Origin: a virus
Length of the DNA stretch: 64,000 nt
Virus record (IMG/VR): IMGVR_UViG_3300039074_000056
Coordinates: 1 to 64,000 of that record
Reading direction: 5' to 3' (one strand)
Within the stretch, counting starts at the first letter, position 1, and each line of letters begins with the position of its first letter. Shown here piece by piece: positions 1-64,000 of this stretch. The notes under the pieces were generated by a model. The model was not told the origin of the DNA and did not search any database. It saw nothing but the letters and a program-made list of their open reading frames with translations. The position numbers and the translations under genes are program-made.

Positions 1-67
1 ACATGGCACAATAACATGCATTAAATAGCATTCTGTTATTCGTTTTAATGTCATTAGTATAATCAAT

Positions 68-733
68 AATCCTCTGTAAGCCTTGATATTAAAGGCTTTA
101 GATATTTTGATATTATCAGTCAAGAGGTAATGGGGAGGGGGTTGGGATATTAAGCACCTATTCCATTTCCATGAGATATTTTCAGTATTAACAAAACATA
201 GATTTATAGCTTCTATTAACAATTTATTACAAAAATGAATAAAACAAATATTATAGCTATGATATTTTGCTATGGAATTACTATTAAGAGATAAATGAAG
301 GAGATATTTTTAGTACAAAAATTATAATAGCAGAAATGAAGGGAAGAGAGTGTTGACAGAAATAAGGATATTATGGTATTTAGATAACAAATAATTACAA
401 TATAATATGTATTATAAAATTTAGTATAAAATAATCCTATTAGGATATTTTAGATGTGGGATATTTTTGATAATGGAGTAATGTCGTTCTGTTCCAGAAC
501 AATTTAGTTCTGACAGAAGAATAAGATATTTTAGAGGGTAGCACCTAAAGGTGGGGAGACTAGACTGAATGAAATTAAGTCTCCCCTGTTTAGAGGTAAT
601 TTTTAATAAGTAAAAAAAAAACGGTATATTTTAGGTATTGTATTCAGAAGGTTTTTGTGTGGCAATATAGTAAGTTCCTTACCTATATAGAGATAGAAAG
701 GAGAAGCAGTAACGGCGGGGCTTACAGAGGATT
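68..733. repeat. AT-rich non-coding region with 11 same-strand GATATT(T/A) repeats, bounded by a 15-bp inverted repeat; candidate replication origin
   Basis: GATATTTT at 101,175,261,303,444,460,525; GATATTA at 85,109,146,367; AATCCTCTGTAAGCC (68-82) and its reverse complement GGCTTACAGAGGATT (719-733); hairpin GGGGAGACT/AGTCTCCCC (553-586); no ORF in the track. Confidence 0.6.
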
Positions 734-776
734 TTAGGTCGGTTTTTATTTTATTTCCCGACCTGTTTTAAGTCTT

Positions 777-1547
777 TTAGTTGTTATAACAACTAGCTAT
801 CCATTCTTTGTGTTTTTGTGATTCAACTACTTTGACATAGGGGAGTCCATCTGCATCAAGAGTTACCGGAAGACCAAGTGCAGCAGATACATCGCCAACA
901 AGCCGCGTATTAGTGTCTGACAGCCTTGTAACAGATTCTGCCCAAGATTGCTTAGCCCTGTTCATGTACTTGAAAATAGATGGTTGCAGCGGTGTCAAGC
1001 TTCTTCCCTCCTTTATCAAATCATCAAGAGTTTTGTTTGTACCATAAGAGAATGAATAATACCTATCTTCTTTCAGCTTGTGATCTACAACATAGACCAA
1101 ATCTCCTTTGTACCAGCGATAACCGAATGAAGGGTTTATACACAGCTTAAACATATCTCCTTGAATACCATCTGCCTTAGTGTAGAACCTTAGCCAACCA
1201 TTAGCCTCAAACAGTCGTAACTTTTCACGCATAGCGTGATCTGTTAGGCACTTCTTTTTGAACAGCTCTTCTTTGATGTTATCTTTTGTTACAAACATAA
1301 TGTTCTGGTAACCCTTGTGCTTTGTTAGCATGGACTGTAGTCTTTTGATAATAGTAATACGTCGCTCCGTTGCAGTAGACCTCTTAATTACCTTCTTACG
1401 CACTAAATATGCATCTTGCTCCTCAATAAATCTTATGAAGGAGCGTGTCACAATACTTCGCTTATTGAATGCCTCTTTGTTAAATAATTCTTCAAGCTGG
1501 TCTTTACTTTTTATCTCTGGAAAATCCATCGTTGGCACTCTATTCAA
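777..1547 (-). CDS. hypothetical protein, possibly a winged-helix (RepL-like) DNA-binding/replication protein
   Basis: 256-aa ORF; helix-turn-helix-like segment followed by 'INPSFGYRWYKG', resembling the NP..KG wing of RepL-type proteins; adjacent to the repeat region. Confidence 0.35.
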   Translation of the reverse strand: MNRVPTMDFPEIKSKDQLEELFNKEAFNKRSIVTRSFIRFIEEQDAYLVRKKVIKRSTATERRITIIKRLQSMLTKHKGYQNIMFVTKDNIKEELFKKKCLTDHAMREKLRLFEANGWLRFYTKADGIQGDMFKLCINPSFGYRWYKGDLVYVVDHKLKEDRYYSFSYGTNKTLDDLIKEGRSLTPLQPSIFKYMNRAKQSWAESVTRLSDTNTRLVGDVSAALGLPVTLDADGLPYVKVVESQKHKEWIASCYNN

Positions 1548-2167
1548 TCGTTTCTCCTCTTTGTATAAACTATAAATCTATCTCTCAATTTTATTGTTTT
1601 ATTGCTAATTTCAAATACATCCTCAAGCACATCCTTATACTCCATTGGTATGAAATTACTTCCACCCCTTCTTGTCAAACCTTTAGTAAAATAAAATTTA
1701 CAGATTTTCTCAGTAACATCTGTGTGAGGTACTCCAACTACAAGCGATGTAAACTTAAAGGTGGATACAAGACCTTCTATAATATCAGAAGCTTTCCTAC
1801 AAGCACCCGAAGAGTAGTTACCCCCTGATAAAAAATCACGGATACTTTTGTATGTAGATGAATAACAAATAAAGCCATCTCTACCAATAGTCATTTTATT
1901 AAATACAGGATTAAACTCTTTAATCTTTTCATACTCTACATCATTAGCTTTATTTTTACACAGACTTCTAAATACTACTTCTGTAGTAATTTTTTGACCA
2001 CTGAAGTGCATCTTGTTTAGTTCATATACATGGCTTGTCCCAGATGCACAGTGCTTCTCTCTCCCTTCTGCACCATGTCCGACATATAAAACTGTCCCGT
2101 CTATACTTCGCGCTATATATACAACAAAAGATTTTTCTTTTGGTGCTTTGTAAGAACGACTGTACAT
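1544..2167 (-). CDS. GIY-YIG-family nuclease domain protein
   Basis: N-terminal 'FVVYIARSIDGTVLYVGHG..GR..H' and later 'E...I....P.FN' pattern. Confidence 0.6.
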   Translation of the reverse strand: MYSRSYKAPKEKSFVVYIARSIDGTVLYVGHGAEGREKHCASGTSHVYELNKMHFSGQKITTEVVFRSLCKNKANDVEYEKIKEFNPVFNKMTIGRDGFICYSSTYKSIRDFLSGGNYSSGACRKASDIIEGLVSTFKFTSLVVGVPHTDVTEKICKFYFTKGLTRRGGSNFIPMEYKDVLEDVFEISNKTIKLRDRFIVYTKRRND

Positions 2168-2170
2168 TAA

Positions 2171-2386
2171 TCATCTCCCCCAGTCAACTTCCATTGCCAT
2201 GTATTTATCATACAGCCTGTCATAATGTTCTTCTATTTGCTTTGCTGTCATCGAGCCGTAGGTGAGTTTACGAATAGCCATGTAAAGTCTCTTAGTCTTT
2301 TTGTTCAAAGTCCAAGGTCTTTCTTTTCCTATGTTCTTTAGGGATAACTCTTTCAGGAGGAAGTCTACATGATTGTCTGTCATCAA
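2171..2386 (-). CDS. hypothetical protein
   Basis: ORF tightly packed in the leftward operon, upstream SD-like AAGGTG. Confidence 0.55.
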   Translation of the reverse strand: MMTDNHVDFLLKELSLKNIGKERPWTLNKKTKRLYMAIRKLTYGSMTAKQIEEHYDRLYDKYMAMEVDWGR

Positions 2387-2444
2387 AACACCTTCTTGAT
2401 TTTAGACAAATGCTTCACTGTCATAAGAAACAGAATCACCCAAA

Positions 2445-2747
2445 TCATCGCTTTTTCTCTAGTTCTTTAACTCGATACAGAGGGTACTCACCAAACATGA
2501 GTGACCAGCATTTATCTTGCCCCCACATCTCTTGGTTCTTATCAAGCCAAGCATCTAAATCACACTTATCTGTGAAAAATGTAAATACTTCATACCCATG
2601 AGCCTCTCTGTTTTCAAGAGGGTCTGTCCAAAGCTTTTCTACAATGTAGATTGTGTTGATAATTGGAGAATCATAATAACCATCACTGCCACTAAACATT
2701 CTCATACAAACGCTCCTGTCATAACTCCAATAATTACTAGATAGCAC
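2445..2747 (-). CDS. hypothetical protein (true start probably ~2700)
   Basis: ORF in the operon, overlaps the end of the upstream gene. Confidence 0.5.
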   Translation of the reverse strand: MLSSNYWSYDRSVCMRMFSGSDGYYDSPIINTIYIVEKLWTDPLENREAHGYEVFTFFTDKCDLDAWLDKNQEMWGQDKCWSLMFGEYPLYRVKELEKKR

Positions 2748-3070
2748 AGATAGTGCAACATTTGGTCAACACCAAGCATAATCCAAAACTCATTATCTTT
2801 GTCTGCTTTCCATCCGTTTGATTTTACGATATTCATCTTACCGTAGTCAATAGCGTAGTGAGCAGCAAACTCACCAAGAGCACAAAAGAAAGCAAGAAGT
2901 GGATTTAACCAACATAAAGCTCCGAAAGTAACGAGTCCGTGCAAACCAGCATGGGCGTATCCTCCAATGTGCTTGAAGTTTCCCTTATTCTGCCACATCC
3001 AAGGTGGTTGATAAAGGAAATCAACCATAAAATGCTTTACAATAAAGAAAAATAGCAGAAGTAAGTCCAT
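2702..3070 (-). CDS. DUF3307-like membrane protein
   Basis: His-rich pattern 'KHFMVDFLYQ...M..NKG...HAGLHG...HYAID..K...GVDQMLH' with hydrophobic helices. Confidence 0.7.
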   Translation of the reverse strand: MDLLLLFFFIVKHFMVDFLYQPPWMWQNKGNFKHIGGYAHAGLHGLVTFGALCWLNPLLAFFCALGEFAAHYAIDYGKMNIVKSNGWKADKDNEFWIMLGVDQMLHYLCYLVIIGVMTGAFV

Positions 3071-3363
3071 TATGCGATCTCCTCATAATCCATAAACTCA
3101 TAATCAGAACAAACAAGCCTAGATAGTTTCCAGAAAGCCTTGTTACTGTATTCTGTGACAGACTTCTTGCTAAACACATAACCATTACTTTCACCATCCA
3201 TAGCTCTGCTCCAACAAGATAAGGCATAGTTAATATCTCTGGCTTTCTCACCATTCATAGTGATGTGAAGTAGTCGCATCTCAGAGGCAATGCTCTTTAG
3301 AACATATACTTGCTCTTTTAGGGTTGGTGTTCCTTTGCCTCTTAATTTAGTCTTCTTATTCAC
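3070..3363 (-). CDS. hypothetical protein
   Basis: ORF with stop/start overlaps to neighbours. Confidence 0.6.
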   Translation of the reverse strand: MNKKTKLRGKGTPTLKEQVYVLKSIASEMRLLHITMNGEKARDINYALSCWSRAMDGESNGYVFSKKSVTEYSNKAFWKLSRLVCSDYEFMDYEEIA

Positions 3364-3664
3364 TTTGAATCCTCACATTAATTAGGTAGGCAATTTTATC
3401 TAGCCATTTTTGCCTAACTATTTCGTTATCAAACATTCCATGACCTTCGTTGCTAATATCTTCCCAAAGTAGGGTTTCACCGCCGCACTCTGGGTAATCA
3501 ACGCTGAGTGCGCCCCAGCGCAGTCGAACGTATCCTACTCGGATGTAATCAACTTCTGATGCTTTTATGTAAACGTCATATTGCTCTGGGCAAGCAAAGC
3601 AGGTTAGCTTAAAAACTAGTCCACGGATTGTGAAATCTTCTTGGCCTGTGTCCCAACTATTCAT
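3356..3664 (-). CDS. hypothetical phage protein
   Basis: 'LTCFACPEQYDVY...VGYVRLRWG' pattern I recall from small phage proteins; good SD. Confidence 0.6.
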   Translation of the reverse strand: MNSWDTGQEDFTIRGLVFKLTCFACPEQYDVYIKASEVDYIRVGYVRLRWGALSVDYPECGGETLLWEDISNEGHGMFDNEIVRQKWLDKIAYLINVRIQSE

Positions 3665-3840
3665 CTTTCTTCTCCTTTACATGCCTAGTTACAAGCCACT
3701 CCCAGCTATAACCACCCCATGTCTCATCTGCCCAATAATATTGGCTATCTTCTTTGCACCAACCATCATCGCTTACAAGATGAACGGAGTAAGTGATTTT
3801 CTTTCTGTATTTTGGTCGTCGTGCTTCGCACTTAGCGATA

Positions 3841-4146
3841 TTAGTTCTCATCTTCATTCTCCTTCTTTATCTGTAAGCAAAGCCATTTCATTGTATTAGT
3901 TAAGTCCCTCTCCTTCAACGCATACAGTGTCCCAGCTCGTAAATCTGCTTTAGTGATGTGCTTCTTTAGCTTGTGTTGTATTGTATCCCACTTGTCTAAA
4001 AGAAGCTTCATCATCTTATCATACTCTTCATCAGAAAACAAGCTGTAATCGTGATGGTAGTAAAGGTAAGACGAACAAACAATCCAAAACACCAAAGTAT
4101 TCGGGTTGCGCTTGTAGTCCTCTCTAGCCTTCTGTATTGCTTTCAT
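3841..4146 (-). CDS. stand-alone NAD-dependent DNA ligase N-terminal (subdomain Ia)-like protein
   Basis: 'YLYYHHDYSLFSDEEYDKMMKLL' matches the LigA Ia motif YY....P.ISDAEYD.L. Confidence 0.55.
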   Translation of the reverse strand: MKAIQKAREDYKRNPNTLVFWIVCSSYLYYHHDYSLFSDEEYDKMMKLLLDKWDTIQHKLKKHITKADLRAGTLYALKERDLTNTMKWLCLQIKKENEDEN

Positions 4147-4411
4147 TGAGCTTTACAAACTCTTCGTATGTTGTGTCAAGAGGGATCTCTTTCCCATTGC
4201 ATGTAAAGATAATAGTTAGTCCACCACGCATTTCTTCTTCTGGGTCATCCATAGGAATCTCTTCTGTGTAGCAAGAGATGCTCTCTACAGGGTATCCAAG
4301 AGCAAGAATCTCATCTACGTGCTTATGCACAGCAGCTCGCATATCTAATGCCTTCTGCTTCAGCTCTTCATCAGATGTTTCATCAATAATTTTTTGAAAA
4401 ATGTCTTTCAT
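4124..4411 (-). CDS. hypothetical protein
   Basis: ORF; start moved to ATG 4411 after SD AAGGAG. Confidence 0.55.
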   Translation of the reverse strand: MKDIFQKIIDETSDEELKQKALDMRAAVHKHVDEILALGYPVESISCYTEEIPMDDPEEEMRGGLTIIFTCNGKEIPLDTTYEEFVKLNESNTEG

Positions 4412-4422
4412 TCTGTATCTCC

Positions 4423-4653
4423 TTATTCTATGTAGTCGTCGTAGATTGTAATCCTGTTGAATCCGTCTCCCCCAACACTTAATACGCACTGACCATGTTC
4501 TTTAACAAACTCAATAATGTTTTCAACAACAACAAACCAATTGTCTGAGTATTCCGGCTCTATGAGGTTGTTTGTAAAGGCATCTTCACAAGGCTTAATT
4601 CCGGGAGAACTTGCCCTACTAACTATAAATAAATTATTTTCAGGTATTATCAT
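4423..4653 (-). CDS. hypothetical protein
   Basis: ORF ending 'ITIYDDYIE', overlaps the upstream gene stop. Confidence 0.55.
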   Translation of the reverse strand: MIIPENNLFIVSRASSPGIKPCEDAFTNNLIEPEYSDNWFVVVENIIEFVKEHGQCVLSVGGDGFNRITIYDDYIE

Positions 4654-5104
4654 ACTTCCTTACCTCCACTCCTGCTTGTTTAAGCAACTCTAGCCCACCA
4701 ACATCTCTAAACTCTTCTGCATAAATCACCTCCTCGATTCCGGCAGCAATAAGCATAGAGGCACACGGAACACAGCAGCTATGTGTCGTGTAAAGCGTAG
4801 CGCCCATAGCAGACACCCCCTCTTTAGCGCACTTAATAAGGCACGACAGCTCCGCATGGATGACTTCTTGCTTTGTAACCAACTTAGGGCTAGTATAGTA
4901 TCGGTCATCTTCACTCCACTCTTCAGGGATAAGCTTTTCGCACTCATTCCCAAGCTGCTTAGGCAATCCATTTACACCTGAGATTGTGACACCTGTGCTT
5001 GTCACAAGTGTAGCTCCCACCTGTAGTCGTTTTGCCTTAGACAGCTTTGCATGAGCATAGGCTGTTGTCATGTAGCATGTGTCAAGCTCTTGTCTAGTTG
5101 CCAT
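4640..5104 (-). CDS. dCMP deaminase
   Basis: Zn-deaminase motifs 'HAE' and 'CVPCA', plus 'QVGA' and 'GVNG'. Confidence 0.9.
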   Translation of the reverse strand: MATRQELDTCYMTTAYAHAKLSKAKRLQVGATLVTSTGVTISGVNGLPKQLGNECEKLIPEEWSEDDRYYTSPKLVTKQEVIHAELSCLIKCAKEGVSAMGATLYTTHSCCVPCASMLIAAGIEEVIYAEEFRDVGGLELLKQAGVEVRKYDNT

Positions 5105-5328
5105 TAGATCCATAACTCCTTCAAGAAATCGCTGTCTACAAGCTTCCGCTTTAGAAAGTAGTTAGCTCCTTCCTTCCAAACAAGCTCATCAGCTACAAGC
5201 ATAACTGGCTTATGATTGCTGCCTCGAAAGTCTGTTGTAATTAAGTAGTGGGTAGGCTTGTAGCCGTCGCCACTGCATTCAACAGGCCAATTAGTCATAA
5301 CACCTTCGATGATTTGTTGTTTATCCAT
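5104..5328 (-). CDS. hypothetical protein
   Basis: ORF; likely ATG at 5328. Confidence 0.5.
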   Translation of the reverse strand: MDKQQIIEGVMTNWPVECSGDGYKPTHYLITTDFRGSNHKPVMLVADELVWKEGANYFLKRKLVDSDFLKELWI

Positions 5329-5430
5329 TTCAGATAAACCCGTAATCCTTAGCTGCAATAGCGGCAGTTAGGCAAGCCATGCAGAAGTAGATTGTCTTGA
5401 TTTCGTAAGCTACATTCATTTTGTTTCTCC

Positions 5431-5724
5431 TTAAATAAAAGCAGCAATCGCTGCCAACAAAGCAACAATACCAAGACAGCGTTGTGTTGTCAATAACTTT
5501 TTATTCAAAGCATCTAAAGTATTTTTCTGCTGCTCCATACGAATGTTCATTGCACAAAGAGTAGCCCAATTTTCTTTCTGAGCTTTTATCTCATCTCGTA
5601 GCTGAATAATATCTGCTTTTGTTCGCACAGCATCTACGCCTATTTGTGTGATAGAGCGCGTGTAGTCGTCCTCTTTAACATATTTTGGAGCTGGTTTGCG
5701 TTTTGGTGGTGTTGTCGTAGTCAT
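5431..5724 (-). CDS. coiled-coil protein with C-terminal transmembrane anchor
   Basis: heptad-like middle, hydrophobic C-terminus 'CLGIVALLAAIAAFI'; SD AGGAG. Confidence 0.6.
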   Translation of the reverse strand: MTTTTPPKRKPAPKYVKEDDYTRSITQIGVDAVRTKADIIQLRDEIKAQKENWATLCAMNIRMEQQKNTLDALNKKLLTTQRCLGIVALLAAIAAFI

Positions 5725-5734
5725 TTTGTTTCTC

Positions 5735-6061
5735 CTATGAATTTAGTATGCGCGACTTTAAGCTTGCCTGTGCTTGACCTCGCCTCGTACCAACTGATCT
5801 ACAGGTAACATCACCTTTGGGGCTATCACCTGTCTCAGAATGCACCTTGTAGAAGTTTTTTCCGTAGTACTCATCCACTGCGAGCTGTGCAAGATCGCGA
5901 GTAGCAGCTTTTACATAAACAATTTTTCCAAAAGCGTTTTTTATAAAATATTTAGCAAGCTTTTTAATGTCTTCGTCAGCATCTGGCACTTGCTCAATCA
6001 AACTAACTTTTTTAATCTTTCCTTCCCAAACAACCTCTACTTCATTTAGCTGGATGTACAT
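5735..6061 (-). CDS. hypothetical protein
   Basis: ORF with SD AAGGAG. Confidence 0.6.
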   Translation of the reverse strand: MYIQLNEVEVVWEGKIKKVSLIEQVPDADEDIKKLAKYFIKNAFGKIVYVKAATRDLAQLAVDEYYGKNFYKVHSETGDSPKGDVTCRSVGTRRGQAQASLKSRILNS

Positions 6062-6075
6062 ACCTTCTCCTTATG

Positions 6076-6342
6076 TTAAATCCACTTGTGCAGCTTGCTC
6101 ACCAGCAAGCACTGCTCAGGTGTTGCGTAGTTTACGGGGTATCTTTTGTAAACAGTATGGAAGTTTCTTTCATTAGTTCGCTCCATAGTATACACATAGC
6201 CCTCGTATTGAAAAGCAGTGTAAGCAACAGTGGAGTCCCAAGTGGCCTCCTTAAACAAGCGAGCCAATACGGGAATAGCAGATTTTGACTGCTTCATCCG
6301 GTGGAACTTAGCTGGGGAAAGGGATTGAATTGTAGATTTCAT
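6076..6342 (-). CDS. hypothetical protein
   Basis: ORF; ATG 6342 after AAGGAG. Confidence 0.55.
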   Translation of the reverse strand: MKSTIQSLSPAKFHRMKQSKSAIPVLARLFKEATWDSTVAYTAFQYEGYVYTMERTNERNFHTVYKRYPVNYATPEQCLLVSKLHKWI

Positions 6343-6352
6343 TTGTTTCTCC

Positions 6353-7111
6353 TTAATCGTCAATGTCAATTTGCCAGTTCATTAAAGCATGAAATGTCTC
6401 TGGACGCAACACATCTTTGTACTCTTCCGCTACTCTTTTAATTTCGGCCTCTTTTGCCTCTTTGTAGACAACAAAGGCCTCTTCTGGGGTGTTGTAGTAC
6501 CCCAAAAAAATCCTTTTGTCAACAGTGCTAACTTGCGCCTTATATTTTTTACTTCGACTATAATAGCACACGCCAACTGGAAACTGTCCTCTCGTTGCCT
6601 TGCAGTTGATTAGCAAATTATTGACTTTGCTTGGAACTATATCGCAATAGTCTTGACAGTAGACTTTATTGCTGCTTTTTATAATATCTTTGTCTAAAGA
6701 AAATCCATCTTTATTAGCGTTTGGTTGTTTTTCATACCACTCTGCAAAGTTTTGAAAGTTGTGCCACTCTTCTGAAACAGAGCAACCTGCATAAGTTGGA
6801 TATTTACTCCAATAATCTTCATTATAACACCTTCTAAGCATACTACTCCATGCGCTGTAGCTTTTTGTCACAACACCGCTACTTGTTGACAAGTAAGTAC
6901 CTTGTCCAATAAAACCAACTCCGAAAATACTTGCAAAGTAAGGGTCTTTTACCCTACCAAGGACGAGGTTATTGTATCTACAAACTACTTCATGTCCGGT
7001 TTCAATAAACCTTACGGTAATTTCTCTGGAATTGCAATAATCAACTACCACACAACTACCAGATGTATTTGAGACAAATACATCACCAACTTTAACACTT
7101 GCTTTTGACAT
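6353..7111 (-). CDS. free-standing HNH-type homing endonuclease with C-terminal AP2-like domain
   Basis: 'W..MLRRCY...Y.GCSV.EEWHNFQNFAEW...LDKDI....K.Y....C..VP...N' then 'PVGV...KY.AQ....LGYY.TPEEAF..Y'. Confidence 0.8.
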   Translation of the reverse strand: MSKASVKVGDVFVSNTSGSCVVVDYCNSREITVRFIETGHEVVCRYNNLVLGRVKDPYFASIFGVGFIGQGTYLSTSSGVVTKSYSAWSSMLRRCYNEDYWSKYPTYAGCSVSEEWHNFQNFAEWYEKQPNANKDGFSLDKDIIKSSNKVYCQDYCDIVPSKVNNLLINCKATRGQFPVGVCYYSRSKKYKAQVSTVDKRIFLGYYNTPEEAFVVYKEAKEAEIKRVAEEYKDVLRPETFHALMNWQIDIDD

Positions 7112-7149
7112 AACATCCCTCCTAGTTAATAAAAGGGATGTTATCCCAT

Positions 7150-7797
7150 TTAGTCTTCGATTGCAACAGGTGTTCGTCGTTTTCGTTGAGGCTTTGGAGG
7201 CTCTTTTTCCTCAACCTCTTCAACCACAGGATTGTTCTTTTCCTCAAAGTAAAGGCCGCGTTTTTCAAGACGCTCTTCAATTTCTTCTGGAAGAAGCCAT
7301 AGTTCCTTACCATTCTTAACTTGTACAAGTTCTTCTGGTGTCAAGAACCCTTCATACACTGAATCAATCAACTTGTCTAGCTTTTTATCAGAGAATGTCA
7401 CATATCCACGAATATCGCTACCCTTCCCTCCTGTCGCAAAGCTGGCTTCGTGAATCATCATGCTTGCTGAATCTAACACAACTAAATGTGAACAAGATAG
7501 AGCAATCATACTTCCTGCGCTGTAAGCTCTGCCGTTGATAAGGCCAACCACTTGAGCATCGCTGTTCTGAATAGCAGAAACAATGGCCTCTGTTGCTGAT
7601 AAATCGCCGCCGGGTGTATTAATCCACAGCTCTACAACATCATTGTCACTTGCGCTGAGCAATACTTGCAACAGGTTACGGTAGTAAGAAGGTTCTGTGA
7701 TTTCCTCATCTAAGAAGAAGCGCGTGAGTGTAGATGTGCTAGCTTGTTGAAAGAAGCCAAGACCATTACTTGGAGTGATTTCATTTTCTTCGTTCAT
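7150..7797 (-). CDS. ClpP-family serine protease
   Basis: 'INTPGG', nucleophile 'AYSAGSMI', 'MMIH', 'ELWL.PEE'. Confidence 0.85.
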   Translation of the reverse strand: MNEENEITPSNGLGFFQQASTSTLTRFFLDEEITEPSYYRNLLQVLLSASDNDVVELWINTPGGDLSATEAIVSAIQNSDAQVVGLINGRAYSAGSMIALSCSHLVVLDSASMMIHEASFATGGKGSDIRGYVTFSDKKLDKLIDSVYEGFLTPEELVQVKNGKELWLLPEEIEERLEKRGLYFEEKNNPVVEEVEEKEPPKPQRKRRTPVAIED

Positions 7798-7925
7798 TTT
7801 AGTAGTTTTGTAATTCAATTCAGACTCCGATGTAATTGTAAAAGCGTTGCAGCAAAATAGCTGAGATAAACAAGACGACTAATAGAAGCTCGCCCATGAT
7901 TTGTATTACTAGAGAAAGATAGTAT

Positions 7926-8660
7926 TTAGCGCGGTTTAGCATCTTCAGTCATCTCCTTTTCGTAGGCAAGAACAAAGTCTTTTGTAATACCACTTCGCAC
8001 AATATCGTCGTGAGTAAAGCGGACAATTTCAACATCTGGAATCTTGTATTTTTCCACAATAGAGATCAAATACTCAAGACCATTACGACCACGCTTAACA
8101 TCCGTCTGGAAGCCACTATCGTCGCCAATACAAATCAACTGACTACCTTCTCCCATTCGTGTTGTAATTGCCTGAACTTCTGGGACAAACATGTTTTGAA
8201 ACTCTTCAGCAATAACTAAAGTGCCTTCATCCCAAGACCGACCACGAATTGATTCTAAATCACCAAGCTCAATCTCACCATTACGGATAGCCACCTCAAC
8301 AGCGCCCTTGCCCATAAAGTCTTCAAGGTACTCAATCAACTGAATGTAGAATGCGTGGAGCTTGTCCTCCAAACTGCCCGGACGGAAACCTACGGAGCGA
8401 CCAGCAAGCGGTTGATATGCCCTTAGCAATACAATTTTCTTGCAGCGATGATTTGTAAATTGGCTTGCAGCCCACCAACAAGCAAGCAATGACTTGCCTA
8501 CGCCAGCACTACCTGCCCCAATTACAACGGGAGTAGAGCGCATTGCATCCATAAAAAGCTGTTGGTTTTGTGTTTTAGGGTGTAGTTGTGGAATTTTACG
8601 CTGATGTTCAAATTTCTCACGCACAATGCGCTGTTCTGCAATCTTCTGATTACGCTTCAA
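7926..8660 (-). CDS. phoH: PhoH-family ATPase
   Basis: 'PKTQNQ', Walker A 'GSAGVGKS', 'GFRPGSLEDK', 'IRGRSW', 'EEFQN', 'TRMGEGS', 'DIVRSG'. Confidence 0.92.
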   Translation of the reverse strand: MKRNQKIAEQRIVREKFEHQRKIPQLHPKTQNQQLFMDAMRSTPVVIGAGSAGVGKSLLACWWAASQFTNHRCKKIVLLRAYQPLAGRSVGFRPGSLEDKLHAFYIQLIEYLEDFMGKGAVEVAIRNGEIELGDLESIRGRSWDEGTLVIAEEFQNMFVPEVQAITTRMGEGSQLICIGDDSGFQTDVKRGRNGLEYLISIVEKYKIPDVEIVRFTHDDIVRSGITKDFVLAYEKEMTEDAKPR

Positions 8661-8742
8661 GGTATCTCCTTAACAGCTCTTACATGATACCTTAACCCAT
8701 TTAAAGTACCTTATAAGAGCTATTTAATGTTATGAAATTAAG

Positions 8743-9246
8743 TTAATTTAAGGTCTTGTTCACCTTCTTAATAGAGACTACGTTGTCTCCGTACTCATCT
8801 AAGTCATCTTCAACAATCTCAACAATATCATCCTTCTCTTCTAGCAAGAACCTAATAGTCTCGCCTAGTTCAGAGGTTCTTTCCTCAATGGCAAGAGCTA
8901 AAGAAGCCTCATAGGTTTTGTACAAGTCAGAGTAGATAAAGCTTGCAATCGCATCTAAATGCTTTGGTTTTAAGTGCCTACATACATCGTCGTAGAATGT
9001 GTCGCTGAGTTTTCTAAAATCAAATCCACGACACATATCTACAACTTCAAGCCTGTCTTTACCACTTAGTTGAGTCATTGCTGAATAAACACTGTCTGTG
9101 ATAAAGGCTTGAAACCAGAGACGAGATAACTCCCCGTCTGCATTATCTTCTTCAGCCGTTTTGCTTTGGGCGGCCTCGGTTGACTGGCTTTGCTTGGAGC
9201 GTTCCAGCAGGGCTTTCATTTGTTTTGTCAGGCTCTTGAACAACAT
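8743..9246 (-). CDS. hypothetical protein
   Basis: 167-aa ORF. Confidence 0.55.
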   Translation of the reverse strand: MLFKSLTKQMKALLERSKQSQSTEAAQSKTAEEDNADGELSRLWFQAFITDSVYSAMTQLSGKDRLEVVDMCRGFDFRKLSDTFYDDVCRHLKPKHLDAIASFIYSDLYKTYEASLALAIEERTSELGETIRFLLEEKDDIVEIVEDDLDEYGDNVVSIKKVNKTLN

Positions 9247-9427
9247 TCACAACCTCCTTCTTCATACCGCAGCGATAGTAGCCATTAAAGCCAGTTACAA
9301 AATAATCATTGTCTGTTGTGTGCCGGTAGCCTTCTTTATGGCAGGATTCAATAGCCATGACAAACTCATACAAGCTGTATTCTTCAATAACAGCAACAGA
9401 CTTATCTTCGTTAAAAACAATACTCAT
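9152..9427 (-). CDS. hypothetical protein with C-terminal 'RGRPK' AT-hook-like tail
   Basis: ORF with SD GAGGAG. Confidence 0.55.
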   Translation of the reverse strand: MSIVFNEDKSVAVIEEYSLYEFVMAIESCHKEGYRHTTDNDYFVTGFNGYYRCGMKKEVVNVVQEPDKTNESPAGTLQAKPVNRGRPKQNG

Positions 9428-9436
9428 ACTTACTCC

Positions 9437-9607
9437 TCAATAATCGTTAATTTGGATTGAACCACAAGAAATGTCACACTCATCGTTTGACTCGTACAAG
9501 CCAAGATCATAGTGACAGTTTACATCAGACAGCTTTTCATAATCGCTTTGAACACTCCAATCTTTGTTTGGCAGGATGTTATCAAAAGCGTAGTTTGTTT
9601 CGTTCAT
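9437..9607 (-). CDS. small acidic hypothetical protein
   Basis: ATG 9607 after AAGGAG; ends 'CDISCGSIQINDY'. Confidence 0.5.
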   Translation of the reverse strand: MNETNYAFDNILPNKDWSVQSDYEKLSDVNCHYDLGLYESNDECDISCGSIQINDY

Positions 9608-9617
9608 ATTAAGCTCC

Positions 9618-9977
9618 TTAGTAGTATTTCTTCTCTTCAAACGAATCCTTGCAAAACAGGTAAAAGGCATTTCGTGTAGAAGCAATCTTATCTGAAAGCT
9701 TCTTATCTGTCAAGCTTTGATACAACTCTTTTACACCTTGTGAATTAACATTAGCAACAATACCTGTTGCAACTATAAGTTCTGCTGCGTTAAGATTTGC
9801 CTTCTCAGCAGCTTCTGGAAGCAAGCTAACCACAGTTTTCAAATCCGTGCCTTGGTAAAGCTTAAAAACGCCAGCAGCAGCCATGCTACTTGCCTTATTG
9901 CAGTCAACCAAAGGTTGCGCAAAAGCGTTTGAAGCTACAACTAACATAAAAACTAATGTTGTGATGAAACTACGCAT
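9618..9977 (-). CDS. secreted/periplasmic hypothetical protein
   Basis: signal-peptide-like 'MRSFITTLVFMLVVASNAFA'; first gene after the leftward promoter. Confidence 0.6.
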   Translation of the reverse strand: MRSFITTLVFMLVVASNAFAQPLVDCNKASSMAAAGVFKLYQGTDLKTVVSLLPEAAEKANLNAAELIVATGIVANVNSQGVKELYQSLTDKKLSDKIASTRNAFYLFCKDSFEEKKYY

Positions 9978-10007
9978 CGTTGTCTCCTTTTGTGTTGGTA
10001 TTTGAGA

Positions 10008-10042
10008 AGCATAGCTTAGTAGGCTTGTTTTTTCAAGGGACT
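10008..10042 (-). promoter_or_regulatory. leftward promoter TTGAAA-17-TATGCT carrying the AGTCCCTTGAAAAA motif
   Basis: reverse complement of AGTCCCTTGAAAAA at 10029-10042; -10 at 10013-10008. Confidence 0.65.
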
Positions 10043-10064
10043 TTTATGAAAATAAATTAAAATT

Positions 10065-10099
10065 AGTCCCTTGAAAAAGCAGAATTGTCATGTGAAACT
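10065..10099 (+). promoter_or_regulatory. rightward promoter TTGAAA-17-GAAACT (TG-extended) carrying the AGTCCCTTGAAAAA motif
   Basis: motif 10065-10078; TGTGAAACT 10091-10099. Confidence 0.5.
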
Positions 10100-10139
10100 T
10101 AATTTGTTGGTTTGTTAGTAGTTATCTCTAACTTGCCTA

Positions 10140-10168
10140 TTGACAGGCAGTAGATTTAGTAGTACAAT
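10140..10168 (+). promoter_or_regulatory. sigma70-type promoter for ncRNA element A
   Basis: TTGACA (10140-45), 17-nt spacer, TACAAT (10163-68). Confidence 0.8.
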
Positions 10169-10174
10169 CCACAA

Positions 10175-10485
10175 CATTCCTAGAGGCACAGGAATCGGCA
10201 TGAAGAGATATGTTCTTTGACACTCACCGCATCATGCTTAAAGCCCTAAGAAGAGGAACAGTATACGGGGTAAGCGACGATCTAACCACATGGTCGCGAA
10301 TACTTCCATTGTTGATGTTGACGATGGTTGCATGTGGAATACATCTGGCAGCAGCCAGCTTCGAGCCATCTCAATTTGGATGTGCAGAAAAGGGAGTATA
10401 GATGAGCTAGGGCTTGGGGAATGGGGTGGACGCAACCACTCTTAAATACCCACGGCTCTAGGATTCTTGTATCTATACTTCTTCA
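10175..10485 (+). ncRNA. structured ncRNA-like element A (unassigned family; paralog of 62822-63145)
   Basis: multiple stems; 13-bp closing helix AGGGAGTATAGAT/ATCTATACTTCTT; motifs GGTAAGCGA, ATCTGGCAGCAGCCAGC, GGGAATGGGG..CTCTTAAATACC shared with element B. Confidence 0.75.
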
Positions 10486-10536
10486 ACCAAACTCATTTGG
10501 ATATGTAATTAATATAGTTAAGATAAGGAGAACAGA

Positions 10537-10959
10537 ATGAATAAGAGTCTTAGAGAAGCTGTGTTACAGAAGCTGGTGTTTAGAGATGGAGTCGTATACA
10601 GAGCTACAGCATCTGGCTTAAAACCATTGCCTTTTGATGACACATATGTGGAGACAAAGGTAAGTGGCATGAAGTTGAAGACAACGCTCCCTCGTCTTTG
10701 CTACTTCCTACAGACAAAGGAATGGCAACCTGTTGTGGATGTTATTGACTCAAAGAAGCCGATGACATTAGACAACCTTGTTATCGGTAAGCAAAAGACA
10801 TTGATGGCTAAATACGACTATACCACCCACCTCACTTCGTTTTATTGGAAGGATGGGAGTAGGCGTAGACAGAAAACCATTGATTCCTCAAGCACAGAGG
10901 AAATTACACTTTTCATTCAGAAAATGAAAGAATATAAAATAAAATATTTAGATAAATAA
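10537..10959 (+). CDS. degenerate HNH-endonuclease-like protein
   Basis: 'PRLCYFLQTKEWQPVVDVIDSKKPMTLDNL' aligns by eye with the HRL.W....G.WP..VDHIDG...NN..ENL motif but lacks the catalytic His/Asn. Confidence 0.45.
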   Translation: MNKSLREAVLQKLVFRDGVVYRATASGLKPLPFDDTYVETKVSGMKLKTTLPRLCYFLQTKEWQPVVDVIDSKKPMTLDNLVIGKQKTLMAKYDYTTHLTSFYWKDGSRRRQKTIDSSSTEEITLFIQKMKEYKIKYLDK

Positions 10960-10965
10960 TAAATT

Positions 10966-11000
10966 AGTCCCTTGAAAAAACAGATGTTGGGTGTGATAAT
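10966..11000 (+). promoter_or_regulatory. promoter TTGAAA-17-GATAAT (TG-extended) carrying the AGTCCCTTGAAAAA motif
   Basis: motif 10966-10979; TGTGATAAT 10992-11000. Confidence 0.7.
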
Positions 11001-11007
11001 TCTTTTA

Positions 11008-11228
11008 TCAGCTAGACATTAATTATTTCCCCAGCCGATTCTAGGCAAGGCTGGGAATATCGCAGGCAATCAAACTTGGATAGAATCTAATTTGAGTTGT
11101 CGTGTATCAGCACTGCACTTCTGTATCCATTGTGTTCTCTCCTTCGCAATGTAACTTAGATACGCTGGATGATAGTAACCAGCACCTATTGTTTTTGTGT
11201 TGGCTACTCCCAGCACTTATTTTTATTC
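11008..11228 (+). ncRNA. putative small structured RNA with anti-Shine-Dalgarno-like loops
   Basis: five hairpins downstream of a promoter, ending in a stem plus U-tract; loops TTCTCTCCTT (11135-44) and CTACTC. Confidence 0.45.
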
Positions 11229-11260
11229 TAACGCACCTCTGGTGCTTGTGAGGTGTTATA

Positions 11261-11485
11261 GTGCGCTGCCGTTCGTGTGATGGTGTTATGGGTGGTCATC
11301 CCGGTTGGATTGTATTAGAAGATGGAACAAAGATTGAAGAAGATATGTGCTCAGCTTGTCGAGGTGTAGTACGCAATATTGATACTTTAGATATTAAAGA
11401 GTTTATGCTTGGAAGTCTAACAAGTGATGTAGCTAGTGTTATTTTTACACATGGCGTAACGCCTGTTCCTAAAATACCATATTAA
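11261..11485 (+). CDS. zinc-ribbon-like hypothetical protein
   Basis: CxxC...CxxC ('CRSC','CSAC'); SD GAGGTG before GTG. Confidence 0.6.
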   Translation: MRCRSCDGVMGGHPGWIVLEDGTKIEEDMCSACRGVVRNIDTLDIKEFMLGSLTSDVASVIFTHGVTPVPKIPY

Positions 11486-11487
11486 TA

Positions 11488-11516
11488 TTGCTTATATAGC
11501 ATAAAGCTGCTATAAT
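11488..11516 (+). promoter_or_regulatory. sigma70-type promoter upstream of the tRNA/terminase region
   Basis: TTGCTT-17-TATAAT. Confidence 0.7.
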
Positions 11517-11524
11517 ATCAACGC

Positions 11525-11740
11525 TATGCAAACATAAGATTTGTAAGTAGAAATTCCTAGGACTGTTATAGCTTCGGCTGTAATAAGGAATATATAAGCA
11601 GACAATTCGCTACTGTCTGTCTTATTCGTGGCAAGTGAAAGGCTTGTTGTGGAGAAGCAAGACAACTATTGGTCTTGAGGGTTCTTAGTGCAGGTATGTC
11701 ATCTTTAATTGACGATTGTAGTGTGGCAGCTAAGACAATA
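11525..11740 (+). ncRNA. putative structured RNA/leader preceding the tRNAs
   Basis: consecutive hairpins including a C(UUCG)G tetraloop and a GAAA loop; no ORF in the track. Confidence 0.4.
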
Positions 11741-11746
11741 ATTTAT

Positions 11747-11821
11747 GTTCCGATAAGATAATGGTAGTCGGCTGGCCTCCAAAGCCATGCAGTGGTAGTT
11801 CAAATCTATCTCGGTTCGCCA
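11747..11821 (+). tRNA. trnW: tRNA-Trp (CCA), with imperfect acceptor stem
   Basis: cloverleaf; anticodon loop CTCCAAA; T-loop TTCAAAT; 3' CCA encoded; two U-U mismatches in the acceptor stem. Confidence 0.75.
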
Positions 11822-11826
11822 AATAT

Positions 11827-11902
11827 GCTGCTATAGCTCAGTTGGTAGAGCTATTCACTTGTAATGAATGGGTCGTGGGTTCGAGTCCTACTGGCAGCAC
11901 CA
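11827..11902 (+). tRNA. trnT: tRNA-Thr (TGT)
   Basis: canonical cloverleaf GCTGCTA..TGGCAGC-A-CCA; D arm AGCTCAGTTGGTAGAGC; anticodon loop CTTGTAA; GTTCGAG. Confidence 0.95.
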
Positions 11903-11920
11903 AACAAAAGAGAAAATAAA

Positions 11921-12250
11921 ATGGGCTTCAAATCTGGCGCAGAATGGAACGGTAATTCAAAAGGCCGCGTTCCTAAAAAGACTCGTGAAAATATTGGAAA
12001 AGATGAATTAGAATTAATACTTCGTCGTCTAAAACCATTATCTCGTGTAGCACTAACTAAGCTTGGTGTTATTCTTGAAGATGGCAGTGAAACCACTAAG
12101 CTTAAAGCAATTACCTTAATCTTGTCAGAGTATAAAGATTTGGTGGAAGAGCTTTACATTAACTCAGACGACGATAGTGAATCTGAAGATATTAAGCCAG
12201 CCGTAGTAACTCCGCTAATTAGTTTGGTTCGTAAAGAAGAGGACAGGTAA
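11921..12250 (+). CDS. putative terminase small subunit (DUF5681-like N-terminus)
   Basis: 'GFKSG...GN.KGR.PK' motif; directly upstream of TerL; start moved to ATG 11921 because the longer ORF overlaps tRNA-Thr. Confidence 0.6.
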   Translation: MGFKSGAEWNGNSKGRVPKKTRENIGKDELELILRRLKPLSRVALTKLGVILEDGSETTKLKAITLILSEYKDLVEELYINSDDDSESEDIKPAVVTPLISLVRKEEDR

Positions 12251-13668
12251 TGCTATCCCCAGCTTCTCTGCCACAAGAGCAAATGCTCAACAGCACGAGT
12301 TTCGTGACACTCTATGCTGGTAGCGCAGGTGCTGGTAAGACATACGCTATGCTCCTCACTGCGCTAAAGTTTATGCTGCACCCAAACTCGACTGGTGTTA
12401 TTTTTCGTCGTACTTCTACGATGATTAAAGCCCCCGGTAGTATTTGGCATGAAGCCGTAAATATGTATGGCGGATTATTTAAGGACTTAAAAGTAAGGCA
12501 TCGAGACTTAGAAATTGTTTTCCCTAACAAGTCTGTTCTAAAGTTTTCTCACATGCAACACGCTTCAAACATGTACGACCACAAAGGCGCACAGTATAGT
12601 TTTGTTGGATATGATGAAGCCACTGACTTTGATGAGGAAATGATTACATTCATGTTCTCTCGTATGAGAAACGCTAATGTAGAATATGCTCCTCAGATGT
12701 TTCTTTGCACTAACCCAAATTATCACTCTTTTCTTCGTAAGTGGATTGAAGACTTTTACCTCAATCCTATTGATGGCACTCCTCTTGAAGAGAAGTCAAA
12801 TGTAGAGAGATGGTTTTTTGTCTCTAGTGGTAAAATGTTGTGGTACAACACAAAAGAAGAAGCTGAGGCCGTTCATGGCGTTGGTGAAGAAAACGGTGTT
12901 CGTACATTTAGGAGCATTAAGGCTGTTGTGCAAGACAACAAACCACTATTACGCAGCAATCCTTCCTATATTTCAAACCTCATGTCGCTTGGGCGTGTAG
13001 CTCAGCTAATCATGCTGTATGGTAGCTGGACAGCTCGTGAAGAAGCCGCAGGCTACTTTAAGCGAGATTGGGTGGGTCTTGTTGATAAACCAGCTCAAGA
13101 AATCAAGGGAAGAGTTCGCAGTTGGGACATGGCGTTTAGCGCAGTAGGTGAAGGGAAAAGTTCTGACCCAGACTTCACTGCTGGTGTGCTTATGTCAAAA
13201 GACAAACAGAATGTCTACACTATTGAAGATGTTGTCAAAATGCGTGATAGAGTACATGCTGTTGAAAAACTAATCTTTGACACCGCAGCAAGAGATGGCA
13301 CAGAAACAATCATTACAATCCCTCAAGACCCTAACGCACAAGCAGGTGCATATGCGCGTGATCTTCAAAGAAGATTGAGTGAGATGGGCTATACATGCAG
13401 GTTAATGCGTCCTGTTAAATCAAAGATAACACGCTTTGCTCCATTCGCCGCCGTTGCGGAAGCTAAGTTTGTTAACGTAGTTAAAGCCGACTGGAATAAA
13501 GATTTCTTTGATGAGTTAGAAGTATTTGATGGTTCTGGTAAGTATCACGATGACACCGTAGACAGTGTATCAGATGGATTCTCCACCTTAAATAAGGTAA
13601 TTGAGATTCCAAACTTCACTCTGCCAGATATGACACAGGCAAATAAGTTTGCCAACCCGTTTAATTAA
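12250..13668 (+). CDS. terL: terminase large subunit
   Basis: Walker A 'GSAGAGKT', Walker B 'GYDEAT', 'CTNP', RNase-H-like nuclease 'SWDMA..DFTAG..HDDTVDS'. Confidence 0.95.
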   Translation: MLSPASLPQEQMLNSTSFVTLYAGSAGAGKTYAMLLTALKFMLHPNSTGVIFRRTSTMIKAPGSIWHEAVNMYGGLFKDLKVRHRDLEIVFPNKSVLKFSHMQHASNMYDHKGAQYSFVGYDEATDFDEEMITFMFSRMRNANVEYAPQMFLCTNPNYHSFLRKWIEDFYLNPIDGTPLEEKSNVERWFFVSSGKMLWYNTKEEAEAVHGVGEENGVRTFRSIKAVVQDNKPLLRSNPSYISNLMSLGRVAQLIMLYGSWTAREEAAGYFKRDWVGLVDKPAQEIKGRVRSWDMAFSAVGEGKSSDPDFTAGVLMSKDKQNVYTIEDVVKMRDRVHAVEKLIFDTAARDGTETIITIPQDPNAQAGAYARDLQRRLSEMGYTCRLMRPVKSKITRFAPFAAVAEAKFVNVVKADWNKDFFDELEVFDGSGKYHDDTVDSVSDGFSTLNKVIEIPNFTLPDMTQANKFANPFN

Positions 13669-13685
13669 AATAATAGGAGCCATAA

Positions 13686-15176
13686 ATGGCTGACAACATT
13701 TACACATTTATGCCAGCCGATGAAGGCTCCACAGCTATTGAAAAGGCTGAAGTACCTCGTATGCAACTTTCAGAAGTTGGTTACACAGGTCTGAAGATTT
13801 CAAGTGGTCGCATCTATGAAGACCTAAAGCGAGAGCTTACCTTCCCAGACAGTTGTATTACCTATAAGCAAATGTCTTATGACCCAACTATTGCTGCTGG
13901 CTTGATGTATTTTGAGTCACAGATGGTTAATGCTAATTGGCGAGTGGCTGCACCTGTTGATGCAACAGAAGAAGAAAAGAAACAGGCTGAAATTGTAGAA
14001 CAAATGATGGGAGATATGGAGCATACATGGAGTGACTTCATTAAAGAAGCCTCTAGTATGAATGTCTATGGTTTTGCTCCGCATGAGATTGTTCTTCGCA
14101 AGCGTTTGTATTCAAAAGGCAGTAAATATAATGATGGTTTAGTAGGTTGGCAGAAGCTACCTATCCGCAGTCAGGATACTATTTCTAAGTGGGTTTACTC
14201 AGAAGATGGTAGAGATTTAGTTGCTCTTGAGCAAACGGTAAATGTATCTGGTACAAATGGTCGTTATACAACTTTAGTTTCCGGCAAACCTATTACAATT
14301 CCTCGCCAGAAGTTCTTACTGTTTCGTACAGGAAGTAAGAGAGATAACCCAGAGGGTACATCACTTCTAAAGGCTTGTTACTACCCTTGGCGTTATCGCA
14401 CAGCGATTGAAGAAACAGAAGCCGTTGGCGTTGCTCGTGACCTAAACGGGTTACCAGTAATCTACATTCCGCCTCAGTATATGGCTCCTGATGCTACACC
14501 AGAGCAAAAAGCGATTTACGAATACTACAAGAATATGGGTCGTAATATTCAGGTGAATCAGCAAGGCTGTGCAATTATGCCTATGGCATATGACCCAGAT
14601 ACAAAACAACCACTGTTCAAGTTTGATTTGATGAGTGCTCAAGGCGGAAAAAACTTTGATACATCTGCCATCATCACGAGATACGATAATAAAATCCTCA
14701 CAGCTATGTGTTGCGATATTCTCGTACTTGGTCAAGGTAGTACAGGTAGTTACGCTCTAGGCGGCATTAAACAAGGTATGACAGCTTTGGCTATCGAATC
14801 ACGCCTAAAAGAGATTCAGGATGTAGTTAATCACCATTTGATTCCGCTTACCGCTAGGTATAACGGCTGGAATTCAGCTCGTTTGCCAAAGATTTACTTT
14901 GACGATATTGAAGCTAGTTCTATTGATGACTTGGGCAAATTTATTCAGCGCACTGGTGCTGTCGGCTACTTGCCGAAGACATTGGATGTTGTCAATAAAA
15001 TCCTTGAGACAGTTGGTGTTCCTGAGTTACCAGAGGGAACTGACTTTGAAGCTCTGTTGCCGGAAAGCAAGTCTAAATCAGGTTCTGGCATGGAGTCTGG
15101 CCTACCAAGCGGTACTGGTGATGCAACAGGTGCTGCTGGGGATGCCTCAAGTATCAATAGTGAAAACGCCTCTTAA
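13686..15176 (+). CDS. portal protein
   Basis: follows TerL; 496 aa; 'YGFAPHEIV', 'NPEG.SLL..CY.PW', 'GSYAL' typical of DUF935-type portals. Confidence 0.88.
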   Translation: MADNIYTFMPADEGSTAIEKAEVPRMQLSEVGYTGLKISSGRIYEDLKRELTFPDSCITYKQMSYDPTIAAGLMYFESQMVNANWRVAAPVDATEEEKKQAEIVEQMMGDMEHTWSDFIKEASSMNVYGFAPHEIVLRKRLYSKGSKYNDGLVGWQKLPIRSQDTISKWVYSEDGRDLVALEQTVNVSGTNGRYTTLVSGKPITIPRQKFLLFRTGSKRDNPEGTSLLKACYYPWRYRTAIEETEAVGVARDLNGLPVIYIPPQYMAPDATPEQKAIYEYYKNMGRNIQVNQQGCAIMPMAYDPDTKQPLFKFDLMSAQGGKNFDTSAIITRYDNKILTAMCCDILVLGQGSTGSYALGGIKQGMTALAIESRLKEIQDVVNHHLIPLTARYNGWNSARLPKIYFDDIEASSIDDLGKFIQRTGAVGYLPKTLDVVNKILETVGVPELPEGTDFEALLPESKSKSGSGMESGLPSGTGDATGAAGDASSINSENAS

Positions 15177-15200
15177 ATAAGATAACATCGGGAGAACAAT

Positions 15201-15827
15201 ATGTCTTGGTCTATGACCAATTTGCCCGGTGTGGCGCAAAACAAACCAGAAAAACAGCAAGAAGCTTTTATCGCTGCTGCTAATAGTGCCCTCTCGCGAG
15301 GGCTAACAGAAGAAGAGGCTATCTTCGCTGGTATTGGCGCAATGCGTGTTGTTGCAAAGAAAAATGCTACGGTAAGCAAGGCCAGCTATAGCGCGAAGGA
15401 ACCATTAAAGCGTCCTTCGCATATTCCTGACCCTGCTCTTATTAAGGCATTGCAGCAGCAAGAAGCCCAAGAAATCTTAAAAGCAGAGATGAATAAGATC
15501 GTCTCTGTTCCTAGTTATTTAGGAAAAAGTCTCCCGCAGGATAAGCAGCGAAATGTTATCGCTGCTAATTTTGATAGTAAAGATAGGTACGTAATCCTAT
15601 TCGATACAGGTGAGCAATTAATTTCTCGCTCAATTGATATTAAACAGTATGTTGAGCAATATGTAAGTGTTACACAGAAACAAGATGGTGGCACGGGAAT
15701 TGCAGGGGATTGCCCTGTGTTTATACAACCTACCCAGCCCACATATGTTGGAAAATATAAATGGGTGCAAACAAATATCGGAGGCAACCCTAATGACTTC
15801 ACTGTGTGGTTTGAGGATGGAATTTAA
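15201..15827 (+). CDS. hypothetical virion-associated protein with ChaB-like N-terminus
   Basis: 'W...NLP..AQNKP..QQEAFIAAANSAL..G..EEEAI'. Confidence 0.5.
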   Translation: MSWSMTNLPGVAQNKPEKQQEAFIAAANSALSRGLTEEEAIFAGIGAMRVVAKKNATVSKASYSAKEPLKRPSHIPDPALIKALQQQEAQEILKAEMNKIVSVPSYLGKSLPQDKQRNVIAANFDSKDRYVILFDTGEQLISRSIDIKQYVEQYVSVTQKQDGGTGIAGDCPVFIQPTQPTYVGKYKWVQTNIGGNPNDFTVWFEDGI

Positions 15828-16471
15828 TGGCACTAAGAAATGAGTTTGGTGCTATCTCTCTCGAAAGCACCCAAGCAAGCGTGCTTGCTGAATTACAAAC
15901 ACAGCAAAAAGATGCACTAACAAGAGCACAACTTGATTCGGCTCCTGTTGTTGTTAACACAGGGTTGATTCAGCCGACAACACCAGCCGATACACAACCA
16001 GTGTCCGGCACTGTTGAGCTGGGCGCTACATCACTTGCCGCACTTGAGCAGACATCGGTTACGCTTTTGAATCCTCTGTTACAGGGAACTACACCAACAG
16101 ATGTACAACCTGTCAGTGCTACATCTTTGCCACTGCCAGCTGGCGCTGCCACCGAGTCTAAGCAGCTACCTGACGGCCACAAGGTCAAGGACTTCTTCAC
16201 CCAGCAAGAAATTCTAACAACGCAGGTGGCAAGTGGGTCACAAAGACTTACTTTTACTTTCACCGCTCCCGTGCACTTGGCTTATGTTTTTATGATAGAC
16301 CAAACCCCAAACACGGGAAATTTTACAGCGAATGGGTCTATCCCCACTGGAAGTTATGGCATACCGCTGATGCCCGGAACACCCTTCTCTGTTCCATGCC
16401 TTACCACGGTCATTGAGGTTTTCTGCTCATCCGGTGCAGAGGTTAGAGTGTGGGGCTACCGATATGGTTAA
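15827..16471 (+). CDS. putative virion decoration/fibre protein
   Basis: Thr/Pro-rich repeats 'Q.TTP.D.QPVS'; beta-rich C-terminal domain. Confidence 0.5.
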   Translation: MALRNEFGAISLESTQASVLAELQTQQKDALTRAQLDSAPVVVNTGLIQPTTPADTQPVSGTVELGATSLAALEQTSVTLLNPLLQGTTPTDVQPVSATSLPLPAGAATESKQLPDGHKVKDFFTQQEILTTQVASGSQRLTFTFTAPVHLAYVFMIDQTPNTGNFTANGSIPTGSYGIPLMPGTPFSVPCLTTVIEVFCSSGAEVRVWGYRYG

Positions 16472-17417
16472 GCTCTACGAAACCTATGTTGTAAAAAAAA
16501 TAGTTGTCGGGCCTGCCAACACAGATTGCCCACCAACATTCATCTACAGCGAAACACCCAAGCGCGGGGACGGCATCCTCTTGCCGCTGATGCGGGTAAG
16601 CGACAGCGAGTGTAGAAGTGACGCGACTCGCCTCCCACTGATGCGCTTGAATGAATCAGAACAGCGCAGCGATGCTTGCAGAATCCCGTCTGCTGCGGTT
16701 ACGCCACCAGACAATGAGGCGCGCAGTGACGCTCCGAAAGTACCTTTTTTGAAAGTCAGTGAGAGTGGGGCACGGCGAGATAATGTAACGCTTTCTCAGC
16801 TTTATGACACCGCTGGAACATTTACATACACAGTTCCGGCATCCGGACTGCTAGGCGGTGTAATTAAGCTTGAGGGCATTGGCGCTGGTGGACTCGGCGG
16901 CATTGGCGCTATCACATTCGGCGGCGGCGGCGGCAAGGGCGGCGCATATGCAAGGCGAAACGCTTGGCCGGTAAATCCGGGCGATGTTATAACTATTGTC
17001 ATCGGCAATAACTACGGCATAGATACGACTATTGCTGTAAATGGCACTATCGTTTTGCGAGCATCCGGTGGTGCAGCAGGTACGGCAGGAACAACTCTTG
17101 CTGGCGGCACCGGAGCCACAACCTATGTTTCAACGCCGCTTGGCGATGTCATTTTTAATGGCGGCAATGGCGAAAATGGCGGGGTAACATCGGCGGGAGC
17201 TGGTGGTGGTGGCGCTGGCGTTGCGGCGAATACAACAGGGCAAGGGCCGATACAGCAGTTCCTTGCGACACTGACAGGCAGGGGCGGCGACCCCGGCACG
17301 GCACTGGCAGGCGGGGGCGTTGTGCAGTCTTTCGGTGGCGCTCAAGGCGGCATTGTTCAGGCGAGCGGCAGAGCAAGCTTTGTGCCCGGCGGCGCTAAAA
17401 TTACATACACGCTTTAA
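16464..17417 (+). CDS. glycine-rich fibre/adhesin-like protein
   Basis: N-terminal ~16-aa 'E..RSD...P' repeats; C-terminal 'GTFTYTVP...GAGG.GG...GGGGG.GG.Y' glycine-rich domain. Confidence 0.6.
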   Translation: MVKLYETYVVKKIVVGPANTDCPPTFIYSETPKRGDGILLPLMRVSDSECRSDATRLPLMRLNESEQRSDACRIPSAAVTPPDNEARSDAPKVPFLKVSESGARRDNVTLSQLYDTAGTFTYTVPASGLLGGVIKLEGIGAGGLGGIGAITFGGGGGKGGAYARRNAWPVNPGDVITIVIGNNYGIDTTIAVNGTIVLRASGGAAGTAGTTLAGGTGATTYVSTPLGDVIFNGGNGENGGVTSAGAGGGGAGVAANTTGQGPIQQFLATLTGRGGDPGTALAGGGVVQSFGGAQGGIVQASGRASFVPGGAKITYTL

Positions 17418-17427
17418 GGTAAAGAAT

Positions 17428-17595
17428 ATGATAACTCTATTTGTTGAATACAGTTATACAGTCACTAGCGAGCAAGAATACAACGAGATGATTGCTATGA
17501 TTGAAGGCCAGAAAACAGTTCACGATAGTTTAAGGGTTTTTGAGAATCGCGCAGAGCTTAAAATTAAATGCAATTTAACTGTTTCAAAAGATTAG
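17428..17595 (+). CDS. small hypothetical protein
   Basis: ATG 17428 after AAGG. Confidence 0.5.
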   Translation: MITLFVEYSYTVTSEQEYNEMIAMIEGQKTVHDSLRVFENRAELKIKCNLTVSKD

Positions 17596-17613
17596 TGATA
17601 AAGGAGCAATAAA

Positions 17614-18174
17614 ATGAGTAATGATAAAATGGGTCGTAAGGGGCTGCTTACTCTTGCCATCAAAGCGGAAAATTTGGCAGGCATTAATGTTCAAGCCGAC
17701 AAGGTGTGGATTGAGGACGGTATTCTTTATGTCCAACACCACAACGCCTATGTCAACACTGGCCTGAATAACAGCCTTGACCGTGAGTTTGGTCTTGGTG
17801 GAACAGCGGTTGGGTTCATTGGCGTATCCAGCAATACGACAGCGGTTACAGCAACTACTGTCAACCTGAATGGTGCATCCGGTGGCACTGCTGCTAACAC
17901 CATCATCAAGGCAATCAGCCCAGCAGCAACGCGCACAGGCCAGACAGTTACGGGCGGAGCTACTTTCGTCAATGCTGACTTCACCTCCGGTGTGTTCATC
18001 TGGAATAAGATCGGCTTCTTGATTACCAGCACAGACGCAGGTACTGGCCTTGTCGATGTTATTGGCGGCACGGGTGGCACAGCTCCGTATAACAAGACTT
18101 TTGTTCTTGACTTGACAGGCGCTGGCGCATTTACTGTTACTGCTCAGATTGCGGTTACGGCTGTTGCTGTTTAA
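17614..18174 (+). CDS. putative virion structural protein
   Basis: 'HNAYVNTGLN' start and Gly/Thr/Ala-rich beta protein as in fibre N-terminal domains; SD AAGGAG. Confidence 0.55.
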   Translation: MSNDKMGRKGLLTLAIKAENLAGINVQADKVWIEDGILYVQHHNAYVNTGLNNSLDREFGLGGTAVGFIGVSSNTTAVTATTVNLNGASGGTAANTIIKAISPAATRTGQTVTGGATFVNADFTSGVFIWNKIGFLITSTDAGTGLVDVIGGTGGTAPYNKTFVLDLTGAGAFTVTAQIAVTAVAV

Positions 18175-18405
18175 GGACATTCTTAATGAGGGCTTATAAT
18201 TTTCAGTTGTGGTACGTGGAAGTGGCACAGTCGCGAAGAGTCTGGACACGGACACAGAACTATTGCTCACAAAGTGCTAAACAAAGTAGCTCCTATAAGC
18301 AACATTAAGTTAGCCCTATATTTCATTCTTTGTGTGATTATCCTTGCCATTCAGGTTGGTGAAAATTATGTCTGCCTGTCGATAGATGACTAATGTATCA
18401 AGAAC

Positions 18406-18873
18406 ATGGGAGAATATATGTATTTTGACGTAATCATCAAGAAACGCCTTCTCCCAATTCAAGATAGAAAAGTCTTCGGGTATGTCTACAGAATAAAAGA
18501 TTTGAAGTTAAATAAGAGTTATATAGGCATCCGCTACAAGGAAGGAATAAATATCCATCAGGATTTAGGGGTTGCCTATTTTACTTCAAGCAAGGGTGTA
18601 AAACGGCTCTTAGAGATAAATCAGAACAACAGGTCGCGCTTTGCATTTGAAATCAGGAAGATATATTATTATCCTGTAACAAATATGTTGCTTGCCTACC
18701 ATAAAGCTGATATAATATCAACGAGAAAAAGGCTTAAATTACAAATCTGTAATTATGAAAAATCCCTCCTTAAAAAGCTAAAAGCTGGCACTAATCCTCG
18801 CCTTATGAATCTTATTCATGGCCATAACGATTGGCAGCATTACAAAGCTTTCAACGCAACGAAGGGGCATTAA
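18406..18873 (+). CDS. GIY-YIG homing-endonuclease-like protein (Seg-like)
   Basis: 'FGYVYRIKD....KSYIG.R....Y.TSSK'; AT-rich relative to its flanks. Confidence 0.7.
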   Translation: MGEYMYFDVIIKKRLLPIQDRKVFGYVYRIKDLKLNKSYIGIRYKEGINIHQDLGVAYFTSSKGVKRLLEINQNNRSRFAFEIRKIYYYPVTNMLLAYHKADIISTRKRLKLQICNYEKSLLKKLKAGTNPRLMNLIHGHNDWQHYKAFNATKGH

Positions 18874-19629
18874 ATGTCTAAGAAATATGCTGCCACTTCC
18901 GCTATGGTTGAAAACCAAAGTAAAGGAAGGGCACTAAAGAAAAAGAAAACAGCTAGAAGCTATTCATCGCCATACGAAATGACGGCTAAGTCATTTAATG
19001 ATGAACTAACACTAGATGATATTAAAGCAACATATTCTTTTCTTGTAAAACAAAAAGAAAAAATCAATAAATATAATGTTGATACAGATGGTCAAGCCAC
19101 AGAAGCATATCTGGATTGGCTTGACGGCGGTGCAACAGCAGGTTTAGCTTTTACAACTATGATTCTGCAAGATGAAGGAATCTTGAAAAGCGTAACTAAA
19201 GAAGTTGATGAAGAAGAATTAGAAGCTGTTGAGAAAAGTAAGTGGACAAACCTAAGCGTCCAGAAAGCAGCAAACGAAGAACTTATGCAAGTGACCTTTG
19301 TTGCTATGGTTGAAGGCATTGATGCCCATGCTGACTTCGTTGATGAAAATGAAATCAGAAAAGCAAAAGAAAGTTTTAACAAGTCCTCGATGAAATGCAA
19401 GATGTTTCATTTGTGGGATACGAATGGGGCAGAAGTAATTGAGTCCTTCCAGTCACCAGTTGACTTCATTCTAAATGATCGTTTCATTTCTAAAGGTACA
19501 TGGCTAATGACCTTCCAGATTTATGACGAGACACTTTGGAAGTGGGTTAAAGATGGCACGATCAACGGAATTAGCATTGGCGCAATGGCGCAGTGCATTA
19601 AAATAGAGGATGACGATGAATCAGCCTAA
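18874..19629 (+). CDS. prohead protease (XkdF-like serine protease)
   Basis: 'DAHADFVDE.EI.KA..F', 'H', 'ESF..P', 'KGTWLM', 'W..VK.G.I.GISIG'. Confidence 0.85.
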   Translation: MSKKYAATSAMVENQSKGRALKKKKTARSYSSPYEMTAKSFNDELTLDDIKATYSFLVKQKEKINKYNVDTDGQATEAYLDWLDGGATAGLAFTTMILQDEGILKSVTKEVDEEELEAVEKSKWTNLSVQKAANEELMQVTFVAMVEGIDAHADFVDENEIRKAKESFNKSSMKCKMFHLWDTNGAEVIESFQSPVDFILNDRFISKGTWLMTFQIYDETLWKWVKDGTINGISIGAMAQCIKIEDDDESA

Positions 19630-20683
19630 GAAAGCAAAAAGAGTTTTGAAGAATATTGATTTTAGTGGGCAAGATGCACACATCAGTTTTGTTGGCCCTG
19701 ATGTTGGCGGCCCAGCAAATTTACAAGATTATGCTCTTGTGATGAAATCAACAGCACACTTCTCCGAAGAAATCATTGAGAAGGCACAGCGTATTTCTGT
19801 AGAAATGGAGCTTCCTGAGTTTCTTCGTACAGTGTTTGATATGTACTGGGAAGATAGTGAAGTTTTGGCTCGCTTGATGGGATATGTGCCAGAAGAAGAA
19901 AACGATGAAGCCGACTACATGTGTCGGGATTATATCGCAGAGCGTTTAGAGTCTTTTACTGTACTGAAAGCTCTGCACGAATCACAGAATTTGGTTGAAG
20001 AACTTAGTAAGCTAGATGGTAACACCTATCTTTCTATGTTGCAAGACCAAGAACGAGTTGAGAAAGCCTTGAAGAATAAAGCCTCTCTTGATTCGGAAGC
20101 AGTAGTTGAAAAAGCTACCGCAAAACAGCCTGTTGTGGCTGAACCAAAGAAACCAAAAGCTCGTATCGTTACAAAAGCTAAAGTTTCTGAACAAGGCCAC
20201 AAGGCCGAGCCTGTTGATAAAGCAGGTATTGACGCTAAGGCTGATAAAGCCGAACCAAAGAAAACAGAGGTATCAAAAATGACCGTGAAGACTGTCGAAG
20301 TCGAAAAGACCGAACAGATCGAGATGGTGGAAAAATCCCAGTACGAATCAATCGCCAAAGCTCTTGAAGAGCAGCGCGTTGAGTTGGAAAAGGCTTCTGC
20401 CCTAATCGCTCAGTTTCAAGAAGAAAAGAAAGTAGCTGTTGCCAAGGCTCGTAAGGCTGAGTTGGTTGCTGCTGTTTCGGAAGAAGATAAGGCTGAACAG
20501 CTTTTCAAAGCAGTTGGTGAGCTGGCTGATGAAGCCTTCCAAGCTGTTGTCGAAGTTGTTAAGGCTCTGTCTGCTAAGGCTGAAGCCGACCCAATGTTTG
20601 TCGAAAAGGGCGCTGCTAGTGAAGAAGCCGCCGTTGAAGAAGACGAACTTACCAAGCTGCTCAAAGCAAAACACCGCAAGTAA
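19610..20683 (+). CDS. scaffolding/head assembly protein
   Basis: between protease and capsid genes; N-terminal 'HISFVG...GPAN'; Ala/Glu/Lys coiled-coil C-terminus. Confidence 0.7.
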   Translation: MTMNQPKKAKRVLKNIDFSGQDAHISFVGPDVGGPANLQDYALVMKSTAHFSEEIIEKAQRISVEMELPEFLRTVFDMYWEDSEVLARLMGYVPEEENDEADYMCRDYIAERLESFTVLKALHESQNLVEELSKLDGNTYLSMLQDQERVEKALKNKASLDSEAVVEKATAKQPVVAEPKKPKARIVTKAKVSEQGHKAEPVDKAGIDAKADKAEPKKTEVSKMTVKTVEVEKTEQIEMVEKSQYESIAKALEEQRVELEKASALIAQFQEEKKVAVAKARKAELVAAVSEEDKAEQLFKAVGELADEAFQAVVEVVKALSAKAEADPMFVEKGAASEEAAVEEDELTKLLKAKHRK

Positions 20684-20709
20684 TTGCTCCCAATAAAGGA
20701 AAATAAGAT

Positions 20710-21114
20710 ATGACAACTATTGCAACTGAGAGCAAGCGCCTCTCAAATTGGTTGAAGTGGGAGTTGGCTGTTGAAGTAGCCTACTGCCGTAAAGAAGTAA
20801 TTGCTAACGAAGCTGGCGCTATCGCCTATGTTTCCGGTGATGTGCTTGGTAAAGTTACTGCCACTGGCAAGTACAAAATTTCCAAGGCCGATGCCGTAGA
20901 CGGCAGCGAAGTCCCCGCTGGTATCGTTATTTATGACACCGCCATTGCCGCTGCTACTGACAAGGGTGTTGCTATCCTTGCTAAAGGCCCAGCTATTGTA
21001 GGTAAGAAGGGTATTCGTCTGGATGCTACCTTTAACACCGCCCCAGAACTGGCTGCTGCTTATGCTGCTCTGGAAGCCCTCGGCATCAATGTTGTCGAAC
21101 AGATCGGCGTTTAA
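20710..21114 (+). CDS. head decoration protein (lambda gpD-like)
   Basis: 'G.VLGKVTATGKY......DGSEVP.GI' motif, immediately upstream of the MCP. Confidence 0.85.
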   Translation: MTTIATESKRLSNWLKWELAVEVAYCRKEVIANEAGAIAYVSGDVLGKVTATGKYKISKADAVDGSEVPAGIVIYDTAIAAATDKGVAILAKGPAIVGKKGIRLDATFNTAPELAAAYAALEALGINVVEQIGV

Positions 21115-21128
21115 GGAGATAGTATAAA

Positions 21129-22154
21129 ATGACAACCGCTCGTAGTTTTGAAAACAATGGTCAATTCACTCTGACCGACCTGACCCCACAGCTAAACCTC
21201 ATCACCCCACAGTGGTCGCTGGTTGGCGATATGGGTATTTACCGTGAATCTGGTATCACCCAAGACAACCTGACCGTTGAAGTTGTGAATGATACCATTC
21301 AACTCATCGGTGATGTTCGTCGTGGTGCTCGTCACACTGTTAACTCGGATGATACTCGTAAGCTCATTGCTCTGCAAGTCCCTCACTTTGTTCTTGATGA
21401 CGCAATCTTTGCTGCTGAACTGGCAGGTCGTCGCGCCTATGGTAGCGATGGTGCTTCCACTGAAGCTGAAGTAAAAATGCGTAAGATGGAAAGCATGATG
21501 AAGAAGTGGGATGCTACCCATGAAGCCGCTCGTGTTTGGACTATCACGCAGGGTGCTGCATACGCACCAAATGGCACTGTCGCCATTGACTTCTACGCTG
21601 AATTTGGCGTTATCCGCAAGTCGGTTGACTTCCTGCTTGGCACTGGCACTACTGACATTGTTGCTAAGAACGAAGAAGTTATTGCTCACATTCAGGACAA
21701 TGTTCTGTCTGCTGGCAGCGTAACCAACACGAAGGTTCTCGCCTCCCCAGAGTGGTTCTCCAAGTATGTTAACCAAGCTGGCGTTAAAGAAGCCTACAAG
21801 TTCTATTCCTCGACACAGGAACCACAGCGCAACCGTCTGGGTGGCAACGCAACTCGTTTCCGCACATTCGTTCACGCAGGTCTTGACATTGTTGAGTATC
21901 GTGGTTCGTTCAACGGTGTTCGCCTCGTTCCTGCTGGCAAGGCTTATGCTTTCCCAGAAGGTGTAGACGATATGTTTGAGTTCTATAGCGCACCTGCACA
22001 GACTTTTGACCTCGTTAACACGGTTGGTGAAAAGGCTTACATGTGGGAACAGCGTTCGCAGCGCAACGACCAGATCACCTTGGAGTCCGAATCGAACTTC
22101 TTGGCTCTGTGCCGCCGTCCACAGGCTATTGTTGAGCTGACCAGCTCCAACTAA
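21129..22154 (+). CDS. major capsid protein (lambda gpE-like, HK97 fold)
   Basis: 341 aa; 'PHF...D.I', 'T.E', 'DFY.EFG', 'AP......VNT.G', 'ESN.L..C.RP'. Confidence 0.9.
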   Translation: MTTARSFENNGQFTLTDLTPQLNLITPQWSLVGDMGIYRESGITQDNLTVEVVNDTIQLIGDVRRGARHTVNSDDTRKLIALQVPHFVLDDAIFAAELAGRRAYGSDGASTEAEVKMRKMESMMKKWDATHEAARVWTITQGAAYAPNGTVAIDFYAEFGVIRKSVDFLLGTGTTDIVAKNEEVIAHIQDNVLSAGSVTNTKVLASPEWFSKYVNQAGVKEAYKFYSSTQEPQRNRLGGNATRFRTFVHAGLDIVEYRGSFNGVRLVPAGKAYAFPEGVDDMFEFYSAPAQTFDLVNTVGEKAYMWEQRSQRNDQITLESESNFLALCRRPQAIVELTSSN

Positions 22155-22187
22155 TAGTTTGTAAATTATATCAATATTGATATAACA

Positions 22188-22222
22188 GAAGCCCTTGTTA
22201 ATTCAGGGGCTTCGATTATATT
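22188..22222 (+). terminator. stem-loop after the major capsid gene
   Basis: GAAGCCCTTG / CAGGGGCTTC. Confidence 0.6.
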
Positions 22223-22244
22223 TCTACAATAAGGGGAATAAGCA

Positions 22245-22715
22245 ATGGCACTAACCGATGTGCAGAAAGTAGAGTTAGAAATCGGGTTGTCGTCATTTGA
22301 ACCTCCTATTTTGACTCAAGAAGAGCTTGAATATTTTTTAGAGAAAAACAACGGTAGCATTCGTCGTGCAGCAGTTGATGCCGCAAAGACAGTATTGTTT
22401 ATTATTTCTCAATATGTAAAAGAAAAGACAGCTATTGAATTAGAGATTAGTGGTAATCAATGGTTCACTCAGTACATGCAAGTATTGAAGATGTATATCT
22501 CTGACCCAAACTACTCTATCGCTATTCAAGGAGCTACCCCATTTGCAGGTGGCATTAGTAAACAAGATGCCTATGACAACATCACTAATGTTGACAACAT
22601 TACTGTTAATGTAGATAAAGGTGTTCCGCAGGATTATGATGCCTCTGGGTACTATGGTGGTGAGTCAAACCCTTTTGACAGAGATGCTTACAGAACAAAT
22701 CCATTTGGTTTTTAA
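22245..22715 (+). CDS. head-tail adaptor
   Basis: position after the MCP; 'L..EE..YFL.KN', 'PFAGGISK' motif. Confidence 0.65.
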   Translation: MALTDVQKVELEIGLSSFEPPILTQEELEYFLEKNNGSIRRAAVDAAKTVLFIISQYVKEKTAIELEISGNQWFTQYMQVLKMYISDPNYSIAIQGATPFAGGISKQDAYDNITNVDNITVNVDKGVPQDYDASGYYGGESNPFDRDAYRTNPFGF

Positions 22716-22727
22716 CGGAGAATATCT

Positions 22728-23102
22728 ATGTCCGTTACAACACGATTTGGTAGTAGCGCCAAAAGAAACATTACAAGATTTGGCAAGCTAGTTAGCTACA
22801 AAAGAGTGGTAGAAGGCGTTTACGACCCAGACACTGGTGTGACAAACACAAGCACAACAACTTCTATCAAAGCATTCAAAACTCAAGTAAGTGCATCCGA
22901 TGCGAAGAGTCCAAACTTAGTTGGTAAAGAAGTTTCAGGCTTCTTGGTTAGTGGAGTAGATATTTCTTTTGTCCCATCCACAGGTGATGAAATCACATAT
23001 ACCAATAAAACAGAGACATTCACTCTTCGTGTAGTTAATGTAAAAGAATATTGGGCAGGGGATGAAGTGGCGATGTATCGTCTATTGTGCGCTGCTGTTT
23101 AA
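22728..23102 (+). CDS. head closure / head-tail joining protein
   Basis: 'FG..V...R...G.YDP.TG' motif; position. Confidence 0.65.
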   Translation: MSVTTRFGSSAKRNITRFGKLVSYKRVVEGVYDPDTGVTNTSTTTSIKAFKTQVSASDAKSPNLVGKEVSGFLVSGVDISFVPSTGDEITYTNKTETFTLRVVNVKEYWAGDEVAMYRLLCAAV

Positions 23103-23114
23103 CGGAGCAAAACA

Positions 23115-23624
23115 ATGGCTGAGTACAAAGGCTCGCAAGGTATTGCTGCATTAAAGAAAAAGCTAGAGCTGCAAGCCAACATGCTTGTTCAACTGGCAGC
23201 AACAAGCGTTGCTAGGCACATTGTTGACGAGAGTCCTGTAGGTATTGATATTTATCCATCTGCTGTCGGTGGTATTGAGAACGACCCCGGTGATTTCAAG
23301 AACTCTTGGAAAGTTGGTGTTGGAGCTATTGACTACGACATAAGAGAAGCTGATAAAAATGGCTTAGGTGCGTACTCAGAAGCTGAAACGGATGCCTCTC
23401 GTTTTGATCATAAACGACAAGATGAAATTTATATCACCAACTCAGTAGACCATGCAGGTCAAGTGGAGAATGGGTGGTATGCTTCTGACGACCCAGATCG
23501 AATTGCTCTTGGTTGGGAAGATAGAGATGGCTACCATGTCGTAGAAAATAATAAAGACAAGATGGTTGGTATTCTAAAAGATGTGGCTAATTTTATTGCC
23601 TCTGGTGGCACAACAGCTAGATAA
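23115..23624 (+). CDS. tail completion protein (HK97 gp10-like)
   Basis: 'SPV...G.FKNSW..G', 'IYITN.V.HA..VE.G'. Confidence 0.65.
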   Translation: MAEYKGSQGIAALKKKLELQANMLVQLAATSVARHIVDESPVGIDIYPSAVGGIENDPGDFKNSWKVGVGAIDYDIREADKNGLGAYSEAETDASRFDHKRQDEIYITNSVDHAGQVENGWYASDDPDRIALGWEDRDGYHVVENNKDKMVGILKDVANFIASGGTTAR

Positions 23625-23636
23625 GAGGATGATTAA

Positions 23637-24041
23637 ATGTCACAAGTAAATATTAGAAAAGCTTTTGAAAAGAAGTTAATTACTTTTACACCAGCTAACA
23701 CAATATCCTTTGAGAATGCAAGTTTTACACCAGTAGCTAATGTCCCCTACTATGTTTGTAGGCTTGCTCCACAAGATGTTCTTAACCCAACGCTTGGTGA
23801 CAACTACCACCGAGAAGTCGGTATATTTCAAGTGGTGCTTTGTTTTCCTGCCGGAAATGGTGGACAAGCTACCGCTGCTAAAGCAGAAGAGTTAAAGCAA
23901 TTCTTCAGACGATCAACCACTTTGGTTGAAGGCGATACCACAGTAATTGTAAATAAAACACCAAGTATTGGTAGTGCTTATACAGAAGGCAATCGTTATT
24001 GCGTACCTGTAAGAGTAAGTTATTTTACAAACGAATTTTGA
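23637..24041 (+). CDS. tail terminator protein
   Basis: 'I.FEN..FTP', 'G.FQV...FP.G.G', 'PV.V.Y'; precedes the tail tube gene. Confidence 0.7.
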   Translation: MSQVNIRKAFEKKLITFTPANTISFENASFTPVANVPYYVCRLAPQDVLNPTLGDNYHREVGIFQVVLCFPAGNGGQATAAKAEELKQFFRRSTTLVEGDTTVIVNKTPSIGSAYTEGNRYCVPVRVSYFTNEF

Positions 24042-24150
24042 GTAAAATCAAAAACATACTCATTCGTAAGAATGAAAGTTGAAGACACACAAGTGTCACC
24101 TATTATGGCGCATTTGCGTCTTTAACTAAATTATTCTATGGAGAATAAAT

Positions 24151-25365
24151 ATGTCGAACATTGCCGAAGGCATTCGCAAGAGTATCCGCTACAAGAAAGA
24201 AACAACTGCTGGCGTTCTCGCTGGCCCAACAGGAGCTAAGACTGTTCGCCGCGTAACTGGTGCGTTTAACTTAGCCAAAGAAGCCTACAACTCGGAAGAA
24301 GTGCGTGTTGACTACCAGATGGTAGACTTCCGTCACGGTGTCCGTTCTGTTGAAGGAAGCCTTAACGGTGAATTATCCCCCGGTACTTACTCTGACTTTT
24401 TGGCATCTGCTGTAGCTCGTGATTTCACTGCTATTACTACAACATCGCCCGGCAGCGTCACTGTTGCTGGTACAGGCCCAACTTATACGATCTCTCGTGC
24501 AACAGGTAGTTACATCACCGACGGTATTCGCCCCGGTATGGTTATTCGTTTCACTGGATTGACTGCTACTGCCGATAATAACAAAAATCTACTCGTCACT
24601 GCTGTTACTTCAGCAACAAGCATTACCGTTGTTGCTCTGCAATCAATGGGCGGTATGACTGCTGGCACTACAGCAACAGGCGCTGCATTCACAGTTCCCG
24701 GTAAGGTAACTTATGCCCCATCCACTGGTCACACAGATGACAGCTATACAATCGAAGAGTTCTACGAAGACATTGCTCAGTCAGAAGCTTTCGTAGGCTG
24801 CAAGGTTGGCAGTGCTAATATTCAGCTCCCAGCTACTGGCCTAGTGACCACTGACTTCTCCTTCATGGGTCTTGATCTAGGTCGTAGCGATACTACGCAG
24901 TATTTCACAAACGCAACTGCACAGGGTACTTCAGGCATCTTCGCTTCTGTCAACGGTGTTTTACTTGTTGATGGCTTACCAGTTGCTCTGGTTACTTCGC
25001 TGTCGATTTCGCTTGACCGTGGCCTTGCTTCTGAAGCCGTTGTTGGCAGCAATATTAAGCCTGAAATCTTTGAAGGTAAGATCATGGTGAGCGGTGAGTT
25101 TAGTACGCTGTTTTCTGACCGCGTAGTTTCCGATTACTTCGTGAATGAATCAGAAATCAGCTTAGTAGCTGCCCTGACTACATCGAATGCTAACAACTCT
25201 GACTTTATGACAATCACCTTACCTCGTATCAAAGTTAACTCCGATACCAAGGCTGACTCCACTGGTGCAATCGTTGCTTCTAACAGCTTCCAAGCCTTGA
25301 AGGGTACTGGCGCTGGCAACCAAGAAGTCACCACTATCCTGATTCACGACAGCCTAGCTGTCTAA
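24151..25365 (+). CDS. major tail tube protein
   Basis: 404 aa; 'Y.KETT.G', 'S.E.R.D', 'G...GEL', 'LPRIK'; precedes the chaperone and TMP. Confidence 0.8.
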   Translation: MSNIAEGIRKSIRYKKETTAGVLAGPTGAKTVRRVTGAFNLAKEAYNSEEVRVDYQMVDFRHGVRSVEGSLNGELSPGTYSDFLASAVARDFTAITTTSPGSVTVAGTGPTYTISRATGSYITDGIRPGMVIRFTGLTATADNNKNLLVTAVTSATSITVVALQSMGGMTAGTTATGAAFTVPGKVTYAPSTGHTDDSYTIEEFYEDIAQSEAFVGCKVGSANIQLPATGLVTTDFSFMGLDLGRSDTTQYFTNATAQGTSGIFASVNGVLLVDGLPVALVTSLSISLDRGLASEAVVGSNIKPEIFEGKIMVSGEFSTLFSDRVVSDYFVNESEISLVAALTTSNANNSDFMTITLPRIKVNSDTKADSTGAIVASNSFQALKGTGAGNQEVTTILIHDSLAV

Positions 25366-25398
25366 TTGTTTTAACAACGCTGTAACGCTGTAAAGAGT

Positions 25399-25430
25399 GG
25401 GGTGTCGTTTTGATGCCCCTTCTTATTTTA
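25399..25430 (+). terminator. intrinsic terminator-like hairpin
   Basis: GGGGTGTC/GATGCCCC followed by a T-rich tract. Confidence 0.6.
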
Positions 25431-25452
25431 TTTTAGTCCGAGGAAACATATC

Positions 25453-25866
25453 ATGGGTTTTGACCTAAGCAAAAACAACCTTTCTGAATTAGCAGAGGTT
25501 GGATACGAGTTTGAATTGAAAATGCCGGGTACTAACGAAGGTACTGGCGCTTTCATCACTGTGCGTGGAGCGCAGTCACCAAAAGTAAAGAACTTCGCAA
25601 AGAAGAAGTTCAACGAAATGCAGCTAAAAGAGACACAAGCCAAGCGTAAGGGTCGTGACACAGACCCAATGACCCTTGATGAAGCGGAAGAAATGGCTAT
25701 TGAGTCGGCAGCTATCCGCATTATTAAGTGGAAAGGTATTGAGGAAGGCGACAAAGCTGTTCCTTGTACAGAAGAGAATGTAAAGCGCGTCCTTAAAGAA
25801 CATGCGTGGATTCGCGAGCAAGTGCTTGAAGAAAGTGACCAGATTGTAAATTTTATCAAGAGCTAA
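25453..25866 (+). CDS. tail assembly chaperone (gpG-like)
   Basis: between tube and TMP; ends in slippery A-AAT-TTT. Confidence 0.8.
   Translation: MGFDLSKNNLSELAEVGYEFELKMPGTNEGTGAFITVRGAQSPKVKNFAKKKFNEMQLKETQAKRKGRDTDPMTLDEAEEMAIESAAIRIIKWKGIEEGDKAVPCTEENVKRVLKEHAWIREQVLEESDQIVNFIKS
25848..25854 (+). other. programmed -1 ribosomal frameshift site (A AAT TTT)
   Basis: XXXYYYZ heptamer in frame; the -1 frame is open (TAT CAA GAG...) and in phase with ORF 25905-26264. Confidence 0.75.
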
Positions 25867-26264
25867 TTACCGAGGCAACAGACTTCGCTAATTGGCAATT
25901 CAAAATGCAGGGCCGTCAAAAGGACGGTGCTTCATTGCAGCAACACATGGAGAAGGCACAGGCTAGTCCCTTTGCCGCTCCCGCTTTAATTCAAGCGATT
26001 GAAGATGAAGCTGAGACAGCCCCCATGCTTCCTGAAGCGGCTGCTTTTGTTTGGAGTTTCTTCTTGAAGCTTCATCAACAGCGTCCATCGGGAGGCATGG
26101 GGGTTTCTTGTTTGTCATTCACAGATATAGATAGTTTCTGTCGTTTGACAAAGATGGAATTAGAAAGTTTTGAGCTAGATTTGATTCTGGCATTCGATAG
26201 ATGTTTTTTGACAGTCTATTATGAACAACAAGAGAAAGAGCAAAAAGCTCAAAACAAGAAATAA
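25854..26264 (+). CDS. tail assembly chaperone frameshift extension (gpT-like)
   Basis: 'P.LPE....VW..FL.L...RPSG.G...LS..DI' pattern; reached by -1 frameshift. Confidence 0.75.
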   Translation, partial: YQELITEATDFANWQFKMQGRQKDGASLQQHMEKAQASPFAAPALIQAIEDEAETAPMLPEAAAFVWSFFLKLHQQRPSGGMGVSCLSFTDIDSFCRLTKMELESFELDLILAFDRCFLTVYYEQQEKEQKAQNKK

Positions 26265-26270
26265 TAAGAG

Positions 26271-27032
26271 GTGGGTATGGTCGACATTGTAACTATTGGT
26301 TATAGGATTCAAACAGAAGGTCTCGCTCAAGCCAATAAGGAAATTGACGGTCTACTTAAAAAGAGTGATAAGTTAAATAATACTAAGGTTTCCCCAAAGA
26401 CAGATTCCAAAGGTCTTGACGATGTTGCAAGAGCTTCTGCTAAGGCCACTAAAGAATTGTCTGTCCTGCAAAAACAGAAAGAGAACTTAGAGAAAGGCTT
26501 TAACAAGTCAACTAGCCTAGCTCTTGCCCGTATGCAAGTAGCTGGTGTTCCTCCTGCCACAATAGCAAGCTATGCTAATGCAAGAAAGCAAGTGGATGAA
26601 CTTTCAAACAGCATGTCGCGACTTAGAGTATCCACTCAAGGTGGTTTAAGTTTAATCTCTGGTCTTGGTATTGGTCTTGGTACGGCGGTCTTTGGACAAC
26701 TTGCCGTTGGTGTTGGTAAGTTAGCTGACAGCATGACGCTTCTTCAAGCCCGTATTAAGCTCGTCACACCAGTTACAGAAAACCTTAACGCTGTACAGCA
26801 AAGGTTGGTTGATACAGCCATTGCAACAAGAACAGACCTCACCTCAACAATTACATTGTATAATCGACTTCAGCCAGCATTGTCTCGCTACGGTAAGACA
26901 ACCTCGGAGGTACTGGATATTACAGAAGCATTTGGTAGAACACTTCTACTATCAGGTGCGAATACGCGAGAAGCAAGTGCTGCAATCCTACAGTTCTCTC
27001 AGGCTATGGGTAGCGGTAAACTTGCAGGTGAT
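26271..27032 (+). CDS. tape measure protein, exon 1
   Basis: tape-measure domain 'ADSMT.L.ARI', 'QFSQAMGSGKLAGD' ending at the 5' splice site. Confidence 0.9.
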
Positions 27033-27285
27033 AGATAAATTTGTCACCCTACGGAGTAATTCGTAGCACAAACACTACCTAAAACGGGAAACTCCTTCAG
27101 GACAATCCGTTGCTAAATATAGAGCTAAAGCTCTATTAAATGCCCAACGACTAGCCGCAAGGCGTACACTCAAGTGAGTGGAAATGGTAGTCTCCCTTAC
27201 GGGATGAAGATATAGTCTCATCTGCATGGCAACATGCAGCAGCTTAATTGCGGCATAAGCCTAACGACCTTATGTGAAGATAAAG
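27033..27285 (+). mobile_element. group I intron (subgroup IA2-like), 253 nt, no internal ORF
   Basis: P1 GGTGAT/GTCACC with U-G at the splice site; P3 ACTACC/GGTAGT; P7 GACTA/TAGTC; CAACGACTA and GAAGATATAGTCT core; P7.1/P7.2; GNRA-capped P2 and P9; terminal G; splicing restores 'LAGD|EFRS'. Confidence 0.93.
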
Positions 27286-30200
27286 GAATTTAGATCGGTA
27301 GCAGAAGCTGCACCAGCCTTGCTAGATGCCTTAGCTAAAGGCGGTAATGTTGCTCGTGACTCACTAAAGAAAATGTCACAAGATGGTTTGTTGACAACAA
27401 AGTTCGTAGCTGATGCTTTGCAAAAGAGTATGCTTGATTTAATCGTTGCAACAGAAGGCATCCCAAAAACTGTTGGACAGGCATTTCAGAACTTGTCAAC
27501 AGGCTTTCAATTTTTTATCGGGGAACTGAATAAAACATACGGAATTACAGAAGGTCTTTCAGGTATTATCTCAGAACTAGCCTCTGGTATGGTTGGACTT
27601 GGTAAGTCACTTCAAGATGGCAAGTTTCAGGAAGTTACCAATAATCTGTTAATTATGACAGGTGTTATTGGTGGTGCTGCTACTGCATTTTACATTATGG
27701 ATGCCGCTAACAAATCCGCTAATGTTAGTTTGTTAGAATATGTAAAGAACCTAAGAATTGCCACAGGCGCTCAAGCCTTGTTTAACATTGTTGCAGCAGC
27801 TAACCCTTATGTAATTCTAGCTGCAACAATCATCGGTGTTGCAACAGCCCTCTACTCGATGCGTAATGCTACAGTGGAAGTTGGTGGCACTACTGTGAGC
27901 ATTGGCTCGCTAATTGTTTCTACTTTTGAGTCTTTGAAAGAGCGTGTTGGAAGTGCCTTTATATTTATAACAGAATCTTACAAAAAGATTACCAAAGGAC
28001 TGCAAGACGCTTTTGTTGGAATCTTTAATTTCCTTAAAGACACTATTGCAGGAAAGATTCTTGGTGCTTTGGTAGATGCTTTTACTAACACCCTGAAAGC
28101 TCTCGGACAAATTGGCATAAGATTCGCTAAGGCACTTGGTCTTGATAAGCTAACTGAGCAATTCAATGCTTTCGTATCTGATCTTGGGCAAGATATTGTC
28201 ATTGGTGCAGTAGTAAGAGATAGCAAAGGCGCGAAGCCTGAAGCAGTTAATCCATTTTTGGGGGGTGGTGGCACAGCTACCGTAGTTGAAACCGAAGCCA
28301 CTAAAAAGCTCCGCGAAGAAAGAGAACGCCTTGCAGAACAGAACGCTGAGTTTCGCAAGAATTACTTAGCAGAAACTGCACTACTCCAAAGTGTTAATGA
28401 TTTAATTGCACAGGGTTTGCCACTGAAAGAGGCTGAATTAGAAGCACAGAAGTTAGTTGACACTCAGAAGGCAATTTCTGCTGGACTAACTCAACTTCAA
28501 ATTGACAAGCAATACGCTTTGCGTGATGCTATTAAAGCAACTGCCGATGCTGAAAAAGCTCGCGAAGATCAAAAGAAATATCAAGATTCTGTTGATAAAG
28601 ACTTTGCTAAAAACCAAGAAGCTTTTCTTAAACCAGAAGAGCTTAAAATTGGTGATTTGTTTGGTGATGCAAGCAAGGGTGCTGGCGCTTTAATCAATGC
28701 TTTTCAGGACATTAATAAACAGCAAGAGGCTTATAACGAACTTCTAGCTGACGCTGTTGTCAACAACAGAGATGTTACTGACATTGAAAAGCAAAGAGCT
28801 AAGAACGAACTCCGTAACATTGGCAATATCCTCGGAGCTACTAAAGGATTCTTCAAAGAGAAGAGTGCTGGATACAAGGTATTGTCTGCTGCTGAAAAAG
28901 CCTACAAAGCTTTTGAGTTGGCATCTACAATCAAGAATTTTGCTATTGAGAAGGGACTGACGCTAGAAACTATTGGCATTAAGCTTTCTGGGTATGCCCA
29001 GACCGCTATTGCCGCTGTCTCAAGTGCAGGCACATCTATTGCGGCATTGCTTGGTATTGGCGCTACTGCCGGTGCTGTTGCTCCCGTAACAGCCGCTGCC
29101 GGAACACCCGGCCCTGCTGCGTTTGTTGCATTCGCTGCGATGGCTGCGCTTGTGGCTGCCGCCGGATTTGGCGGCTCAAAAACAAAAGGTTCTTTCGCGC
29201 CAACTAACGAAGGTACAGGTACAGTCTTTGGTGACAAGTCTGCTAAATCTGAAAGCATTAAACGCTCTATTGATTTGCTTGCTGAGAACTCTAAAATAGA
29301 GTTACCAATCACTTCTGCAATGCTGAGAAGCTTGCAGAATATTGAGTCTAATATTGGTGGTTTGACTAACCTTGTTATTCGTAAGGGGGCTGGCGAAGAC
29401 CTAGCAAAAACCGTAAGCACAGGCTTCAAAGAAAGTGGACTAGGCAAGGGACTTCGCACCGCTGTAGGTATCGTAACTCTTGGAGCATCGGAGTTACTTG
29501 GTATTGGAAAGTTAATTGGTGGACTATTTGGAACTAAAATTTCTATTAAAGGCCAAGGTCTCTTAGGTGAAGCGCAAAATCTATCCTCTATTACTTCGGA
29601 AGGTTTTAATCTTAGAGAATATGTAGATATAAACAAGAAGAAAAAATCTTTTGGTTTTACTACATCTAATAAGAACTCTACGAGAACCTCAGCAGCTTCC
29701 GATGAATTGGAAAGACAGTTTACCTTAATTTTTACTGGCTTTTACGATGCTATCAAACTGGCAGCCGTTCCCCTAGGTCAAAACCTAAATGATGTTACCT
29801 CTCGCCTAGACAACTTTGTTGTTAAGATCGGCAAGATTAACCTAAAAGGCTTAAAGGGTGAAGAAATCCAAGAGAAGTTAGAGGCTGTGTTTGGCGCTGC
29901 TGCTGATAGTATTGCACAAGCAGCTATTCCGGGCTTAGAAGACTTCCAGAAAGTGGGTGAAGGGTATTTTGAAACTGTAGTTAGAGTATCTTCGGGCATT
30001 GAACAAGCAGCACAGGCTCTTGATTTGTTTGGTGTTACGGCAGTCAACTTCAAAGACATTATCTTAAAACAAGGTGATGTTGGAGCTGAAATTGTTAGAC
30101 AATCCTTAGTTCTTGCCAACGGAGTTAGCGGAGTTTCTGAAATACTTAGCATTGCTTCAGTTGATAGTGTAGATGCTATTGTGGAGCTTGCTACTCAGTT

Positions 30201-31185
30201 GTACTCTCTTCGTGACAATGTTATTGCTATTGGCAATGGTTTTGCTGATGTAACTATTAGCTTGATTAAAGGAGCTGGTGGAGTAGATAGACTGCAAGAT
30301 GGTCTTGATACTTTCTTTAACGATTTCCTTGATTCTCAAGAGCAAACAGCCGAGCTTACCCGTCGTACTACGCGAGAGTTTGCAAAACTTGGTTTGGCAC
30401 TGCCTGCAAGCAAAGAAGCTTTTAAGACTCTTGTTCAAGGTATTGACACCACAACAAGCTCTGGTCAAGAGTTACTTGGCAGCGTACTTGCGTTGTCACC
30501 AGCTTTCCTTGAAATGAGTAGCGCAGCAGAAGACGCTGGCAGTAGCTTAACTGATGCCGCCAGAAGCCTTTACGAAACTATTAGAGATGCTAGGGTTGAG
30601 TCGTTAGTACCTACACAGCAACTAGATGTATTGCTATCTGAGTACCAGAGCGCAGTGAATCTAGCAACACAATCAACAGGACAAAATCTTGCTGATAATG
30701 CTGGCGTGGTGAATAACTTAATCAAACCGCTCCTTGATTCTATCAAGAGTGTGTTTGCTAGTGGCCCTGAAGCACAGCGTTTGATTGATAGCGTCCTTGG
30801 GCAAGCTAAGAATGTAGCTGATAAAGCTGCTAACGAAGCTTTCACTTATCAGGATGAGTCTCTGCGTCTGCTACAAGCTCAAGTCAACGAGCTAGAGGCT
30901 ATTCGTTCGGCACTGAGCATTGGTGTGTTTACTCCTGTAAATCTTGGTACGGCAAGTAATGTTGTTCCTATTACAACAGGAAATACAGGTAGCTTAAATG
31001 TTAGTGTTCAGAGCACGACAGACAATACAGCTATCATCACTGCTCTAACAGAAAGCAATGCTCACGCAGCAGCTCTTGTTAGATTGCAACAAGCAGCTAA
31101 CCAACAAATCATTGCCAAACTTACAGAAATGGAAGAAAGGCTTGATGGTTTGGAGTCATCTGCAAGCTTGGCAGCATCTGCCTAA
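27286..31185 (+). CDS. tape measure protein, exon 2 (spliced product ~1553 aa)
   Basis: long Ala/Gly/Leu-rich helical ORF continuing the tape-measure motif 'EFRSVAEAAP'. Confidence 0.9.
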   Translation, partial: EFRSVAEAAPALLDALAKGGNVARDSLKKMSQDGLLTTKFVADALQKSMLDLIVATEGIPKTVGQAFQNLSTGFQFFIGELNKTYGITEGLSGIISELASGMVGLGKSLQDGKFQEVTNNLLIMTGVIGGAATAFYIMDAANKSANVSLLEYVKNLRIATGAQALFNIVAAANPYVILAATIIGVATALYSMRNATVEVGGTTVSIGSLIVSTFESLKERVGSAFIFITESYKKITKGLQDAFVGIFNFLKDTIAGKILGALVDAFTNTLKALGQIGIRFAKALGLDKLTEQFNAFVSDLGQDIVIGAVVRDSKGAKPEAVNPFLGGGGTATVVETEATKKLREERERLAEQNAEFRKNYLAETALLQSVNDLIAQGLPLKEAELEAQKLVDTQKAISAGLTQLQIDKQYALRDAIKATADAEKAREDQKKYQDSVDKDFAKNQEAFLKPEELKIGDLFGDASKGAGALINAFQDINKQQEAYNELLADAVVNNRDVTDIEKQRAKNELRNIGNILGATKGFFKEKSAGYKVLSAAEKAYKAFELASTIKNFAIEKGLTLETIGIKLSGYAQTAIAAVSSAGTSIAALLGIGATAGAVAPVTAAAGTPGPAAFVAFAAMAALVAAAGFGGSKTKGSFAPTNEGTGTVFGDKSAKSESIKRSIDLLAENSKIELPITSAMLRSLQNIESNIGGLTNLVIRKGAGEDLAKTVSTGFKESGLGKGLRTAVGIVTLGASELLGIGKLIGGLFGTKISIKGQGLLGEAQNLSSITSEGFNLREYVDINKKKKSFGFTTSNKNSTRTSAASDELERQFTLIFTGFYDAIKLAAVPLGQNLNDVTSRLDNFVVKIGKINLKGLKGEEIQEKLEAVFGAAADSIAQAAIPGLEDFQKVGEGYFETVVRVSSGIEQAAQALDLFGVTAVNFKDIILKQGDVGAEIVRQSLVLANGVSGVSEILSIASVDSVDAIVELATQLYSLRDNVIAIGNGFADVTISLIKGAGGVDRLQDGLDTFFNDFLDSQEQTAELTRRTTREFAKLGLALPASKEAFKTLVQGIDTTTSSGQELLGSVLALSPAFLEMSSAAEDAGSSLTDAARSLYETIRDARVESLVPTQQLDVLLSEYQSAVNLATQSTGQNLADNAGVVNNLIKPLLDSIKSVFASGPEAQRLIDSVLGQAKNVADKAANEAFTYQDESLRLLQAQVNELEAIRSALSIGVFTPVNLGTASNVVPITTGNTGSLNVSVQSTTDNTAIITALTESNAHAAALVRLQQAANQQIIAKLTEMEERLDGLESSASLAASA

Positions 31186-31187
31186 TT

Positions 31188-31221
31188 AATAGGGAATCTC
31201 CGGATTCCCTGTTATTCTTTT
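31188..31221 (+). terminator. intrinsic terminator after the TMP
   Basis: AATAGGGAATC-TCCG-GATTCCCTGTT then T-rich. Confidence 0.7.
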
Positions 31222-31272
31222 AACAAATAGGTATTTAATAAATTAAAAGTACCTCTCTCTTAGGAGAATAAT

Positions 31273-32940
31273 ATGGCTTTACAAAGAATTTGGTTAATGG
31301 AGATTGAAGCTCTTAATGAGTTTGATGAACCAGTAGAACTTACATTCTCTTCAGGTGAGTATATTTCGCCAGAAGGGATTTATTACGATAACAGAATTAA
31401 ACAACCTGCCCTCTATACATCATCGGCTTTTGCAGGTGATTTAGTTAAGAGTGGCAGTCGTTCAGCTTACGGCGAAGCTGTTTTAGTAAACCCAGACGGT
31501 GAATTAGATTATCTTGTGGATTATAGCCTAGATGGTAGAGGGCTAACAATTTCACTGAGAGATGAGTTTGGTAACATAACACCTATTATTTTTGGTACAG
31601 TAAATAACTTAACTTTCTCTGATACAACAATTTCTATTAGACTGCGTGACCCACAGGAAATCTTAAACTTAGATGACCCTGAAGAATACTACTTAGGCAA
31701 CAATATCCTACCTAATGGAGTAGAGGGCGTTGAGACAGATATTCAAGGAAAGATTAAGCCTAAAGTATTTGGTATGGTGAGGAACGCTGACCCCTACTTA
31801 GTCAACACAGCCCAATTAGTTTATCAAGTGCAATCGCTGCCAATTAACACCAATATTACGGCAGTATATGACAGGGGCGTACTAATACTTCACCACACAG
31901 AATACCCCAGTCTTTCTGCACTATTAGCTGACAATATACCTAGTGGAAAATACGGGGCATACCAAGGATACTTTAAGTTAGGCAGTAATCCTGCTGGCGA
32001 AGTAACTTGTGATGTAGATACTGATGTTAGTTTAGCAGGAGAGGTGTTTTCCTACTTAGCTTCACGACAAGGATATGCTACTACGATAGAGAGTATTGCT
32101 GAGCTTAACACCCTTGGTGAAGTAGGAATCTACCTAAAAGATAAAAAGAAAACATCGGAAATGCTGGATAGTATCGCCAAGAGTATTGGTGGTTATTGGG
32201 TTATTAATGCCGATGGCAGTCTATCTGCTTTACAGCTAAAGCCACCAACAAATGTTCCAGATATTAGTATTTTTGATTACCAGATTCTCAACATAAATAG
32301 AACAGCGTCGGGAAGCGGCGGCAATGGACTTCCTGTTAGCAGTGTCACTGTTAAAAGCGACAAGGTGGAGAAAGTTCAAACAGATCTAGCAGGCAGCGTT
32401 TCAGCAGACAGAAAGGCTAGATTGGCAGAGCAATTTCGACTAAACACAGATACCTTAGATTATGTAAAACAAAGACATCCTCTTTCTGAAGACTTAGTTA
32501 TTGAAACCGTCCTAAGAAACGCCGAGACAGGTTTTTTCTTAGCCAATAGGCTGACAAGACTTCTTTCAAGGCGGAGAGATACTGTACAAGTAGAGGTTAG
32601 ATTAGATGAGACAATTACTCCTAACATTGTAATTGGAAACACCGTCTATCTAGAGTCAATCAAGCTTGGATACTCTTCAGGAGGCTACTTCACTATTCTT
32701 GGTTTTACCCTAGACGCTAGGCTATCTAAAGCTACATTATTCTTGTGGGGTAACTCAAGTATATTTGGTGGCTTTGACCTTCTAGTTGGAGATGGTATAC
32801 AAACACTACTGGTTGATGGAAACCAATTTGGATTAAGAACAGAAGTACCTATTACTCACAGTGGTAATCATGTACTATACGATTATTTATCTCCTTTAGC
32901 AATCAATGAGCTTGGAGAATACTTGAGAACTAAATTATGA
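31273..32940 (+). CDS. tail tip/hub protein
   Basis: 555 aa after the TMP; 'G..KP..FG.VRN..P.LV', 'VYDRG'. Confidence 0.7.
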   Translation: MALQRIWLMEIEALNEFDEPVELTFSSGEYISPEGIYYDNRIKQPALYTSSAFAGDLVKSGSRSAYGEAVLVNPDGELDYLVDYSLDGRGLTISLRDEFGNITPIIFGTVNNLTFSDTTISIRLRDPQEILNLDDPEEYYLGNNILPNGVEGVETDIQGKIKPKVFGMVRNADPYLVNTAQLVYQVQSLPINTNITAVYDRGVLILHHTEYPSLSALLADNIPSGKYGAYQGYFKLGSNPAGEVTCDVDTDVSLAGEVFSYLASRQGYATTIESIAELNTLGEVGIYLKDKKKTSEMLDSIAKSIGGYWVINADGSLSALQLKPPTNVPDISIFDYQILNINRTASGSGGNGLPVSSVTVKSDKVEKVQTDLAGSVSADRKARLAEQFRLNTDTLDYVKQRHPLSEDLVIETVLRNAETGFFLANRLTRLLSRRRDTVQVEVRLDETITPNIVIGNTVYLESIKLGYSSGGYFTILGFTLDARLSKATLFLWGNSSIFGGFDLLVGDGIQTLLVDGNQFGLRTEVPITHSGNHVLYDYLSPLAINELGEYLRTKL

Positions 32941-33500
32941 CGGATAAATATGTAAATCAATTAGCTCCGGCTGCACTGCCTATTATCGACTCGGACTATA
33001 TTCTTGTTTCACGAGATGGTATTGTATTAAACCAAACACCAGCGACTAGCATTAAAGACCATGTTCGTTCTGTGTACTACAGCCTAGCTGCCGTAACTAA
33101 CAACAGCAACACCACATTAGCTAACTTAACAGAACTTCAATTTCCTGTCGTGGCAGGTAAAAATTACTTCTTTAATTACACCATTCGCTATCAAACAGCA
33201 GCAACAACAACGGGTATCGTATTCACAGCAGCAGCACCTGCTGGTATTTTATCTGGGATGTTTCATGCGGTTGTTGCTGCGGATGGTACAGCAGGTGGCT
33301 TCCAAGGCTCTATTACCACCCCCGGCTATTTGGTAAGTACAACTACTGTTGCAGCAGCTAACACAGACACTGTTGCTATCTTTACGGGTATTTATAACTG
33401 CACAACAACTGGCACCTTCACCCCTCAGTTTAGGTCAAGTGCCAACGGAAGTAATGTGGTTGTGGGTATTGGCAGCGCAGGGCTTGTAATTAGCAGCTAA
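32937..33500 (+). CDS. small tail-tip/fibre protein with N-terminal anchor module
   Basis: N-terminus homologous to that of 39520-41751; beta-sandwich-like C-terminus. Confidence 0.55.
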   Translation: MTDKYVNQLAPAALPIIDSDYILVSRDGIVLNQTPATSIKDHVRSVYYSLAAVTNNSNTTLANLTELQFPVVAGKNYFFNYTIRYQTAATTTGIVFTAAAPAGILSGMFHAVVAADGTAGGFQGSITTPGYLVSTTTVAAANTDTVAIFTGIYNCTTTGTFTPQFRSSANGSNVVVGIGSAGLVISS

Positions 33501-33513
33501 CAGGGGATTCTAA

Positions 33514-34374
33514 ATGGCAAATGTATTATTAGCTTGGCCTAATAGAATTGAAAAAGCTACATCTCTTACAGGTGGAAGTTATTTAGAGACATTACCACTA
33601 GCTAATGCTTCAAACAGAGTATTAGCTAAGAAAGCACGAACAACTGACACGCTGGAATCAAGTACAAGATTTGAGTGCACATTTAACGAAGGTCGTCCAG
33701 TGAATGTTGTAGCTATAGCTGCACACAATTTAACAACGCAAGCAATGTGGCGAATTAGGTTGTATGCTGAATCAGCCAAGATTACTCTGGTTTACGACAG
33801 CGGAGAAATCCCTGTCTGGCCTGCTATCTTCAACACAAGCGATCTTGAGTGGGAATATAATAACTGGTGGGAAGGTACTATTAGTGACGACGAAAGGACT
33901 AACTATACGCCACTAGCATCAAACATAAGTACAAATCTTAATATTGCGCTTTCAATGGTTGTTGACATATTTGACTCCTCTAACCCAGATGGATATATCG
34001 AGTTTGGTAGAATCTTTATTGGAGAGTCCTTCCAGCCGACTATTAATATGAGGTATGGCGCACAGCTTGGCTATGAAGAAAACACGAATATTGAGTTAAC
34101 ACTTAGCAATAATGAATACTTTGATGTAAAAACTCCTCGCCGCACCGCATCGTTTCAGCTTGATGGCTTATCTAAGGACGAGGCATTCACAAAAACTTAT
34201 GTAATGCAAAGACAACAAGGAATCCATTCAGAAGTATTCTTTTGCTATGACCCCGATATTGACCAAACAATGTATCTCAGGACATTCTTGGGCAGGTTAA
34301 AAAGCATTGACCCAATCTCTCAGCCTTATGTTGACAGGTATGAAACTTCATTCAATTTAATTGAAATATTATAA
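33514..34374 (+). CDS. distal tail-like minor tail protein
   Basis: 'AAHNL', 'D.SNPDGYIE.GR.F.G..FQP..NM.YG' pattern of siphophage tail-tip proteins. Confidence 0.6.
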   Translation: MANVLLAWPNRIEKATSLTGGSYLETLPLANASNRVLAKKARTTDTLESSTRFECTFNEGRPVNVVAIAAHNLTTQAMWRIRLYAESAKITLVYDSGEIPVWPAIFNTSDLEWEYNNWWEGTISDDERTNYTPLASNISTNLNIALSMVVDIFDSSNPDGYIEFGRIFIGESFQPTINMRYGAQLGYEENTNIELTLSNNEYFDVKTPRRTASFQLDGLSKDEAFTKTYVMQRQQGIHSEVFFCYDPDIDQTMYLRTFLGRLKSIDPISQPYVDRYETSFNLIEIL

Positions 34375-34385
34375 GGAGCTGCTAT

Positions 34386-35744
34386 ATGAGTAGCGTGACA
34401 TTTAGAGACGGTTTTACCGTTGACGATAGTGCCGGTGCAAACGGTCTTGCGGGGGGAGGTCATCGTGTTAGATTTGTTCCAGCACTGTCTCATGCAGTAG
34501 ACACGGCACTAGAATCTAAAAACTGGGCATCCCTAACAGGTGCTATTGTTTTTGATGGCGAGTATTCTGCCAAAGAATATGCCGTAGGCAACCTAACCAC
34601 ACAAACAGGTGGTAGTGCAAAAGCTTGGGCTATTGATAGCGATAGCGTCACCGTAGATGGTAGTGACTACTCTGCTCGCGCTCATGCTATTGGTACGGTT
34701 ATCCCTAGCGGTAGCGCCAAGGATTGGGCTATTAAAGATGACAGTGGCCTTGTGTCTACAATAGATTACTCTGCTAAAGCATATGCCATTGGCACATCAA
34801 TCCCAACAGGAAGTGCTAAGGACTGGGCAGTAGGCACAAGAAACATTGGTGGCTTGCTTTCTGCTCGTGTTTATGCTGATAGTGCAAGCTCTTCCGCTCT
34901 TTCTGCGCTTAATGCGCCGGGAACTACAGCTACATCTACAACAAGTAACAGCATCCCTACTACATTCCCTGATACAAGAACTTTTGTTATCCAGACAGGT
35001 AAAACAATTGTAGTTGGTATGTTTATGATTGCTGCAAGCACGGCATCACCAGCTAACTACATGATTGGACAAGTTACTGCCTATAACTCAGGTACTGGCT
35101 CGCTAACCCTAAGCGTTGCTGAGGTTACTCAAACAGGCGGCACAGGTACTTTTGCTGCTTGGTCAATCTCTCTTACTGCACTGGCCAATGTCGCTGGTGC
35201 GGCAACTTTAGCTGGTAATAACAGCCTTAGCGGTCAAAACACCTTTAACAATGCCACTGCACCAATTATTACAGCAAAGCTTGGGCCAAGTTCTACGCAG
35301 CAACACGCACTACCTGTTGTGGCTTCCGATACAGTCGCATTACTAGATGCTACACAGACAATAGTAAACAAGACAATTAATAACTCTGTTGTTAACGCTA
35401 CAAGCCTCTCTTACTCAGGGGAAGGTACGACTACAAGCGTTTCTGCTTTTCAAGTTCCGGTAGGCACAACAGCTCAACGACCAACAGCAGCAAACGGTAA
35501 GATTCGTTTCAACACTACACTAAATGAGTACGAAGGATACAACGCAACCACAGGATTGTGGTCGGCACTAGGTGGTGGAGCTGGGGGTGGCGGTACTGAT
35601 AAGATTTTTTATAAGAACGACCAGACCGTAAATACGAGCTATACAGTAGTCACAGGCGAGAACGCGATGTCTGCTGGGCCGATTACAATTGCCAATGGCG
35701 TAACAGTTACCGTACAGAACGGTGCAAGATGGGTGGTAGTATAA
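34386..35744 (+). CDS. tail fibre protein
   Basis: repeated 'YSAK.YA.G...GSAK.WA'; 'PVGTTAQRP....G.IRFNTT...EGY'; C-terminal 'NAMSAGPIT...GVTVTV..G..W.VV'. Confidence 0.8.
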   Translation: MSSVTFRDGFTVDDSAGANGLAGGGHRVRFVPALSHAVDTALESKNWASLTGAIVFDGEYSAKEYAVGNLTTQTGGSAKAWAIDSDSVTVDGSDYSARAHAIGTVIPSGSAKDWAIKDDSGLVSTIDYSAKAYAIGTSIPTGSAKDWAVGTRNIGGLLSARVYADSASSSALSALNAPGTTATSTTSNSIPTTFPDTRTFVIQTGKTIVVGMFMIAASTASPANYMIGQVTAYNSGTGSLTLSVAEVTQTGGTGTFAAWSISLTALANVAGAATLAGNNSLSGQNTFNNATAPIITAKLGPSSTQQHALPVVASDTVALLDATQTIVNKTINNSVVNATSLSYSGEGTTTSVSAFQVPVGTTAQRPTAANGKIRFNTTLNEYEGYNATTGLWSALGGGAGGGGTDKIFYKNDQTVNTSYTVVTGENAMSAGPITIANGVTVTVQNGARWVVV

Positions 35745-35745
35745 T

Positions 35746-36156
35746 ATGAGTACAATTTCAGTAAGTACCGTAGTAGCAAGTGATGTTACTGCGGGTACAT
35801 TAAGAAGTACAGATGCAAATCCTCCGGTTATTAGAAATAACGCTGGAGTTGAAATTGGGACGCTGTGTCGGGCTTGGGTTAATTTTGATGGTGCGAATGG
35901 TACACGAAGATCAAACCATAATGTATCTAGCGTAACTAGGGTTGGTGTTGGAGATTATGTTGTAAATTTCGCTACGCCAATGCCAGATGCTTTATATACA
36001 GTAGTAGGGGCCGCTGATTATTTACAAAATGTTAGAGCGCCGCTGTACTTCCAGAAAAATACAGCTAATACCTCTACCCAAGCTTTTGTAGAAATTAGAG
36101 ATGTTAATACTCAATTTAGAGATGCGTCGGCGGTATTTCTAAACTTCTTCAGATAA
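35746..36156 (+). CDS. tail fibre distal module (paralog of 36976-37449)
   Basis: 'CRAWVNFDG...NVSSVTR...G.Y.VNF.T.MPDA.Y'. Confidence 0.7.
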   Translation: MSTISVSTVVASDVTAGTLRSTDANPPVIRNNAGVEIGTLCRAWVNFDGANGTRRSNHNVSSVTRVGVGDYVVNFATPMPDALYTVVGAADYLQNVRAPLYFQKNTANTSTQAFVEIRDVNTQFRDASAVFLNFFR

Positions 36157-36170
36157 TAAGGTAATCCAAA

Positions 36171-36416
36171 ATGAAAATCATTTATCCAAACCAAGATAAC
36201 ACAATCGCTATTCTCATGCCATGCGAATGTGGCTTAACAATCAAAGAAATCGCCATGAAGGATGTTCCTGCTGGTGTTCCATATATCATCTGCGAAGACT
36301 CTGATCTTCCCTCTGATTGGTCTACATCTGCTGCATGGGAAGTAGATTTCAGTAAACCCGATGGCTATGGAATTGGTGCAGAACAATTCTTTGCGTTAAG
36401 AGGAGTACAAGTATAA
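36171..36416 (+). CDS. tail fibre assembly-like protein
   Basis: 'IA.KDVPAGVPY.I....DLP.D...AWE.DF..PDG.G'. Confidence 0.6.
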   Translation: MKIIYPNQDNTIAILMPCECGLTIKEIAMKDVPAGVPYIICEDSDLPSDWSTSAAWEVDFSKPDGYGIGAEQFFALRGVQV

Positions 36417-36604
36417 TGCTAGTCAGTATTAATACAGAAAAACTAAAGGCTATCCAGAACGAGAAAGCAAAAGCCGCTCGCGCTGAAGCATTTAAGAATG
36501 AGTACGACCCTTTGGTGGGTAAGCATCTTCGTGGCGAAGTTACTCAAGAAGATTTGGTAGCTCTTGCTGAAGATATTCGTAACAGATTCCCATATCAGGA
36601 GTAA
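36416..36604 (+). CDS. small tail fibre assembly-like protein
   Basis: 'R..AF..EYDPL......I..RFPY' pattern. Confidence 0.55.
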   Translation: MLVSINTEKLKAIQNEKAKAARAEAFKNEYDPLVGKHLRGEVTQEDLVALAEDIRNRFPYQE

Positions 36605-36607
36605 TAT

Positions 36608-36973
36608 ATGCCAACTGCAATTTCAGGCGATACTGGTGTAGATCAGCTTCAAGCTATTGCATTATCAGCGTTTTTTGGCGGTTCTAATCAGTCTTTGGCA
36701 ACTAATGGATACCAAAAATTTCCAAATGGCTTGATTATTCAGTGGGGTATAGCATCAACCCCTAATGACGCATATACTCGCGTCAATTTTCCAATTTCGT
36801 TCGGTACTCAATGTTACACAGCTTTAGCTAGTCCAATATATGTTGGTGCGATTGGTGGTGGTAGTGTTTTAGGTTCTCATGTTGGTTCAGTCGATAACTC
36901 TGGATTTAGTATTGGAGTGTCAGAGAATATTGCGACTATTACACAATCATATTGGATTGCCATCGGGAGATAA
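36608..36973 (+). CDS. gp53-like tail fibre C-terminal domain protein
   Basis: 'NGYQKFPNGLIIQWG', 'FPISF', 'YWIAIG'. Confidence 0.75.
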   Translation: MPTAISGDTGVDQLQAIALSAFFGGSNQSLATNGYQKFPNGLIIQWGIASTPNDAYTRVNFPISFGTQCYTALASPIYVGAIGGGSVLGSHVGSVDNSGFSIGVSENIATITQSYWIAIGR

Positions 36974-36975
36974 TA

Positions 36976-37449
36976 ATGTCTACAATTAGTACAAATGCAA
37001 TTCAATCCGTAGGCACTACCTTACAGTTAGGTACGCAGAATAACACAAAAGCTCAAGTAGATTCAAGCGGTAATTTCTCTTCGGTAATTCCGGGCGGAAG
37101 TACATTGCTGCCGGAGTTTAGGTGCAGGGCTTGGGTTAATTTTGATGGTACAACAGGTGCTATCAGAGCTTCTGGAAATGTAAGTAGCGTTACAAGAAAT
37201 GCTACTGGTGTTTATACATTAAACTTCACTACAGCTATGCCGGATGCCAATTATGCGGTTTCCGGTGGTGGTAGATCAACTTTGGCAACTGATCGAGGTG
37301 CATTTTTTAGTGGAATACAAGGAACTGCACAAACTCCAAGCGCATATTCTACAACGCAAGCGACTTTAACTTTCACTGGTAATAATCAAGCAGGGAATGG
37401 TATTGGTGCGGCAGACCCTACGATTGCAACTATAGCCCTTCACAGATAA
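36976..37449 (+). CDS. tail fibre distal module (paralog of 35746-36156)
   Basis: 'CRAWVNFDG...IRASGNVSSVTR..TG.Y..NFTTAMPDANYAV'. Confidence 0.7.
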   Translation: MSTISTNAIQSVGTTLQLGTQNNTKAQVDSSGNFSSVIPGGSTLLPEFRCRAWVNFDGTTGAIRASGNVSSVTRNATGVYTLNFTTAMPDANYAVSGGGRSTLATDRGAFFSGIQGTAQTPSAYSTTQATLTFTGNNQAGNGIGAADPTIATIALHR

Positions 37450-37530
37450 GAGTTAAAAATGCCAAAAATTAATAAATCAGCAGTCAGTAATACATACCTT
37501 GTAAGTTACATATTTATGGAATAACAATAT

Positions 37531-38385
37531 ATGCTACTAGCAACACTTTCAGCAATAGCTCTACCACTACTAGATAGGATGCGCGGAGCAACAAAACCAC
37601 CATTCCCGCGTCCTATTGTCAAAGCACTAATGGCTCTAGCTTGTCTAGCTGCTCTGTTGCAAACATTAGCTTTCCCTTGGCAAGTTTTAGTATTATTTGT
37701 CATTGGGCACATGATAGGTGAATCTTTCGGCTGGGGTGCAGCAATAGGCTCTGGTTTAAGGGATGTAAGCATGGAGCAATGGCGAATTAACAGAGTAGGT
37801 TCGCCAGAAAGAAAGCCAGAATGGTATGTTAGGATTCCAATCATTAACTACTCTTGGCAAACAGCTTTATTGTTTCGCGGGGTGCTGTGGTCTTTACTCC
37901 CAGCTCTTGTTCTCTTGCATTTTATAGGGGTGTTGCCTGCATTAATCCTTCTAGTCAGTCACTCGATTGGCATGGTAGGCGGCATCTACGCGCAACGCAT
38001 CATGGTGGGTAAGGATGGGGCGCTGATGAAGGTTATTAGCAAGCTCTCCATGACCGGCTTCACGGCTGACGACCGATGGGCTTGCCAAGAAGCCTATCGT
38101 GGCATGATCGTGGCGGCTGTGCTGTTAGCTGGTTCATGTTTTATCTCGTTGCCAGAAAAGGCTCCTGCAAAGATTGTTGCCCCAGCTCTAGTTATTAAGC
38201 AGACACCACCAGCTCCTGTAACCCCTGTACAAACTATCGTTAAAGAAATTGTCATCAAAGAAAAGATTGTATTTGTTGACAAAATCATTAAAGCACCTGT
38301 ACAAGAACGCCCTGTCTCAGAAGTAAAGTCTACTTGTAGTATTACCTCCATGACACCGGAAGAAGCTCTAGCATATAAAGAATAA
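37531..38385 (+). CDS. multi-pass membrane protein
   Basis: several hydrophobic segments, 'DRMRG' near the N-terminus, Pro/Val/Lys-rich tail. Confidence 0.6.
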   Translation: MLLATLSAIALPLLDRMRGATKPPFPRPIVKALMALACLAALLQTLAFPWQVLVLFVIGHMIGESFGWGAAIGSGLRDVSMEQWRINRVGSPERKPEWYVRIPIINYSWQTALLFRGVLWSLLPALVLLHFIGVLPALILLVSHSIGMVGGIYAQRIMVGKDGALMKVISKLSMTGFTADDRWACQEAYRGMIVAAVLLAGSCFISLPEKAPAKIVAPALVIKQTPPAPVTPVQTIVKEIVIKEKIVFVDKIIKAPVQERPVSEVKSTCSITSMTPEEALAYKE

Positions 38386-38410
38386 TACTTACTCAGAAGA
38401 GGGGTGTTGT

Positions 38411-38818
38411 ATGAATAGTAAGATATTTGTTATTTGTGTTGCACTTCTCTTATCTCCTGCTTCACACGCAGGAGAAGAGGATAAGCTATTAAGCTTTAGT
38501 TTCTCTTTTGGTTTTGGTGCTTCTTTTGGGATGATTTATTCTCCTCAGAAGGCATGTGCCATAGCCCTTCTTCCGGGTATTGCGAAAGAGATATACAACA
38601 AACTAGACAAAGGCTTGTTCAGCTTTCAAGATGTTGTTGTAGATGGTATAGGAGGCTGTGTTGGAGCTTATGCTGCTAATAGATTCTCTAAGCAATACAA
38701 GAAGTATAAGCAACTTGAAGAAGAACAAAAACCTGCTAGTGCGCCCACTGTCGTAAAAGAAGAGCTATCCCATAGAGATTGCCCAGATTCTTCAATCATT
38801 AGAGTTTGTAATAATTAG
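38411..38818 (+). CDS. membrane/secreted hypothetical protein (YfiM-like)
   Basis: signal peptide; 'EDK..', 'G.AKE.Y.', 'FS..D.V.D..G' pattern. Confidence 0.45.
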   Translation: MNSKIFVICVALLLSPASHAGEEDKLLSFSFSFGFGASFGMIYSPQKACAIALLPGIAKEIYNKLDKGLFSFQDVVVDGIGGCVGAYAANRFSKQYKKYKQLEEEQKPASAPTVVKEELSHRDCPDSSIIRVCNN

Positions 38819-38835
38819 TAACAAAGAGGTGAGGA

Positions 38836-39066
38836 ATGTTTGAATACTTAAAACAAGTAATTGCTGACGCAACAGGAAACCCGCGCTCTAATGTATTCAT
38901 TAGCGTATTAGCTGGCATTACATTATGCACAGGGTTTCTGTTCTCTGTTGGCTTTCTCGTAACAGGCAATGCTATTAGCGATGCTGTTGTCCTAGGTTTG
39001 GCAGGTATTATTGCTGGCTTAGCCGGACATAACTATCGTGTAGCGAAGAAACAAGAAACCAAGTAA
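38836..39066 (+). CDS. small two-TM membrane protein (holin candidate)
   Basis: two hydrophobic helices, basic C-terminus. Confidence 0.5.
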   Translation: MFEYLKQVIADATGNPRSNVFISVLAGITLCTGFLFSVGFLVTGNAISDAVVLGLAGIIAGLAGHNYRVAKKQETK

Positions 39067-39090
39067 TTTAAATTAATTAGGAAAAATAAA

Positions 39091-39369
39091 ATGGCAACGA
39101 TTGATACAGGCCCAAGTACACAAGGTGATGGTTATATAGTTCCGGCTATGCCCTCTCATGCATTTAGCGTAACGAAGTCTGATGTAGATGTTTTTATTCA
39201 TGGTATTCACATTTACGTAGGAACCAGCGGAGATGTTGCTGTTGTTCCAGAAAATGACAATACCTCCGTAGTATTTAAAAACTTTCCATCTGGCCTTGTC
39301 CTGCCAGTAAAAGTAAAGAAAGTTTTGTCTACTGGGACAACAGCTAGTGATTTGGTGGGGGTAAGCTGA
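39091..39369 (+). CDS. head spike base protein (RcGTA Rcc01079-like)
   Basis: 'AF.VT.SD......IYVG..GDV.V......V.F...P.G..LPV.V.KV..TGTTA..LV'. Confidence 0.75.
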   Translation: MATIDTGPSTQGDGYIVPAMPSHAFSVTKSDVDVFIHGIHIYVGTSGDVAVVPENDNTSVVFKNFPSGLVLPVKVKKVLSTGTTASDLVGVS

Positions 39370-39509
39370 TGCTGGGACTTTACCTCGGATTAACTATGTA
39401 TTCTTCTGTATATGGTGGTTTTGCCGCCGCTTATGGTGAATATCTTTTTGTAAATAATAATAATGACTACCTAGAGATTAACTCTGGTGGTGATTTCTTA
39501 ACAACGTAA
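39369..39509 (+). CDS. 46-aa head-spike adaptor peptide (not in ORF track)
   Basis: TGATG overlap with the spike base; MLGLYLGLTMYSSVYGGFAAAYGEYLFVNNNNDYLEINSGGDFLTT; N-terminus resembles the 'LGLGL' start of head-spike fibres. Confidence 0.6.
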   Translation: MLGLYLGLTMYSSVYGGFAAAYGEYLFVNNNNDYLEINSGGDFLTT

Positions 39510-39519
39510 GGAGATTCTT

Positions 39520-41751
39520 ATGGCTGGGGTAAAGGTTAATCAACTCCCTGTAGCAGCAACCCCTGTTTTGCTGACAGATACGGTACTCCTCTCTAGGGAT
39601 GGAGTACAGCTTAATAAAGGTACAGTGGCAAGCCTTGGGGATGCTATCCCTATTGTGAAATATGCCGCCACAAAGTCCGCAGGCGACACACTATCCGCTT
39701 CGTTGCCTGATGGGGTGACGGTTATTACAGACGAAGATGAAGCCGCCACTCCTATTGGTGTGCAGACTCGGCGCACTGTGTTGAGTGGCGCGCTAACAGC
39801 CATCGCGTCATTTCTTAAAACATCAATGATTGCGTGGAAGCATGGCGGCACTGGCGCTGTTTGGCGCACGCTTTATGCTAGGTTGAATGACCTGCCTGTT
39901 AGCGTGAAGGATTTTGGTGTGTCTGGAAATGGGTCTGATGAAACAGCTAATTTTTCTCTTGCTTTACAGTCGTCTAGTGGTCTTATATTGGATGGCTGCG
40001 GCCTAACTGTTCGTGTGGACGCGGCAATTGTTTCTACAGCAGAAAATATCACAATTAAAAATCTAACTTTAGATTTTTCCAGCGCCCCTAATATATCTGC
40101 TGACGCAGACTTCATGCTTACATTCAGAGGCAGCCAAGGATCACAAGTCTTGGTAACAACAGATGTTCAATCGGGCTTTGCTATTATTCAGGTCGCAAAT
40201 TCAGCTTCGTTTTTATCTGATGGGTATGCGTGGTTGGAGAGTGACGCTGAGTTTGCAACCGGCTCCACAACCGGGCAAGTAGTAAAAATAAAGTCAGTAG
40301 ATTCTTCGACACAAATAACATTATACAGTGATGTTCTATACGACTTTAATGTAGCAGATTCTGCAAGAATTTCCCCTTTATCTCTTAGGGAAAATATTGT
40401 TTTACAAAATGTAAAAGTTATTGGCGCAAACACAAACAAACAATCTGCGGTAAATTTTGAGTTTTGCTATGCGCCAAAAGTTCATGATAGCTTTTTTTCT
40501 TATGTCGATCTTATTTCAATCCGCGCTAAAAGATGTGTGTATCCTTCGTTCACACAAAACAATATGGTACACACTAGGGATTCTGCGTTGGGTTATGGTG
40601 TAGCTATTGTAGATGGATGTTACGCAGCTAATGCATCTAAAAACACTGGCGAGGACATGAGGCATCTCGTGACTTTCGGTGGAGACAGTGGCGTAAACAT
40701 TTTTTGCACAGCCGAAGGAAATTTCGGATCAGGCATGAAAGACGCAGGTATTGATGCACACCCGTCAACAGATTTCACAAAGTTTGTCGGAAATACCATA
40801 GAAGGGGTTTACTCGTCAGCATCGCCTACTCCAAGGGATGGCATCATATATCAAGGCGCAAACCCAACAATCATTGGAAACTATATTATTGGCGCGTATG
40901 TGAGAGCTATTGCAGTGGAGCATTACGCAAAGATCGGAAAATCGACTATATTGGTTGCGGATAACCACATAAAAAACACAGGGGACGCCGGTACAACATC
41001 GGTTGGTATCAGCGTAGAGTCTGAGCAGTCAGGAACTACTGATATTATTGGTTTGGCCATAGGTGGTAATGTAATTGGCGGAGATAATGACCATGCTATC
41101 TTCTTAAAAGCAGAAACAAGTAGCATTAAAAATCTATCAATATGCAATAATGTAGGCGAAAGCCCCACCGATAGTTTTAGTATTTACTTTCAAGCATCTG
41201 CTTCGGAGAGTATTACAAACTTTGCTATTAATGGAAATATTCTTGAATCTACTGGGGCATCCTGCGTTCACCTTGCGGCTGATTCACTATCAGGAATCAG
41301 CCTTGGAACTATTTCTGGAAATAATCTAAAGGCAATTAATTATGCAATTCGTTATATAAATTGTAGCGAAATAGTTGAGCGCAGCAATATCCTTAAAGCA
41401 TCAACAAATATAAACTTTGTTGATTCTGGTTCTTTTGACATAAACATAGATAGAAGCTACCGAGGAATAAGAACAACAACAAATAGCGCATCAACGGTCG
41501 CTGAGATTGATAGCTATATTATCGTCAATAGAGCAGGTACGCACACCATGACGCTACCAAGCCCCAGTGTGTACCCAAATAGAGAGCTGACAGTAAAAAC
41601 CATTCAGGCGCAGCAAGTAATATCATCTAGCTCAAATGTGGCGCCAATTGATTCGGCTTCCGTAGGGCAATCCATCCTGCCAGCAGTGGCTGGTTCTTGG
41701 GCATTGTTGAAAAGCAACGGATCAAATTGGGTAATTATGCAAAAAGGATAA
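39520..41751 (+). CDS. right-handed beta-helix spike/depolymerase-like protein
   Basis: 'VSVKDFG..G.G.DET..F..A' pectate-lyase-like start; repeated 'I.GN.I' rungs. Confidence 0.8.
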   Translation: MAGVKVNQLPVAATPVLLTDTVLLSRDGVQLNKGTVASLGDAIPIVKYAATKSAGDTLSASLPDGVTVITDEDEAATPIGVQTRRTVLSGALTAIASFLKTSMIAWKHGGTGAVWRTLYARLNDLPVSVKDFGVSGNGSDETANFSLALQSSSGLILDGCGLTVRVDAAIVSTAENITIKNLTLDFSSAPNISADADFMLTFRGSQGSQVLVTTDVQSGFAIIQVANSASFLSDGYAWLESDAEFATGSTTGQVVKIKSVDSSTQITLYSDVLYDFNVADSARISPLSLRENIVLQNVKVIGANTNKQSAVNFEFCYAPKVHDSFFSYVDLISIRAKRCVYPSFTQNNMVHTRDSALGYGVAIVDGCYAANASKNTGEDMRHLVTFGGDSGVNIFCTAEGNFGSGMKDAGIDAHPSTDFTKFVGNTIEGVYSSASPTPRDGIIYQGANPTIIGNYIIGAYVRAIAVEHYAKIGKSTILVADNHIKNTGDAGTTSVGISVESEQSGTTDIIGLAIGGNVIGGDNDHAIFLKAETSSIKNLSICNNVGESPTDSFSIYFQASASESITNFAINGNILESTGASCVHLAADSLSGISLGTISGNNLKAINYAIRYINCSEIVERSNILKASTNINFVDSGSFDINIDRSYRGIRTTTNSASTVAEIDSYIIVNRAGTHTMTLPSPSVYPNRELTVKTIQAQQVISSSSNVAPIDSASVGQSILPAVAGSWALLKSNGSNWVIMQKG

Positions 41752-41757
41752 CCACAT

Positions 41758-41820
41758 ATGAAATGGATGGATGAAGCACGCCGCCACGTCGGTCTAAAAG
41801 AAACCAACGAGGGTTTTTAA
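41758..41820 (+). pseudogene. 5' stump resembling a TIGR02594-family wall hydrolase
   Basis: MKWMDEARRHVGLKETNEGF*; compare the typical 'W..EAR..IGLKE' N-terminus. Confidence 0.55.
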
Positions 41821-41868
41821 ATGATCAACTCACGTGACCTAAAAGAACTACTACCATTGAGGGTATGA
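41821..41868 (+). pseudogene. 5' stump resembling an M15 (L-Ala-D-Glu) peptidase endolysin
   Basis: MINSRDLKELLP..*; compare the typical 'MINSR.L.DL.P' start. Confidence 0.5.
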
Positions 41869-41869
41869 T

Positions 41870-41899
41870 ATGAACCTATCCGCGAATTTCACACTTGAC
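41870..41899 (+). pseudogene. 5' stump resembling a peptidase M15A endolysin
   Basis: MNLSANFTLD then loss of similarity; compare the typical 'M.LS.NFTL.E' start. Confidence 0.55.
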
Positions 41900-41963
41900 A
41901 ACCAACACAGCTGGAGCCAACACCCAATGGGTGTTGGTACACCAAATAAACAGGAGGTAAGTC

Positions 41964-42569
41964 GTGCTGACCAAAGAAACACTTCAGCAGATCGCCCCTA
42001 AAGCAAAAGATATTGATAAGCTGCTAGAAGCTCTTCTTACCTACATGCCTAAGTTTGGTATTGACAGTAAGAACGAGATTGCTATGTTCTTAGCTCAAGC
42101 TTGCCATGAATCAGCTCATTTCACAGCATTCTCTGAGAACTTAAACTACTCTGCTAAAGGCTTACGCAATACATGGCCTTCTCGTTTCCCATCAGACACT
42201 ATTGCTAATAAATATGCTAGACAGCCACGCGCTATTGCCAACTATGTATATGCTGGTAGGTATGGTAATGGTGGTGAATCTAGTGGCGATGGGTGGAACT
42301 ATCGCGGGAAGGGGCTGTTCCAGACAACTTTTAAGGCTAACTACATTGCTTTAGAAAAAGCAACAGGAATTAAGTGCGTAGCTAATCCAGACCTACTCAC
42401 TCAGATTCCTGAAGCTGTCATTGCTGCCTGTTACTTCTGGCAATCAAACAAGCTGTCTGCTTCAGCAGAAAAACAAGATGTAAAAGCTAACACAAAGATT
42501 CTAAATGGCGGGGCTATTGGCCTAGCTGATAGACAAGCTTTGTTTAACAAGATAATTAAACTACTGTAA
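41964..42569 (+). CDS. endolysin, glycoside hydrolase family 19
   Basis: 'MFLAQ..HES..F...ENLNYSA', 'GDGW.YRG.G..Q.T...NY', 'TK..NGG..GL.DR'; SD AGGAGG. Confidence 0.93.
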   Translation: MLTKETLQQIAPKAKDIDKLLEALLTYMPKFGIDSKNEIAMFLAQACHESAHFTAFSENLNYSAKGLRNTWPSRFPSDTIANKYARQPRAIANYVYAGRYGNGGESSGDGWNYRGKGLFQTTFKANYIALEKATGIKCVANPDLLTQIPEAVIAACYFWQSNKLSASAEKQDVKANTKILNGGAIGLADRQALFNKIIKLL

Positions 42570-42590
42570 TTTGATGTAAGGAGAGCGAGG

Positions 42591-43043
42591 GTGTCTGAAA
42601 CGCAAGAGAAGTACGGGCAAGAAAAAATTGCATCTATTGAACAAAAATTAGGATTCTTTGATTTTCGTCTTACGAAGAGCGAAGCAATCTTAGAAAAAAT
42701 TGAAGAAAACCTCTCAAAGATTACAATTCTAATTGAGAAACATCAAGTATTACGAGAAGACCTCACTATTCTTGAAAAGAAAGTAGATACTCGTACAGCT
42801 AAAACAGACCCAATTATTAATATGGCTGAAAGAACTGTTGGCAAGATTCAAGGAGCTGGTTTAGTTATCACTATGTTTCTAGGGTTGCTGACATGGATTG
42901 GCGCAGGAGTTGTTGATAGGGTTGTTGTTCTTGAGAAAGACCACAAGGATATTGAGCTTCGAGTGCAAAAGAATGAAGGTGAGCTACACGCTCACATGGT
43001 ACAAGACCAAGTACAACATGAAGCAGAACAAGCTGAGGAATAA
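42591..43043 (+). CDS. coiled-coil single-TM lysis-cassette protein (holin/antiholin candidate)
   Basis: between endolysin and spanins; one TM segment. Confidence 0.5.
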   Translation: MSETQEKYGQEKIASIEQKLGFFDFRLTKSEAILEKIEENLSKITILIEKHQVLREDLTILEKKVDTRTAKTDPIINMAERTVGKIQGAGLVITMFLGLLTWIGAGVVDRVVVLEKDHKDIELRVQKNEGELHAHMVQDQVQHEAEQAEE

Positions 43044-43047
43044 AACT

Positions 43048-43434
43048 ATGCCACCATTTCTATTGAAACTTATTATGAATAAATATGTCATCATTGGTGT
43101 GGTGGCACTATCTTTATTCTTGTATGTTAAGCATCTTAATACAAGCTTGTCTAAGGCACGAAAAGAGCTGACTCTTCACACCCAGACGATTAAGGAGCAA
43201 ACGCTTCTCCTTGATGCTCGTGAGAAGGCTTACAGCCATCAAACTAAAGCATTAGAAGTGCTATCTAAGCAAAAGAAAGATGTTGTTGTAAAAGTGGAAG
43301 AAAGAGTCAAACAAATTGTTAAGTTGGAGAAAATCTATGTTAGTAAAGATAATCAGTGTAGCTTGTCTGATGACGCTTATCGGATGCTCTCCGACAGTTA
43401 TAATGAAGCCAATGGTAGTCCTGCCGCCAAGTGA
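43048..43434 (+). CDS. Rz-like inner-membrane spanin
   Basis: N-terminal TM, coiled coil, C-terminal Cys; overlaps the lipoprotein gene. Confidence 0.75.
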   Translation: MPPFLLKLIMNKYVIIGVVALSLFLYVKHLNTSLSKARKELTLHTQTIKEQTLLLDAREKAYSHQTKALEVLSKQKKDVVVKVEERVKQIVKLEKIYVSKDNQCSLSDDAYRMLSDSYNEANGSPAAK

Positions 43435-43597
43435 AATGCTTGTGAGATGTGAAGCTTATCCTGTGAAGGATAAAGAGATAGCTTCTTTAGTAGAAGCGCA
43501 GGTGAGGAACTACGGAGCTATTCAATCCTGTAACACACAGATTGAAGCTATTGAATCTTTCCTGCTGAAACAGAAAGAGATTTACGAAAAGAAATAA
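43337..43597 (+). CDS. Rz1-like outer-membrane lipoprotein spanin
   Basis: lipobox 'LIGC', 'PP...L..C', 'CN.QI.AI'; overlapped with Rz. Confidence 0.8.
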   Translation: MLVKIISVACLMTLIGCSPTVIMKPMVVLPPSEMLVRCEAYPVKDKEIASLVEAQVRNYGAIQSCNTQIEAIESFLLKQKEIYEKK

Positions 43598-43669
43598 AGC
43601 TCATCCATGAGCTAAAGAAATAACAATAACTATAAAGAATCATGCTGTGAAGCATGTTCTCCTCGGAAT

Positions 43670-43697
43670 GGGGCGTTAGCCGCCCCTATTTTATTTT
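43670..43697 (+). terminator. intrinsic terminator at the convergence of the late and replication blocks
   Basis: GGGGCG/CGCCCC + TATTTTATTTT. Confidence 0.75.
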
Positions 43698-45433
43698 TAC
43701 TGGCAACTTTCGCAGTCAGTAATTCGCGTCACATCCCCTGCTCCACGCATAGAGTAGATGTAGTACAAACTCAAGATGTTTTCATTTAAGAAAGCCATGC
43801 GATGAATTTGTGCAATATACTCCTCGCTGTCATTACTTGTGAAGTACAAGTTAATTGATTGCTGTTGGTCAATATACTTTTGACGACTTGCCGCAAGAAT
43901 AATAACCCACTTCATATCAATTTCAAAAGCTGTTCTAAACACAGCCTTCTCATGCTCAGTCAACCAACCTTCTTTCTGAATACTCCCCTTTGCTCGCGCA
44001 ATTCGTTCAACAGTATCGGGATTGTAGACACCTCGCTCTTTCATCAAAGCAAGCAGCACTTTGTTAATCTTAAAAATCTCACCACCTGCTGTCTGTTTAG
44101 TATAGACCATAGCAGTGTCAAGACCAATACCCTCTGAACACGAAGCGGCTAGTTCGCTGGTTGATTTAGTTGGCGGCATCATTAACCGTGTCGCATTTCT
44201 AATACCAAGCCCTAGACAACCTTCTGGCTCCCCCATAACCTCTGCAAGCCATTCAGTAGCTTCTTTGCTATCCCTATCAAGCTTAGAGAAAATCTCTTGG
44301 TTAAGGAAGATACTTTCCATATCACCAACAACAATTCGTCGCTTCTGAAACAGAGTGTGTAAGCCAAGTACACCACTGCCCAGAGCACGGAACTCTTTAG
44401 TGAAGCGGTAAATCTTAGACATAGCCTTTTTATCATACTCACTCATAGCTTCCATGCACTCTAAGTATTCGCTAATGTTGCAATCGGACATTACTTGCCC
44501 AATGAATACTAAATGCTCAGGCCAACGATCATAAAGCTCCAAATTGTAATTCAAAATCACGCAGGAGAATGTGTAATTTTCATCTGCTGGGAGACATGTC
44601 TCTTGGCAAAGATTGCTTGCCTTTACTGTTAAACCTTTTCTCTTAAACGCTTCTGCTAAGTGCCGGTTCATCTTATCAATAAAAGTATAATACCCCTTAC
44701 CTTTTGGCATCTTAACAGAGAGAGTATCAGCTAAACGCTGCATTGCACCTTCATCTTCTTGCTGAAGCTTCTCAACAAAACCGTCTTTAATAAGCCATCC
44801 CAAATTGTTGCCTTCTGGGTCTTTGTACAATAAGTTCAGTGCCTTCAAAGCGTCACCATGTTCAATATCCAAGCTATATGCTAGGCTACCACGACGACTA
44901 CCTTGTGTTACTTCCGACATGCAATTAACAAAATCACGAATCAGAGGGATAACACCCTTGCTATGACCTCCACGAGCCAACTTAGCTCCCTCACAAGGCC
45001 AGTCATCTACGCTGTAACTTGTACCATGTCCGTGCTTGGTAAGAACGGCTGCCTCTGTAATGGCATTGTAGCGGTCAAACAAATTGTTTCCAACATAGCC
45101 ACCAGCACAACTCACTGTCGTACCGCGCTTTCGCAGACCAGCGTTTGCAAACATTGGTGTACTTGGAATTACCAACCCATCCCAAAGAACATTAAAGAAA
45201 ACATCTTCCCAAGTCTTGCCTGCTGTGTATGTATCAACATTCCACCAGCTAGGGTATTCTTTTGGTGCATGTTTTGCCATAGTCTTCGCAACAGTTTTCC
45301 AACGGCGCTTTGGAGTCTCTTTACGATAAGAATACTTTTCGTAGAATAATTGAAGTCCTCCTGTCGAGTACCATTCAGGAACTTCTTGTTCTGCCGTCAA
45401 CTGCTTTCGTAGCGCAGAGTAATCAACACTCAT
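43697..45433 (-). CDS. nrdA: ribonucleotide reductase class I alpha subunit
   Basis: 'PSTP', 'VSC', 'SNLCQE', 'PT.STS', 'SLYY', C-terminal 'CESCQ'. Confidence 0.93.
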   Translation of the reverse strand: MSVDYSALRKQLTAEQEVPEWYSTGGLQLFYEKYSYRKETPKRRWKTVAKTMAKHAPKEYPSWWNVDTYTAGKTWEDVFFNVLWDGLVIPSTPMFANAGLRKRGTTVSCAGGYVGNNLFDRYNAITEAAVLTKHGHGTSYSVDDWPCEGAKLARGGHSKGVIPLIRDFVNCMSEVTQGSRRGSLAYSLDIEHGDALKALNLLYKDPEGNNLGWLIKDGFVEKLQQEDEGAMQRLADTLSVKMPKGKGYYTFIDKMNRHLAEAFKRKGLTVKASNLCQETCLPADENYTFSCVILNYNLELYDRWPEHLVFIGQVMSDCNISEYLECMEAMSEYDKKAMSKIYRFTKEFRALGSGVLGLHTLFQKRRIVVGDMESIFLNQEIFSKLDRDSKEATEWLAEVMGEPEGCLGLGIRNATRLMMPPTKSTSELAASCSEGIGLDTAMVYTKQTAGGEIFKINKVLLALMKERGVYNPDTVERIARAKGSIQKEGWLTEHEKAVFRTAFEIDMKWVIILAASRQKYIDQQQSINLYFTSNDSEEYIAQIHRMAFLNENILSLYYIYSMRGAGDVTRITDCESCQ

Positions 45434-46434
45434 TCATCTTCTCCTTTCTTTAATCCACGAACAAAACCGCTTGTATCCCAGCCAGACTCATACTCGTTAC
45501 CTACACCGGCAGTAAAGAAGTCAATGCTCTTGTAAGAGTAAGTACCTAACTCAAACCACTCCTTTACACTGCACTCTCCAATCTCAAAGAAGGGCGGCAA
45601 CTGCAATCGCTCTAAGTAGACATTAAGGCGAATCTTTACATACTCTTTGTATTCTTGTTTGGCAACTCTGTTAAAGTAGTCACTAGGAATAGCCAAGTCA
45701 ATAATACGACATTCGTGCTCAAAGACTTTTTGAACAGCCTCTTTAATCTTCTCGTACCGAACTACATCATCTACTAACTTTTCACCAAGTTCTTCATAAT
45801 AGGTGTTGATAATTTCAGCACTGATAATACCATGAAGGTCTTCATCAATAGCACTTTGGTTTGTGCCTCGTACAATCACAGGAATTAGATTATTACCGTT
45901 GCTTTGGAATGACTTTAGGATAGCAAAGGCACTAAAAAGCAAAGCTGTCTCTGTCATAGAAAATACAGCCACTGCAAGAATATCATCTTCATCTTCAAGC
46001 ACTTCACCAAGCCAATCTACGCGAGCTTTCAAATCTGGGTCTTTTGTATAAGCAGTGTAGTCCTTGTCACGATCAAGTCCAAGTACAACATTGATTTGAT
46101 TGTAAAACTCTGCATGTACAGCCAACTCAAACATTGTAACCACAGAAGCCACCAAAGCAACCTCTGGGCGAGGGAAAGCCTTTACAACACGACTTCCCCA
46201 AAACTCACCACCGACAATCAACTCATAGCGCAAGAAGATAGTGAGAACGGTCTTAACTGCGTGTAGTTGCTCTTCACTAAGTTCGTACTTCAATTGCATC
46301 TTGTCAAGCTCAACCTTCATTTCTGTGCTTGTCCAAAATTGATCTTCCAAATGCTCATTAGCCAACTCAACTAGACGGGGATAGTGCCGCCGATAGCTGT
46401 CTGTTGTTGTTCTAATTTTTGGTTGTTTCATCAA
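45430..46434 (-). CDS. nrdB: ribonucleotide reductase class I beta subunit
   Basis: 'FW...E', 'E.AVHA.FY', 'E...LFSAF..L', 'DE.LH', 'DFF'. Confidence 0.93.
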   Translation of the reverse strand: MMKQPKIRTTTDSYRRHYPRLVELANEHLEDQFWTSTEMKVELDKMQLKYELSEEQLHAVKTVLTIFLRYELIVGGEFWGSRVVKAFPRPEVALVASVVTMFELAVHAEFYNQINVVLGLDRDKDYTAYTKDPDLKARVDWLGEVLEDEDDILAVAVFSMTETALLFSAFAILKSFQSNGNNLIPVIVRGTNQSAIDEDLHGIISAEIINTYYEELGEKLVDDVVRYEKIKEAVQKVFEHECRIIDLAIPSDYFNRVAKQEYKEYVKIRLNVYLERLQLPPFFEIGECSVKEWFELGTYSYKSIDFFTAGVGNEYESGWDTSGFVRGLKKGEDE

Positions 46435-46790
46435 TCATTTTCCTTCTTTTCAGTGTTAACTTCCTTACTACCCTTTGTCATATTCCGAATCTCTTTCACA
46501 AGAGACTTGTCTTCGGAGTAAATACGACATTCGTGCGAGGAATTGCCTGACTCTCTCCAAAATTTGTCAATTCTCTCTAATCCTACAATACGATCAGTAA
46601 CGCAAACCCCACAAAGTTTGGTGCGAGTTTCTAATCCAGTTTGCAGTTCAATTCCATAATCAGTATCAAGTCCCAAATTATGCAACAAAGCACGAACATC
46701 ACCCTTATGGGTTTCCAACATACTTACCTCAAAATGAGGGACAATCTTCTTAATATCAGCTACGCAAATTACAATAATTGGACGGCTCAT
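46431..46790 (-). CDS. hypothetical protein
   Basis: ORF overlapping both neighbours. Confidence 0.6.
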   Translation of the reverse strand: MSRPIIVICVADIKKIVPHFEVSMLETHKGDVRALLHNLGLDTDYGIELQTGLETRTKLCGVCVTDRIVGLERIDKFWRESGNSSHECRIYSEDKSLVKEIRNMTKGSKEVNTEKKEND

Positions 46791-47491
46791 TTATTTGTTT
46801 CCTTCTTATCAAGTTCTTCTGTCAATAATGCAGCAAATGTTGCTGGATAGCAAGGAACAACTACTTCCTTAATCATCTCAGCCAGCTCGCCTGCTGCGCG
46901 TTGTGCGCCACCACCAACTCGTTGTTTAATTACACGAGCAAAAGCCATAGCACTCCCTGTCCACACCCACTCTGTCATTGTATTCTGAGGAAGAATCATA
47001 CGAGCCTCTTCGGGTGCAACGCCACAAGAGATCATAGCAGCATACCACTCAACAATACCAGACAAATCTTGTTTAATGCTTTGTTCAATAGTTTGCTGTT
47101 GTGGACAATCAACATTCGTAGCCAACATGTAAAAATTAGCATCATCGCTGCTACCCTGCTTAACGTTATCTGGCTTATTGTGCCAAATAGCAGGCCAATA
47201 GAACTCAGGTTCTGATGAAACATAGCGACGACTTACTTCATTCCATGTCAATCCAATCTGATGCTTCTTAAACTGTGCTGCAAGAAACATCGGAGCCTTG
47301 ATGCGAATACTAATACTGGTATGTGCAAAAGGACTCCAGTGGTCGTGCTTTGCAAGGTAGGACAGAAGCTTTGCGTCCTTGTCTGTAAACTCATCTACTA
47401 CTTTATTAAAGCTCACTCGTGCTGCATTTACTACATTTACATCTGACCCCATGTGGTCTACATATTCCACAGACATTGGTACGATATTCAT
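46787..47491 (-). CDS. thyX: flavin-dependent thymidylate synthase
   Basis: 'MGSD..VVNAARVSF', 'HWSPF.H', 'KHQ.G..WNEVSRRY', 'PEEARMILPQ'. Confidence 0.95.
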   Translation of the reverse strand: MNIVPMSVEYVDHMGSDVNVVNAARVSFNKVVDEFTDKDAKLLSYLAKHDHWSPFAHTSISIRIKAPMFLAAQFKKHQIGLTWNEVSRRYVSSEPEFYWPAIWHNKPDNVKQGSSDDANFYMLATNVDCPQQQTIEQSIKQDLSGIVEWYAAMISCGVAPEEARMILPQNTMTEWVWTGSAMAFARVIKQRVGGGAQRAAGELAEMIKEVVVPCYPATFAALLTEELDKKETNK

Positions 47492-47689
47492 TTATCCTCC
47501 TTCTACTGTATAATCTTGTTGTTCCATTTTCTCATTGCTAATCTCATACTGACTAACAAAGCAACCAGCATCTTTCAGAAGATCTAACCATGTGTTAGTG
47601 GGAATACTATGACCATCTTCGTACAGCTTGCCATTAACAATCAAAGCTTCCCAATCACCATCAGGACATGTGAAATGTTCTACTTTCAT
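47492..47689 (-). CDS. hypothetical protein
   Basis: ORF; 'DWE.L..NG.L..DGHSI'. Confidence 0.55.
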   Translation of the reverse strand: MKVEHFTCPDGDWEALIVNGKLYEDGHSIPTNTWLDLLKDAGCFVSQYEISNEKMEQQDYTVEGG

Positions 47690-48147
47690 TCATCCTCCTT
47701 CTTCATTTCAAGCGCACGACTAATAGAGTCAATAGCCTCTTGCCAATCCTTAGTTATATCCTTACCACCACCACGACCACCAGAAACAAGAAGCTTCTTG
47801 ATTGCATGTTGAATGCAAGGGTTGCTTACTCCAAAAAGATCAATGACACGATAAACATCAATGTAAGATAAATGACTTACATCTTTGTAATAGTGCGGGT
47901 GCTTTTTTCCCCTGTTCACAATTTCAGGCTGTTCACTTTTTGTGAACACATCTTCTACTCGATTAACCACGCTATACAAATCTACTTCATCTAACTTGAA
48001 ATAATAACTATCACCATCAGCACAATTACAAACTAAAGTAGCGTATTCTGTATCTGGATTAATGATATGTTTTACTGAATAGACAGTCTGAAATTCCCAA
48101 TGATCTTCTTTCTTAGCAGTGACTTCATCACCAATTTTAATTAGCAT
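47686..48147 (-). CDS. DUF3310-like domain protein
   Basis: C-terminal 'HPHYY...DVY.V...F......HAIKKLL..G.RG..KD...D..EA'. Confidence 0.55.
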   Translation of the reverse strand: MLIKIGDEVTAKKEDHWEFQTVYSVKHIINPDTEYATLVCNCADGDSYYFKLDEVDLYSVVNRVEDVFTKSEQPEIVNRGKKHPHYYKDVSHLSYIDVYRVIDLFGVSNPCIQHAIKKLLVSGGRGGGKDITKDWQEAIDSISRALEMKKEDE

Positions 48148-48422
48148 TATAAAGCCTCCCTGACAATATCTGCAAGATGAGCATTCTTTAGATTCTTGCT
48201 CACCCAATGCTGCAAGCTCAATTCACGAGAAGACTTATAAATAGCTTCAATTAGCTCTTGGTCAATGATATAACCAGCTTCGTTAAGAAGCTCAAGATAT
48301 TGCTTAGTCAGCAATGTCCATGTCATGTCTTCAGCATCAATCTTCTTTACAATCTTTTTGGCAGGAATGATTTCATTGTCCCACTCATTTTCTTCGCTCT
48401 TAATTGTGATCTTAATCTTCAC
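48147..48422 (-). CDS. hypothetical protein
   Basis: GTG after AAGGAG. Confidence 0.55.
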   Translation of the reverse strand: MKIKITIKSEENEWDNEIIPAKKIVKKIDAEDMTWTLLTKQYLELLNEAGYIIDQELIEAIYKSSRELSLQHWVSKNLKNAHLADIVREAL

Positions 48423-48453
48423 ATTAATTCTCCTTACGTTTCTTTAGCTTGGG

Positions 48454-49011
48454 TTAGTCATCTATTTCTACTTTCCTAGCCCACAAAGCCTCTGGTATTC
48501 TAGGGTCAACACAATTTTCATTATAAAGTATGTCGGCTACACTTTTAAACACCCCTTCTTTACCTGCTTTATAGAATAAAAAAGCTTCTTCTATATTAGT
48601 GAAGCTTTTTCTAAAAAGCTTTCCGCTAGTATCTGTATACTGCGCTCGGTATAAAGACCTGTCTTTTTCAAGACAAACACCTATTGGTGTATCACCTCTG
48701 GAGGCTTTCTTTGTTTTTACTAGTTGATTGAGCCAGCTAGGTACAAAAACACAAAAATCCTCGGAGTAATGTCTGTTATTCTTAAACAGTATATCTTTAT
48801 CAAGCTCCCAATATCTTCCTGTAGAAGATTTGTTATTATAACCTACTTGATTTTTAGCCCAATCAACGAACCAAAATCTGTCTTTAAAATTATCGCTGAT
48901 TGTGCAATCTCGATAATGTCTGTAGTTCTCTTTTAAATTACCAACTCTCCTGTTCATAGCCCTGTAAATGTCTCTTAATCTTAGATCAGTCTTGCTATAT
49001 CTATTGCTCAT
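48454..49011 (-). CDS. free-standing HNH-type homing endonuclease (same family as 6353-7111)
   Basis: 'WELDKDIL...N..YSED.CVFVP..LN', 'PIGV', 'EEAF..YK..KE', ends 'VEIDD'. Confidence 0.8.
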   Translation of the reverse strand: MSNRYSKTDLRLRDIYRAMNRRVGNLKENYRHYRDCTISDNFKDRFWFVDWAKNQVGYNNKSSTGRYWELDKDILFKNNRHYSEDFCVFVPSWLNQLVKTKKASRGDTPIGVCLEKDRSLYRAQYTDTSGKLFRKSFTNIEEAFLFYKAGKEGVFKSVADILYNENCVDPRIPEALWARKVEIDD

Positions 49012-49200
49012 AAATCCTCCTAGTAGTATATTATCTCATACCCAAGGGTATTTAGTCCACATATTTATTTTTCTTTGTCTCTCTTGACTTTCTCTTAACA
49101 AGCTCTCGTTCCTTCTCTCGCTTGCGTTTCATGTAATCAGACAAATTGCTATCATCCTTGATAGCTTCTTCGTAGTCTAAACGATTACCTCTGTTTCCCA

Positions 49201-50235
49201 TTAACCAATATACCTCTTCTTCAAGAAATCCAATGAAACAAAGCTTGGGTCGGCATAGCCGTCCTTTGCACCATACAGCATAACAATACCTCGGAAGTGG
49301 TTGTTGCCCTGATATCCTTTGTATCCTTCATCAAAAGGATAGCTCGCGCCAGCTACAATACCAAGTTGCATCTTACCATCAATCGTTGGTCGGATAGCAA
49401 CATCCAGAGTTTGCTTGTGTCCTACAACAAAACTCTTACCAACATTCTTTAGCTGGTTCAAAGCTGTACCACCATAAGGCTTACCAGTAAATGGGTTAGC
49501 TAAGTAATGCACAAAATAGATGCCTTGAATCTCAACTGGCTTCAAGAAGTCATGCACTTCCCAACCATCTTCCTCAAGAGCAAGAAGTTCGTAGCTAATG
49601 AAGCCGTCAAACTCTGGTTGGCTACTCGGAACACGCATCAAGCGTTCCTCGTGGTTGCCCATAGTGAACACCATACGAGGGTTGTAATCTTTCAGCTTCT
49701 TCATTGGAGCAAGCAACCTATTCATACCCTCACGACCAGCAGCAATGTCAGCCTTTAGGCGACGACCCTCAAATGAAAGCTTGCCTTTATCATAGCTGCT
49801 CAGACTTGGGAAGTCAAAGAAATCGCCAGCACACACAATAACATCAGGCTTCTTGTCAGCTAAGTATTGACCAATCCAATCAAGATAAGAAAGGTCTTCG
49901 CCTACTTTAACTTGTGGGTCTGGGATGTACATAATTTTCAAGCCATCACCATTGATATTTTTAATAGCAAAGTCGATGTGCTGGCGCAAATTTTTCATTT
50001 CTTTGCTTTCAAATAACTTGCCATTAGCTGGCTTGCTAAGATCAAAGTCAATGTTCGTTGTCAGATTTGTTGTGTCAATGGGTTGTGAAATCTCTACTTG
50101 ACGAGCCAACAAATCATTCACTGTACTCTTCTTACTCTCAGAGCCAAGAACCGCTTTCGCAATGAGCCGTGAAGTCAAGCCTTCTGCTTTTAATCGAAGA
50201 ATCTTATCTTTCTGTTCTTGTGTCAGCTTACTCAA
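49201..50235 (-). CDS. metallophosphoesterase with N-terminal HTH
   Basis: 'PD.Q', 'GDFFD', 'GNHE', 'GH.Q'. Confidence 0.8.
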   Translation of the reverse strand: MSKLTQEQKDKILRLKAEGLTSRLIAKAVLGSESKKSTVNDLLARQVEISQPIDTTNLTTNIDFDLSKPANGKLFESKEMKNLRQHIDFAIKNINGDGLKIMYIPDPQVKVGEDLSYLDWIGQYLADKKPDVIVCAGDFFDFPSLSSYDKGKLSFEGRRLKADIAAGREGMNRLLAPMKKLKDYNPRMVFTMGNHEERLMRVPSSQPEFDGFISYELLALEEDGWEVHDFLKPVEIQGIYFVHYLANPFTGKPYGGTALNQLKNVGKSFVVGHKQTLDVAIRPTIDGKMQLGIVAGASYPFDEGYKGYQGNNHFRGIVMLYGAKDGYADPSFVSLDFLKKRYIG

Positions 50236-50480
50236 TTAACACCTCCTGAAATATTCATGTCACGACTACAGCTTTTACCACAACTTTCTTTCCACTGCGC
50301 TTGCCCAGAGCAATTAGTGAAATAGCGGTAAGCACCATCATAGAAACGATAAACCGTACAGCTATCTACTGTGAATAGCTTATCAACTGTGTACTCCCCA
50401 ATAGGAGTGGTTTGCTCGGCTTTCTTTGCACAACCAGATAAAGCCAAGACAGATAGAACAACAGCAACGACTTTAATCAA
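50232..50480 (-). CDS. small lipoprotein (DUF4884-like)
   Basis: lipobox 'LSGC'; 'V.KLF..D.C.VYRF.D...YFT.C'. Confidence 0.7.
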   Translation of the reverse strand: MIKVVAVVLSVLALSGCAKKAEQTTPIGEYTVDKLFTVDSCTVYRFYDGAYRYFTNCSGQAQWKESCGKSCSRDMNISGGVN

Positions 50481-50674
50481 TTTTTATCTCCAATAATAAG
50501 GCTAGCTATTAGCGTAGGTAGCCAAATCAGTGTTACCACTACGAAGAACTCTTTCTCTGTTAAATCTGGGTCAATAATTAGGTCTGGATTAGACTTAGAG
50601 TAGTGCCACAAACCATAGGAGATGGAAGCTCCGACGAATAAATAACCTGTTAGCCAATATAAAAATGTAATCAT
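50477..50674 (-). CDS. small membrane protein
   Basis: two hydrophobic segments. Confidence 0.55.
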   Translation of the reverse strand: MITFLYWLTGYLFVGASISYGLWHYSKSNPDLIIDPDLTEKEFFVVVTLIWLPTLIASLIIGDKN

Positions 50675-50886
50675 TCCTGAAGCTCCTTTAGTTTTTCAAC
50701 AAGCGCGTCAATCTCAGTTTGGATTTCTTTCGCAAGCCAGTTATTGGCTTCTTGCTGTGTCTCAAAATAAATATACATTCCATCTCCAAACAACGGTGGA
50801 AGCTCAAAACCAATGGGTGCATCGTCGTCAACTTCGACATACTCTACTGTCTTGTAGTAATTATCTGCTCGATATAGTTTTTTCAT
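50671..50886 (-). CDS. hypothetical protein
   Basis: ORF with SD AAGGAG. Confidence 0.55.
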   Translation of the reverse strand: MKKLYRADNYYKTVEYVEVDDDAPIGFELPPLFGDGMYIYFETQQEANNWLAKEIQTEIDALVEKLKELQE

Positions 50887-51030
50887 TTTGTTAAAATCTC
50901 CTTAGTTTTGGTTGAAGTGAACCAATCCGTACCTCGCATATCATCCCACTGGTACAACATCTGAGTTGTAGATTTATTGCCTGCTTTGAGGTTTGTAATA
51001 AGTTGACTCAAGGCTTTCTCAAAGTTTCCG

Positions 51031-51573
51031 CTAATCTCTTTTTGCACTTAACGCCTCCTTTACTTGCTCTCTTCGTAGCTTCTGATTAGAAGCTGGAACA
51101 ACGCCATTGTCAATCAAAAATTGCTTGTCTTGCTTGTCTTTCATAATCTGAATCACTTTCTTCTCCACTATTGCTTCTTCGATACTTGTGCCATTCTTTT
51201 CAGCCAAGGTCTTAGCTTTATGGCAAGGCTTACAAAGAATAGCTAAGTCATCAAATGTAACACAAACAATACCTTCAATGAAAGCCTGTAAGTCAGATAA
51301 CTGCCTAAGAGAATGCCCACCTTGACGATGGTCAACCTCGATATCCTTCATCGGGAAGTCTTTGTTGCAAATCTCGCAAGTTGCTCCAAACACCTCCCTT
51401 AGCTTACCTCTTGGATTTGGATTTACAATCTTCTTCTTGTGCTTCTTTAGAAACTCAAGTTTGATTGGCGACCTTGACCACAAGCTACGACGGATACCTC
51501 CACGCAAAAAACTCATAAAGCTACTTTCTGTTGCCCAGATGTGGCTGAATTCTTTCCAAGGTATTTTAGTCAT
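51031..51573 (-). CDS. HNH endonuclease (Zn-binding)
   Basis: 'CEIC...F...IEVDH...LC.PCHK.KT'. Confidence 0.85.
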   Translation of the reverse strand: MTKIPWKEFSHIWATESSFMSFLRGGIRRSLWSRSPIKLEFLKKHKKKIVNPNPRGKLREVFGATCEICNKDFPMKDIEVDHRQGGHSLRQLSDLQAFIEGIVCVTFDDLAILCKPCHKAKTLAEKNGTSIEEAIVEKKVIQIMKDKQDKQFLIDNGVVPASNQKLRREQVKEALSAKRD

Positions 51574-52577
51574 TTAATCTTAGCATACTTCAAGATGCTC
51601 CTCAAATCATACTTGTATGTTGGGCTTCGCTTCATTACTACACAATCACAGTACATTTGCCAAATCTCCAAGTAGTTCTTAGTATGCTCTGTGCCATCCC
51701 AAGCAGTATATGTCACAGGCTCTGGATACCACTCTTTGTATTTGTCATGCACCTTCTGCAAGGCATCGTAGTCATCTTCACAATCTTTCAGCAAGTCATA
51801 ACTACTTTTCTCACCAAACTTCACCCCACACAACTCTGTTGGCTTGTAACAGTCTGTGCTGTCTCCGATTAGCATCTGATGGTACATGCCCAGCCTGCCG
51901 TTAAACTTTACATCACCTTTGTCATTAAGCCAAAGCTTGCCAAACTCAGGAAGCATCTCTACTTCTGGATTTTCTTGTGTCCAATCCAACAGCCTCGTAG
52001 AAAATGCCTGTCGATTATCTTTATCTAGCGAAGCCACAATAATCTTCTCTGTCTTACTTTGCTTTGCAAGCATTGCTCGATATACAAGCATGTCATCAGC
52101 CTCTTCATCAACAGCAACAATAGCCTTGTGATGCTCAATAAGGTACTGCCTACACTGTGCAAGAAGAACGGGGCGCTCTACATCTTCTCGCTTTCCTTTG
52201 TACTTACTTGGCAGAGGAAGCCTATCACGAAAGTTTGTATCACCAGACAAATAGATTTCATATTCACTTGCACCAGCCAACTTCATAATCAACTTAATCT
52301 GTTGCTTAATACTGTGTAAAGCATTTGAAACATCATCAGCTACACGCTTGTCTGTAATAGTGAAGTCATCCTCAACAAAGGGTGTCTCTCGCTCTTTGTT
52401 AATCTCAGCAAGCCATCCACCACTATGTTTCTTGTCTCTGCCGTAAAACTCTGTTCGTGTCTTAAACTCTTTCATCCTACCGGTTGCTTTATGGACAACC
52501 TCAATCGTTCGCTTTTCAGCAGCAGCGGAACACCTAAACGCCAAGAGGTCGCCATCAATGGCTACAATAGTTTTCAT
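51570..52577 (-). CDS. 5'-3' exonuclease (T7 gp6 / RNase H-like)
   Basis: 'IDGD', 'NFR......YKG.R', 'EADD', 'DKD..Q', 'Q.L.GD.TD.Y', 'G.K'. Confidence 0.9.
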   Translation of the reverse strand: MKTIVAIDGDLLAFRCSAAAEKRTIEVVHKATGRMKEFKTRTEFYGRDKKHSGGWLAEINKERETPFVEDDFTITDKRVADDVSNALHSIKQQIKLIMKLAGASEYEIYLSGDTNFRDRLPLPSKYKGKREDVERPVLLAQCRQYLIEHHKAIVAVDEEADDMLVYRAMLAKQSKTEKIIVASLDKDNRQAFSTRLLDWTQENPEVEMLPEFGKLWLNDKGDVKFNGRLGMYHQMLIGDSTDCYKPTELCGVKFGEKSSYDLLKDCEDDYDALQKVHDKYKEWYPEPVTYTAWDGTEHTKNYLEIWQMYCDCVVMKRSPTYKYDLRSILKYAKIK

Positions 52578-52584
52578 CCTACCT

Positions 52585-52635
52585 CCAAATAAAAAGCCCC
52601 ATAGACAGTCCACATATAGCGGAATATCTATGAGG
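52585..52635 (-). terminator. long hairpin plus U-tract upstream of the exonuclease RBS
   Basis: minus strand CCTCATAGATA...TGTCTATGGGG CTTTTT. Confidence 0.5.
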
Positions 52636-52664
52636 ATAAAATGGCTCAACAGCCGTTCAGATTG

Positions 52665-52898
52665 TTATGCAAGCTCTTCTGTCAATTCGATAAAGCTCTT
52701 CATCTTCTCAACTGCCTCACCTTCTTTGGCTAGGGCAATCAATTTAGCAAGCTTGTTAATTGCGGCAACATCTACATCTTCTGGCAATACTTCTTTAGCT
52801 TCTGCGATCAGTGCTTTTGTATCTTCAGATAGAAGGTTAATTTCACGATAGATTGCAACAAGGTCAGTCAATACTTTCTTTGGTGTTAATTTCTGCAC
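52665..52898 (-). CDS. small DNA-binding protein (GapR/T4 DsbA-like)
   Basis: 'L.ED.K.L..EAK.....DV.AI.KL' helical pattern. Confidence 0.4.
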   Translation of the reverse strand: MQKLTPKKVLTDLVAIYREINLLSEDTKALIAEAKEVLPEDVDVAAINKLAKLIALAKEGEAVEKMKSFIELTEELA

Positions 52899-53035
52899 TA
52901 CGCTTTCTCCTGATTTGATACTGATTTAATTCGTTGGTATGCTCGGCTGTAAAACTCAATTTCTTCCAAGCTGCTGTCCTTCATTACTCCTAAAATCTTT
53001 TTGAAGGAGTTCATCTAAAACCTTTTGTTCAGTCA

Positions 53036-53227
53036 TCAATTATTCTCCTTAACAGTTTTCCACCCACGAATAAAAATACCAAGCATTACCGTAGCTGCCC
53101 ATGTTTCCATTGTCAGAGGAATGGCTGTTAGGAACAGTACATTAACAGATAGAATTACCAAAATAGGAACTAAGATAATCAAGCCAATGAAAAAGGCAAT
53201 CAACAGCAAGTTTTTCAATACTTCCAT
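53036..53227 (-). CDS. small membrane protein
   Basis: hydrophobic; 'SVN.LF...IPLT.ETW.A'. Confidence 0.55.
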   Translation of the reverse strand: MEVLKNLLLIAFFIGLIILVPILVILSVNVLFLTAIPLTMETWAATVMLGIFIRGWKTVKENN

Positions 53228-53430
53228 TATACTTTCTCCTCATAAAATTTAATGCGCTTTTCAAGAACATTAGCGTAGCTGCTCATGTAATCAAGCTGTG
53301 TGTAAAGCAATGATTGATCGTAGCTCGTAAGCTCTTGCCAATCTGTGTTGTCGTAAATGAAGCTCTGCAATTCAAAAATCTTTTGAGTCAAATCTGTGTG
53401 TTCGTGACGACTAAGATCAATAGCTGACAT
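53227..53430 (-). CDS. hypothetical protein
   Basis: 'L..KI..L..FI......L...Q.LL..QL..M..Y..VL..RI' helical hairpin. Confidence 0.6.
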   Translation of the reverse strand: MSAIDLSRHEHTDLTQKIFELQSFIYDNTDWQELTSYDQSLLYTQLDYMSSYANVLEKRIKFYEEKV

Positions 53431-53505
53431 AATAATTCTCCAATGTTTAATTAAAGCAGAGAAATTATAGTGTTAGTATAAAATCTCTGCATTTTCTAAG
53501 CTAGA

Positions 53506-54132
53506 TCAGAAAGGGGACTCTTCACCCTGTTCTTCTTCAACAGGCTTACGAGTTGTCTTCTTAGCTGCTACAGGCTTTGCAGGAGCTTCAGCAAAGTCTT
53601 CCTGTCCAGCAACTACAGGAGTACCGAAGTCATTATCTACCCCACCACTACCTGTTTGAGTGTATTCAATCAAGTTGTCAACCTTAACAGCACGAAGGCG
53701 AACAAAACGACCGTAGGAGTTTTCACTCTCTTCATAGCTCACCCAACCAGTTGAGCCATTAGCCACCAAAGTATCAGTGATGTTCTCAATACCGTTACCA
53801 CGATCAATAAAGACCTTTGGTTTGAACTTATCAGGGATAGGAGTACCATCCTTATAAGCTACACCACGCTTCAGCTTAATAACATGCTGCTTGCGCTGTT
53901 CAGGGAACGGAGGGTCAATCTTGAAGATTTCCTTAAACTCAGAAGTCTTCACAGCCTTACTTGGCTGCTTCTTGTAGTTTTCATCCCAAACATCAGCTTC
54001 ATCTTCTGAAACTACAATGTCTAACGACCATTCGAGTTCATCGCTTTGGTATTTTTTTGCTGGCTGTGCAATCTTAGTGTAGCACAATACGCCGTATACA
54101 GTTTTCACATTAGTGTTTTGTGAAGTTGTCAT
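53506..54132 (-). CDS. single-stranded DNA-binding protein (T7 gp2.5-like)
   Basis: 'VANGS.G.V', 'L.AV.V..LIEY', acidic tail ending in 'PF'. Confidence 0.75.
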   Translation of the reverse strand: MTTSQNTNVKTVYGVLCYTKIAQPAKKYQSDELEWSLDIVVSEDEADVWDENYKKQPSKAVKTSEFKEIFKIDPPFPEQRKQHVIKLKRGVAYKDGTPIPDKFKPKVFIDRGNGIENITDTLVANGSTGWVSYEESENSYGRFVRLRAVKVDNLIEYTQTGSGGVDNDFGTPVVAGQEDFAEAPAKPVAAKKTTRKPVEEEQGEESPF

Positions 54133-54151
54133 ATTAAGTTTCCTCTTAGTT

Positions 54152-54757
54152 TTAGTTTAGTGTTCCGTGTCGATCTGTATAACCTGCACCACTATTGTTG
54201 AGAAGCTCGATCATTTCTTCTCTCCAATTCTTTGCCATCTCGAAAGCTTTGTCGTAACCAAGCTTTTCAATGTTAAAAGCCTTACTCCTAAGTTTGCCAG
54301 ACAAGTCTACATAGTGTGCCGAAAAGTATTCGGCAGTCTTGCTCTTAAACTTCCTCGTAACAAGCCTAACCCCAGTCACGCCTGTTGTGTTTTTATCAAA
54401 CTGCTTCCTGTTTCTGTTATTAACAGCCATAGAAACTAGCCGAAGATTTGAAATCTTATTATCACAAGAATCGCCATTAATGTGATCTATACACAAACCT
54501 TCTGGTATTTCCCCAAAAAACATTTCATAAATAACTCTGTGCACTGAATAAGTCTTAGACTTAAATCTTATTTTCCAATATCTCTTATCCCCTACGGTTC
54601 TTAGAGTTCCGGCAACATCTCCGATGTCTCTTAAGTAATCCTTTCGCTTTGACATATTACTTGTCTTTAGCACAAGACCTGTAGGACTGTCCTCACTGTA
54701 AGCAACCCTATCAAATATTTCTTTAGGTATTTGTTTGGCCATCTTGATCAACACCAT
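54152..54757 (-). CDS. HNH homing endonuclease with AP2-like C-terminus
   Basis: 'HRVIY....GEIP....IDHINGD..DN.I.NLRLV...N.RN', 'NTTGVTGV'. Confidence 0.9.
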   Translation of the reverse strand: MVLIKMAKQIPKEIFDRVAYSEDSPTGLVLKTSNMSKRKDYLRDIGDVAGTLRTVGDKRYWKIRFKSKTYSVHRVIYEMFFGEIPEGLCIDHINGDSCDNKISNLRLVSMAVNNRNRKQFDKNTTGVTGVRLVTRKFKSKTAEYFSAHYVDLSGKLRSKAFNIEKLGYDKAFEMAKNWREEMIELLNNSGAGYTDRHGTLN

Positions 54758-54814
54758 ATTGAAGGCTTTGTGCTTCCATTTCTAGAAGCAATTCTGTTTC
54801 ATCGGTCATATTCA

Positions 54815-55015
54815 TTAATCTCTCCCTAAATTAAAGCTTGAATTAGTAATAGATGTTGTCGTAGACAACGAAGAACTAATAGCTTGGATGGCAGCAATCT
54901 TTACTGCATCACCTGCACTAGACTCCAAGATTCGCTGAATAGCGTCTGAGCCACCTTCGATTGTCTGTTTGCTTGGTGCTTCAACATAAACACCATACTT
55001 TGCTTTCTCTTTCAT
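54815..55015 (-). CDS. hypothetical protein
   Basis: ORF with SD AAGGAG. Confidence 0.5.
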   Translation of the reverse strand: MKEKAKYGVYVEAPSKQTIEGGSDAIQRILESSAGDAVKIAAIQAISSSLSTTTSITNSSFNLGRD

Positions 55016-55172
55016 TCCACTTCTCCTTTTGTTTTCAAAAAATCTGTGTCTTGCAATGCTGCTGTGATTAGGTCTTTAAGGCGGGATAGGTCTTCAACAC
55101 TAAGGGCAACAAACCAACCCTGCTCATCCTCATCAATAACCCAAACCCCACCCCCAAGATTTTTCAATGTAA

Positions 55173-55388
55173 TCATCGTTGAAATACTCCATACTTCTCT
55201 GAATTGTAGTTGTACTCTACTACCTTAAACATATAATCACTTGAAGGAAAATCTTCTGGTGACTTTACGATGTATGTTCCTTCTTCATCGTATGTAAGGT
55301 ATTCATAAACACGATCTTCACCATGTCCATTAGGCACTTGTTCAGTAGCTTGTTTGTAGATATAGATCAACAATGGAAAGCCTTTCAT
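55173..55388 (-). CDS. hypothetical protein
   Basis: ORF with SD AGGAG. Confidence 0.5.
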   Translation of the reverse strand: MKGFPLLIYIYKQATEQVPNGHGEDRVYEYLTYDEEGTYIVKSPEDFPSSDYMFKVVEYNYNSEKYGVFQR

Positions 55389-55410
55389 ACTTCTTCTCCT
55401 AATTTAGTGC

Positions 55411-57588
55411 TTATTGTACAATGTTTTGCTGGTTGGTGTCAATACATTCTTCAGAAATAATCAACTTATTTGCTTCAGAAATGTAATAGTCATAATCCAA
55501 ATCCCACTTAAACTTTGTAATGTCGTTACAAGGTTTAACATTCCACTCTACATCAATACCAAGTCTACGAAGCTCACCGCCTTCCACAAGAGGAGGCATA
55601 ATCTTAACCAATTTACCACCTTGTTTAGAAGGGTAGTAACGACAGATATTTTGTAGCTTTGCTTCAAAACCATCTTCATAAACCAATACCAAACTACTGC
55701 TACGAGGAACCTTTGTTCTCAACATGAAATCATACTTGTCTTTATGATTCATAATATACTCTTCAACGGGTGTTCCATGTAACATAAAAGCCTCTACAGC
55801 CTTCGGTACAACGAGACAGGATTGGTTTTGATGCCAACCTAAACCTTCATACTCATAAGCACCTTTGCGTTTTACCTTACCGTTCGTATAAAGTGCAATA
55901 TAATTATTTACATCTCTCACAAACATAGCCGAGTAGTCCGCATACTCCAATTCAAGCTTTACATCCTTCTGCCACTTAGTACAAATCTCATCATACATCT
56001 CTTGATAAGCACTTGGGTACATCACAGTAACGCCGTCTGTATTCACCTGAACAATCTCCAAATCAGGAATTGTCAAGAGTCTTTCAGCCAACATGCACAA
56101 TGACAACTGCCCATTGATTGTCGTAATCATAGTATATTGTGGGTCATAAAATGGACTATATTGGTTATTGCTATCGCCGTATACCCCATTCAAAGCCAAT
56201 TTCATGACAGCGTTCTCTGGACTATCTTTCGGATACATTTTACGCTGGTTGTAAACATCTTGGTAAATGTCACAAAACTTAGCTGTCAAATGCAAAGGAT
56301 AAACTCTGTTAGAGATAGCAATGTTTGGATACATGGAAGCCACATCAGCATCTTTCAACGTCCAACCTTCTTTAGCTCTAACAATCTTTGACTCAACACT
56401 ACCATGAATACCGCCAGTACCAAAGTCAAAGCGAAATCCATTTACAACAACATTCAATGTCTCAGCAACTTTCCAACAACCCCAATAGCTGATCTTGTGA
56501 ACCTTTGTTTTCACGCCATCAACCAATACGGTGTAAGTAGCTTTAAGCTCTTGCTCTTCAATCCAACCCATAGGATGTTCTTCTTTGAATCGCTTCGCCT
56601 CTTCCTCAGTTGGTTTGTCCTTAAACTTCTTGCGCTTCACCACCACTTCTGCATACTTAGCAACATCACCAAGATTGTGCTCTTCTACATCGCTGAATAC
56701 TCCCTTTGTCTCTGTAATCTTTTGATTACGAAACCATTCCAAAATTGCAACAAATGCTGGTTGTTGGAAGTCATAGTAGTCAAACAAACAATCGCGGATA
56801 TTAATAACCTTTCGCTTAGTTTGATTCAATACTCGCTTTGGGCCTTGCATTTTATAACAACTTCCGGGCATAGCATTTTCAAGCTTATTAATGAAGTAGT
56901 CCTTACCTACCTTAGTATCATTGTGATTGGTGAAGTCAATACCAAAACTAATACCAAGCTTCTCACGGAAACGAATTGCATCCAGAGAAGCACGATAGAA
57001 GTCAAGAGTCATTTTAACATCATGCTCGTTATACTGAATGAGAACATCAATCTCCTCATCTGTCAGAATCTTACCAACAGGAAAAGGGAGGTCTTCAATG
57101 TTATCAGACTTCATATTGAACTCAAGCATCTTCAACGATGTAGAACGAGCCTTGTTGTCAAAGTGATGAATCTTATACAAATCTACTTGCTTAATCATAA
57201 CATCGGAGGTAGGAATTGTGTGACCAAACCCTTCACCCTTAAAACTTTCAATCTGTTTCATTGCCACTTTGTAAATAGCCTTAGCGTCCATAACATATTC
57301 TTCATCAATCTTCTTAGCCAGAATTGCTTCTGACAGAATATGGTGGAGAACAGGATAGTCAAATCCTAAATTGTTAAAACCTACCATCCTGCACTTGTTA
57401 GACTTCAAGTAACGCAAGCAATGAAGAATCTCTGAGGTTTGATTCTTGCGATCACTTACCTCAAAAGTTTTCTTGTGACGACCATCAGAGTGAATGATGG
57501 AGAATGTGAAAACATTAGGGTATGTTTCCAAGTCGTAAATATAGTCTTTCTCAATAAAATCCACTCTGTTCTCCTTTAATTTTACCAA
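55411..57588 (-). CDS. DNA polymerase, family B type, with 3'-5' exonuclease domain
   Basis: Exo 'YDLE', 'GFN..GFD', 'YN.HDV'; polymerase 'DVASMYP', 'KLALNG.YG', 'NTDG'. Confidence 0.9.
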   Translation of the reverse strand: MVKLKENRVDFIEKDYIYDLETYPNVFTFSIIHSDGRHKKTFEVSDRKNQTSEILHCLRYLKSNKCRMVGFNNLGFDYPVLHHILSEAILAKKIDEEYVMDAKAIYKVAMKQIESFKGEGFGHTIPTSDVMIKQVDLYKIHHFDNKARSTSLKMLEFNMKSDNIEDLPFPVGKILTDEEIDVLIQYNEHDVKMTLDFYRASLDAIRFREKLGISFGIDFTNHNDTKVGKDYFINKLENAMPGSCYKMQGPKRVLNQTKRKVINIRDCLFDYYDFQQPAFVAILEWFRNQKITETKGVFSDVEEHNLGDVAKYAEVVVKRKKFKDKPTEEEAKRFKEEHPMGWIEEQELKATYTVLVDGVKTKVHKISYWGCWKVAETLNVVVNGFRFDFGTGGIHGSVESKIVRAKEGWTLKDADVASMYPNIAISNRVYPLHLTAKFCDIYQDVYNQRKMYPKDSPENAVMKLALNGVYGDSNNQYSPFYDPQYTMITTINGQLSLCMLAERLLTIPDLEIVQVNTDGVTVMYPSAYQEMYDEICTKWQKDVKLELEYADYSAMFVRDVNNYIALYTNGKVKRKGAYEYEGLGWHQNQSCLVVPKAVEAFMLHGTPVEEYIMNHKDKYDFMLRTKVPRSSSLVLVYEDGFEAKLQNICRYYPSKQGGKLVKIMPPLVEGGELRRLGIDVEWNVKPCNDITKFKWDLDYDYYISEANKLIISEECIDTNQQNIVQ

Positions 57589-59315
57589 TCAACCCTTTCT
57601 GGAACTCCATCAGGGAAGTATTCTAACTTGTTGTGCAACATGTGACTACCATTGTCATAGTAGTAATCACCGGCATGTCCGGTGTTGCCTGACCATCGAC
57701 ATTTGCTCATAATAATGTGAGTAGTATTCTTTTCAATAGGGTCGTCAGCATACTTATTTCGTGTCATAAGGATGTTAGCCCCAGCACTCTTAAAAATGCT
57801 ACTACTACCTTGAAAATCTTCTTCACTAATCCATGCACCAGCACTATTAGCTTGGCTACCCACTTGATTCTTTCGAGTATGGTTTACATTAAAGAATGTC
57901 ACACCATGACTCTTAACGAAGCTCTTTTGCCAGCGCATAAACAATGATTGATCTTCGTTGCTTAAACCATCAAGCAAATCTTGAAGTGGGTCAATCATAA
58001 TAATACGACAGCCACAAGATACTACAAGTTCCTCAATCACAGTCTTTACATTGTCAATACTACCATCTCGATCATCAAGCAAATGGAATCGGTTTTCACC
58101 GTTCTCCGTTGTGAACAACTCCTTAGCCTTCTGCTTAACAAAATCTGTTTTCAGGTAGTCCATCTTTTCTTCTGTATCTTTCATTAGAGCAATCTTTTTC
58201 TGTAAGTGGCGAGATAACAACACTTCACCATACTGACCGCAATCAAGCTCTAATGATACTACTCCCACAAGGTATTGACTATTGAAAATCCAATGATAAA
58301 GAATCTCATTGATAATACTTGTCTTACCTGTACCTGATGCACTACCAAAGTTTACAATATATCCTAGTGGGATACCACCCGCCATCATCTCCTGCAACTG
58401 CGACATAAATGGCGGCAATGGAATCTTAACAGTATTTGCATTCTCCAATACACGATCATACAAATCACCACTACCAACTACGCCAACAGGCATGTGTTTC
58501 TTAGCTGCATAGAAGTCGCTAACAAATCGCTTAGTCTCATTCTCTACCAAGTATTCATTAGGGTCTTTCTTTGTCCACTCAGCAATATAAACTTTACCTT
58601 TTGGAAGGAATGGAATAATTTTCTCAGCACCTTCCTTACCTGCATCATCTGAATCAAAGCCAATAATAATTCGTTCAAAGCGATTGAAGAAGTTAAATTG
58701 TGCCTGAATCTGCTTACCGCAACCGCTTTCACCCACTGTAGGGGAGACAACTGCTACAGCGTCATACTCACCATTACCACGGGAGATTTGATAATCACGA
58801 AGCATCTGGTATGCACTAAGAGCATCAATTTCACCGCCTACAATTAAACAATCACGACTCTTACTTCCCTTAAAACGGAACTGACCAAAAAGGTCACATT
58901 CCATACCTGTCAGACCAATACTACCGCCAAAAGTCTTTGGTAGGGTGCGTGGTTTATATCCAGAAAGACTATTCTTAATTGTTGTAGGGCAATACTGCTT
59001 TACTGGTTGACCATCTACCATCTCATAACGAACGCCAAAGAACTTATGCGTCTCTTTGCGAATACCACGATATTCAATGTTAAAAGTAGTATTTGTTTTG
59101 ATTTCTGAATTTTGTTCATCTGTAATCTTTGGCTTATCTGTCTTTACTTGTTCTACCACTGCACTACTCCTCTTCTTAGCTACTGTTTCGTTATATCCAC
59201 AAGCAAAGCAATGGGCGCTGTTGTCTTGATAGCGAACAAGATTGTCTCCGCTGGTATCATTACCTCGCTCACTGCACTCTGGACATTGTTCTTTTCGTAA
59301 TACAACTCCACCCAT
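57582..59315 (-). CDS. primase-helicase (T7 gp4-like)
   Basis: Zn finger 'CPEC..SGDNL..Y....HCFAC'; TOPRIM 'GEIDA', 'FDSD..G', 'KDPNE'; DnaB-like 'SGTGKT', 'SLE', 'IDP', 'K.R..G.TG'. Confidence 0.93.
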   Translation of the reverse strand: MGGVVLRKEQCPECSERGNDTSGDNLVRYQDNSAHCFACGYNETVAKKRSSAVVEQVKTDKPKITDEQNSEIKTNTTFNIEYRGIRKETHKFFGVRYEMVDGQPVKQYCPTTIKNSLSGYKPRTLPKTFGGSIGLTGMECDLFGQFRFKGSKSRDCLIVGGEIDALSAYQMLRDYQISRGNGEYDAVAVVSPTVGESGCGKQIQAQFNFFNRFERIIIGFDSDDAGKEGAEKIIPFLPKGKVYIAEWTKKDPNEYLVENETKRFVSDFYAAKKHMPVGVVGSGDLYDRVLENANTVKIPLPPFMSQLQEMMAGGIPLGYIVNFGSASGTGKTSIINEILYHWIFNSQYLVGVVSLELDCGQYGEVLLSRHLQKKIALMKDTEEKMDYLKTDFVKQKAKELFTTENGENRFHLLDDRDGSIDNVKTVIEELVVSCGCRIIMIDPLQDLLDGLSNEDQSLFMRWQKSFVKSHGVTFFNVNHTRKNQVGSQANSAGAWISEEDFQGSSSIFKSAGANILMTRNKYADDPIEKNTTHIIMSKCRWSGNTGHAGDYYYDNGSHMLHNKLEYFPDGVPERVDW

Positions 59316-59325
59316 CTATCTCTCC

Positions 59326-59670
59326 TCAACGAAAATTAACTAACCATTCCTTAAACTCTTCTTCATTCAAGGCGCGAATACTATCACCTTTGAACCAAAA
59401 AAGAAAGGCTTCTAAGCTCTCAAACTTGAAATCTTTGTAAGTTTTACAAGAGTATGTGCTACCACTCCTCGTAACCCAAAAATAAGTAGAAGGAATATCA
59501 TCTAATACTGTTGTACTATCAATTTCTTGGATAGCTGTACTAAAGCGCCAACCGTCTCTGCTCAACCCATCTATACTGTAAGCATGGTAGGTGGGCAAGC
59601 CATCTGTTATAATCTCAAAGATTTGAAAGCTGTGTCTTTCCAATCCTTTCTGTGCTGGAAGACTGTACAT
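59326..59670 (-). CDS. hypothetical protein
   Basis: 'WR.ST.I......T.SGS.Y' pattern; SD GGAGG. Confidence 0.55.
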   Translation of the reverse strand: MYSLPAQKGLERHSFQIFEIITDGLPTYHAYSIDGLSRDGWRFSTAIQEIDSTTVLDDIPSTYFWVTRSGSTYSCKTYKDFKFESLEAFLFWFKGDSIRALNEEEFKEWLVNFR

Positions 59671-60048
59671 ATTATTTACCTCCTGCCATAATGCCTTCTA
59701 CACAAGAAGCACTTTTTACAGCAAATCTCCCCTGATACCAATTGGCAGCATCTACGCAAGATTCCTTGTTAGCCATAGGAATTGTAACCACACCACCCGC
59801 ATAACTGTACTTCATAAAAAGAACTAAATACCAAACTGAAATCATAATTATTTCTCCTTAGCAGTAGCTAAATTAACCACATTCACTTTCAAAATCAGCC
59901 TTAACTACTTGCTGCTTTGCTAATTCGCTATTAAATTTAACGACAGCTTCAATATGCCTTAGCATCTCTACTACTCGCTTCTGCTTTTCAACAGAGAAGT
60001 CATCGTACAGGTTAGCTACTTCAAAAGCTAAGTCCTCATAAACGTCTT

Positions 60049-60267
60049 TCATTGCTTTCTCTCCTCCAACATAGCGTCTGCCATCACATACGCAAGACGC
60101 ACAGTATCTTTTATCGCTCCCTTAGTATCAAAGACCTTGCCCGTAATGCAAACCTTAGCAAAATCATCTCGCAGCTTGCTTTCATCAACGAACAAAGCCT
60201 TAGCTTCTTGTAAAGACAAACCATGCACATCTCGTAAAGTGTCAATATAATTCTTTATGCTACTCAT
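60049..60267 (-). CDS. hypothetical protein
   Basis: C-terminal 'LRD.FA......AY.MADAML.ER' motif common in phage small proteins. Confidence 0.6.
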   Translation of the reverse strand: MSSIKNYIDTLRDVHGLSLQEAKALFVDESKLRDDFAKVCITGKVFDTKGAIKDTVRLAYVMADAMLEERKQ

Positions 60268-60402
60268 TTCCAGCGTTCCTCCGTAAGTTTTGTTCCAATG
60301 GCTCGAAGTATAAACGATACTACCATCCATGTCAAGCCTGTTGCAAGAATTAAGATAAATCCTAAGAACAGGATAGGGATAAGAGGAAGAACAAGGAGTT
60401 GT

Positions 60403-60669
60403 TTAATTTTGTTCAATAACTTCACGTTTCTCTTCCTCTGGAATTACAGTCCACTCTCCCTCTTGTGCATCAATCTGAACAAACAACCCCTGCTCTGTCT
60501 CTGCTTTGCGTGTAGTCATCAAATCATTACGATTTCTACGACTCATCGCAATTTCCATCTTGGCTTGGAAGTCAATAAGCTGTTCTTGTGTCATCATGTA
60601 GATGTTATATTGCAAACCATCAAGCCATGCTCGAAAGCTTACAGGATCGTTTAAGTGACTGAAATTCAT
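60403..60669 (-). CDS. hypothetical protein
   Basis: ORF in the early block. Confidence 0.5.
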   Translation of the reverse strand: MNFSHLNDPVSFRAWLDGLQYNIYMMTQEQLIDFQAKMEIAMSRRNRNDLMTTRKAETEQGLFVQIDAQEGEWTVIPEEEKREVIEQN

Positions 60670-60799
60670 TGCCCTGCAACCCCCGCACCAACAGCAAGCA
60701 GCAGGTAAATAAGACCTGTAATTTGCAAAACATATTTATCAGATGCAATACCGCTACACCACCAAACACTACTCATAAGCATTAAAAACTGAAACCATG

Positions 60800-61021
60800 T
60801 CATTCTTCTTCTCCTAATTTATCCCTAATCTTCATGTCAATGGCTCCTAGAATATCTTCTGGAATATTCCCTACAAGCTCTACATGACTTCCAAGAAGTG
60901 TAATGCTTGTATAGGCTATTGTCAATGTCTTATTTCGTTCGTATGTTCCACATACATAGTATGTAAGAGTGCCTACAGTAACATAGCTTGTGAATGAGTT
61001 GTCTGTGATGTAGCCTTTCAT
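60800..61021 (-). CDS. hypothetical protein
   Basis: ATG 61021 after AAGGAG. Confidence 0.5.
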   Translation of the reverse strand: MKGYITDNSFTSYVTVGTLTYYVCGTYERNKTLTIAYTSITLLGSHVELVGNIPEDILGAIDMKIRDKLGEEE

Positions 61022-61323
61022 GTTAGCTCCTTTGGTAGTGGCATCCAGTGGGTGGGGTTTGCACAAATTTCTCCGTCCGAACCTTCTAGCGCCCAATAGC
61101 CGGGATATACTATATAGCCACCTTCCCAGTCGCCACACTCTTGCTCAGGAAATCTGCCTACAACATAAATACCATTAGGGACATGCCTGTACGCCTCGCA
61201 AGCACTAGCGTAATCTGTTAGCTTCTTTGTACCAAGAATGTATACTGTATCCGCTTCATGGTTGCAGTAAGCTAAAATTGGTGTTCCATCTTTTGGTGCA
61301 GTCTCAATAGGTTGCCAAGTCAT
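61018..61323 (-). CDS. DUF551-like protein
   Basis: 'WQPIETAPKDGT.IL ... PTHWMPLP'. Confidence 0.75.
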   Translation of the reverse strand: MTWQPIETAPKDGTPILAYCNHEADTVYILGTKKLTDYASACEAYRHVPNGIYVVGRFPEQECGDWEGGYIVYPGYWALEGSDGEICANPTHWMPLPKELT

Positions 61324-61670
61324 TTACTCACCTCCATTAGCAAGCAGTAGCCCTCATATCCTATATCACAAGTCACAAGAGTTTGCGAATGCACTTTCTT
61401 AAAACCAAAACTACCTGCATACTTTAGTGGCTCTTTGCTTGACTTGTAATTGCTGGAATCATAGCACCTGCCCTTATCCAGCGAACAAATTAGAATTGTT
61501 CTATTAGCTGCTACTTCACGACTTTTTTGAGAAGCTGTGCTGCTCTTTCCCTTTGAATTACTACTTGATACAACAGCTCCCGCCACTGCACCACCTACAG
61601 CCCCTGAGACAAACCCAGCGTTAGCTAAGGAGGGAATTAGTAGTGCGACTAACAATAAAATCTTATTCAT
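61320..61670 (-). CDS. secreted/membrane hypothetical protein with glycine zipper
   Basis: signal peptide, 'GAVGGAVAGA'. Confidence 0.55.
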   Translation of the reverse strand: MNKILLLVALLIPSLANAGFVSGAVGGAVAGAVVSSSNSKGKSSTASQKSREVAANRTILICSLDKGRCYDSSNYKSSKEPLKYAGSFGFKKVHSQTLVTCDIGYEGYCLLMEVSK

Positions 61671-61836
61671 TTGTAATCTCCATTTCTATCAAACATAGTT
61701 TTCTTCCACTTCTTAGCTTGCTCTATTTCAACAAGTCTGTCAAGTTCCCATTGCATCAGGCTACGAACATAGTCATCCTTTGTTGTGCCAATAACAAGGT
61801 ACAACCCAATAAGACGGGTGATGTAATGCCTTGGTG

Positions 61837-62175
61837 TCATTCCTCTTTCTCCTTACTGTGCAACCAGCAGCTACCAGAAATTACATAGCGCCCTGTTGGG
61901 AATCTGTCTTCGTTCTCCATCCTTGGACATTGGCAGCAAGGCGTAGTCCAATACTTGTAGTAATTGGGGTTAATAGGGAATCCCCATAGCGTCTGAAGCT
62001 CTTCCTCAATCTTAAACAACATCTGCCCCACTTCGTATGTCAGCTTACGATTCTTAGCTTCAATCAACAGAGGGATGCTGTTGTGCAAACTATCACGGAA
62101 TGTATGCAGGCGCTCAATCTGTAAGATTGTTTCTGTAGACAAGCCTTGCTTCTCTGCCAGTTTTAGGTTAATCAT
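61837..62175 (-). CDS. hypothetical phage protein with C-terminal Cys/His cluster
   Basis: 'LQ.LW.F..N..Y..YW..P.C.CP.MEN.......I...C.LH'. Confidence 0.65.
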   Translation of the reverse strand: MINLKLAEKQGLSTETILQIERLHTFRDSLHNSIPLLIEAKNRKLTYEVGQMLFKIEEELQTLWGFPINPNYYKYWTTPCCQCPRMENEDRFPTGRYVISGSCWLHSKEKEE

Positions 62176-62393
62176 TTTTCTCTCTCCTTCTTTATCTGAT
62201 TGATGTGGGACTTGGCCCTGTAACTTGACCAATTCCTCTCGAAGTTTGATGCTAAAGTTCCAAAAGATATGACAGTCACTATTCCATCAAGAAGTTCCAT
62301 AAAACCTTGAACCCACCCCATGATGTGCATCTTCATGTTCTGATGCTTCCAGCGGATAATACGAATACCAAATGGAAGTTTAATACCGCTCAT
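62172..62393 (-). CDS. hypothetical protein
   Basis: ORF overlapping neighbours. Confidence 0.5.
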   Translation of the reverse strand: MSGIKLPFGIRIIRWKHQNMKMHIMGWVQGFMELLDGIVTVISFGTLASNFERNWSSYRAKSHINQIKKEREK

Positions 62394-62674
62394 GTTTGTT
62401 CTCCTTCAAACTTAGCCTTCAACTCAAGATAACGCTTGCGCTCACTCTCAAGCTTCTTGGCTTTCTTCTCTGCCTTTTCTTTAGCAAGGCGCTCTTTCTT
62501 TTGTTGGGTTGTCTCTTTTAGAACGATGTTTAGTGTTCTCTCATTATTGTATCCATAGTAATCACTTTCAATGGTATAACCTTTTCCAGTATATTTTGAC
62601 AGGTATTCAATAGCTTTCTCTACTGTTTCACCATGCCCAAATTCAAAATCTTGCTCAATAAATATGTCGTTCAT
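62390..62674 (-). CDS. hypothetical protein
   Basis: ATG 62674 after AGAGGAG; C-terminal 'ER..Y.ELKAKFE'. Confidence 0.6.
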   Translation of the reverse strand: MNDIFIEQDFEFGHGETVEKAIEYLSKYTGKGYTIESDYYGYNNERTLNIVLKETTQQKKERLAKEKAEKKAKKLESERKRYLELKAKFEGEQT

Positions 62675-62705
62675 GTTTGTTCTCCTCTTTTGATTGAATG
62701 CGAGT

Positions 62706-62735
62706 ATCCTACACCAATTCACTACTCTGCGTCAA
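62706..62735 (-). promoter_or_regulatory. leftward sigma70-type promoter
   Basis: TTGACG-18-TAGGAT. Confidence 0.65.
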
Positions 62736-62788
62736 GCACTAATTTCAAATAATTTTGCAAGAGATAGGGTTTTATAGTGAGAAAGTTG

Positions 62789-62818
62789 TTGACACGGGGA
62801 AGGTAGGTGTAGTACAAT
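62789..62818 (+). promoter_or_regulatory. sigma70-type promoter for ncRNA element B
   Basis: TTGACA-18-TACAAT; shares 'TAGTACAATC' with the promoter of element A. Confidence 0.8.
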
Positions 62819-62821
62819 CGG

Positions 62822-63145
62822 CCTGTTTTCTGACTAGAAGGAAAACATGTAACCAAGGTTTTCTGCGTTGACGACTGTCGGCCTTGGTGATTGTGCCCGT
62901 AGGCAAGGGGAAGAAGATCACGGTACGCCCCAAAGTGGTAAGCGAATTTATCAGCCACGAACCGTTAGTGACTCTTAAGTGAGGTAAATGATAAACTGTA
63001 TCTGGCAACAGCCAGCCTAAGCCTCGTCTGAATTTACAGAGAGATTTATGGGGGACAGAGCTAGCCTGTGTTGAAGGGAATGGGGCAGTGTAGGAACTGC
63101 TCTTAAATACCTTCTCTATAGGGTTAGTATAAGCTCTGTTTCCTA
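62822..63145 (+). ncRNA. structured ncRNA-like element B (paralog of 10175-10485)
   Basis: same motifs in the same order; closing helix GGGGACAGAGCT/AGCTCTGTTTCC; compensatory changes relative to element A. Confidence 0.75.
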
Positions 63146-63275
63146 GCCTGAACTGATTTACAGTAGTATATAGATAAATATTAATATAAGATATAATTTA
63201 GATAAGATCAACAAACATGCAGTAAAAGAGCTAAACGAAAGAATAGCTTTGCTTAGGATTAGATGAAGAAGGGTG

Positions 63276-63304
63276 TTGACATAGAATATCACCTTCTATA
63301 GTAT
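63276..63304 (+). promoter_or_regulatory. sigma70-type promoter
   Basis: TTGACA-17-TAGTAT. Confidence 0.7.
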
Positions 63305-63335
63305 CTGCTTATGTTGAGCAACAGGAGAGATTTTT

Positions 63336-64000
63336 GTGGAGCAAGCCAAGCAAGTAGTGTACCTAATGAAAAACAGTATGTCTTTATATAAGATAGGCAT
63401 TAGCGTAGACCCTAAGAGAAGGTGTAACGACATACGACTGGCTTCTGGCATTCATACAGAAATATTAAAGACATTTGATACAACAAACGAAGCAAGGCTA
63501 GTAGAGCAATCTCTGCACAGGCACTTTTCTTCAAAAAGAAAAGAAGGAGAATGGTTTCGTCTTACTAAAGAAGATTTGCAAGACATTGCAAAAACAGTAG
63601 CTCAGGTGGATTTTGCCATAACAGACGGCATAAACAATGTTGCCAGTTCAGCAGAAGAGTTGACTGTTGAAGAGTTGTTTAACTTTATTGCCTCTTTCGG
63701 TTTGCCGGAAGACTTTACAGTAAGTGACTGTCAAAGATTGTGGGATTCTCAGGTGGCTTTCTTTAAGTGCCTTCTTTCTGTATCTAATACAAAGTTTCGT
63801 CAGCTTTTAGAGATGTTGTTGGATAGGGGATACCATGTTAGTGAAAATATTTGTAATATAGATGAAAGAAAACCATTTTGGGCAGGGGTTACTTTTTGCT
63901 CTTTCGTTATTGAGTATTATCCCGTGGTTCCAAAAAATCTTTTAGGAAATGTTTCATCCGTATACAAATACGAAACTGCTAAGAGGATGTATGAAGAATA
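63336..64000 (+). CDS. GIY-YIG (T5orf172-like) domain protein, 3' truncated by the window end (not in ORF track)
   Basis: GTG after AGGAGA; MEQAKQVVYLMKNSMSLYKIGIS.DP.RR...E..LH.HF...R..GEWF.L; frame open to the window end. Confidence 0.75.
   Translation, partial: MEQAKQVVYLMKNSMSLYKIGISVDPKRRCNDIRLASGIHTEILKTFDTTNEARLVEQSLHRHFSSKRKEGEWFRLTKEDLQDIAKTVAQVDFAITDGINNVASSAEELTVEELFNFIASFGLPEDFTVSDCQRLWDSQVAFFKCLLSVSNTKFRQLLEMLLDRGYHVSENICNIDERKPFWAGVTFCSFVIEYYPVVPKNLLGNVSSVYKYETAKRMYEE

Follow-up and report, generated by a model that had tools for sequence, protein, structure and literature searches.

The question raised by this locus is what kind of element the phage carries twice, each time directly behind a strong promoter and at a point where the direction of the genes changes. 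The window (the whole 64,000-nt stretch of DNA that was analysed) belongs to a genome of 80,925 bp. Taken from the promoter through the conserved tail, copy A occupies 10140-10506 and copy B 62789-63163, and as the original prediction had it, they lie at the genome's two switches from the minus to the plus strand (9978-10536 and 62723-63335). The promoter expected before each copy is indeed a near-consensus sigma-70 promoter with 11 of 12 consensus matches in both cases, TTGACA-17-TACAAT on the plus strand at 10140..10168 for A and TTGACA-18-TACAAT on the plus strand at 62789..62818 for B, which would place the transcription start of copy A near 10175. Four shared blocks were found at the positions first reported for them, namely GGTAAGCGA (10269 in A, 62937 in B), ATCTGGCA (10343, 63000), GGGAATGGGG (10417, 63076) and CTCTTAAATACC (10439, 63100). 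Neither GGGAATGGGG nor CTCTTAAATACC has a further occurrence on the same strand of the 80,925-bp genome with at most one mismatch, and a covariance model built from copies A and B only (R1) also gave two copies only in this genome. GAGCTAG, which had been counted as another common block, does occur at 10404 and 63058, yet in the second helix of A and in the outer helix of B; since these helices are not equivalent, it is not a homologous block. The element runs on past the 3′ ends given earlier, as the conserved tail reaches to about 10506 in A and about 63163 in B. An AT-rich tract lies downstream in this phage, as had been noted, and an intrinsic terminator is absent 3′ of the fold in both copies. 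Two tRNAs follow 1.2 kb downstream of copy A. A 63-aa ORF within copy A has no relatives among 5.8 billion proteins, and of the 12 sequencing runs that contain this DNA none is on record as RNA.

The alignment of A with B and the folding energies bear out a conserved plus-strand RNA fold whose loops are invariant and whose stems change in a compensatory way, and all the stems originally named pair in both copies. In the alignment of the 3′ halves (162 columns) 80 of 80 cells pair, and 11 of the 40 pairs have changed on both sides with pairing kept, as against 0-3 compensatory pairs on sliding the partner by 1-3 columns and none of 500 shuffles reaching the observed value, where it may be noted that the structure used in this count was derived from the same two sequences. 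Good folding of the 3′ domain is limited to the plus strand in both copies, with -42.2 kcal/mol (z -6.7) on the plus strand against -24.4 on the minus strand for A, and -47.0 kcal/mol (z -5.2) against -25.1 for B. As a whole, the RNA of copy A is about 320 nt long with at least nine helices.

This RNA is not a tRNA and gives no group I match, in agreement with what had been claimed. At the gathering threshold, Rfam returned for the window only two tRNAs and one group I intron elsewhere, the intron model matching 27023-27239 only and neither copy A nor copy B. Permissive Rfam scans of both regions gave only chance-level matches far below threshold, and Rfam 15 (a test that included group I intron, GIR1, HEARO, 6S, GOLLD, ROOL and self-cleaving ribozymes) returned only 13 tRNAs on eight family loci. 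GOLLD and ROOL, both of which are in Rfam, are large ornate phage-associated RNAs often found near tRNA genes; the RNA described here is half their size or less, is always promoter-proximal, occurs in two copies and has no Rfam match.

Searches from the two copies themselves were equally unproductive. Beyond its own genome, R1 found nothing credible in 37 loci or in 7 loci searched with the filters off, in 91 pattern-seeded IMG/VR loci and 21 metagenome loci, or in five whole relatives, PAK_P1 and Curvibacter P26059A. Stretches that carry the exact pattern (0, 17, 13 and 78 from IMG/VR and 21 from metagenomes) were all chance matches. Seven of these 21 metagenome stretches resemble one conserved, probably protein-coding, bacterial stretch. 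On running blastn with copies A and B against 50,697 phage records we obtained zero matches. The models also came up empty for the phages with the closest terminases (DC31, Curvibacter P26059A and 20 IMG/VR loci), and therefore the RNA is either dispensable or fast-evolving. A GC-rich island at the syntenic gap of DC31 has a modest fold (z -2.15), but it is single-copy and unrelated. Relatives with terminases of 95% and 82% identity were found in Logan assemblies only; among the four runs compared, one contig of run X3 spans 9430-11382 with 153 differences and 31 gaps.

The original prediction could match the fold to no known family. This stands in so far as there is no Rfam family, but relatives do exist, and the family was found in 179 phage records. 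A model of the 5′ half (R2) was built from nine Pseudomonas-phage sequences only (PAK_P1, Otagovirus, Flaumdravirus and others), leaving out the phage under study. It matched copy A over its full length at 10192-10342 with 38 bits (E 1e-7 in 0.5 Mb, both strands). A model of the 3′ part (R3, comprising repeat 1, the long hairpin domain and repeat 2), from which the phage was likewise left out, matched the adjacent 10360-10502 with 21.6 bits (E 0.009), only the outer helix and the repeats being aligned. For copy B, R3 gave 10.3 bits at 63018-63163 (E 0.04 in a filter-off search of 701 nt). The 5′ half of copy B was not recognised by R2 (best score 1.0 bit), having drifted past the reach of the family model; copy B is a diverged paralog of the family. 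Within the family, changes on both sides were found in 19 of 27 pairs of the 5′ half (5-9 in slid controls) and in 14 of 22 pairs of the 3′ part (1-6 in slid controls).

The genomic setting is shared as well. All five Pseudomonas-phage genomes with a match have at least two copies (two each in PAK_P1, PHB09, UAVern and KIL4, two and a weak third in Kremar). Both PAK_P1 copies lie at strand-divergence points, and at seven Pseudomonas-phage loci as at both PAK_P1 copies a minus-strand gene is found upstream and a plus-strand gene downstream. The 89k copy of PAK_P1 separates a leftward block with a protease gene from rightward small ORFs, tRNAs and the terminase, and our copy A is flanked by leftward Clp protease and PhoH genes and by rightward tRNAs and the terminase. 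In UAVern and Bitten the tail ends roughly 10-15 nt upstream of the Shine-Dalgarno of the next gene; the corresponding distance from the tail of copy A to the Shine-Dalgarno of ORF 10537 is 20 nt. Copy A and the PAK_P1-type family have in common the helix order, the conserved loops and a pair of repeats around the 3′ hairpin, and the phages have in common at least two copies placed after sigma-70 promoters at strand-divergence points. The differences are that our phage is an uncultured freshwater virus with a terminase 42% identical to that of PAK_P1, that its RNA has an extra 5′ hairpin, is without the GNRA hairpin inside H3 and has a different internal loop in the 3′ domain, and that no DUF4326 gene follows either copy. 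We found no description of this RNA family in the literature.

All the parts of the RNA described below are on the plus strand. Copy A begins with a 5′-terminal hairpin, H1 (AUUCCU/AGGAAU, 10176..10195, pair probability 0.72), which is lineage-specific, the PAK_P1 copies being without it. Copy B has the counterpart GUUUUCU/GGAAAAC at the same place, and a contig of run X10 has a B-like H1 hairpin in which one U-A has become C-G by a double change. Helix H2 (GCAUGA/UCAUGC, 10198..10237 by the R2 alignment) closes AGAGAUAUGU...CACUCACCG, the most conserved loop of the family, and shows changes on both sides in 6 of 7 pairs across the family. It is followed by hairpin H2b with the conserved loop AAGAAGAGGAA and then by the block GGUAAGCGA (10243..10277 together, from the R2 alignment and family counts), the family equivalent of this block being GGCAACUGA. 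Helix H3 (CCACAUG/CAUGUGG, 10288..10338 by the R2 alignment) surrounds a variable inner hairpin; all 6 of its 6 pairs have double-sided changes in the family, and it reads UUUAUCA/UGAUAAA in copy B. Hairpin H4 (CUGGC-AGCA-GCCAG, 10345..10358, from the fold and the A/B alignment) has the counterparts GCAGC/GCUGC and GGAGC/GCUCC in PAK_P1, as judged by eye. Hairpin H5 (10367..10382, pair probability 0.83) contains direct repeat 1 with the word ATTTGGAT at 10374-10381. The 3′ domain (10391..10483), recognised by its z value of -6.7 and by compensatory pairs between A and B, consists of four stacked helices, the outer one of which R3 aligns to the family, and has a conserved internal loop, GAAU/UAAAUA, which we take to be reminiscent of the UAA/GAN motif or of a relative of the 11-nt tetraloop receptor. 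The conserved tail (10488..10506, from the repeat search and the R3 alignment) carries direct repeat 2, with the same word ATTTGGAT at 10495-10502. For copy B the folds, the A/B alignment and the repeat search place the RNA at 62825..63163, with H1 at 62825-62846, H2 at 62853-62887, the block at 62937-62945, H3 at 62947-62995, H4 at 63002-63015, H5 with repeat 1 at 63027-63040 (word ATTTACAG at 63032), the 3′ domain at 63049-63145 and repeat 2 at 63156-63163.

A word of 7-12 nt is thus identical on both flanks of the 3′ hairpin domain, and this is so in 15 of 15 molecules, our two copies included, while the word itself differs from molecule to molecule; in 14-nt windows, the identity is 0.73 within molecules and 0.26 between them. 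A search for sequences complementary to the twin words gave no partner at a conserved position, and further genomic occurrences of the words are close to chance level. In five Pseudomonas members, though not in copy A, the constant part of the repeat can pair with a CUGAGU block. This constant part, GAUCUCAAU, also has by eye a faint likeness to boxA.

We read A and B as transcribed, plus-strand structured RNAs of about 320-340 nt, made by the host sigma-70 RNA polymerase from strong promoters that head two rightward gene blocks. Both are assigned to an undescribed RNA family that PAK_P1-type phages carry (Pakpunavirus, Otagovirus, Flaumdravirus and kin), A being a member and B a paralog that has diverged, and we give all this a probability of about 0.9. 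The promoters, the fold with its covariation and strand, the membership in the family, the layout in two copies and the lack of a 3′ terminator are what the analysis shows; that A and B are transcribed, that they work in cis and that they influence polymerase or translation is what we infer. As for what such an RNA does, the best explanation, held tentatively at some two chances in five and drawn by analogy, is that of a cis-acting early leader which would change the fate of its own transcription unit, most likely its read-through. The leader character is suggested by the lack of an intrinsic terminator after the fold together with a tail that ends near the next Shine-Dalgarno. The nascent RNA would fold into its multi-domain structure and so alter the fate of the unit that it heads; most likely, RNA polymerase would come to resist pausing and termination as with HK022 putL/putR. 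Alternatively, the RNA may switch between two conformations, with the twin words competing for one partner and thereby gating read-through or the nearby ribosome-binding site; as no partner lies at a conserved place, this version is left without its third strand.

According to the available text of PMC9378689, putL and putR are paralogous, cis-encoded RNAs of about 70 nt with two stem-loops, which lie just after the early promoters heading two operons, have sequence and stem-loops in common and need no dedicated protein. A put RNA binds to the elongation complex, at the beta′ zinc-binding domain, and so suppresses pausing and termination. Our RNAs are like them in being two paralogous promoter-proximal RNAs that head long operons and are predicted products of the host RNA polymerase. 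They differ in size and build (about 320 nt and at least nine helices against about 70 nt and two stem-loops), in their conserved single-stranded blocks and twin co-varying repeats, and in having no similarity to put by sequence or model. Being 4-5 times the size of put, with many conserved single-stranded blocks, the RNA seems more than a polymerase clamp would need, and there are no mapped terminators that require suppression. Read-through is also less necessary behind copy B because a further good promoter (63276-63304) lies within 130 nt of it, and an early-type promoter before a block with structural genes is odd. The empty result in the phages nearest by terminase tells against the leader reading too. 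The leaders of lambda nut and rrn with boxA-boxB-boxC are promoter-proximal RNA signals in two copies as well; nut sites are short, and we know of no N-like protein in this phage.

The same features permit an action in trans, which is possible but rather less probable than a cis-acting leader. The leader would then be cut in its A/U-rich tail or at the twin words, and the released RNA, or just its 3′ hairpin domain, would bind a host or phage factor as a stand-alone early ncRNA serving as decoy, sponge or scaffold. A large multi-domain RNA with invariant single-stranded blocks suits this, the 5′ hairpin and the long 3′ helix would protect its ends, and the twin words stand on either side of the 3′ domain in all 15 molecules, as would be expected of processing sites. 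Copy B, moreover, keeps the fold despite the reading frame behind it having shrunk to ATG CAG TAA (63217-63225). Precedents are the processed, 5′UTR-derived ncRNAs documented in Pseudomonas phages by ONT-cappable-seq (PMC10914365). The candidates in the available text of that paper are likewise structured, start at a phage promoter, lie in a 5′UTR and are conserved within a genus; unlike our RNA, they are shorter than 250 nt and end at premature terminators, and no Pakpunavirus is among the phages that this text gives as profiled. The missing 3′ terminator and, in several members, a tail running right up to the ribosome-binding site of the following gene speak against a free RNA. It is also not a Csr/Rsm-type sponge, because GGA motifs are not enriched, their number departing by no more than about 1.5 sd from shuffles in each of 11 molecules. 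A ribozyme or decoy, as proposed at the outset, is conceivable. Other short RNAs of related phages are distinct. The short RNA of PAK_P3 (31147-31308) does not belong to this family, as the entire PAK_P3 record gives no R2 match, and the sRNA1 and sRNA2 of that phage are described in the accessible parts of PMC4933390 and PMC10914365 as different, tRNA-adjacent and about 100-200 nt long. The PAK_P4 paper, in its accessible part, has ncRNA annotations in figure legends only, and its supplementary tables may list a transcript at the loci of this RNA (PMC5563952); PMC5945682, as far as its accessible text goes, deals with SrpA sites and not with this RNA.

The twin words invite a bolder idea, for which we see only an outside chance, that they are each molecule's 7-12-nt 'address', written twice around a conserved 95-nt hairpin domain and read by one mechanism that requires their identity. 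Such a mechanism may be excision or circularisation of the 3′ domain, strand exchange, or toggling against a putative partner. If true, this would be a new kind of self-addressed, processed phage RNA, and in its repeat-unit-repeat logic the inverse of a CRISPR array, with the payload conserved and the repeats variable. In its specific form, which we consider a shade more doubtful still, a single reaction (cleavage, ligation or strand exchange) would take the two words as its substrates and excise or circularise the 3′ domain as a self-processing module, with catalysis by a ribozyme within the RNA, by a phage enzyme, for example an RNA ligase, or through a DNA-level crossover. Identity within and difference between all 15 molecules fits such a reaction, in both PAK_P1 and Kremar one copy has an RNA ligase gene as its immediate leftward neighbour, and the conserved internal loops presumably resemble tertiary-contact motifs. 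Yet there is no Rfam ribozyme match, no guide complementary to the word was found, the repeat is merely 7-12 nt, Pfam named no RNA ligase among the scanned neighbours of copy B, and DNA circles of about 120 bp are implausible.

A primer RNA of a replication origin, as the original prediction also proposed, is very unlikely. Here a persistent R-loop in the downstream AT-rich tract would prime leading-strand synthesis, for which T4 oriF and ColE1 are precedents, and the strong promoter, the G-rich RNA segment, the AT-rich tract of this phage and the position of both copies at strand-divergence points are what one would expect. However, the tract downstream of the PAK_P1 89k copy is by eye not AT-rich, what is conserved is the RNA fold and tail and not a DNA unwinding element, and the strand-divergence points are explained by divergent promoters.

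The neighbouring genes bear on a last proposal, that of a guide or scaffold RNA for adjacent nuclease-like proteins. ORF 10537 (10537..10959, plus strand), the first gene of its unit and outside the RNA, is a 140-aa orphan with no Pfam or PHROG family, no relative in IMG/VR and an AlphaFold model of pLDDT 49; a terminator-like site (11197-11216) lies downstream of it. It had been taken for a degenerate HNH protein, which finds no support, as Pfam gives nothing up to E 10 and a BLASTP comparison with the HNH_3 protein of this genome comes out at E 17. ORF 63336, in turn, is a MUG113/T5orf172 protein with PHROG endonuclease matches, and it has its own promoter, the one at 63276-63304, at most 130 nt after copy B. 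The genes after nine Pseudomonas-phage copies are six of DUF4326 and three without a Pfam family. Although copy B precedes a nuclease gene in this phage and copy A the orphan once thought HNH-like, the guide model is highly improbable and fails, since a nuclease-family gene follows none of the nine Pseudomonas-phage copies and is thus no conserved partner as in guide RNAs of the omega RNA/HEARO type with their constant nuclease-gene association, ORF 10537 has no detectable HNH similarity, and ORF 63336 is under its own promoter.

What the family means can be stated for phages that matter in practice, as the PAK_P1 type counts among the Pseudomonas aeruginosa phages that therapy studies use most. 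The first product of their two strongest predicted host-type promoters is, as read from sequence, an intricately folded RNA of about 300 nt that we found in no catalogue or paper. The presence of two copies in a freshwater phage with a 42%-identical terminase reveals that the twin arrangement is old and has been maintained. The divergence added by this phage also sets the invariant core (the H2 and H2b loops) apart from the replaceable parts, and exposes a same-sense co-varying repeat that is invisible to ordinary base-pair covariation tests. Cultured, genetically tractable members make a direct test of the family's function feasible. An RNA that modifies host RNA polymerase would be the second type of protein-independent antiterminator after put, and one that is cut at the twin words would represent a new RNA-processing logic.

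The element is real and is not isolated: among the members found so far in an undescribed phage RNA family, it has diverged the most. The source record is 80,925 bp long with direct terminal repeats, the window being its first 64 kb, and its large terminase shares 60.5% identity with the terminase of Limnohabitans phage DC31 (filed under Pakpunavirus), 48% with that of Curvibacter phage P26059A and 42% with that of the PAK_P1 group of Pseudomonas phages. Close relatives of the phage were found in Logan assemblies only. By a crude ORF map, the genome falls into four strand blocks, 777-9977 (-), 10537-43434 (+; terminase at 12250, portal at 13686), 43697-62722 (-; primase-helicase at 57582-59315) and 63336-80515 (+). 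The two switches from - to + coincide exactly with the paralogous structured elements, copy A (10140-10506) and copy B (62789-63163). The window also holds a group I intron (27023-27239, 76 bits in Rfam), two tRNA genes (11747-11818 and 11827-11899), an intact homing-endonuclease-type gene with HNH_3 and AP2 (54152-54757, -) and a second AP2 gene having the AP2 domain alone (6353-7111, -). Past the end of the window, the early block has a 427-nt ORF-less gap (genome 70641-71067); this gap is not another copy of the element.

The blocks and features claimed for the two copies by the original prediction were all located at the coordinates it gave, and both promoters match the consensus at 11 of 12 positions. 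Only GAGCTAG, taken there as a shared block, is a chance match, the helix that contains it in A not being the one that contains it in B. Homology between the copies begins about 60 nt upstream of the -35 element and extends as far as the start codon region. RNAalifold gives 40 pairs for the 3′ half, with 80 of 80 cells paired; in 11 of these pairs both sides have changed, against 0-3 double-changed pairs when the partners were slid by 1-3 columns; it may be noted that this structure was derived from the same two sequences used for counting the compensatory pairs. The 3′ domain (10391-10483 in copy A) consists of four helices stacked over 95 nt. On the + strand its fold is far more stable than that of shuffles (z -6.7 in A, z -5.2 in B), whereas many G-U pairs make the - strand fold poorly. 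Therefore, the folded strand is the + strand, downstream of the promoters. No ORF is common to A and B, and the sole sizeable ORF within copy A had no relative among 5.8 billion proteins. Rfam gave no match for A or B, even in permissive scans. Between the divergent promoters of locus A lies a perfect 9-bp inverted repeat (CAAGGGACT ... AGTCCCTTG, 10028-10080), with a T-run ahead, an A-run behind and only chance microRNA matches in Rfam; it is a possible operator, or a possible terminator-like hairpin working in both directions.

Neither the covariance model built from A and B nor five exact-pattern scans found anything above chance; between them the searches took in IMG/VR, JGI metagenomes, phages in GenBank and seven relatives, whose records were searched whole. 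On comparing contigs of four sequencing runs, a variant about 92% identical was found to carry the whole copy A region. In a contig of run X10 the body of copy A is joined at 10195 to a B-like 5′ hairpin in which one U-A pair has become C-G, and a variant in run X8 retains the copy-A promoter and hairpin, with unrelated sequence from 10198 on. These part-swapped variants suggest modular exchange among relatives.

PAK_P1 has two stretches, one at 89.5 kb and the other at 28.2 kb, that look by eye like copy A over the first 130 nt, and blastn with a PAK_P1 copy returned 179 phage records, of which 178 are Pseudomonas and one is Pectobacterium. Seven Pseudomonas phages supplied nine copies for an alignment, and two further models, R2 (5′ half) and R3 (3′ part), were built from these alone; compensatory changes occur in 26 of the 46 pairs in the nine-copy consensus fold. 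R2 matched copy A over its full length (38 bits, E 1e-7), aligning helices H2, H2b and H3 as in the earlier hand pairing, and R3 matched at the adjoining 10360-10502 (E 0.009). Copy B was not recognised by R2 and was matched weakly by R3, at the expected place; it is joined to the family via copy A. With all copies aligned, 19 of 27 pairs in the R2 part and 14 of 22 in the R3 part changed on both sides (slid controls 5-9 and 1-6, respectively), in alignments fitted to the models, which favours structure. Rfam has no family for this RNA at eight family loci, and no account of it was found in the literature searched, supplementary tables lying outside that search. The PAK_P1 copies (L168, L165) and Bitten (L180) have further same-sense internal repeats: CTCACCG is found both in the H2 loop and downstream of H4, and AAGAGGAAT both in the H2b loop and ahead of the 3′ domain. 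There are hints that the RNA may have originated by internal duplication of one module.

Among direct repeats spaced 80-150 nt apart, the longest fell in the same two places in 15 of 15 molecules (our A and B and 13 Pseudomonas-phage copies), directly before and directly after the 3′ hairpin domain (10374-10381 and 10495-10502 in copy A, 63032-63039 and 63156-63163 in copy B). A constant part, (G)AACUCA or AUCUCA, opens each repeat, and after it comes a 7-12-nt word that is the same in both repeats of a molecule and different between molecules, even between paralogs of one phage (ATTTGGAT in our A, ATTTACAG in our B, ATCTGCAT in PAK_P1). The 14-nt window identity of the repeats is 0.73 within molecules as opposed to 0.26 between them. 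Repeat 2 precedes the Shine-Dalgarno sequence by 20 nt in copy A and by roughly 10-15 nt in UAVern and Bitten. Same-sense segments changing in step are seen when both vie for one partner segment, as happens in attenuators; no complementary third segment for the twin words was found at a conserved position. The co-variation is also compatible with a single mechanism obliged to read both words.

The promoters are strong and of host type, the + strand fold is conserved and has no terminator at its end, the element runs directly into the next gene in most members, and the two copies head two gene blocks. The RNA would be an early leader that affects the transcript it belongs to. Its action, either modification of RNA polymerase like that by the HK022 putL/putR RNAs or a conformational gate, is favoured at a joint probability of about 0.4. 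An early RNA that is released and acts in trans ranks next, as a possible reading. A self-processing or addressable module built on the twin words is doubtful, and a primer for a replication origin is unlikely. A guide or scaffold for adjacent nucleases is the least probable and is rejected because the neighbouring genes are not conserved nucleases: the gene after the nine Pseudomonas-phage copies is DUF4326 in 6, of no Pfam family in 3 and a nuclease in none, and ORF 10537 behind copy A, predicted as a degenerate HNH, is an orphan in which no similarity to HNH was detected.

The DUF4326-associated copies are L195:3050-3367, L179:785-1126, L180:743-1069, L181:905-1216, L183:914-1222 and L184:911-1219, with an RNA ligase gene on the opposite side in PAK_P1 and Kremar; this phage has no DUF4326 gene. 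ORF 63336 behind copy B encodes a MUG113/T5orf172 protein and is served by a separate good promoter, TTGACA-17-TAGTAT, at 63276-63304, after copy B and ahead of the gene. Also behind copy B, the site aligned with the ORF 10537 start reads ATG CAG TAA (63217-63225), a vestigial start.

At least two copies were present in 5 of 5 Pseudomonas phage genomes with a match (two each in PAK_P1, PHB09, UAVern and KIL4, two and a weak third in Kremar); no copy was found in PAK_P3. The weak third is an R2 match at 44980-45106 of the Kremar record (L194; - strand, 19.4 bits, E 0.001-0.002). At every locus examined, the upstream neighbour is on the - strand and the downstream neighbour on the + strand. The 89k copy of PAK_P1 has a block including an ATP-dependent protease leftward and small ORFs, tRNAs and the terminase rightward; copy A has Clp protease and PhoH leftward and ORF 10537, two tRNAs and the terminase rightward. 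Since the two-copy layout and synteny are conserved, the duplication is older than the split of these phage lineages. The models found nothing in DC31, P26059A and 20 IMG/VR relatives, which means loss or divergence beyond their reach. The syntenic divergent gap of DC31 holds a 400-nt very AT-rich tract and then a 190-nt GC-rich island (L041:5476-5665); the island is single-copy with a modest fold (z -2.15) and is not related to the family. The RNA family is experimentally accessible, and this phage brings out its twin-word feature.

Follow-up and report, generated by a model that had tools for sequence, protein, structure and literature searches.

Copy B, a structured element on the plus strand at positions 62789-63165, is probably a diverged paralogue of a phage leader RNA family and would act in cis as the leader of an early operon. 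The window, meaning the whole 64,000-nucleotide stretch that was analyzed, covers the first 64 kb of a virus record that is 80,925 bp long and has direct terminal repeats. The partner of B is copy A (10140-10510, plus strand), a canonical member of the family that has the promoter, the 5′ core and the 3′ domain and is recognized by both the 5′-domain model (R2) and the 3′-domain model (R3). B has a promoter, is paralogous to A, belongs to the family by its 3′ domain, shows covariation and carries no coding signal. Three observations are new: B passes the 3′ model and fails the 5′ model; the family was absent from the bacterial and archaeal loci tested, with 0/80 among the matches listed; and the short repeats of the family are specific to each copy, not to each genome. 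The large terminase of the virus shares 60% identity with its counterpart in Limnohabitans phage DC31, 48% with that of Curvibacter phage P26059A and 42% with those of Pseudomonas Pakpunavirus phages such as PAK_P1.

To relate the two copies, R1, a covariance model, was built from the 3′ domains of A and B. With this model B reaches 184.2 bits and A 171.9 bits, and in the whole 80,925-bp genome nothing beyond these two is found at E ≤ 1. B is the sole partner of A in the 80.9-kb genome, and the copy relation, which a sequence-only reading had proposed in calling B the second copy of a structured element, is far above chance. Mean column identity in the A/B alignment is 73%. Long blocks common to both are the P5 hairpin, GGGAATGGGG and CTCTTAAATACC; beyond the second repeat, into the start of the ORF, homology is ambiguous. 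RNAalifold predicts 58 pairs in the combined 3′ domains, and 17/58 are changed on both sides. The fold energy of B is only moderately better than that of shuffled sequence (z = −2.05, with 3/100 shuffles folding as well), and that of A has z = −3.38 (0/100 shuffles as good).

Five helices lie at matching places in the 5′ parts of A and B, with differing sequence and similar loop sizes in the two copies (P1, 8 versus 10 nt; P2, 28 versus 23; P3, 19 versus 17; P4, 14 versus 14; P5, 4 versus 4). The helices were picked by eye, and the count of 26 pairs kept in both copies leans towards pairing; 13 of these are changed on both sides, one on one side and 12 are unchanged. The claim that the 5′ hairpins of B match those of A in position and not in sequence is borne out by this comparison. 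P1 (TGTTTTC/GAAAACA, 62824-30 / 62841-47) stands at what would be the 5′ end of the RNA, and is drawn from the minimum-energy fold and the A/B comparison. Six of its pairs are kept in both copies, four of them changed on both sides, and it is missing from Pseudomonas-type family members. P2 (ACCAAGG/CCTTGGT, 62852-58 / 62882-88), which encloses a 23-nt interior, rests on the same two lines of evidence. P3 (62907-62931) pairs GGGG at 62907-10 with CCCC at 62928-31 around an AAGAAGA-type loop in both the fold and the R2 alignment, and is homologous to the family P3 with its GAAGA loop. P4 (GTGGT/GCCAC, 62935-62958) has a 14-nt loop and comes from the A/B comparison; at the same place copy A has GCGAC/GTCGC, also with a 14-nt loop; between the copies, two of the pairs differ at both positions and one at a single position. 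Two of the three 5′ hairpins named in the sequence-only reading, those now called P1 and P2, are thus present in the minimum-energy fold. The third, GTGATT/GATCAC, is absent from that fold and encloses one strand of P3, a helix aligned by the family model.

The same reading had suggested a conformational switch or pseudoknot, with both copies able to pair alternatively from the 5′ part into the 3′ domain. All the sequence details given in that reading are found where it placed them, including these pairing partners: GCCCCA (62927-32) and TGGGGC (63081-86) in B, and AAGCCCTA (10241-48) and TAGGGCTT (10408-15) in A. Complementary 6-mers between the halves of B are nevertheless at chance, numbering 6 against a mean of 6.8 in 500 shuffles, 63% of which have at least as many. 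Copy A has 13 against 6.4, and 4% of shuffles have as many. The switch common to A and B finds no support, as the positions are not homologous: in alignment columns, the pairing of A occupies 78-85 and 256-263 and that of B occupies 111-116 and 270-275. At the columns of A's pairing B pairs 5/8 positions, and at those of B's pairing A pairs 4/6. By homology, GCCCCA corresponds to the 3′ strand of the predicted local helix P3.

The promoter of B (TTGACA-18-TACAAT, 62789-62818, plus strand) is of the sigma-70 type and matches the consensus at 11/12 positions, which would place the start of transcription near 62825. Its hexamers are identical to those of the copy A promoter at 10140-10168. B thus shares the host-type promoter found directly upstream of family members on the same strand, a feature that is not universal, since one structural subtype follows a terminator-like hairpin instead. 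On the minus strand, a weak promoter-like site (TTGACG-18-TAGGAT, 62706-62735, 9/12 matches) faces the leftward operon, whose first ORF is 62390-62722, so the B locus is a divergent-promoter locus. Between the promoter of copy A and its leftward gene lies a long, A/T-rich, near-perfect palindromic hairpin (10025-10082), which could serve as a bidirectional terminator or operator; its Rfam matches, on either strand, are miRNA-like noise.

At its 3′ end B runs into the A/T-rich tract noticed earlier, found here at about 63164-63212 (plus strand). The tract resembles the tail of copy A (ATATAGTTAAGATAAGGAG), and other low-GC family members have similar A/T-rich tails downstream. The ribosome-binding site of copy A is lost in the tail of B, and ATGCAGTAA at 63217-25 opens a frame of two codons only. 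Further on, a second promoter-like site (63276-63304, plus strand, 10/12 matches) stands ahead of a gene that runs from 63336 onward (238 aa in the whole genome) and has MUG113 (E 1.9e-15) and T5orf172 (E 1.8e-9) domains, both of which we take to belong to the GIY-YIG clan. No relatives of this protein were found in viral contigs. The claim that the element is not simply the 5′ UTR of this gene stands insofar as the gene has its own promoter-like site; against it, there is no terminator-like site between B and the gene, so read-through is likely. Downstream of B, terminator-like sites are about as frequent as chance predicts (7 versus 7.5 expected) and give no specific pointer to antitermination. 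The operon of A has such a site at 11197-11216.

Both leaders have an extra gene directly behind them. Behind A is a 140-aa ORF (10537-10959) with no family match, ahead of a conserved small zinc-ribbon gene; behind B, from 63336, is the T5orf172/MUG113 endonuclease-like gene with its own promoter. These genes look like mobile-gene insertions just behind strong early leaders. A tie between the zinc-ribbon gene and the RNA was considered and found too poorly backed: the gene matches the one behind PAK_P1 copy 1 only weakly (E 7.8e-4), and it was detected neither in one genome that carries the RNA nor in three that lack it. Farther into the operon of A, Rfam reports a second tRNA-like gene (11747-11818, plus strand, 41 bits) just before tRNA-Thr (11827-11902). 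It was not called by ARAGORN and may be an aberrant or degenerate tRNA.

The family, of RNAs of ~340 nt, was reached through copy A. The divergent intergenic region of PAK_P1 that follows a TTGACA promoter has 5′ motifs in common with copy A, and its relatives by blastn are 179 phage records, 178 of them from Pseudomonas phages. A search of IMG/VR with the pattern AGATATGT-N4-14-CACTCACCG gave 46 loci. R2 was built from 28 sequences and has 14 pairs; it confirms 36/46 of these loci (E ≤ 0.001), most of which are in its seed alignment and match by construction, and the 10 that fail are those already dropped by eye. Among bacterial and archaeal loci, where the pattern occurs in at least 120 stretches, R2 matched 0/80 among the matches listed. 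The 5′ domain of the family RNA comprises P2, around an internal loop that is strongly conserved, then P3, whose loop is of the GAAGA type, and then P4. The core consists of P2 enclosing AGA(T/A/C)ATGTC ... C(A/C/G)CTCACCG, then P3, and its invariance is partly an ascertainment artefact, members having been found with the core pattern.

Copy A matches R2 with 54.4 bits (E 4.9e-11). B gives no match with default filters, and with filters off its best score is 8.4 bits (E 0.21), with only P3 aligned. The 5′ core is not found in B: its P2 occupies the position of the conserved core without the core motifs, and R2 is unmatched there. Second copies found by R2 in other genomes vary at single core positions, and B differs far more.

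The 3′ domain gives a different result. R3, whose 14 source sequences all come from other phages and not from the window, was run on a search space of 193 kb (the window, DC31 and parts of P26059A), for which the short calibration makes E-values rough; at E ≤ 1 there were two matches only, one in A (10344-10509) with 25.8 bits and E 5.7e-5, the other in B (63001-63170) with 20.3 bits and E 0.0018. The 3′ domain of B is recognized independently of A. B thus keeps the 3′ module and the 5′ helix layout, but its 5′ core is different and its P2 is without the conserved internal loop.

In the family, the 3′ domain consists of P5 followed by a large interrupted hairpin flanked by a copy-specific short repeat. 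In B, P5 is CTGGC-AACA-GCCAG at 63002-63015, placed by the family alignment and R3. The first direct-repeat copy, DR1 (63028-63039), aligns to R3 helix 2 and lies just before the large hairpin (63050-63143), whose outer stem aligns to R3 helix 3 and which contains the conserved internal-loop blocks GGGAATGGGG (63076-85) and CTCTTAAATACC (63100-11). The second copy, DR2 (63153-63163), lies just after the hairpin and was placed by repeat search and R3. All these parts are on the plus strand. The family structure of the domain, 37 pairs in 7 helices, was drawn by hand and tested on the 14-sequence alignment, where 90.7% of cells are paired, compared with 33-48% when partners are slid by 1-3 columns. 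Both sides have changed in 16/37 pairs, and 0/500 shuffles reach any of five measures. Covariation is greatest in the outer stem of the large hairpin (7/10 pairs changed on both sides) and nil in the middle stem.

In B, the exact 8-nt word ATTTACAG of the direct repeat stands on either side of the hairpin with a spacing of 124 nt; 22/200 shuffles have a repeat of that length or longer. Across the family, 12/14 copies have the large hairpin between exact repeats of 8-11 nt spaced 68-124 nt apart, and for copies taken singly 0-12% of shuffles are as good. An exact flanking repeat of at least 8 nt is missing in G006 copy 1 and in G004. The sequence of the repeat varies among members and also between the two copies within each of three genomes (G001, G005 and G006); both PAK_P1 copies have the same repeat. 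Between two close relatives a single letter differs, in the first and the second repeat alike (AGCGTCATGAGA versus AGTGTCATGAGA). The motif is not scattered through the genome. A complementary partner strand for the direct repeats was sought and rejected, as complements of 6-10 nt occur at inconsistent places. In PAK_P1 copy 2 (L087 1660-1720), the first repeat is expanded by an internal palindrome, and the word ATCTGCAT occurs twice before the large hairpin and once after it.

Searches for known or closer relatives were negative. At gathering scores, the whole window has no Rfam 15 matches apart from one to a group I intron and two to tRNA; the intron (27023-27239, plus strand) scores 76 bits (E 1.6e-17). 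At E ≤ 10, the interval 62600-63400 gives four chance-level matches (best E 1.7), the A region gives only miRNA- or snoRNA-type noise on the neighbouring hairpin, and at 16 member loci 51/51 Rfam matches are tRNA. Neither B nor A has a blastn match among 50,697 phage records. An exact 3′-domain pattern occurs in 0 viral contigs. A looser one occurs in 86 viral stretches, of which 80 were scanned with R1 (0/80 at E ≤ 0.01), and in 14 stretches of metagenome contigs (0/14 matching at E ≤ 0.1). None of the 29 stretches with the pattern ATCTGGCANCAGCCAGC was convincing (best E 0.029), and two B-specific 5′ patterns gave no matches and one unrelated coding match, respectively. As relatives of the A/B-type element were not found, no orthologue of B with its flanks could be aligned. 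R1 finds nothing in DC31, P26059A or PAK_P1, because the distal 3′ hairpin differs in the studied phage.

Copy number differs among related genomes. By R2, two copies are present in PAK_P1 (at 89495 and 28243), PAK_P4, G001, G005 and G006, and one in G002, G003, G004, G007 and the studied genome. No copy is found by R2 in DC31 or PAK_P3, or by R3 in PAK_P3 or P26059A, and P26059A has only a weak R2 match (11.9 bits). In the complete related genomes G002-G004, blastn finds no second 3′ domain. With no match in DC31, P26059A and PAK_P3 at the thresholds used, the RNA appears dispensable for this phage type. The DC31 site syntenic with copy A (L031 14420-15068, minus strand) is without the family RNA; in its place are a long A/T-rich stretch, in which words resembling TAAGTTATA recur, and then a GC-richer stretch of ~150 nt with short repeats of its own.

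In PAK_P1, each of the two copies occupies a divergent intergenic region, follows a TTGACA promoter and continues into the ORF behind it, and the PAK_P4 record has an annotated promoter at 89135-89162, directly upstream of its copy. A layout with two leaders is therefore common to PAK_P1 and the studied phage, and is not universal. Most family members run into an ORF within ~10-90 nt. First-type copies are upstream of same-strand tRNA arrays at 13 loci and in copy A. No tRNAs are nearby for second copies (0/5) or for the second structural subtype (0/11), and B has none within 8.7 kb downstream. The second subtype (L040-L042, L046, L054, L062, L063, L069, L072, L074 and L075) has the same 5′ core, a different 3′ domain and still the flanking repeat; often, in place of a sigma-70 promoter, a terminator-like hairpin with a U-run stands ahead of it.

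Natural variants of B were taken from contigs of four sequencing runs; of the runs in which the stretch was found, none is recorded as RNA. Contig X5, from an unrelated groundwater study, covers 62847-63006 with 4 differences, and both of its flanks are unlike those of B; the P5 stem is kept and its loop differs. A B-type 5′ domain thus occurs in at least one other phage lineage and is not unique to the studied genome. The freshwater contig X3 covers 62724-62936 with 4 differences, of which 62824 T>A and 62829 T>C break P1 pairs, though its depth is only 2.5 and its differences may be errors. X4 matches through the promoter region as far as 62831 and diverges beyond it. P1, which is not kept in X3 or X5, appears not to be conserved beyond A and B.

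An RNA this large, with many helices and conserved internal loops, could instead be a stand-alone structured RNA that is released from the early transcript and acts in trans on a partner from host or phage, a role also suspected of other large RNAs associated with phages. No ORF lies directly behind B. At the 13 loci, as in copy A, the element precedes tRNA arrays on its own strand, and processing of tRNA precursors yields stable RNAs; cleavage sites could then be marked by the large hairpin together with the repeats beside it. We nevertheless judge this unlikely. B is not ended by a terminator-like site, most members run on into an ORF within ~10-90 nt, and tRNAs are absent near second copies (0/5), B (0 in 8.7 kb) and the second subtype (0/11). 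Another account makes B a decaying duplicate of A, functionless itself, of which only the promoter still matters. With the ribosome-binding site mutated, only a 2-codon frame left and the ORF that follows A missing, B could indeed be decaying, and these losses speak against an active leader; in addition, B is without the conserved 5′ core, the next gene has its own promoter-like site, and three complete related genomes are single-copy and without a second 3′ domain. Against decay, helices are kept through changes on both sides, in 13/26 pairs of the 5′ part and in 17/58 pairs by RNAalifold. The 3′ domain of B is still recognized by R3, the direct repeat is intact, and the contig from another study keeps 160 nt of the 5′ domain with 4 differences while its flanks differ. 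Taken with the losses, this leaves decay decidedly improbable.

Function at the level of DNA has also to be weighed, with protein-binding or recombination sites at a divergent promoter, and repeats flanking an inverted repeat that are functional without being RNA. B does lie between divergent promoters, its copy-specific direct repeats do flank a long inverted repeat, and an RNA-level explanation for them was not found. G-U pairs and strand-specific covariation (90.7% versus 33-48% when slid) fit RNA helices, however; copies lie downstream of a same-strand promoter, save in one structural subtype, and the repeat motif is not dispersed in the genome, so that we give a DNA element very little weight. 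Least credible of all are small proteins encoded on the minus strand. Two 78-aa ORFs do exist there (62722-62958 and 62772-63008), and the sequence-only reading had named them as what would overturn its claim were they conserved genes, which they do not appear to be. Neither matches Pfam or PHROG (0/2 each), neither resembles the 65-aa minus-strand ORF of A (best E 17), and they overlap each other and read against a strong promoter.

A cis-acting leader is favoured because of the position of the RNA after early promoters and its run-on into ORFs. In this model, a host-type sigma-70 promoter at the point where the strands diverge would transcribe B, and the B RNA would form the start of the rightward early transcript. 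It would act in cis on its own transcript, through elongation or termination, processing or stability of the early operon, and B may be a differently tuned or core-independent version of the leader. Beyond this, we put forward more tentatively, as a possibility and on balance a doubtful one, that in virulent phages the family makes up a class of its own among large regulatory leader RNAs, not described before. A sensing 5′ core would respond to a ligand or protein and control the 3′ module, the twin copy-specific repeats on either side of the conserved hairpin would set the fate of the early transcript, and replacement of the sensor in B would let the two operons answer different signals.

Several known systems are comparable in part. 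The putL and putR polymerase-utilization RNAs of HK022 are ~70 nt with two stem-loops, act in cis and make the polymerase terminator-resistant; they lie just downstream of early promoters, two per genome and one per early operon. By analogy, the family would share with them a leader just after a host-type early promoter, two copies and a presumed cis action. It differs in that the leader RNA is ~340 nt with at least eight helices and no sequence similarity was seen, and in that several related genomes have one copy or none. Lambda has nutL and nutR leaders, with an RNase III hairpin in the N leader, and T7 has early RNase III sites. Like these, the family has paired early-operon leaders with a long interrupted hairpin between leader and first gene, but its 5′ domain is far larger, and we know of no counterpart in the lambda nut or T7 systems to a copy-specific repeat flanking the hairpin. 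With GOLLD and ROOL, large ornate phage-associated RNAs in Rfam, the family shares a large multi-helix architecture and a first copy often beside tRNA arrays. Unlike them it is smaller, follows a promoter and usually runs into an ORF, it has no match to GOLLD, ROOL, HEARO or any other Rfam 15 family, and B is without a tRNA within 8.7 kb downstream. The stable RNAs C and D of T4 are described in the available part of PMC4933390 as tRNA-cluster RNAs. As phage RNAs transcribed together with a tRNA cluster they parallel copy A and not B; they are much smaller.

Supplementary tables aside, no description of the leader RNA was found in the accessible parts of the literature. The available portion of PMC5563952 does not mention it. 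PAK_P3 sRNA1 and sRNA2, which that of PMC4933390 gives as late transcripts of ~100 nt, were ruled out as the family RNA on those grounds. Pieces of the family could be in the IMG/VR catalogue of 8,495 candidate RNAs of 29-151 nt, as presented in the accessible part of PMC10690425.

If the favoured reading is true, many virulent phages open their early operons with a large, conserved and uncatalogued RNA. Carriers would include the Pakpunavirus phages PAK_P1 and PAK_P4 as well as freshwater phages like the one studied. Pseudomonas phages used in therapy are among the family carriers. For annotation, note that leader regions are called small hypothetical proteins in some phage records and should not be. 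The direct repeat that co-evolves around the large hairpin is a clear and testable oddity, and B naturally separates the two halves of the RNA, with the 3′ module kept and the 5′ core replaced. The family would then offer a new handle on the timing of early gene expression in such phages.
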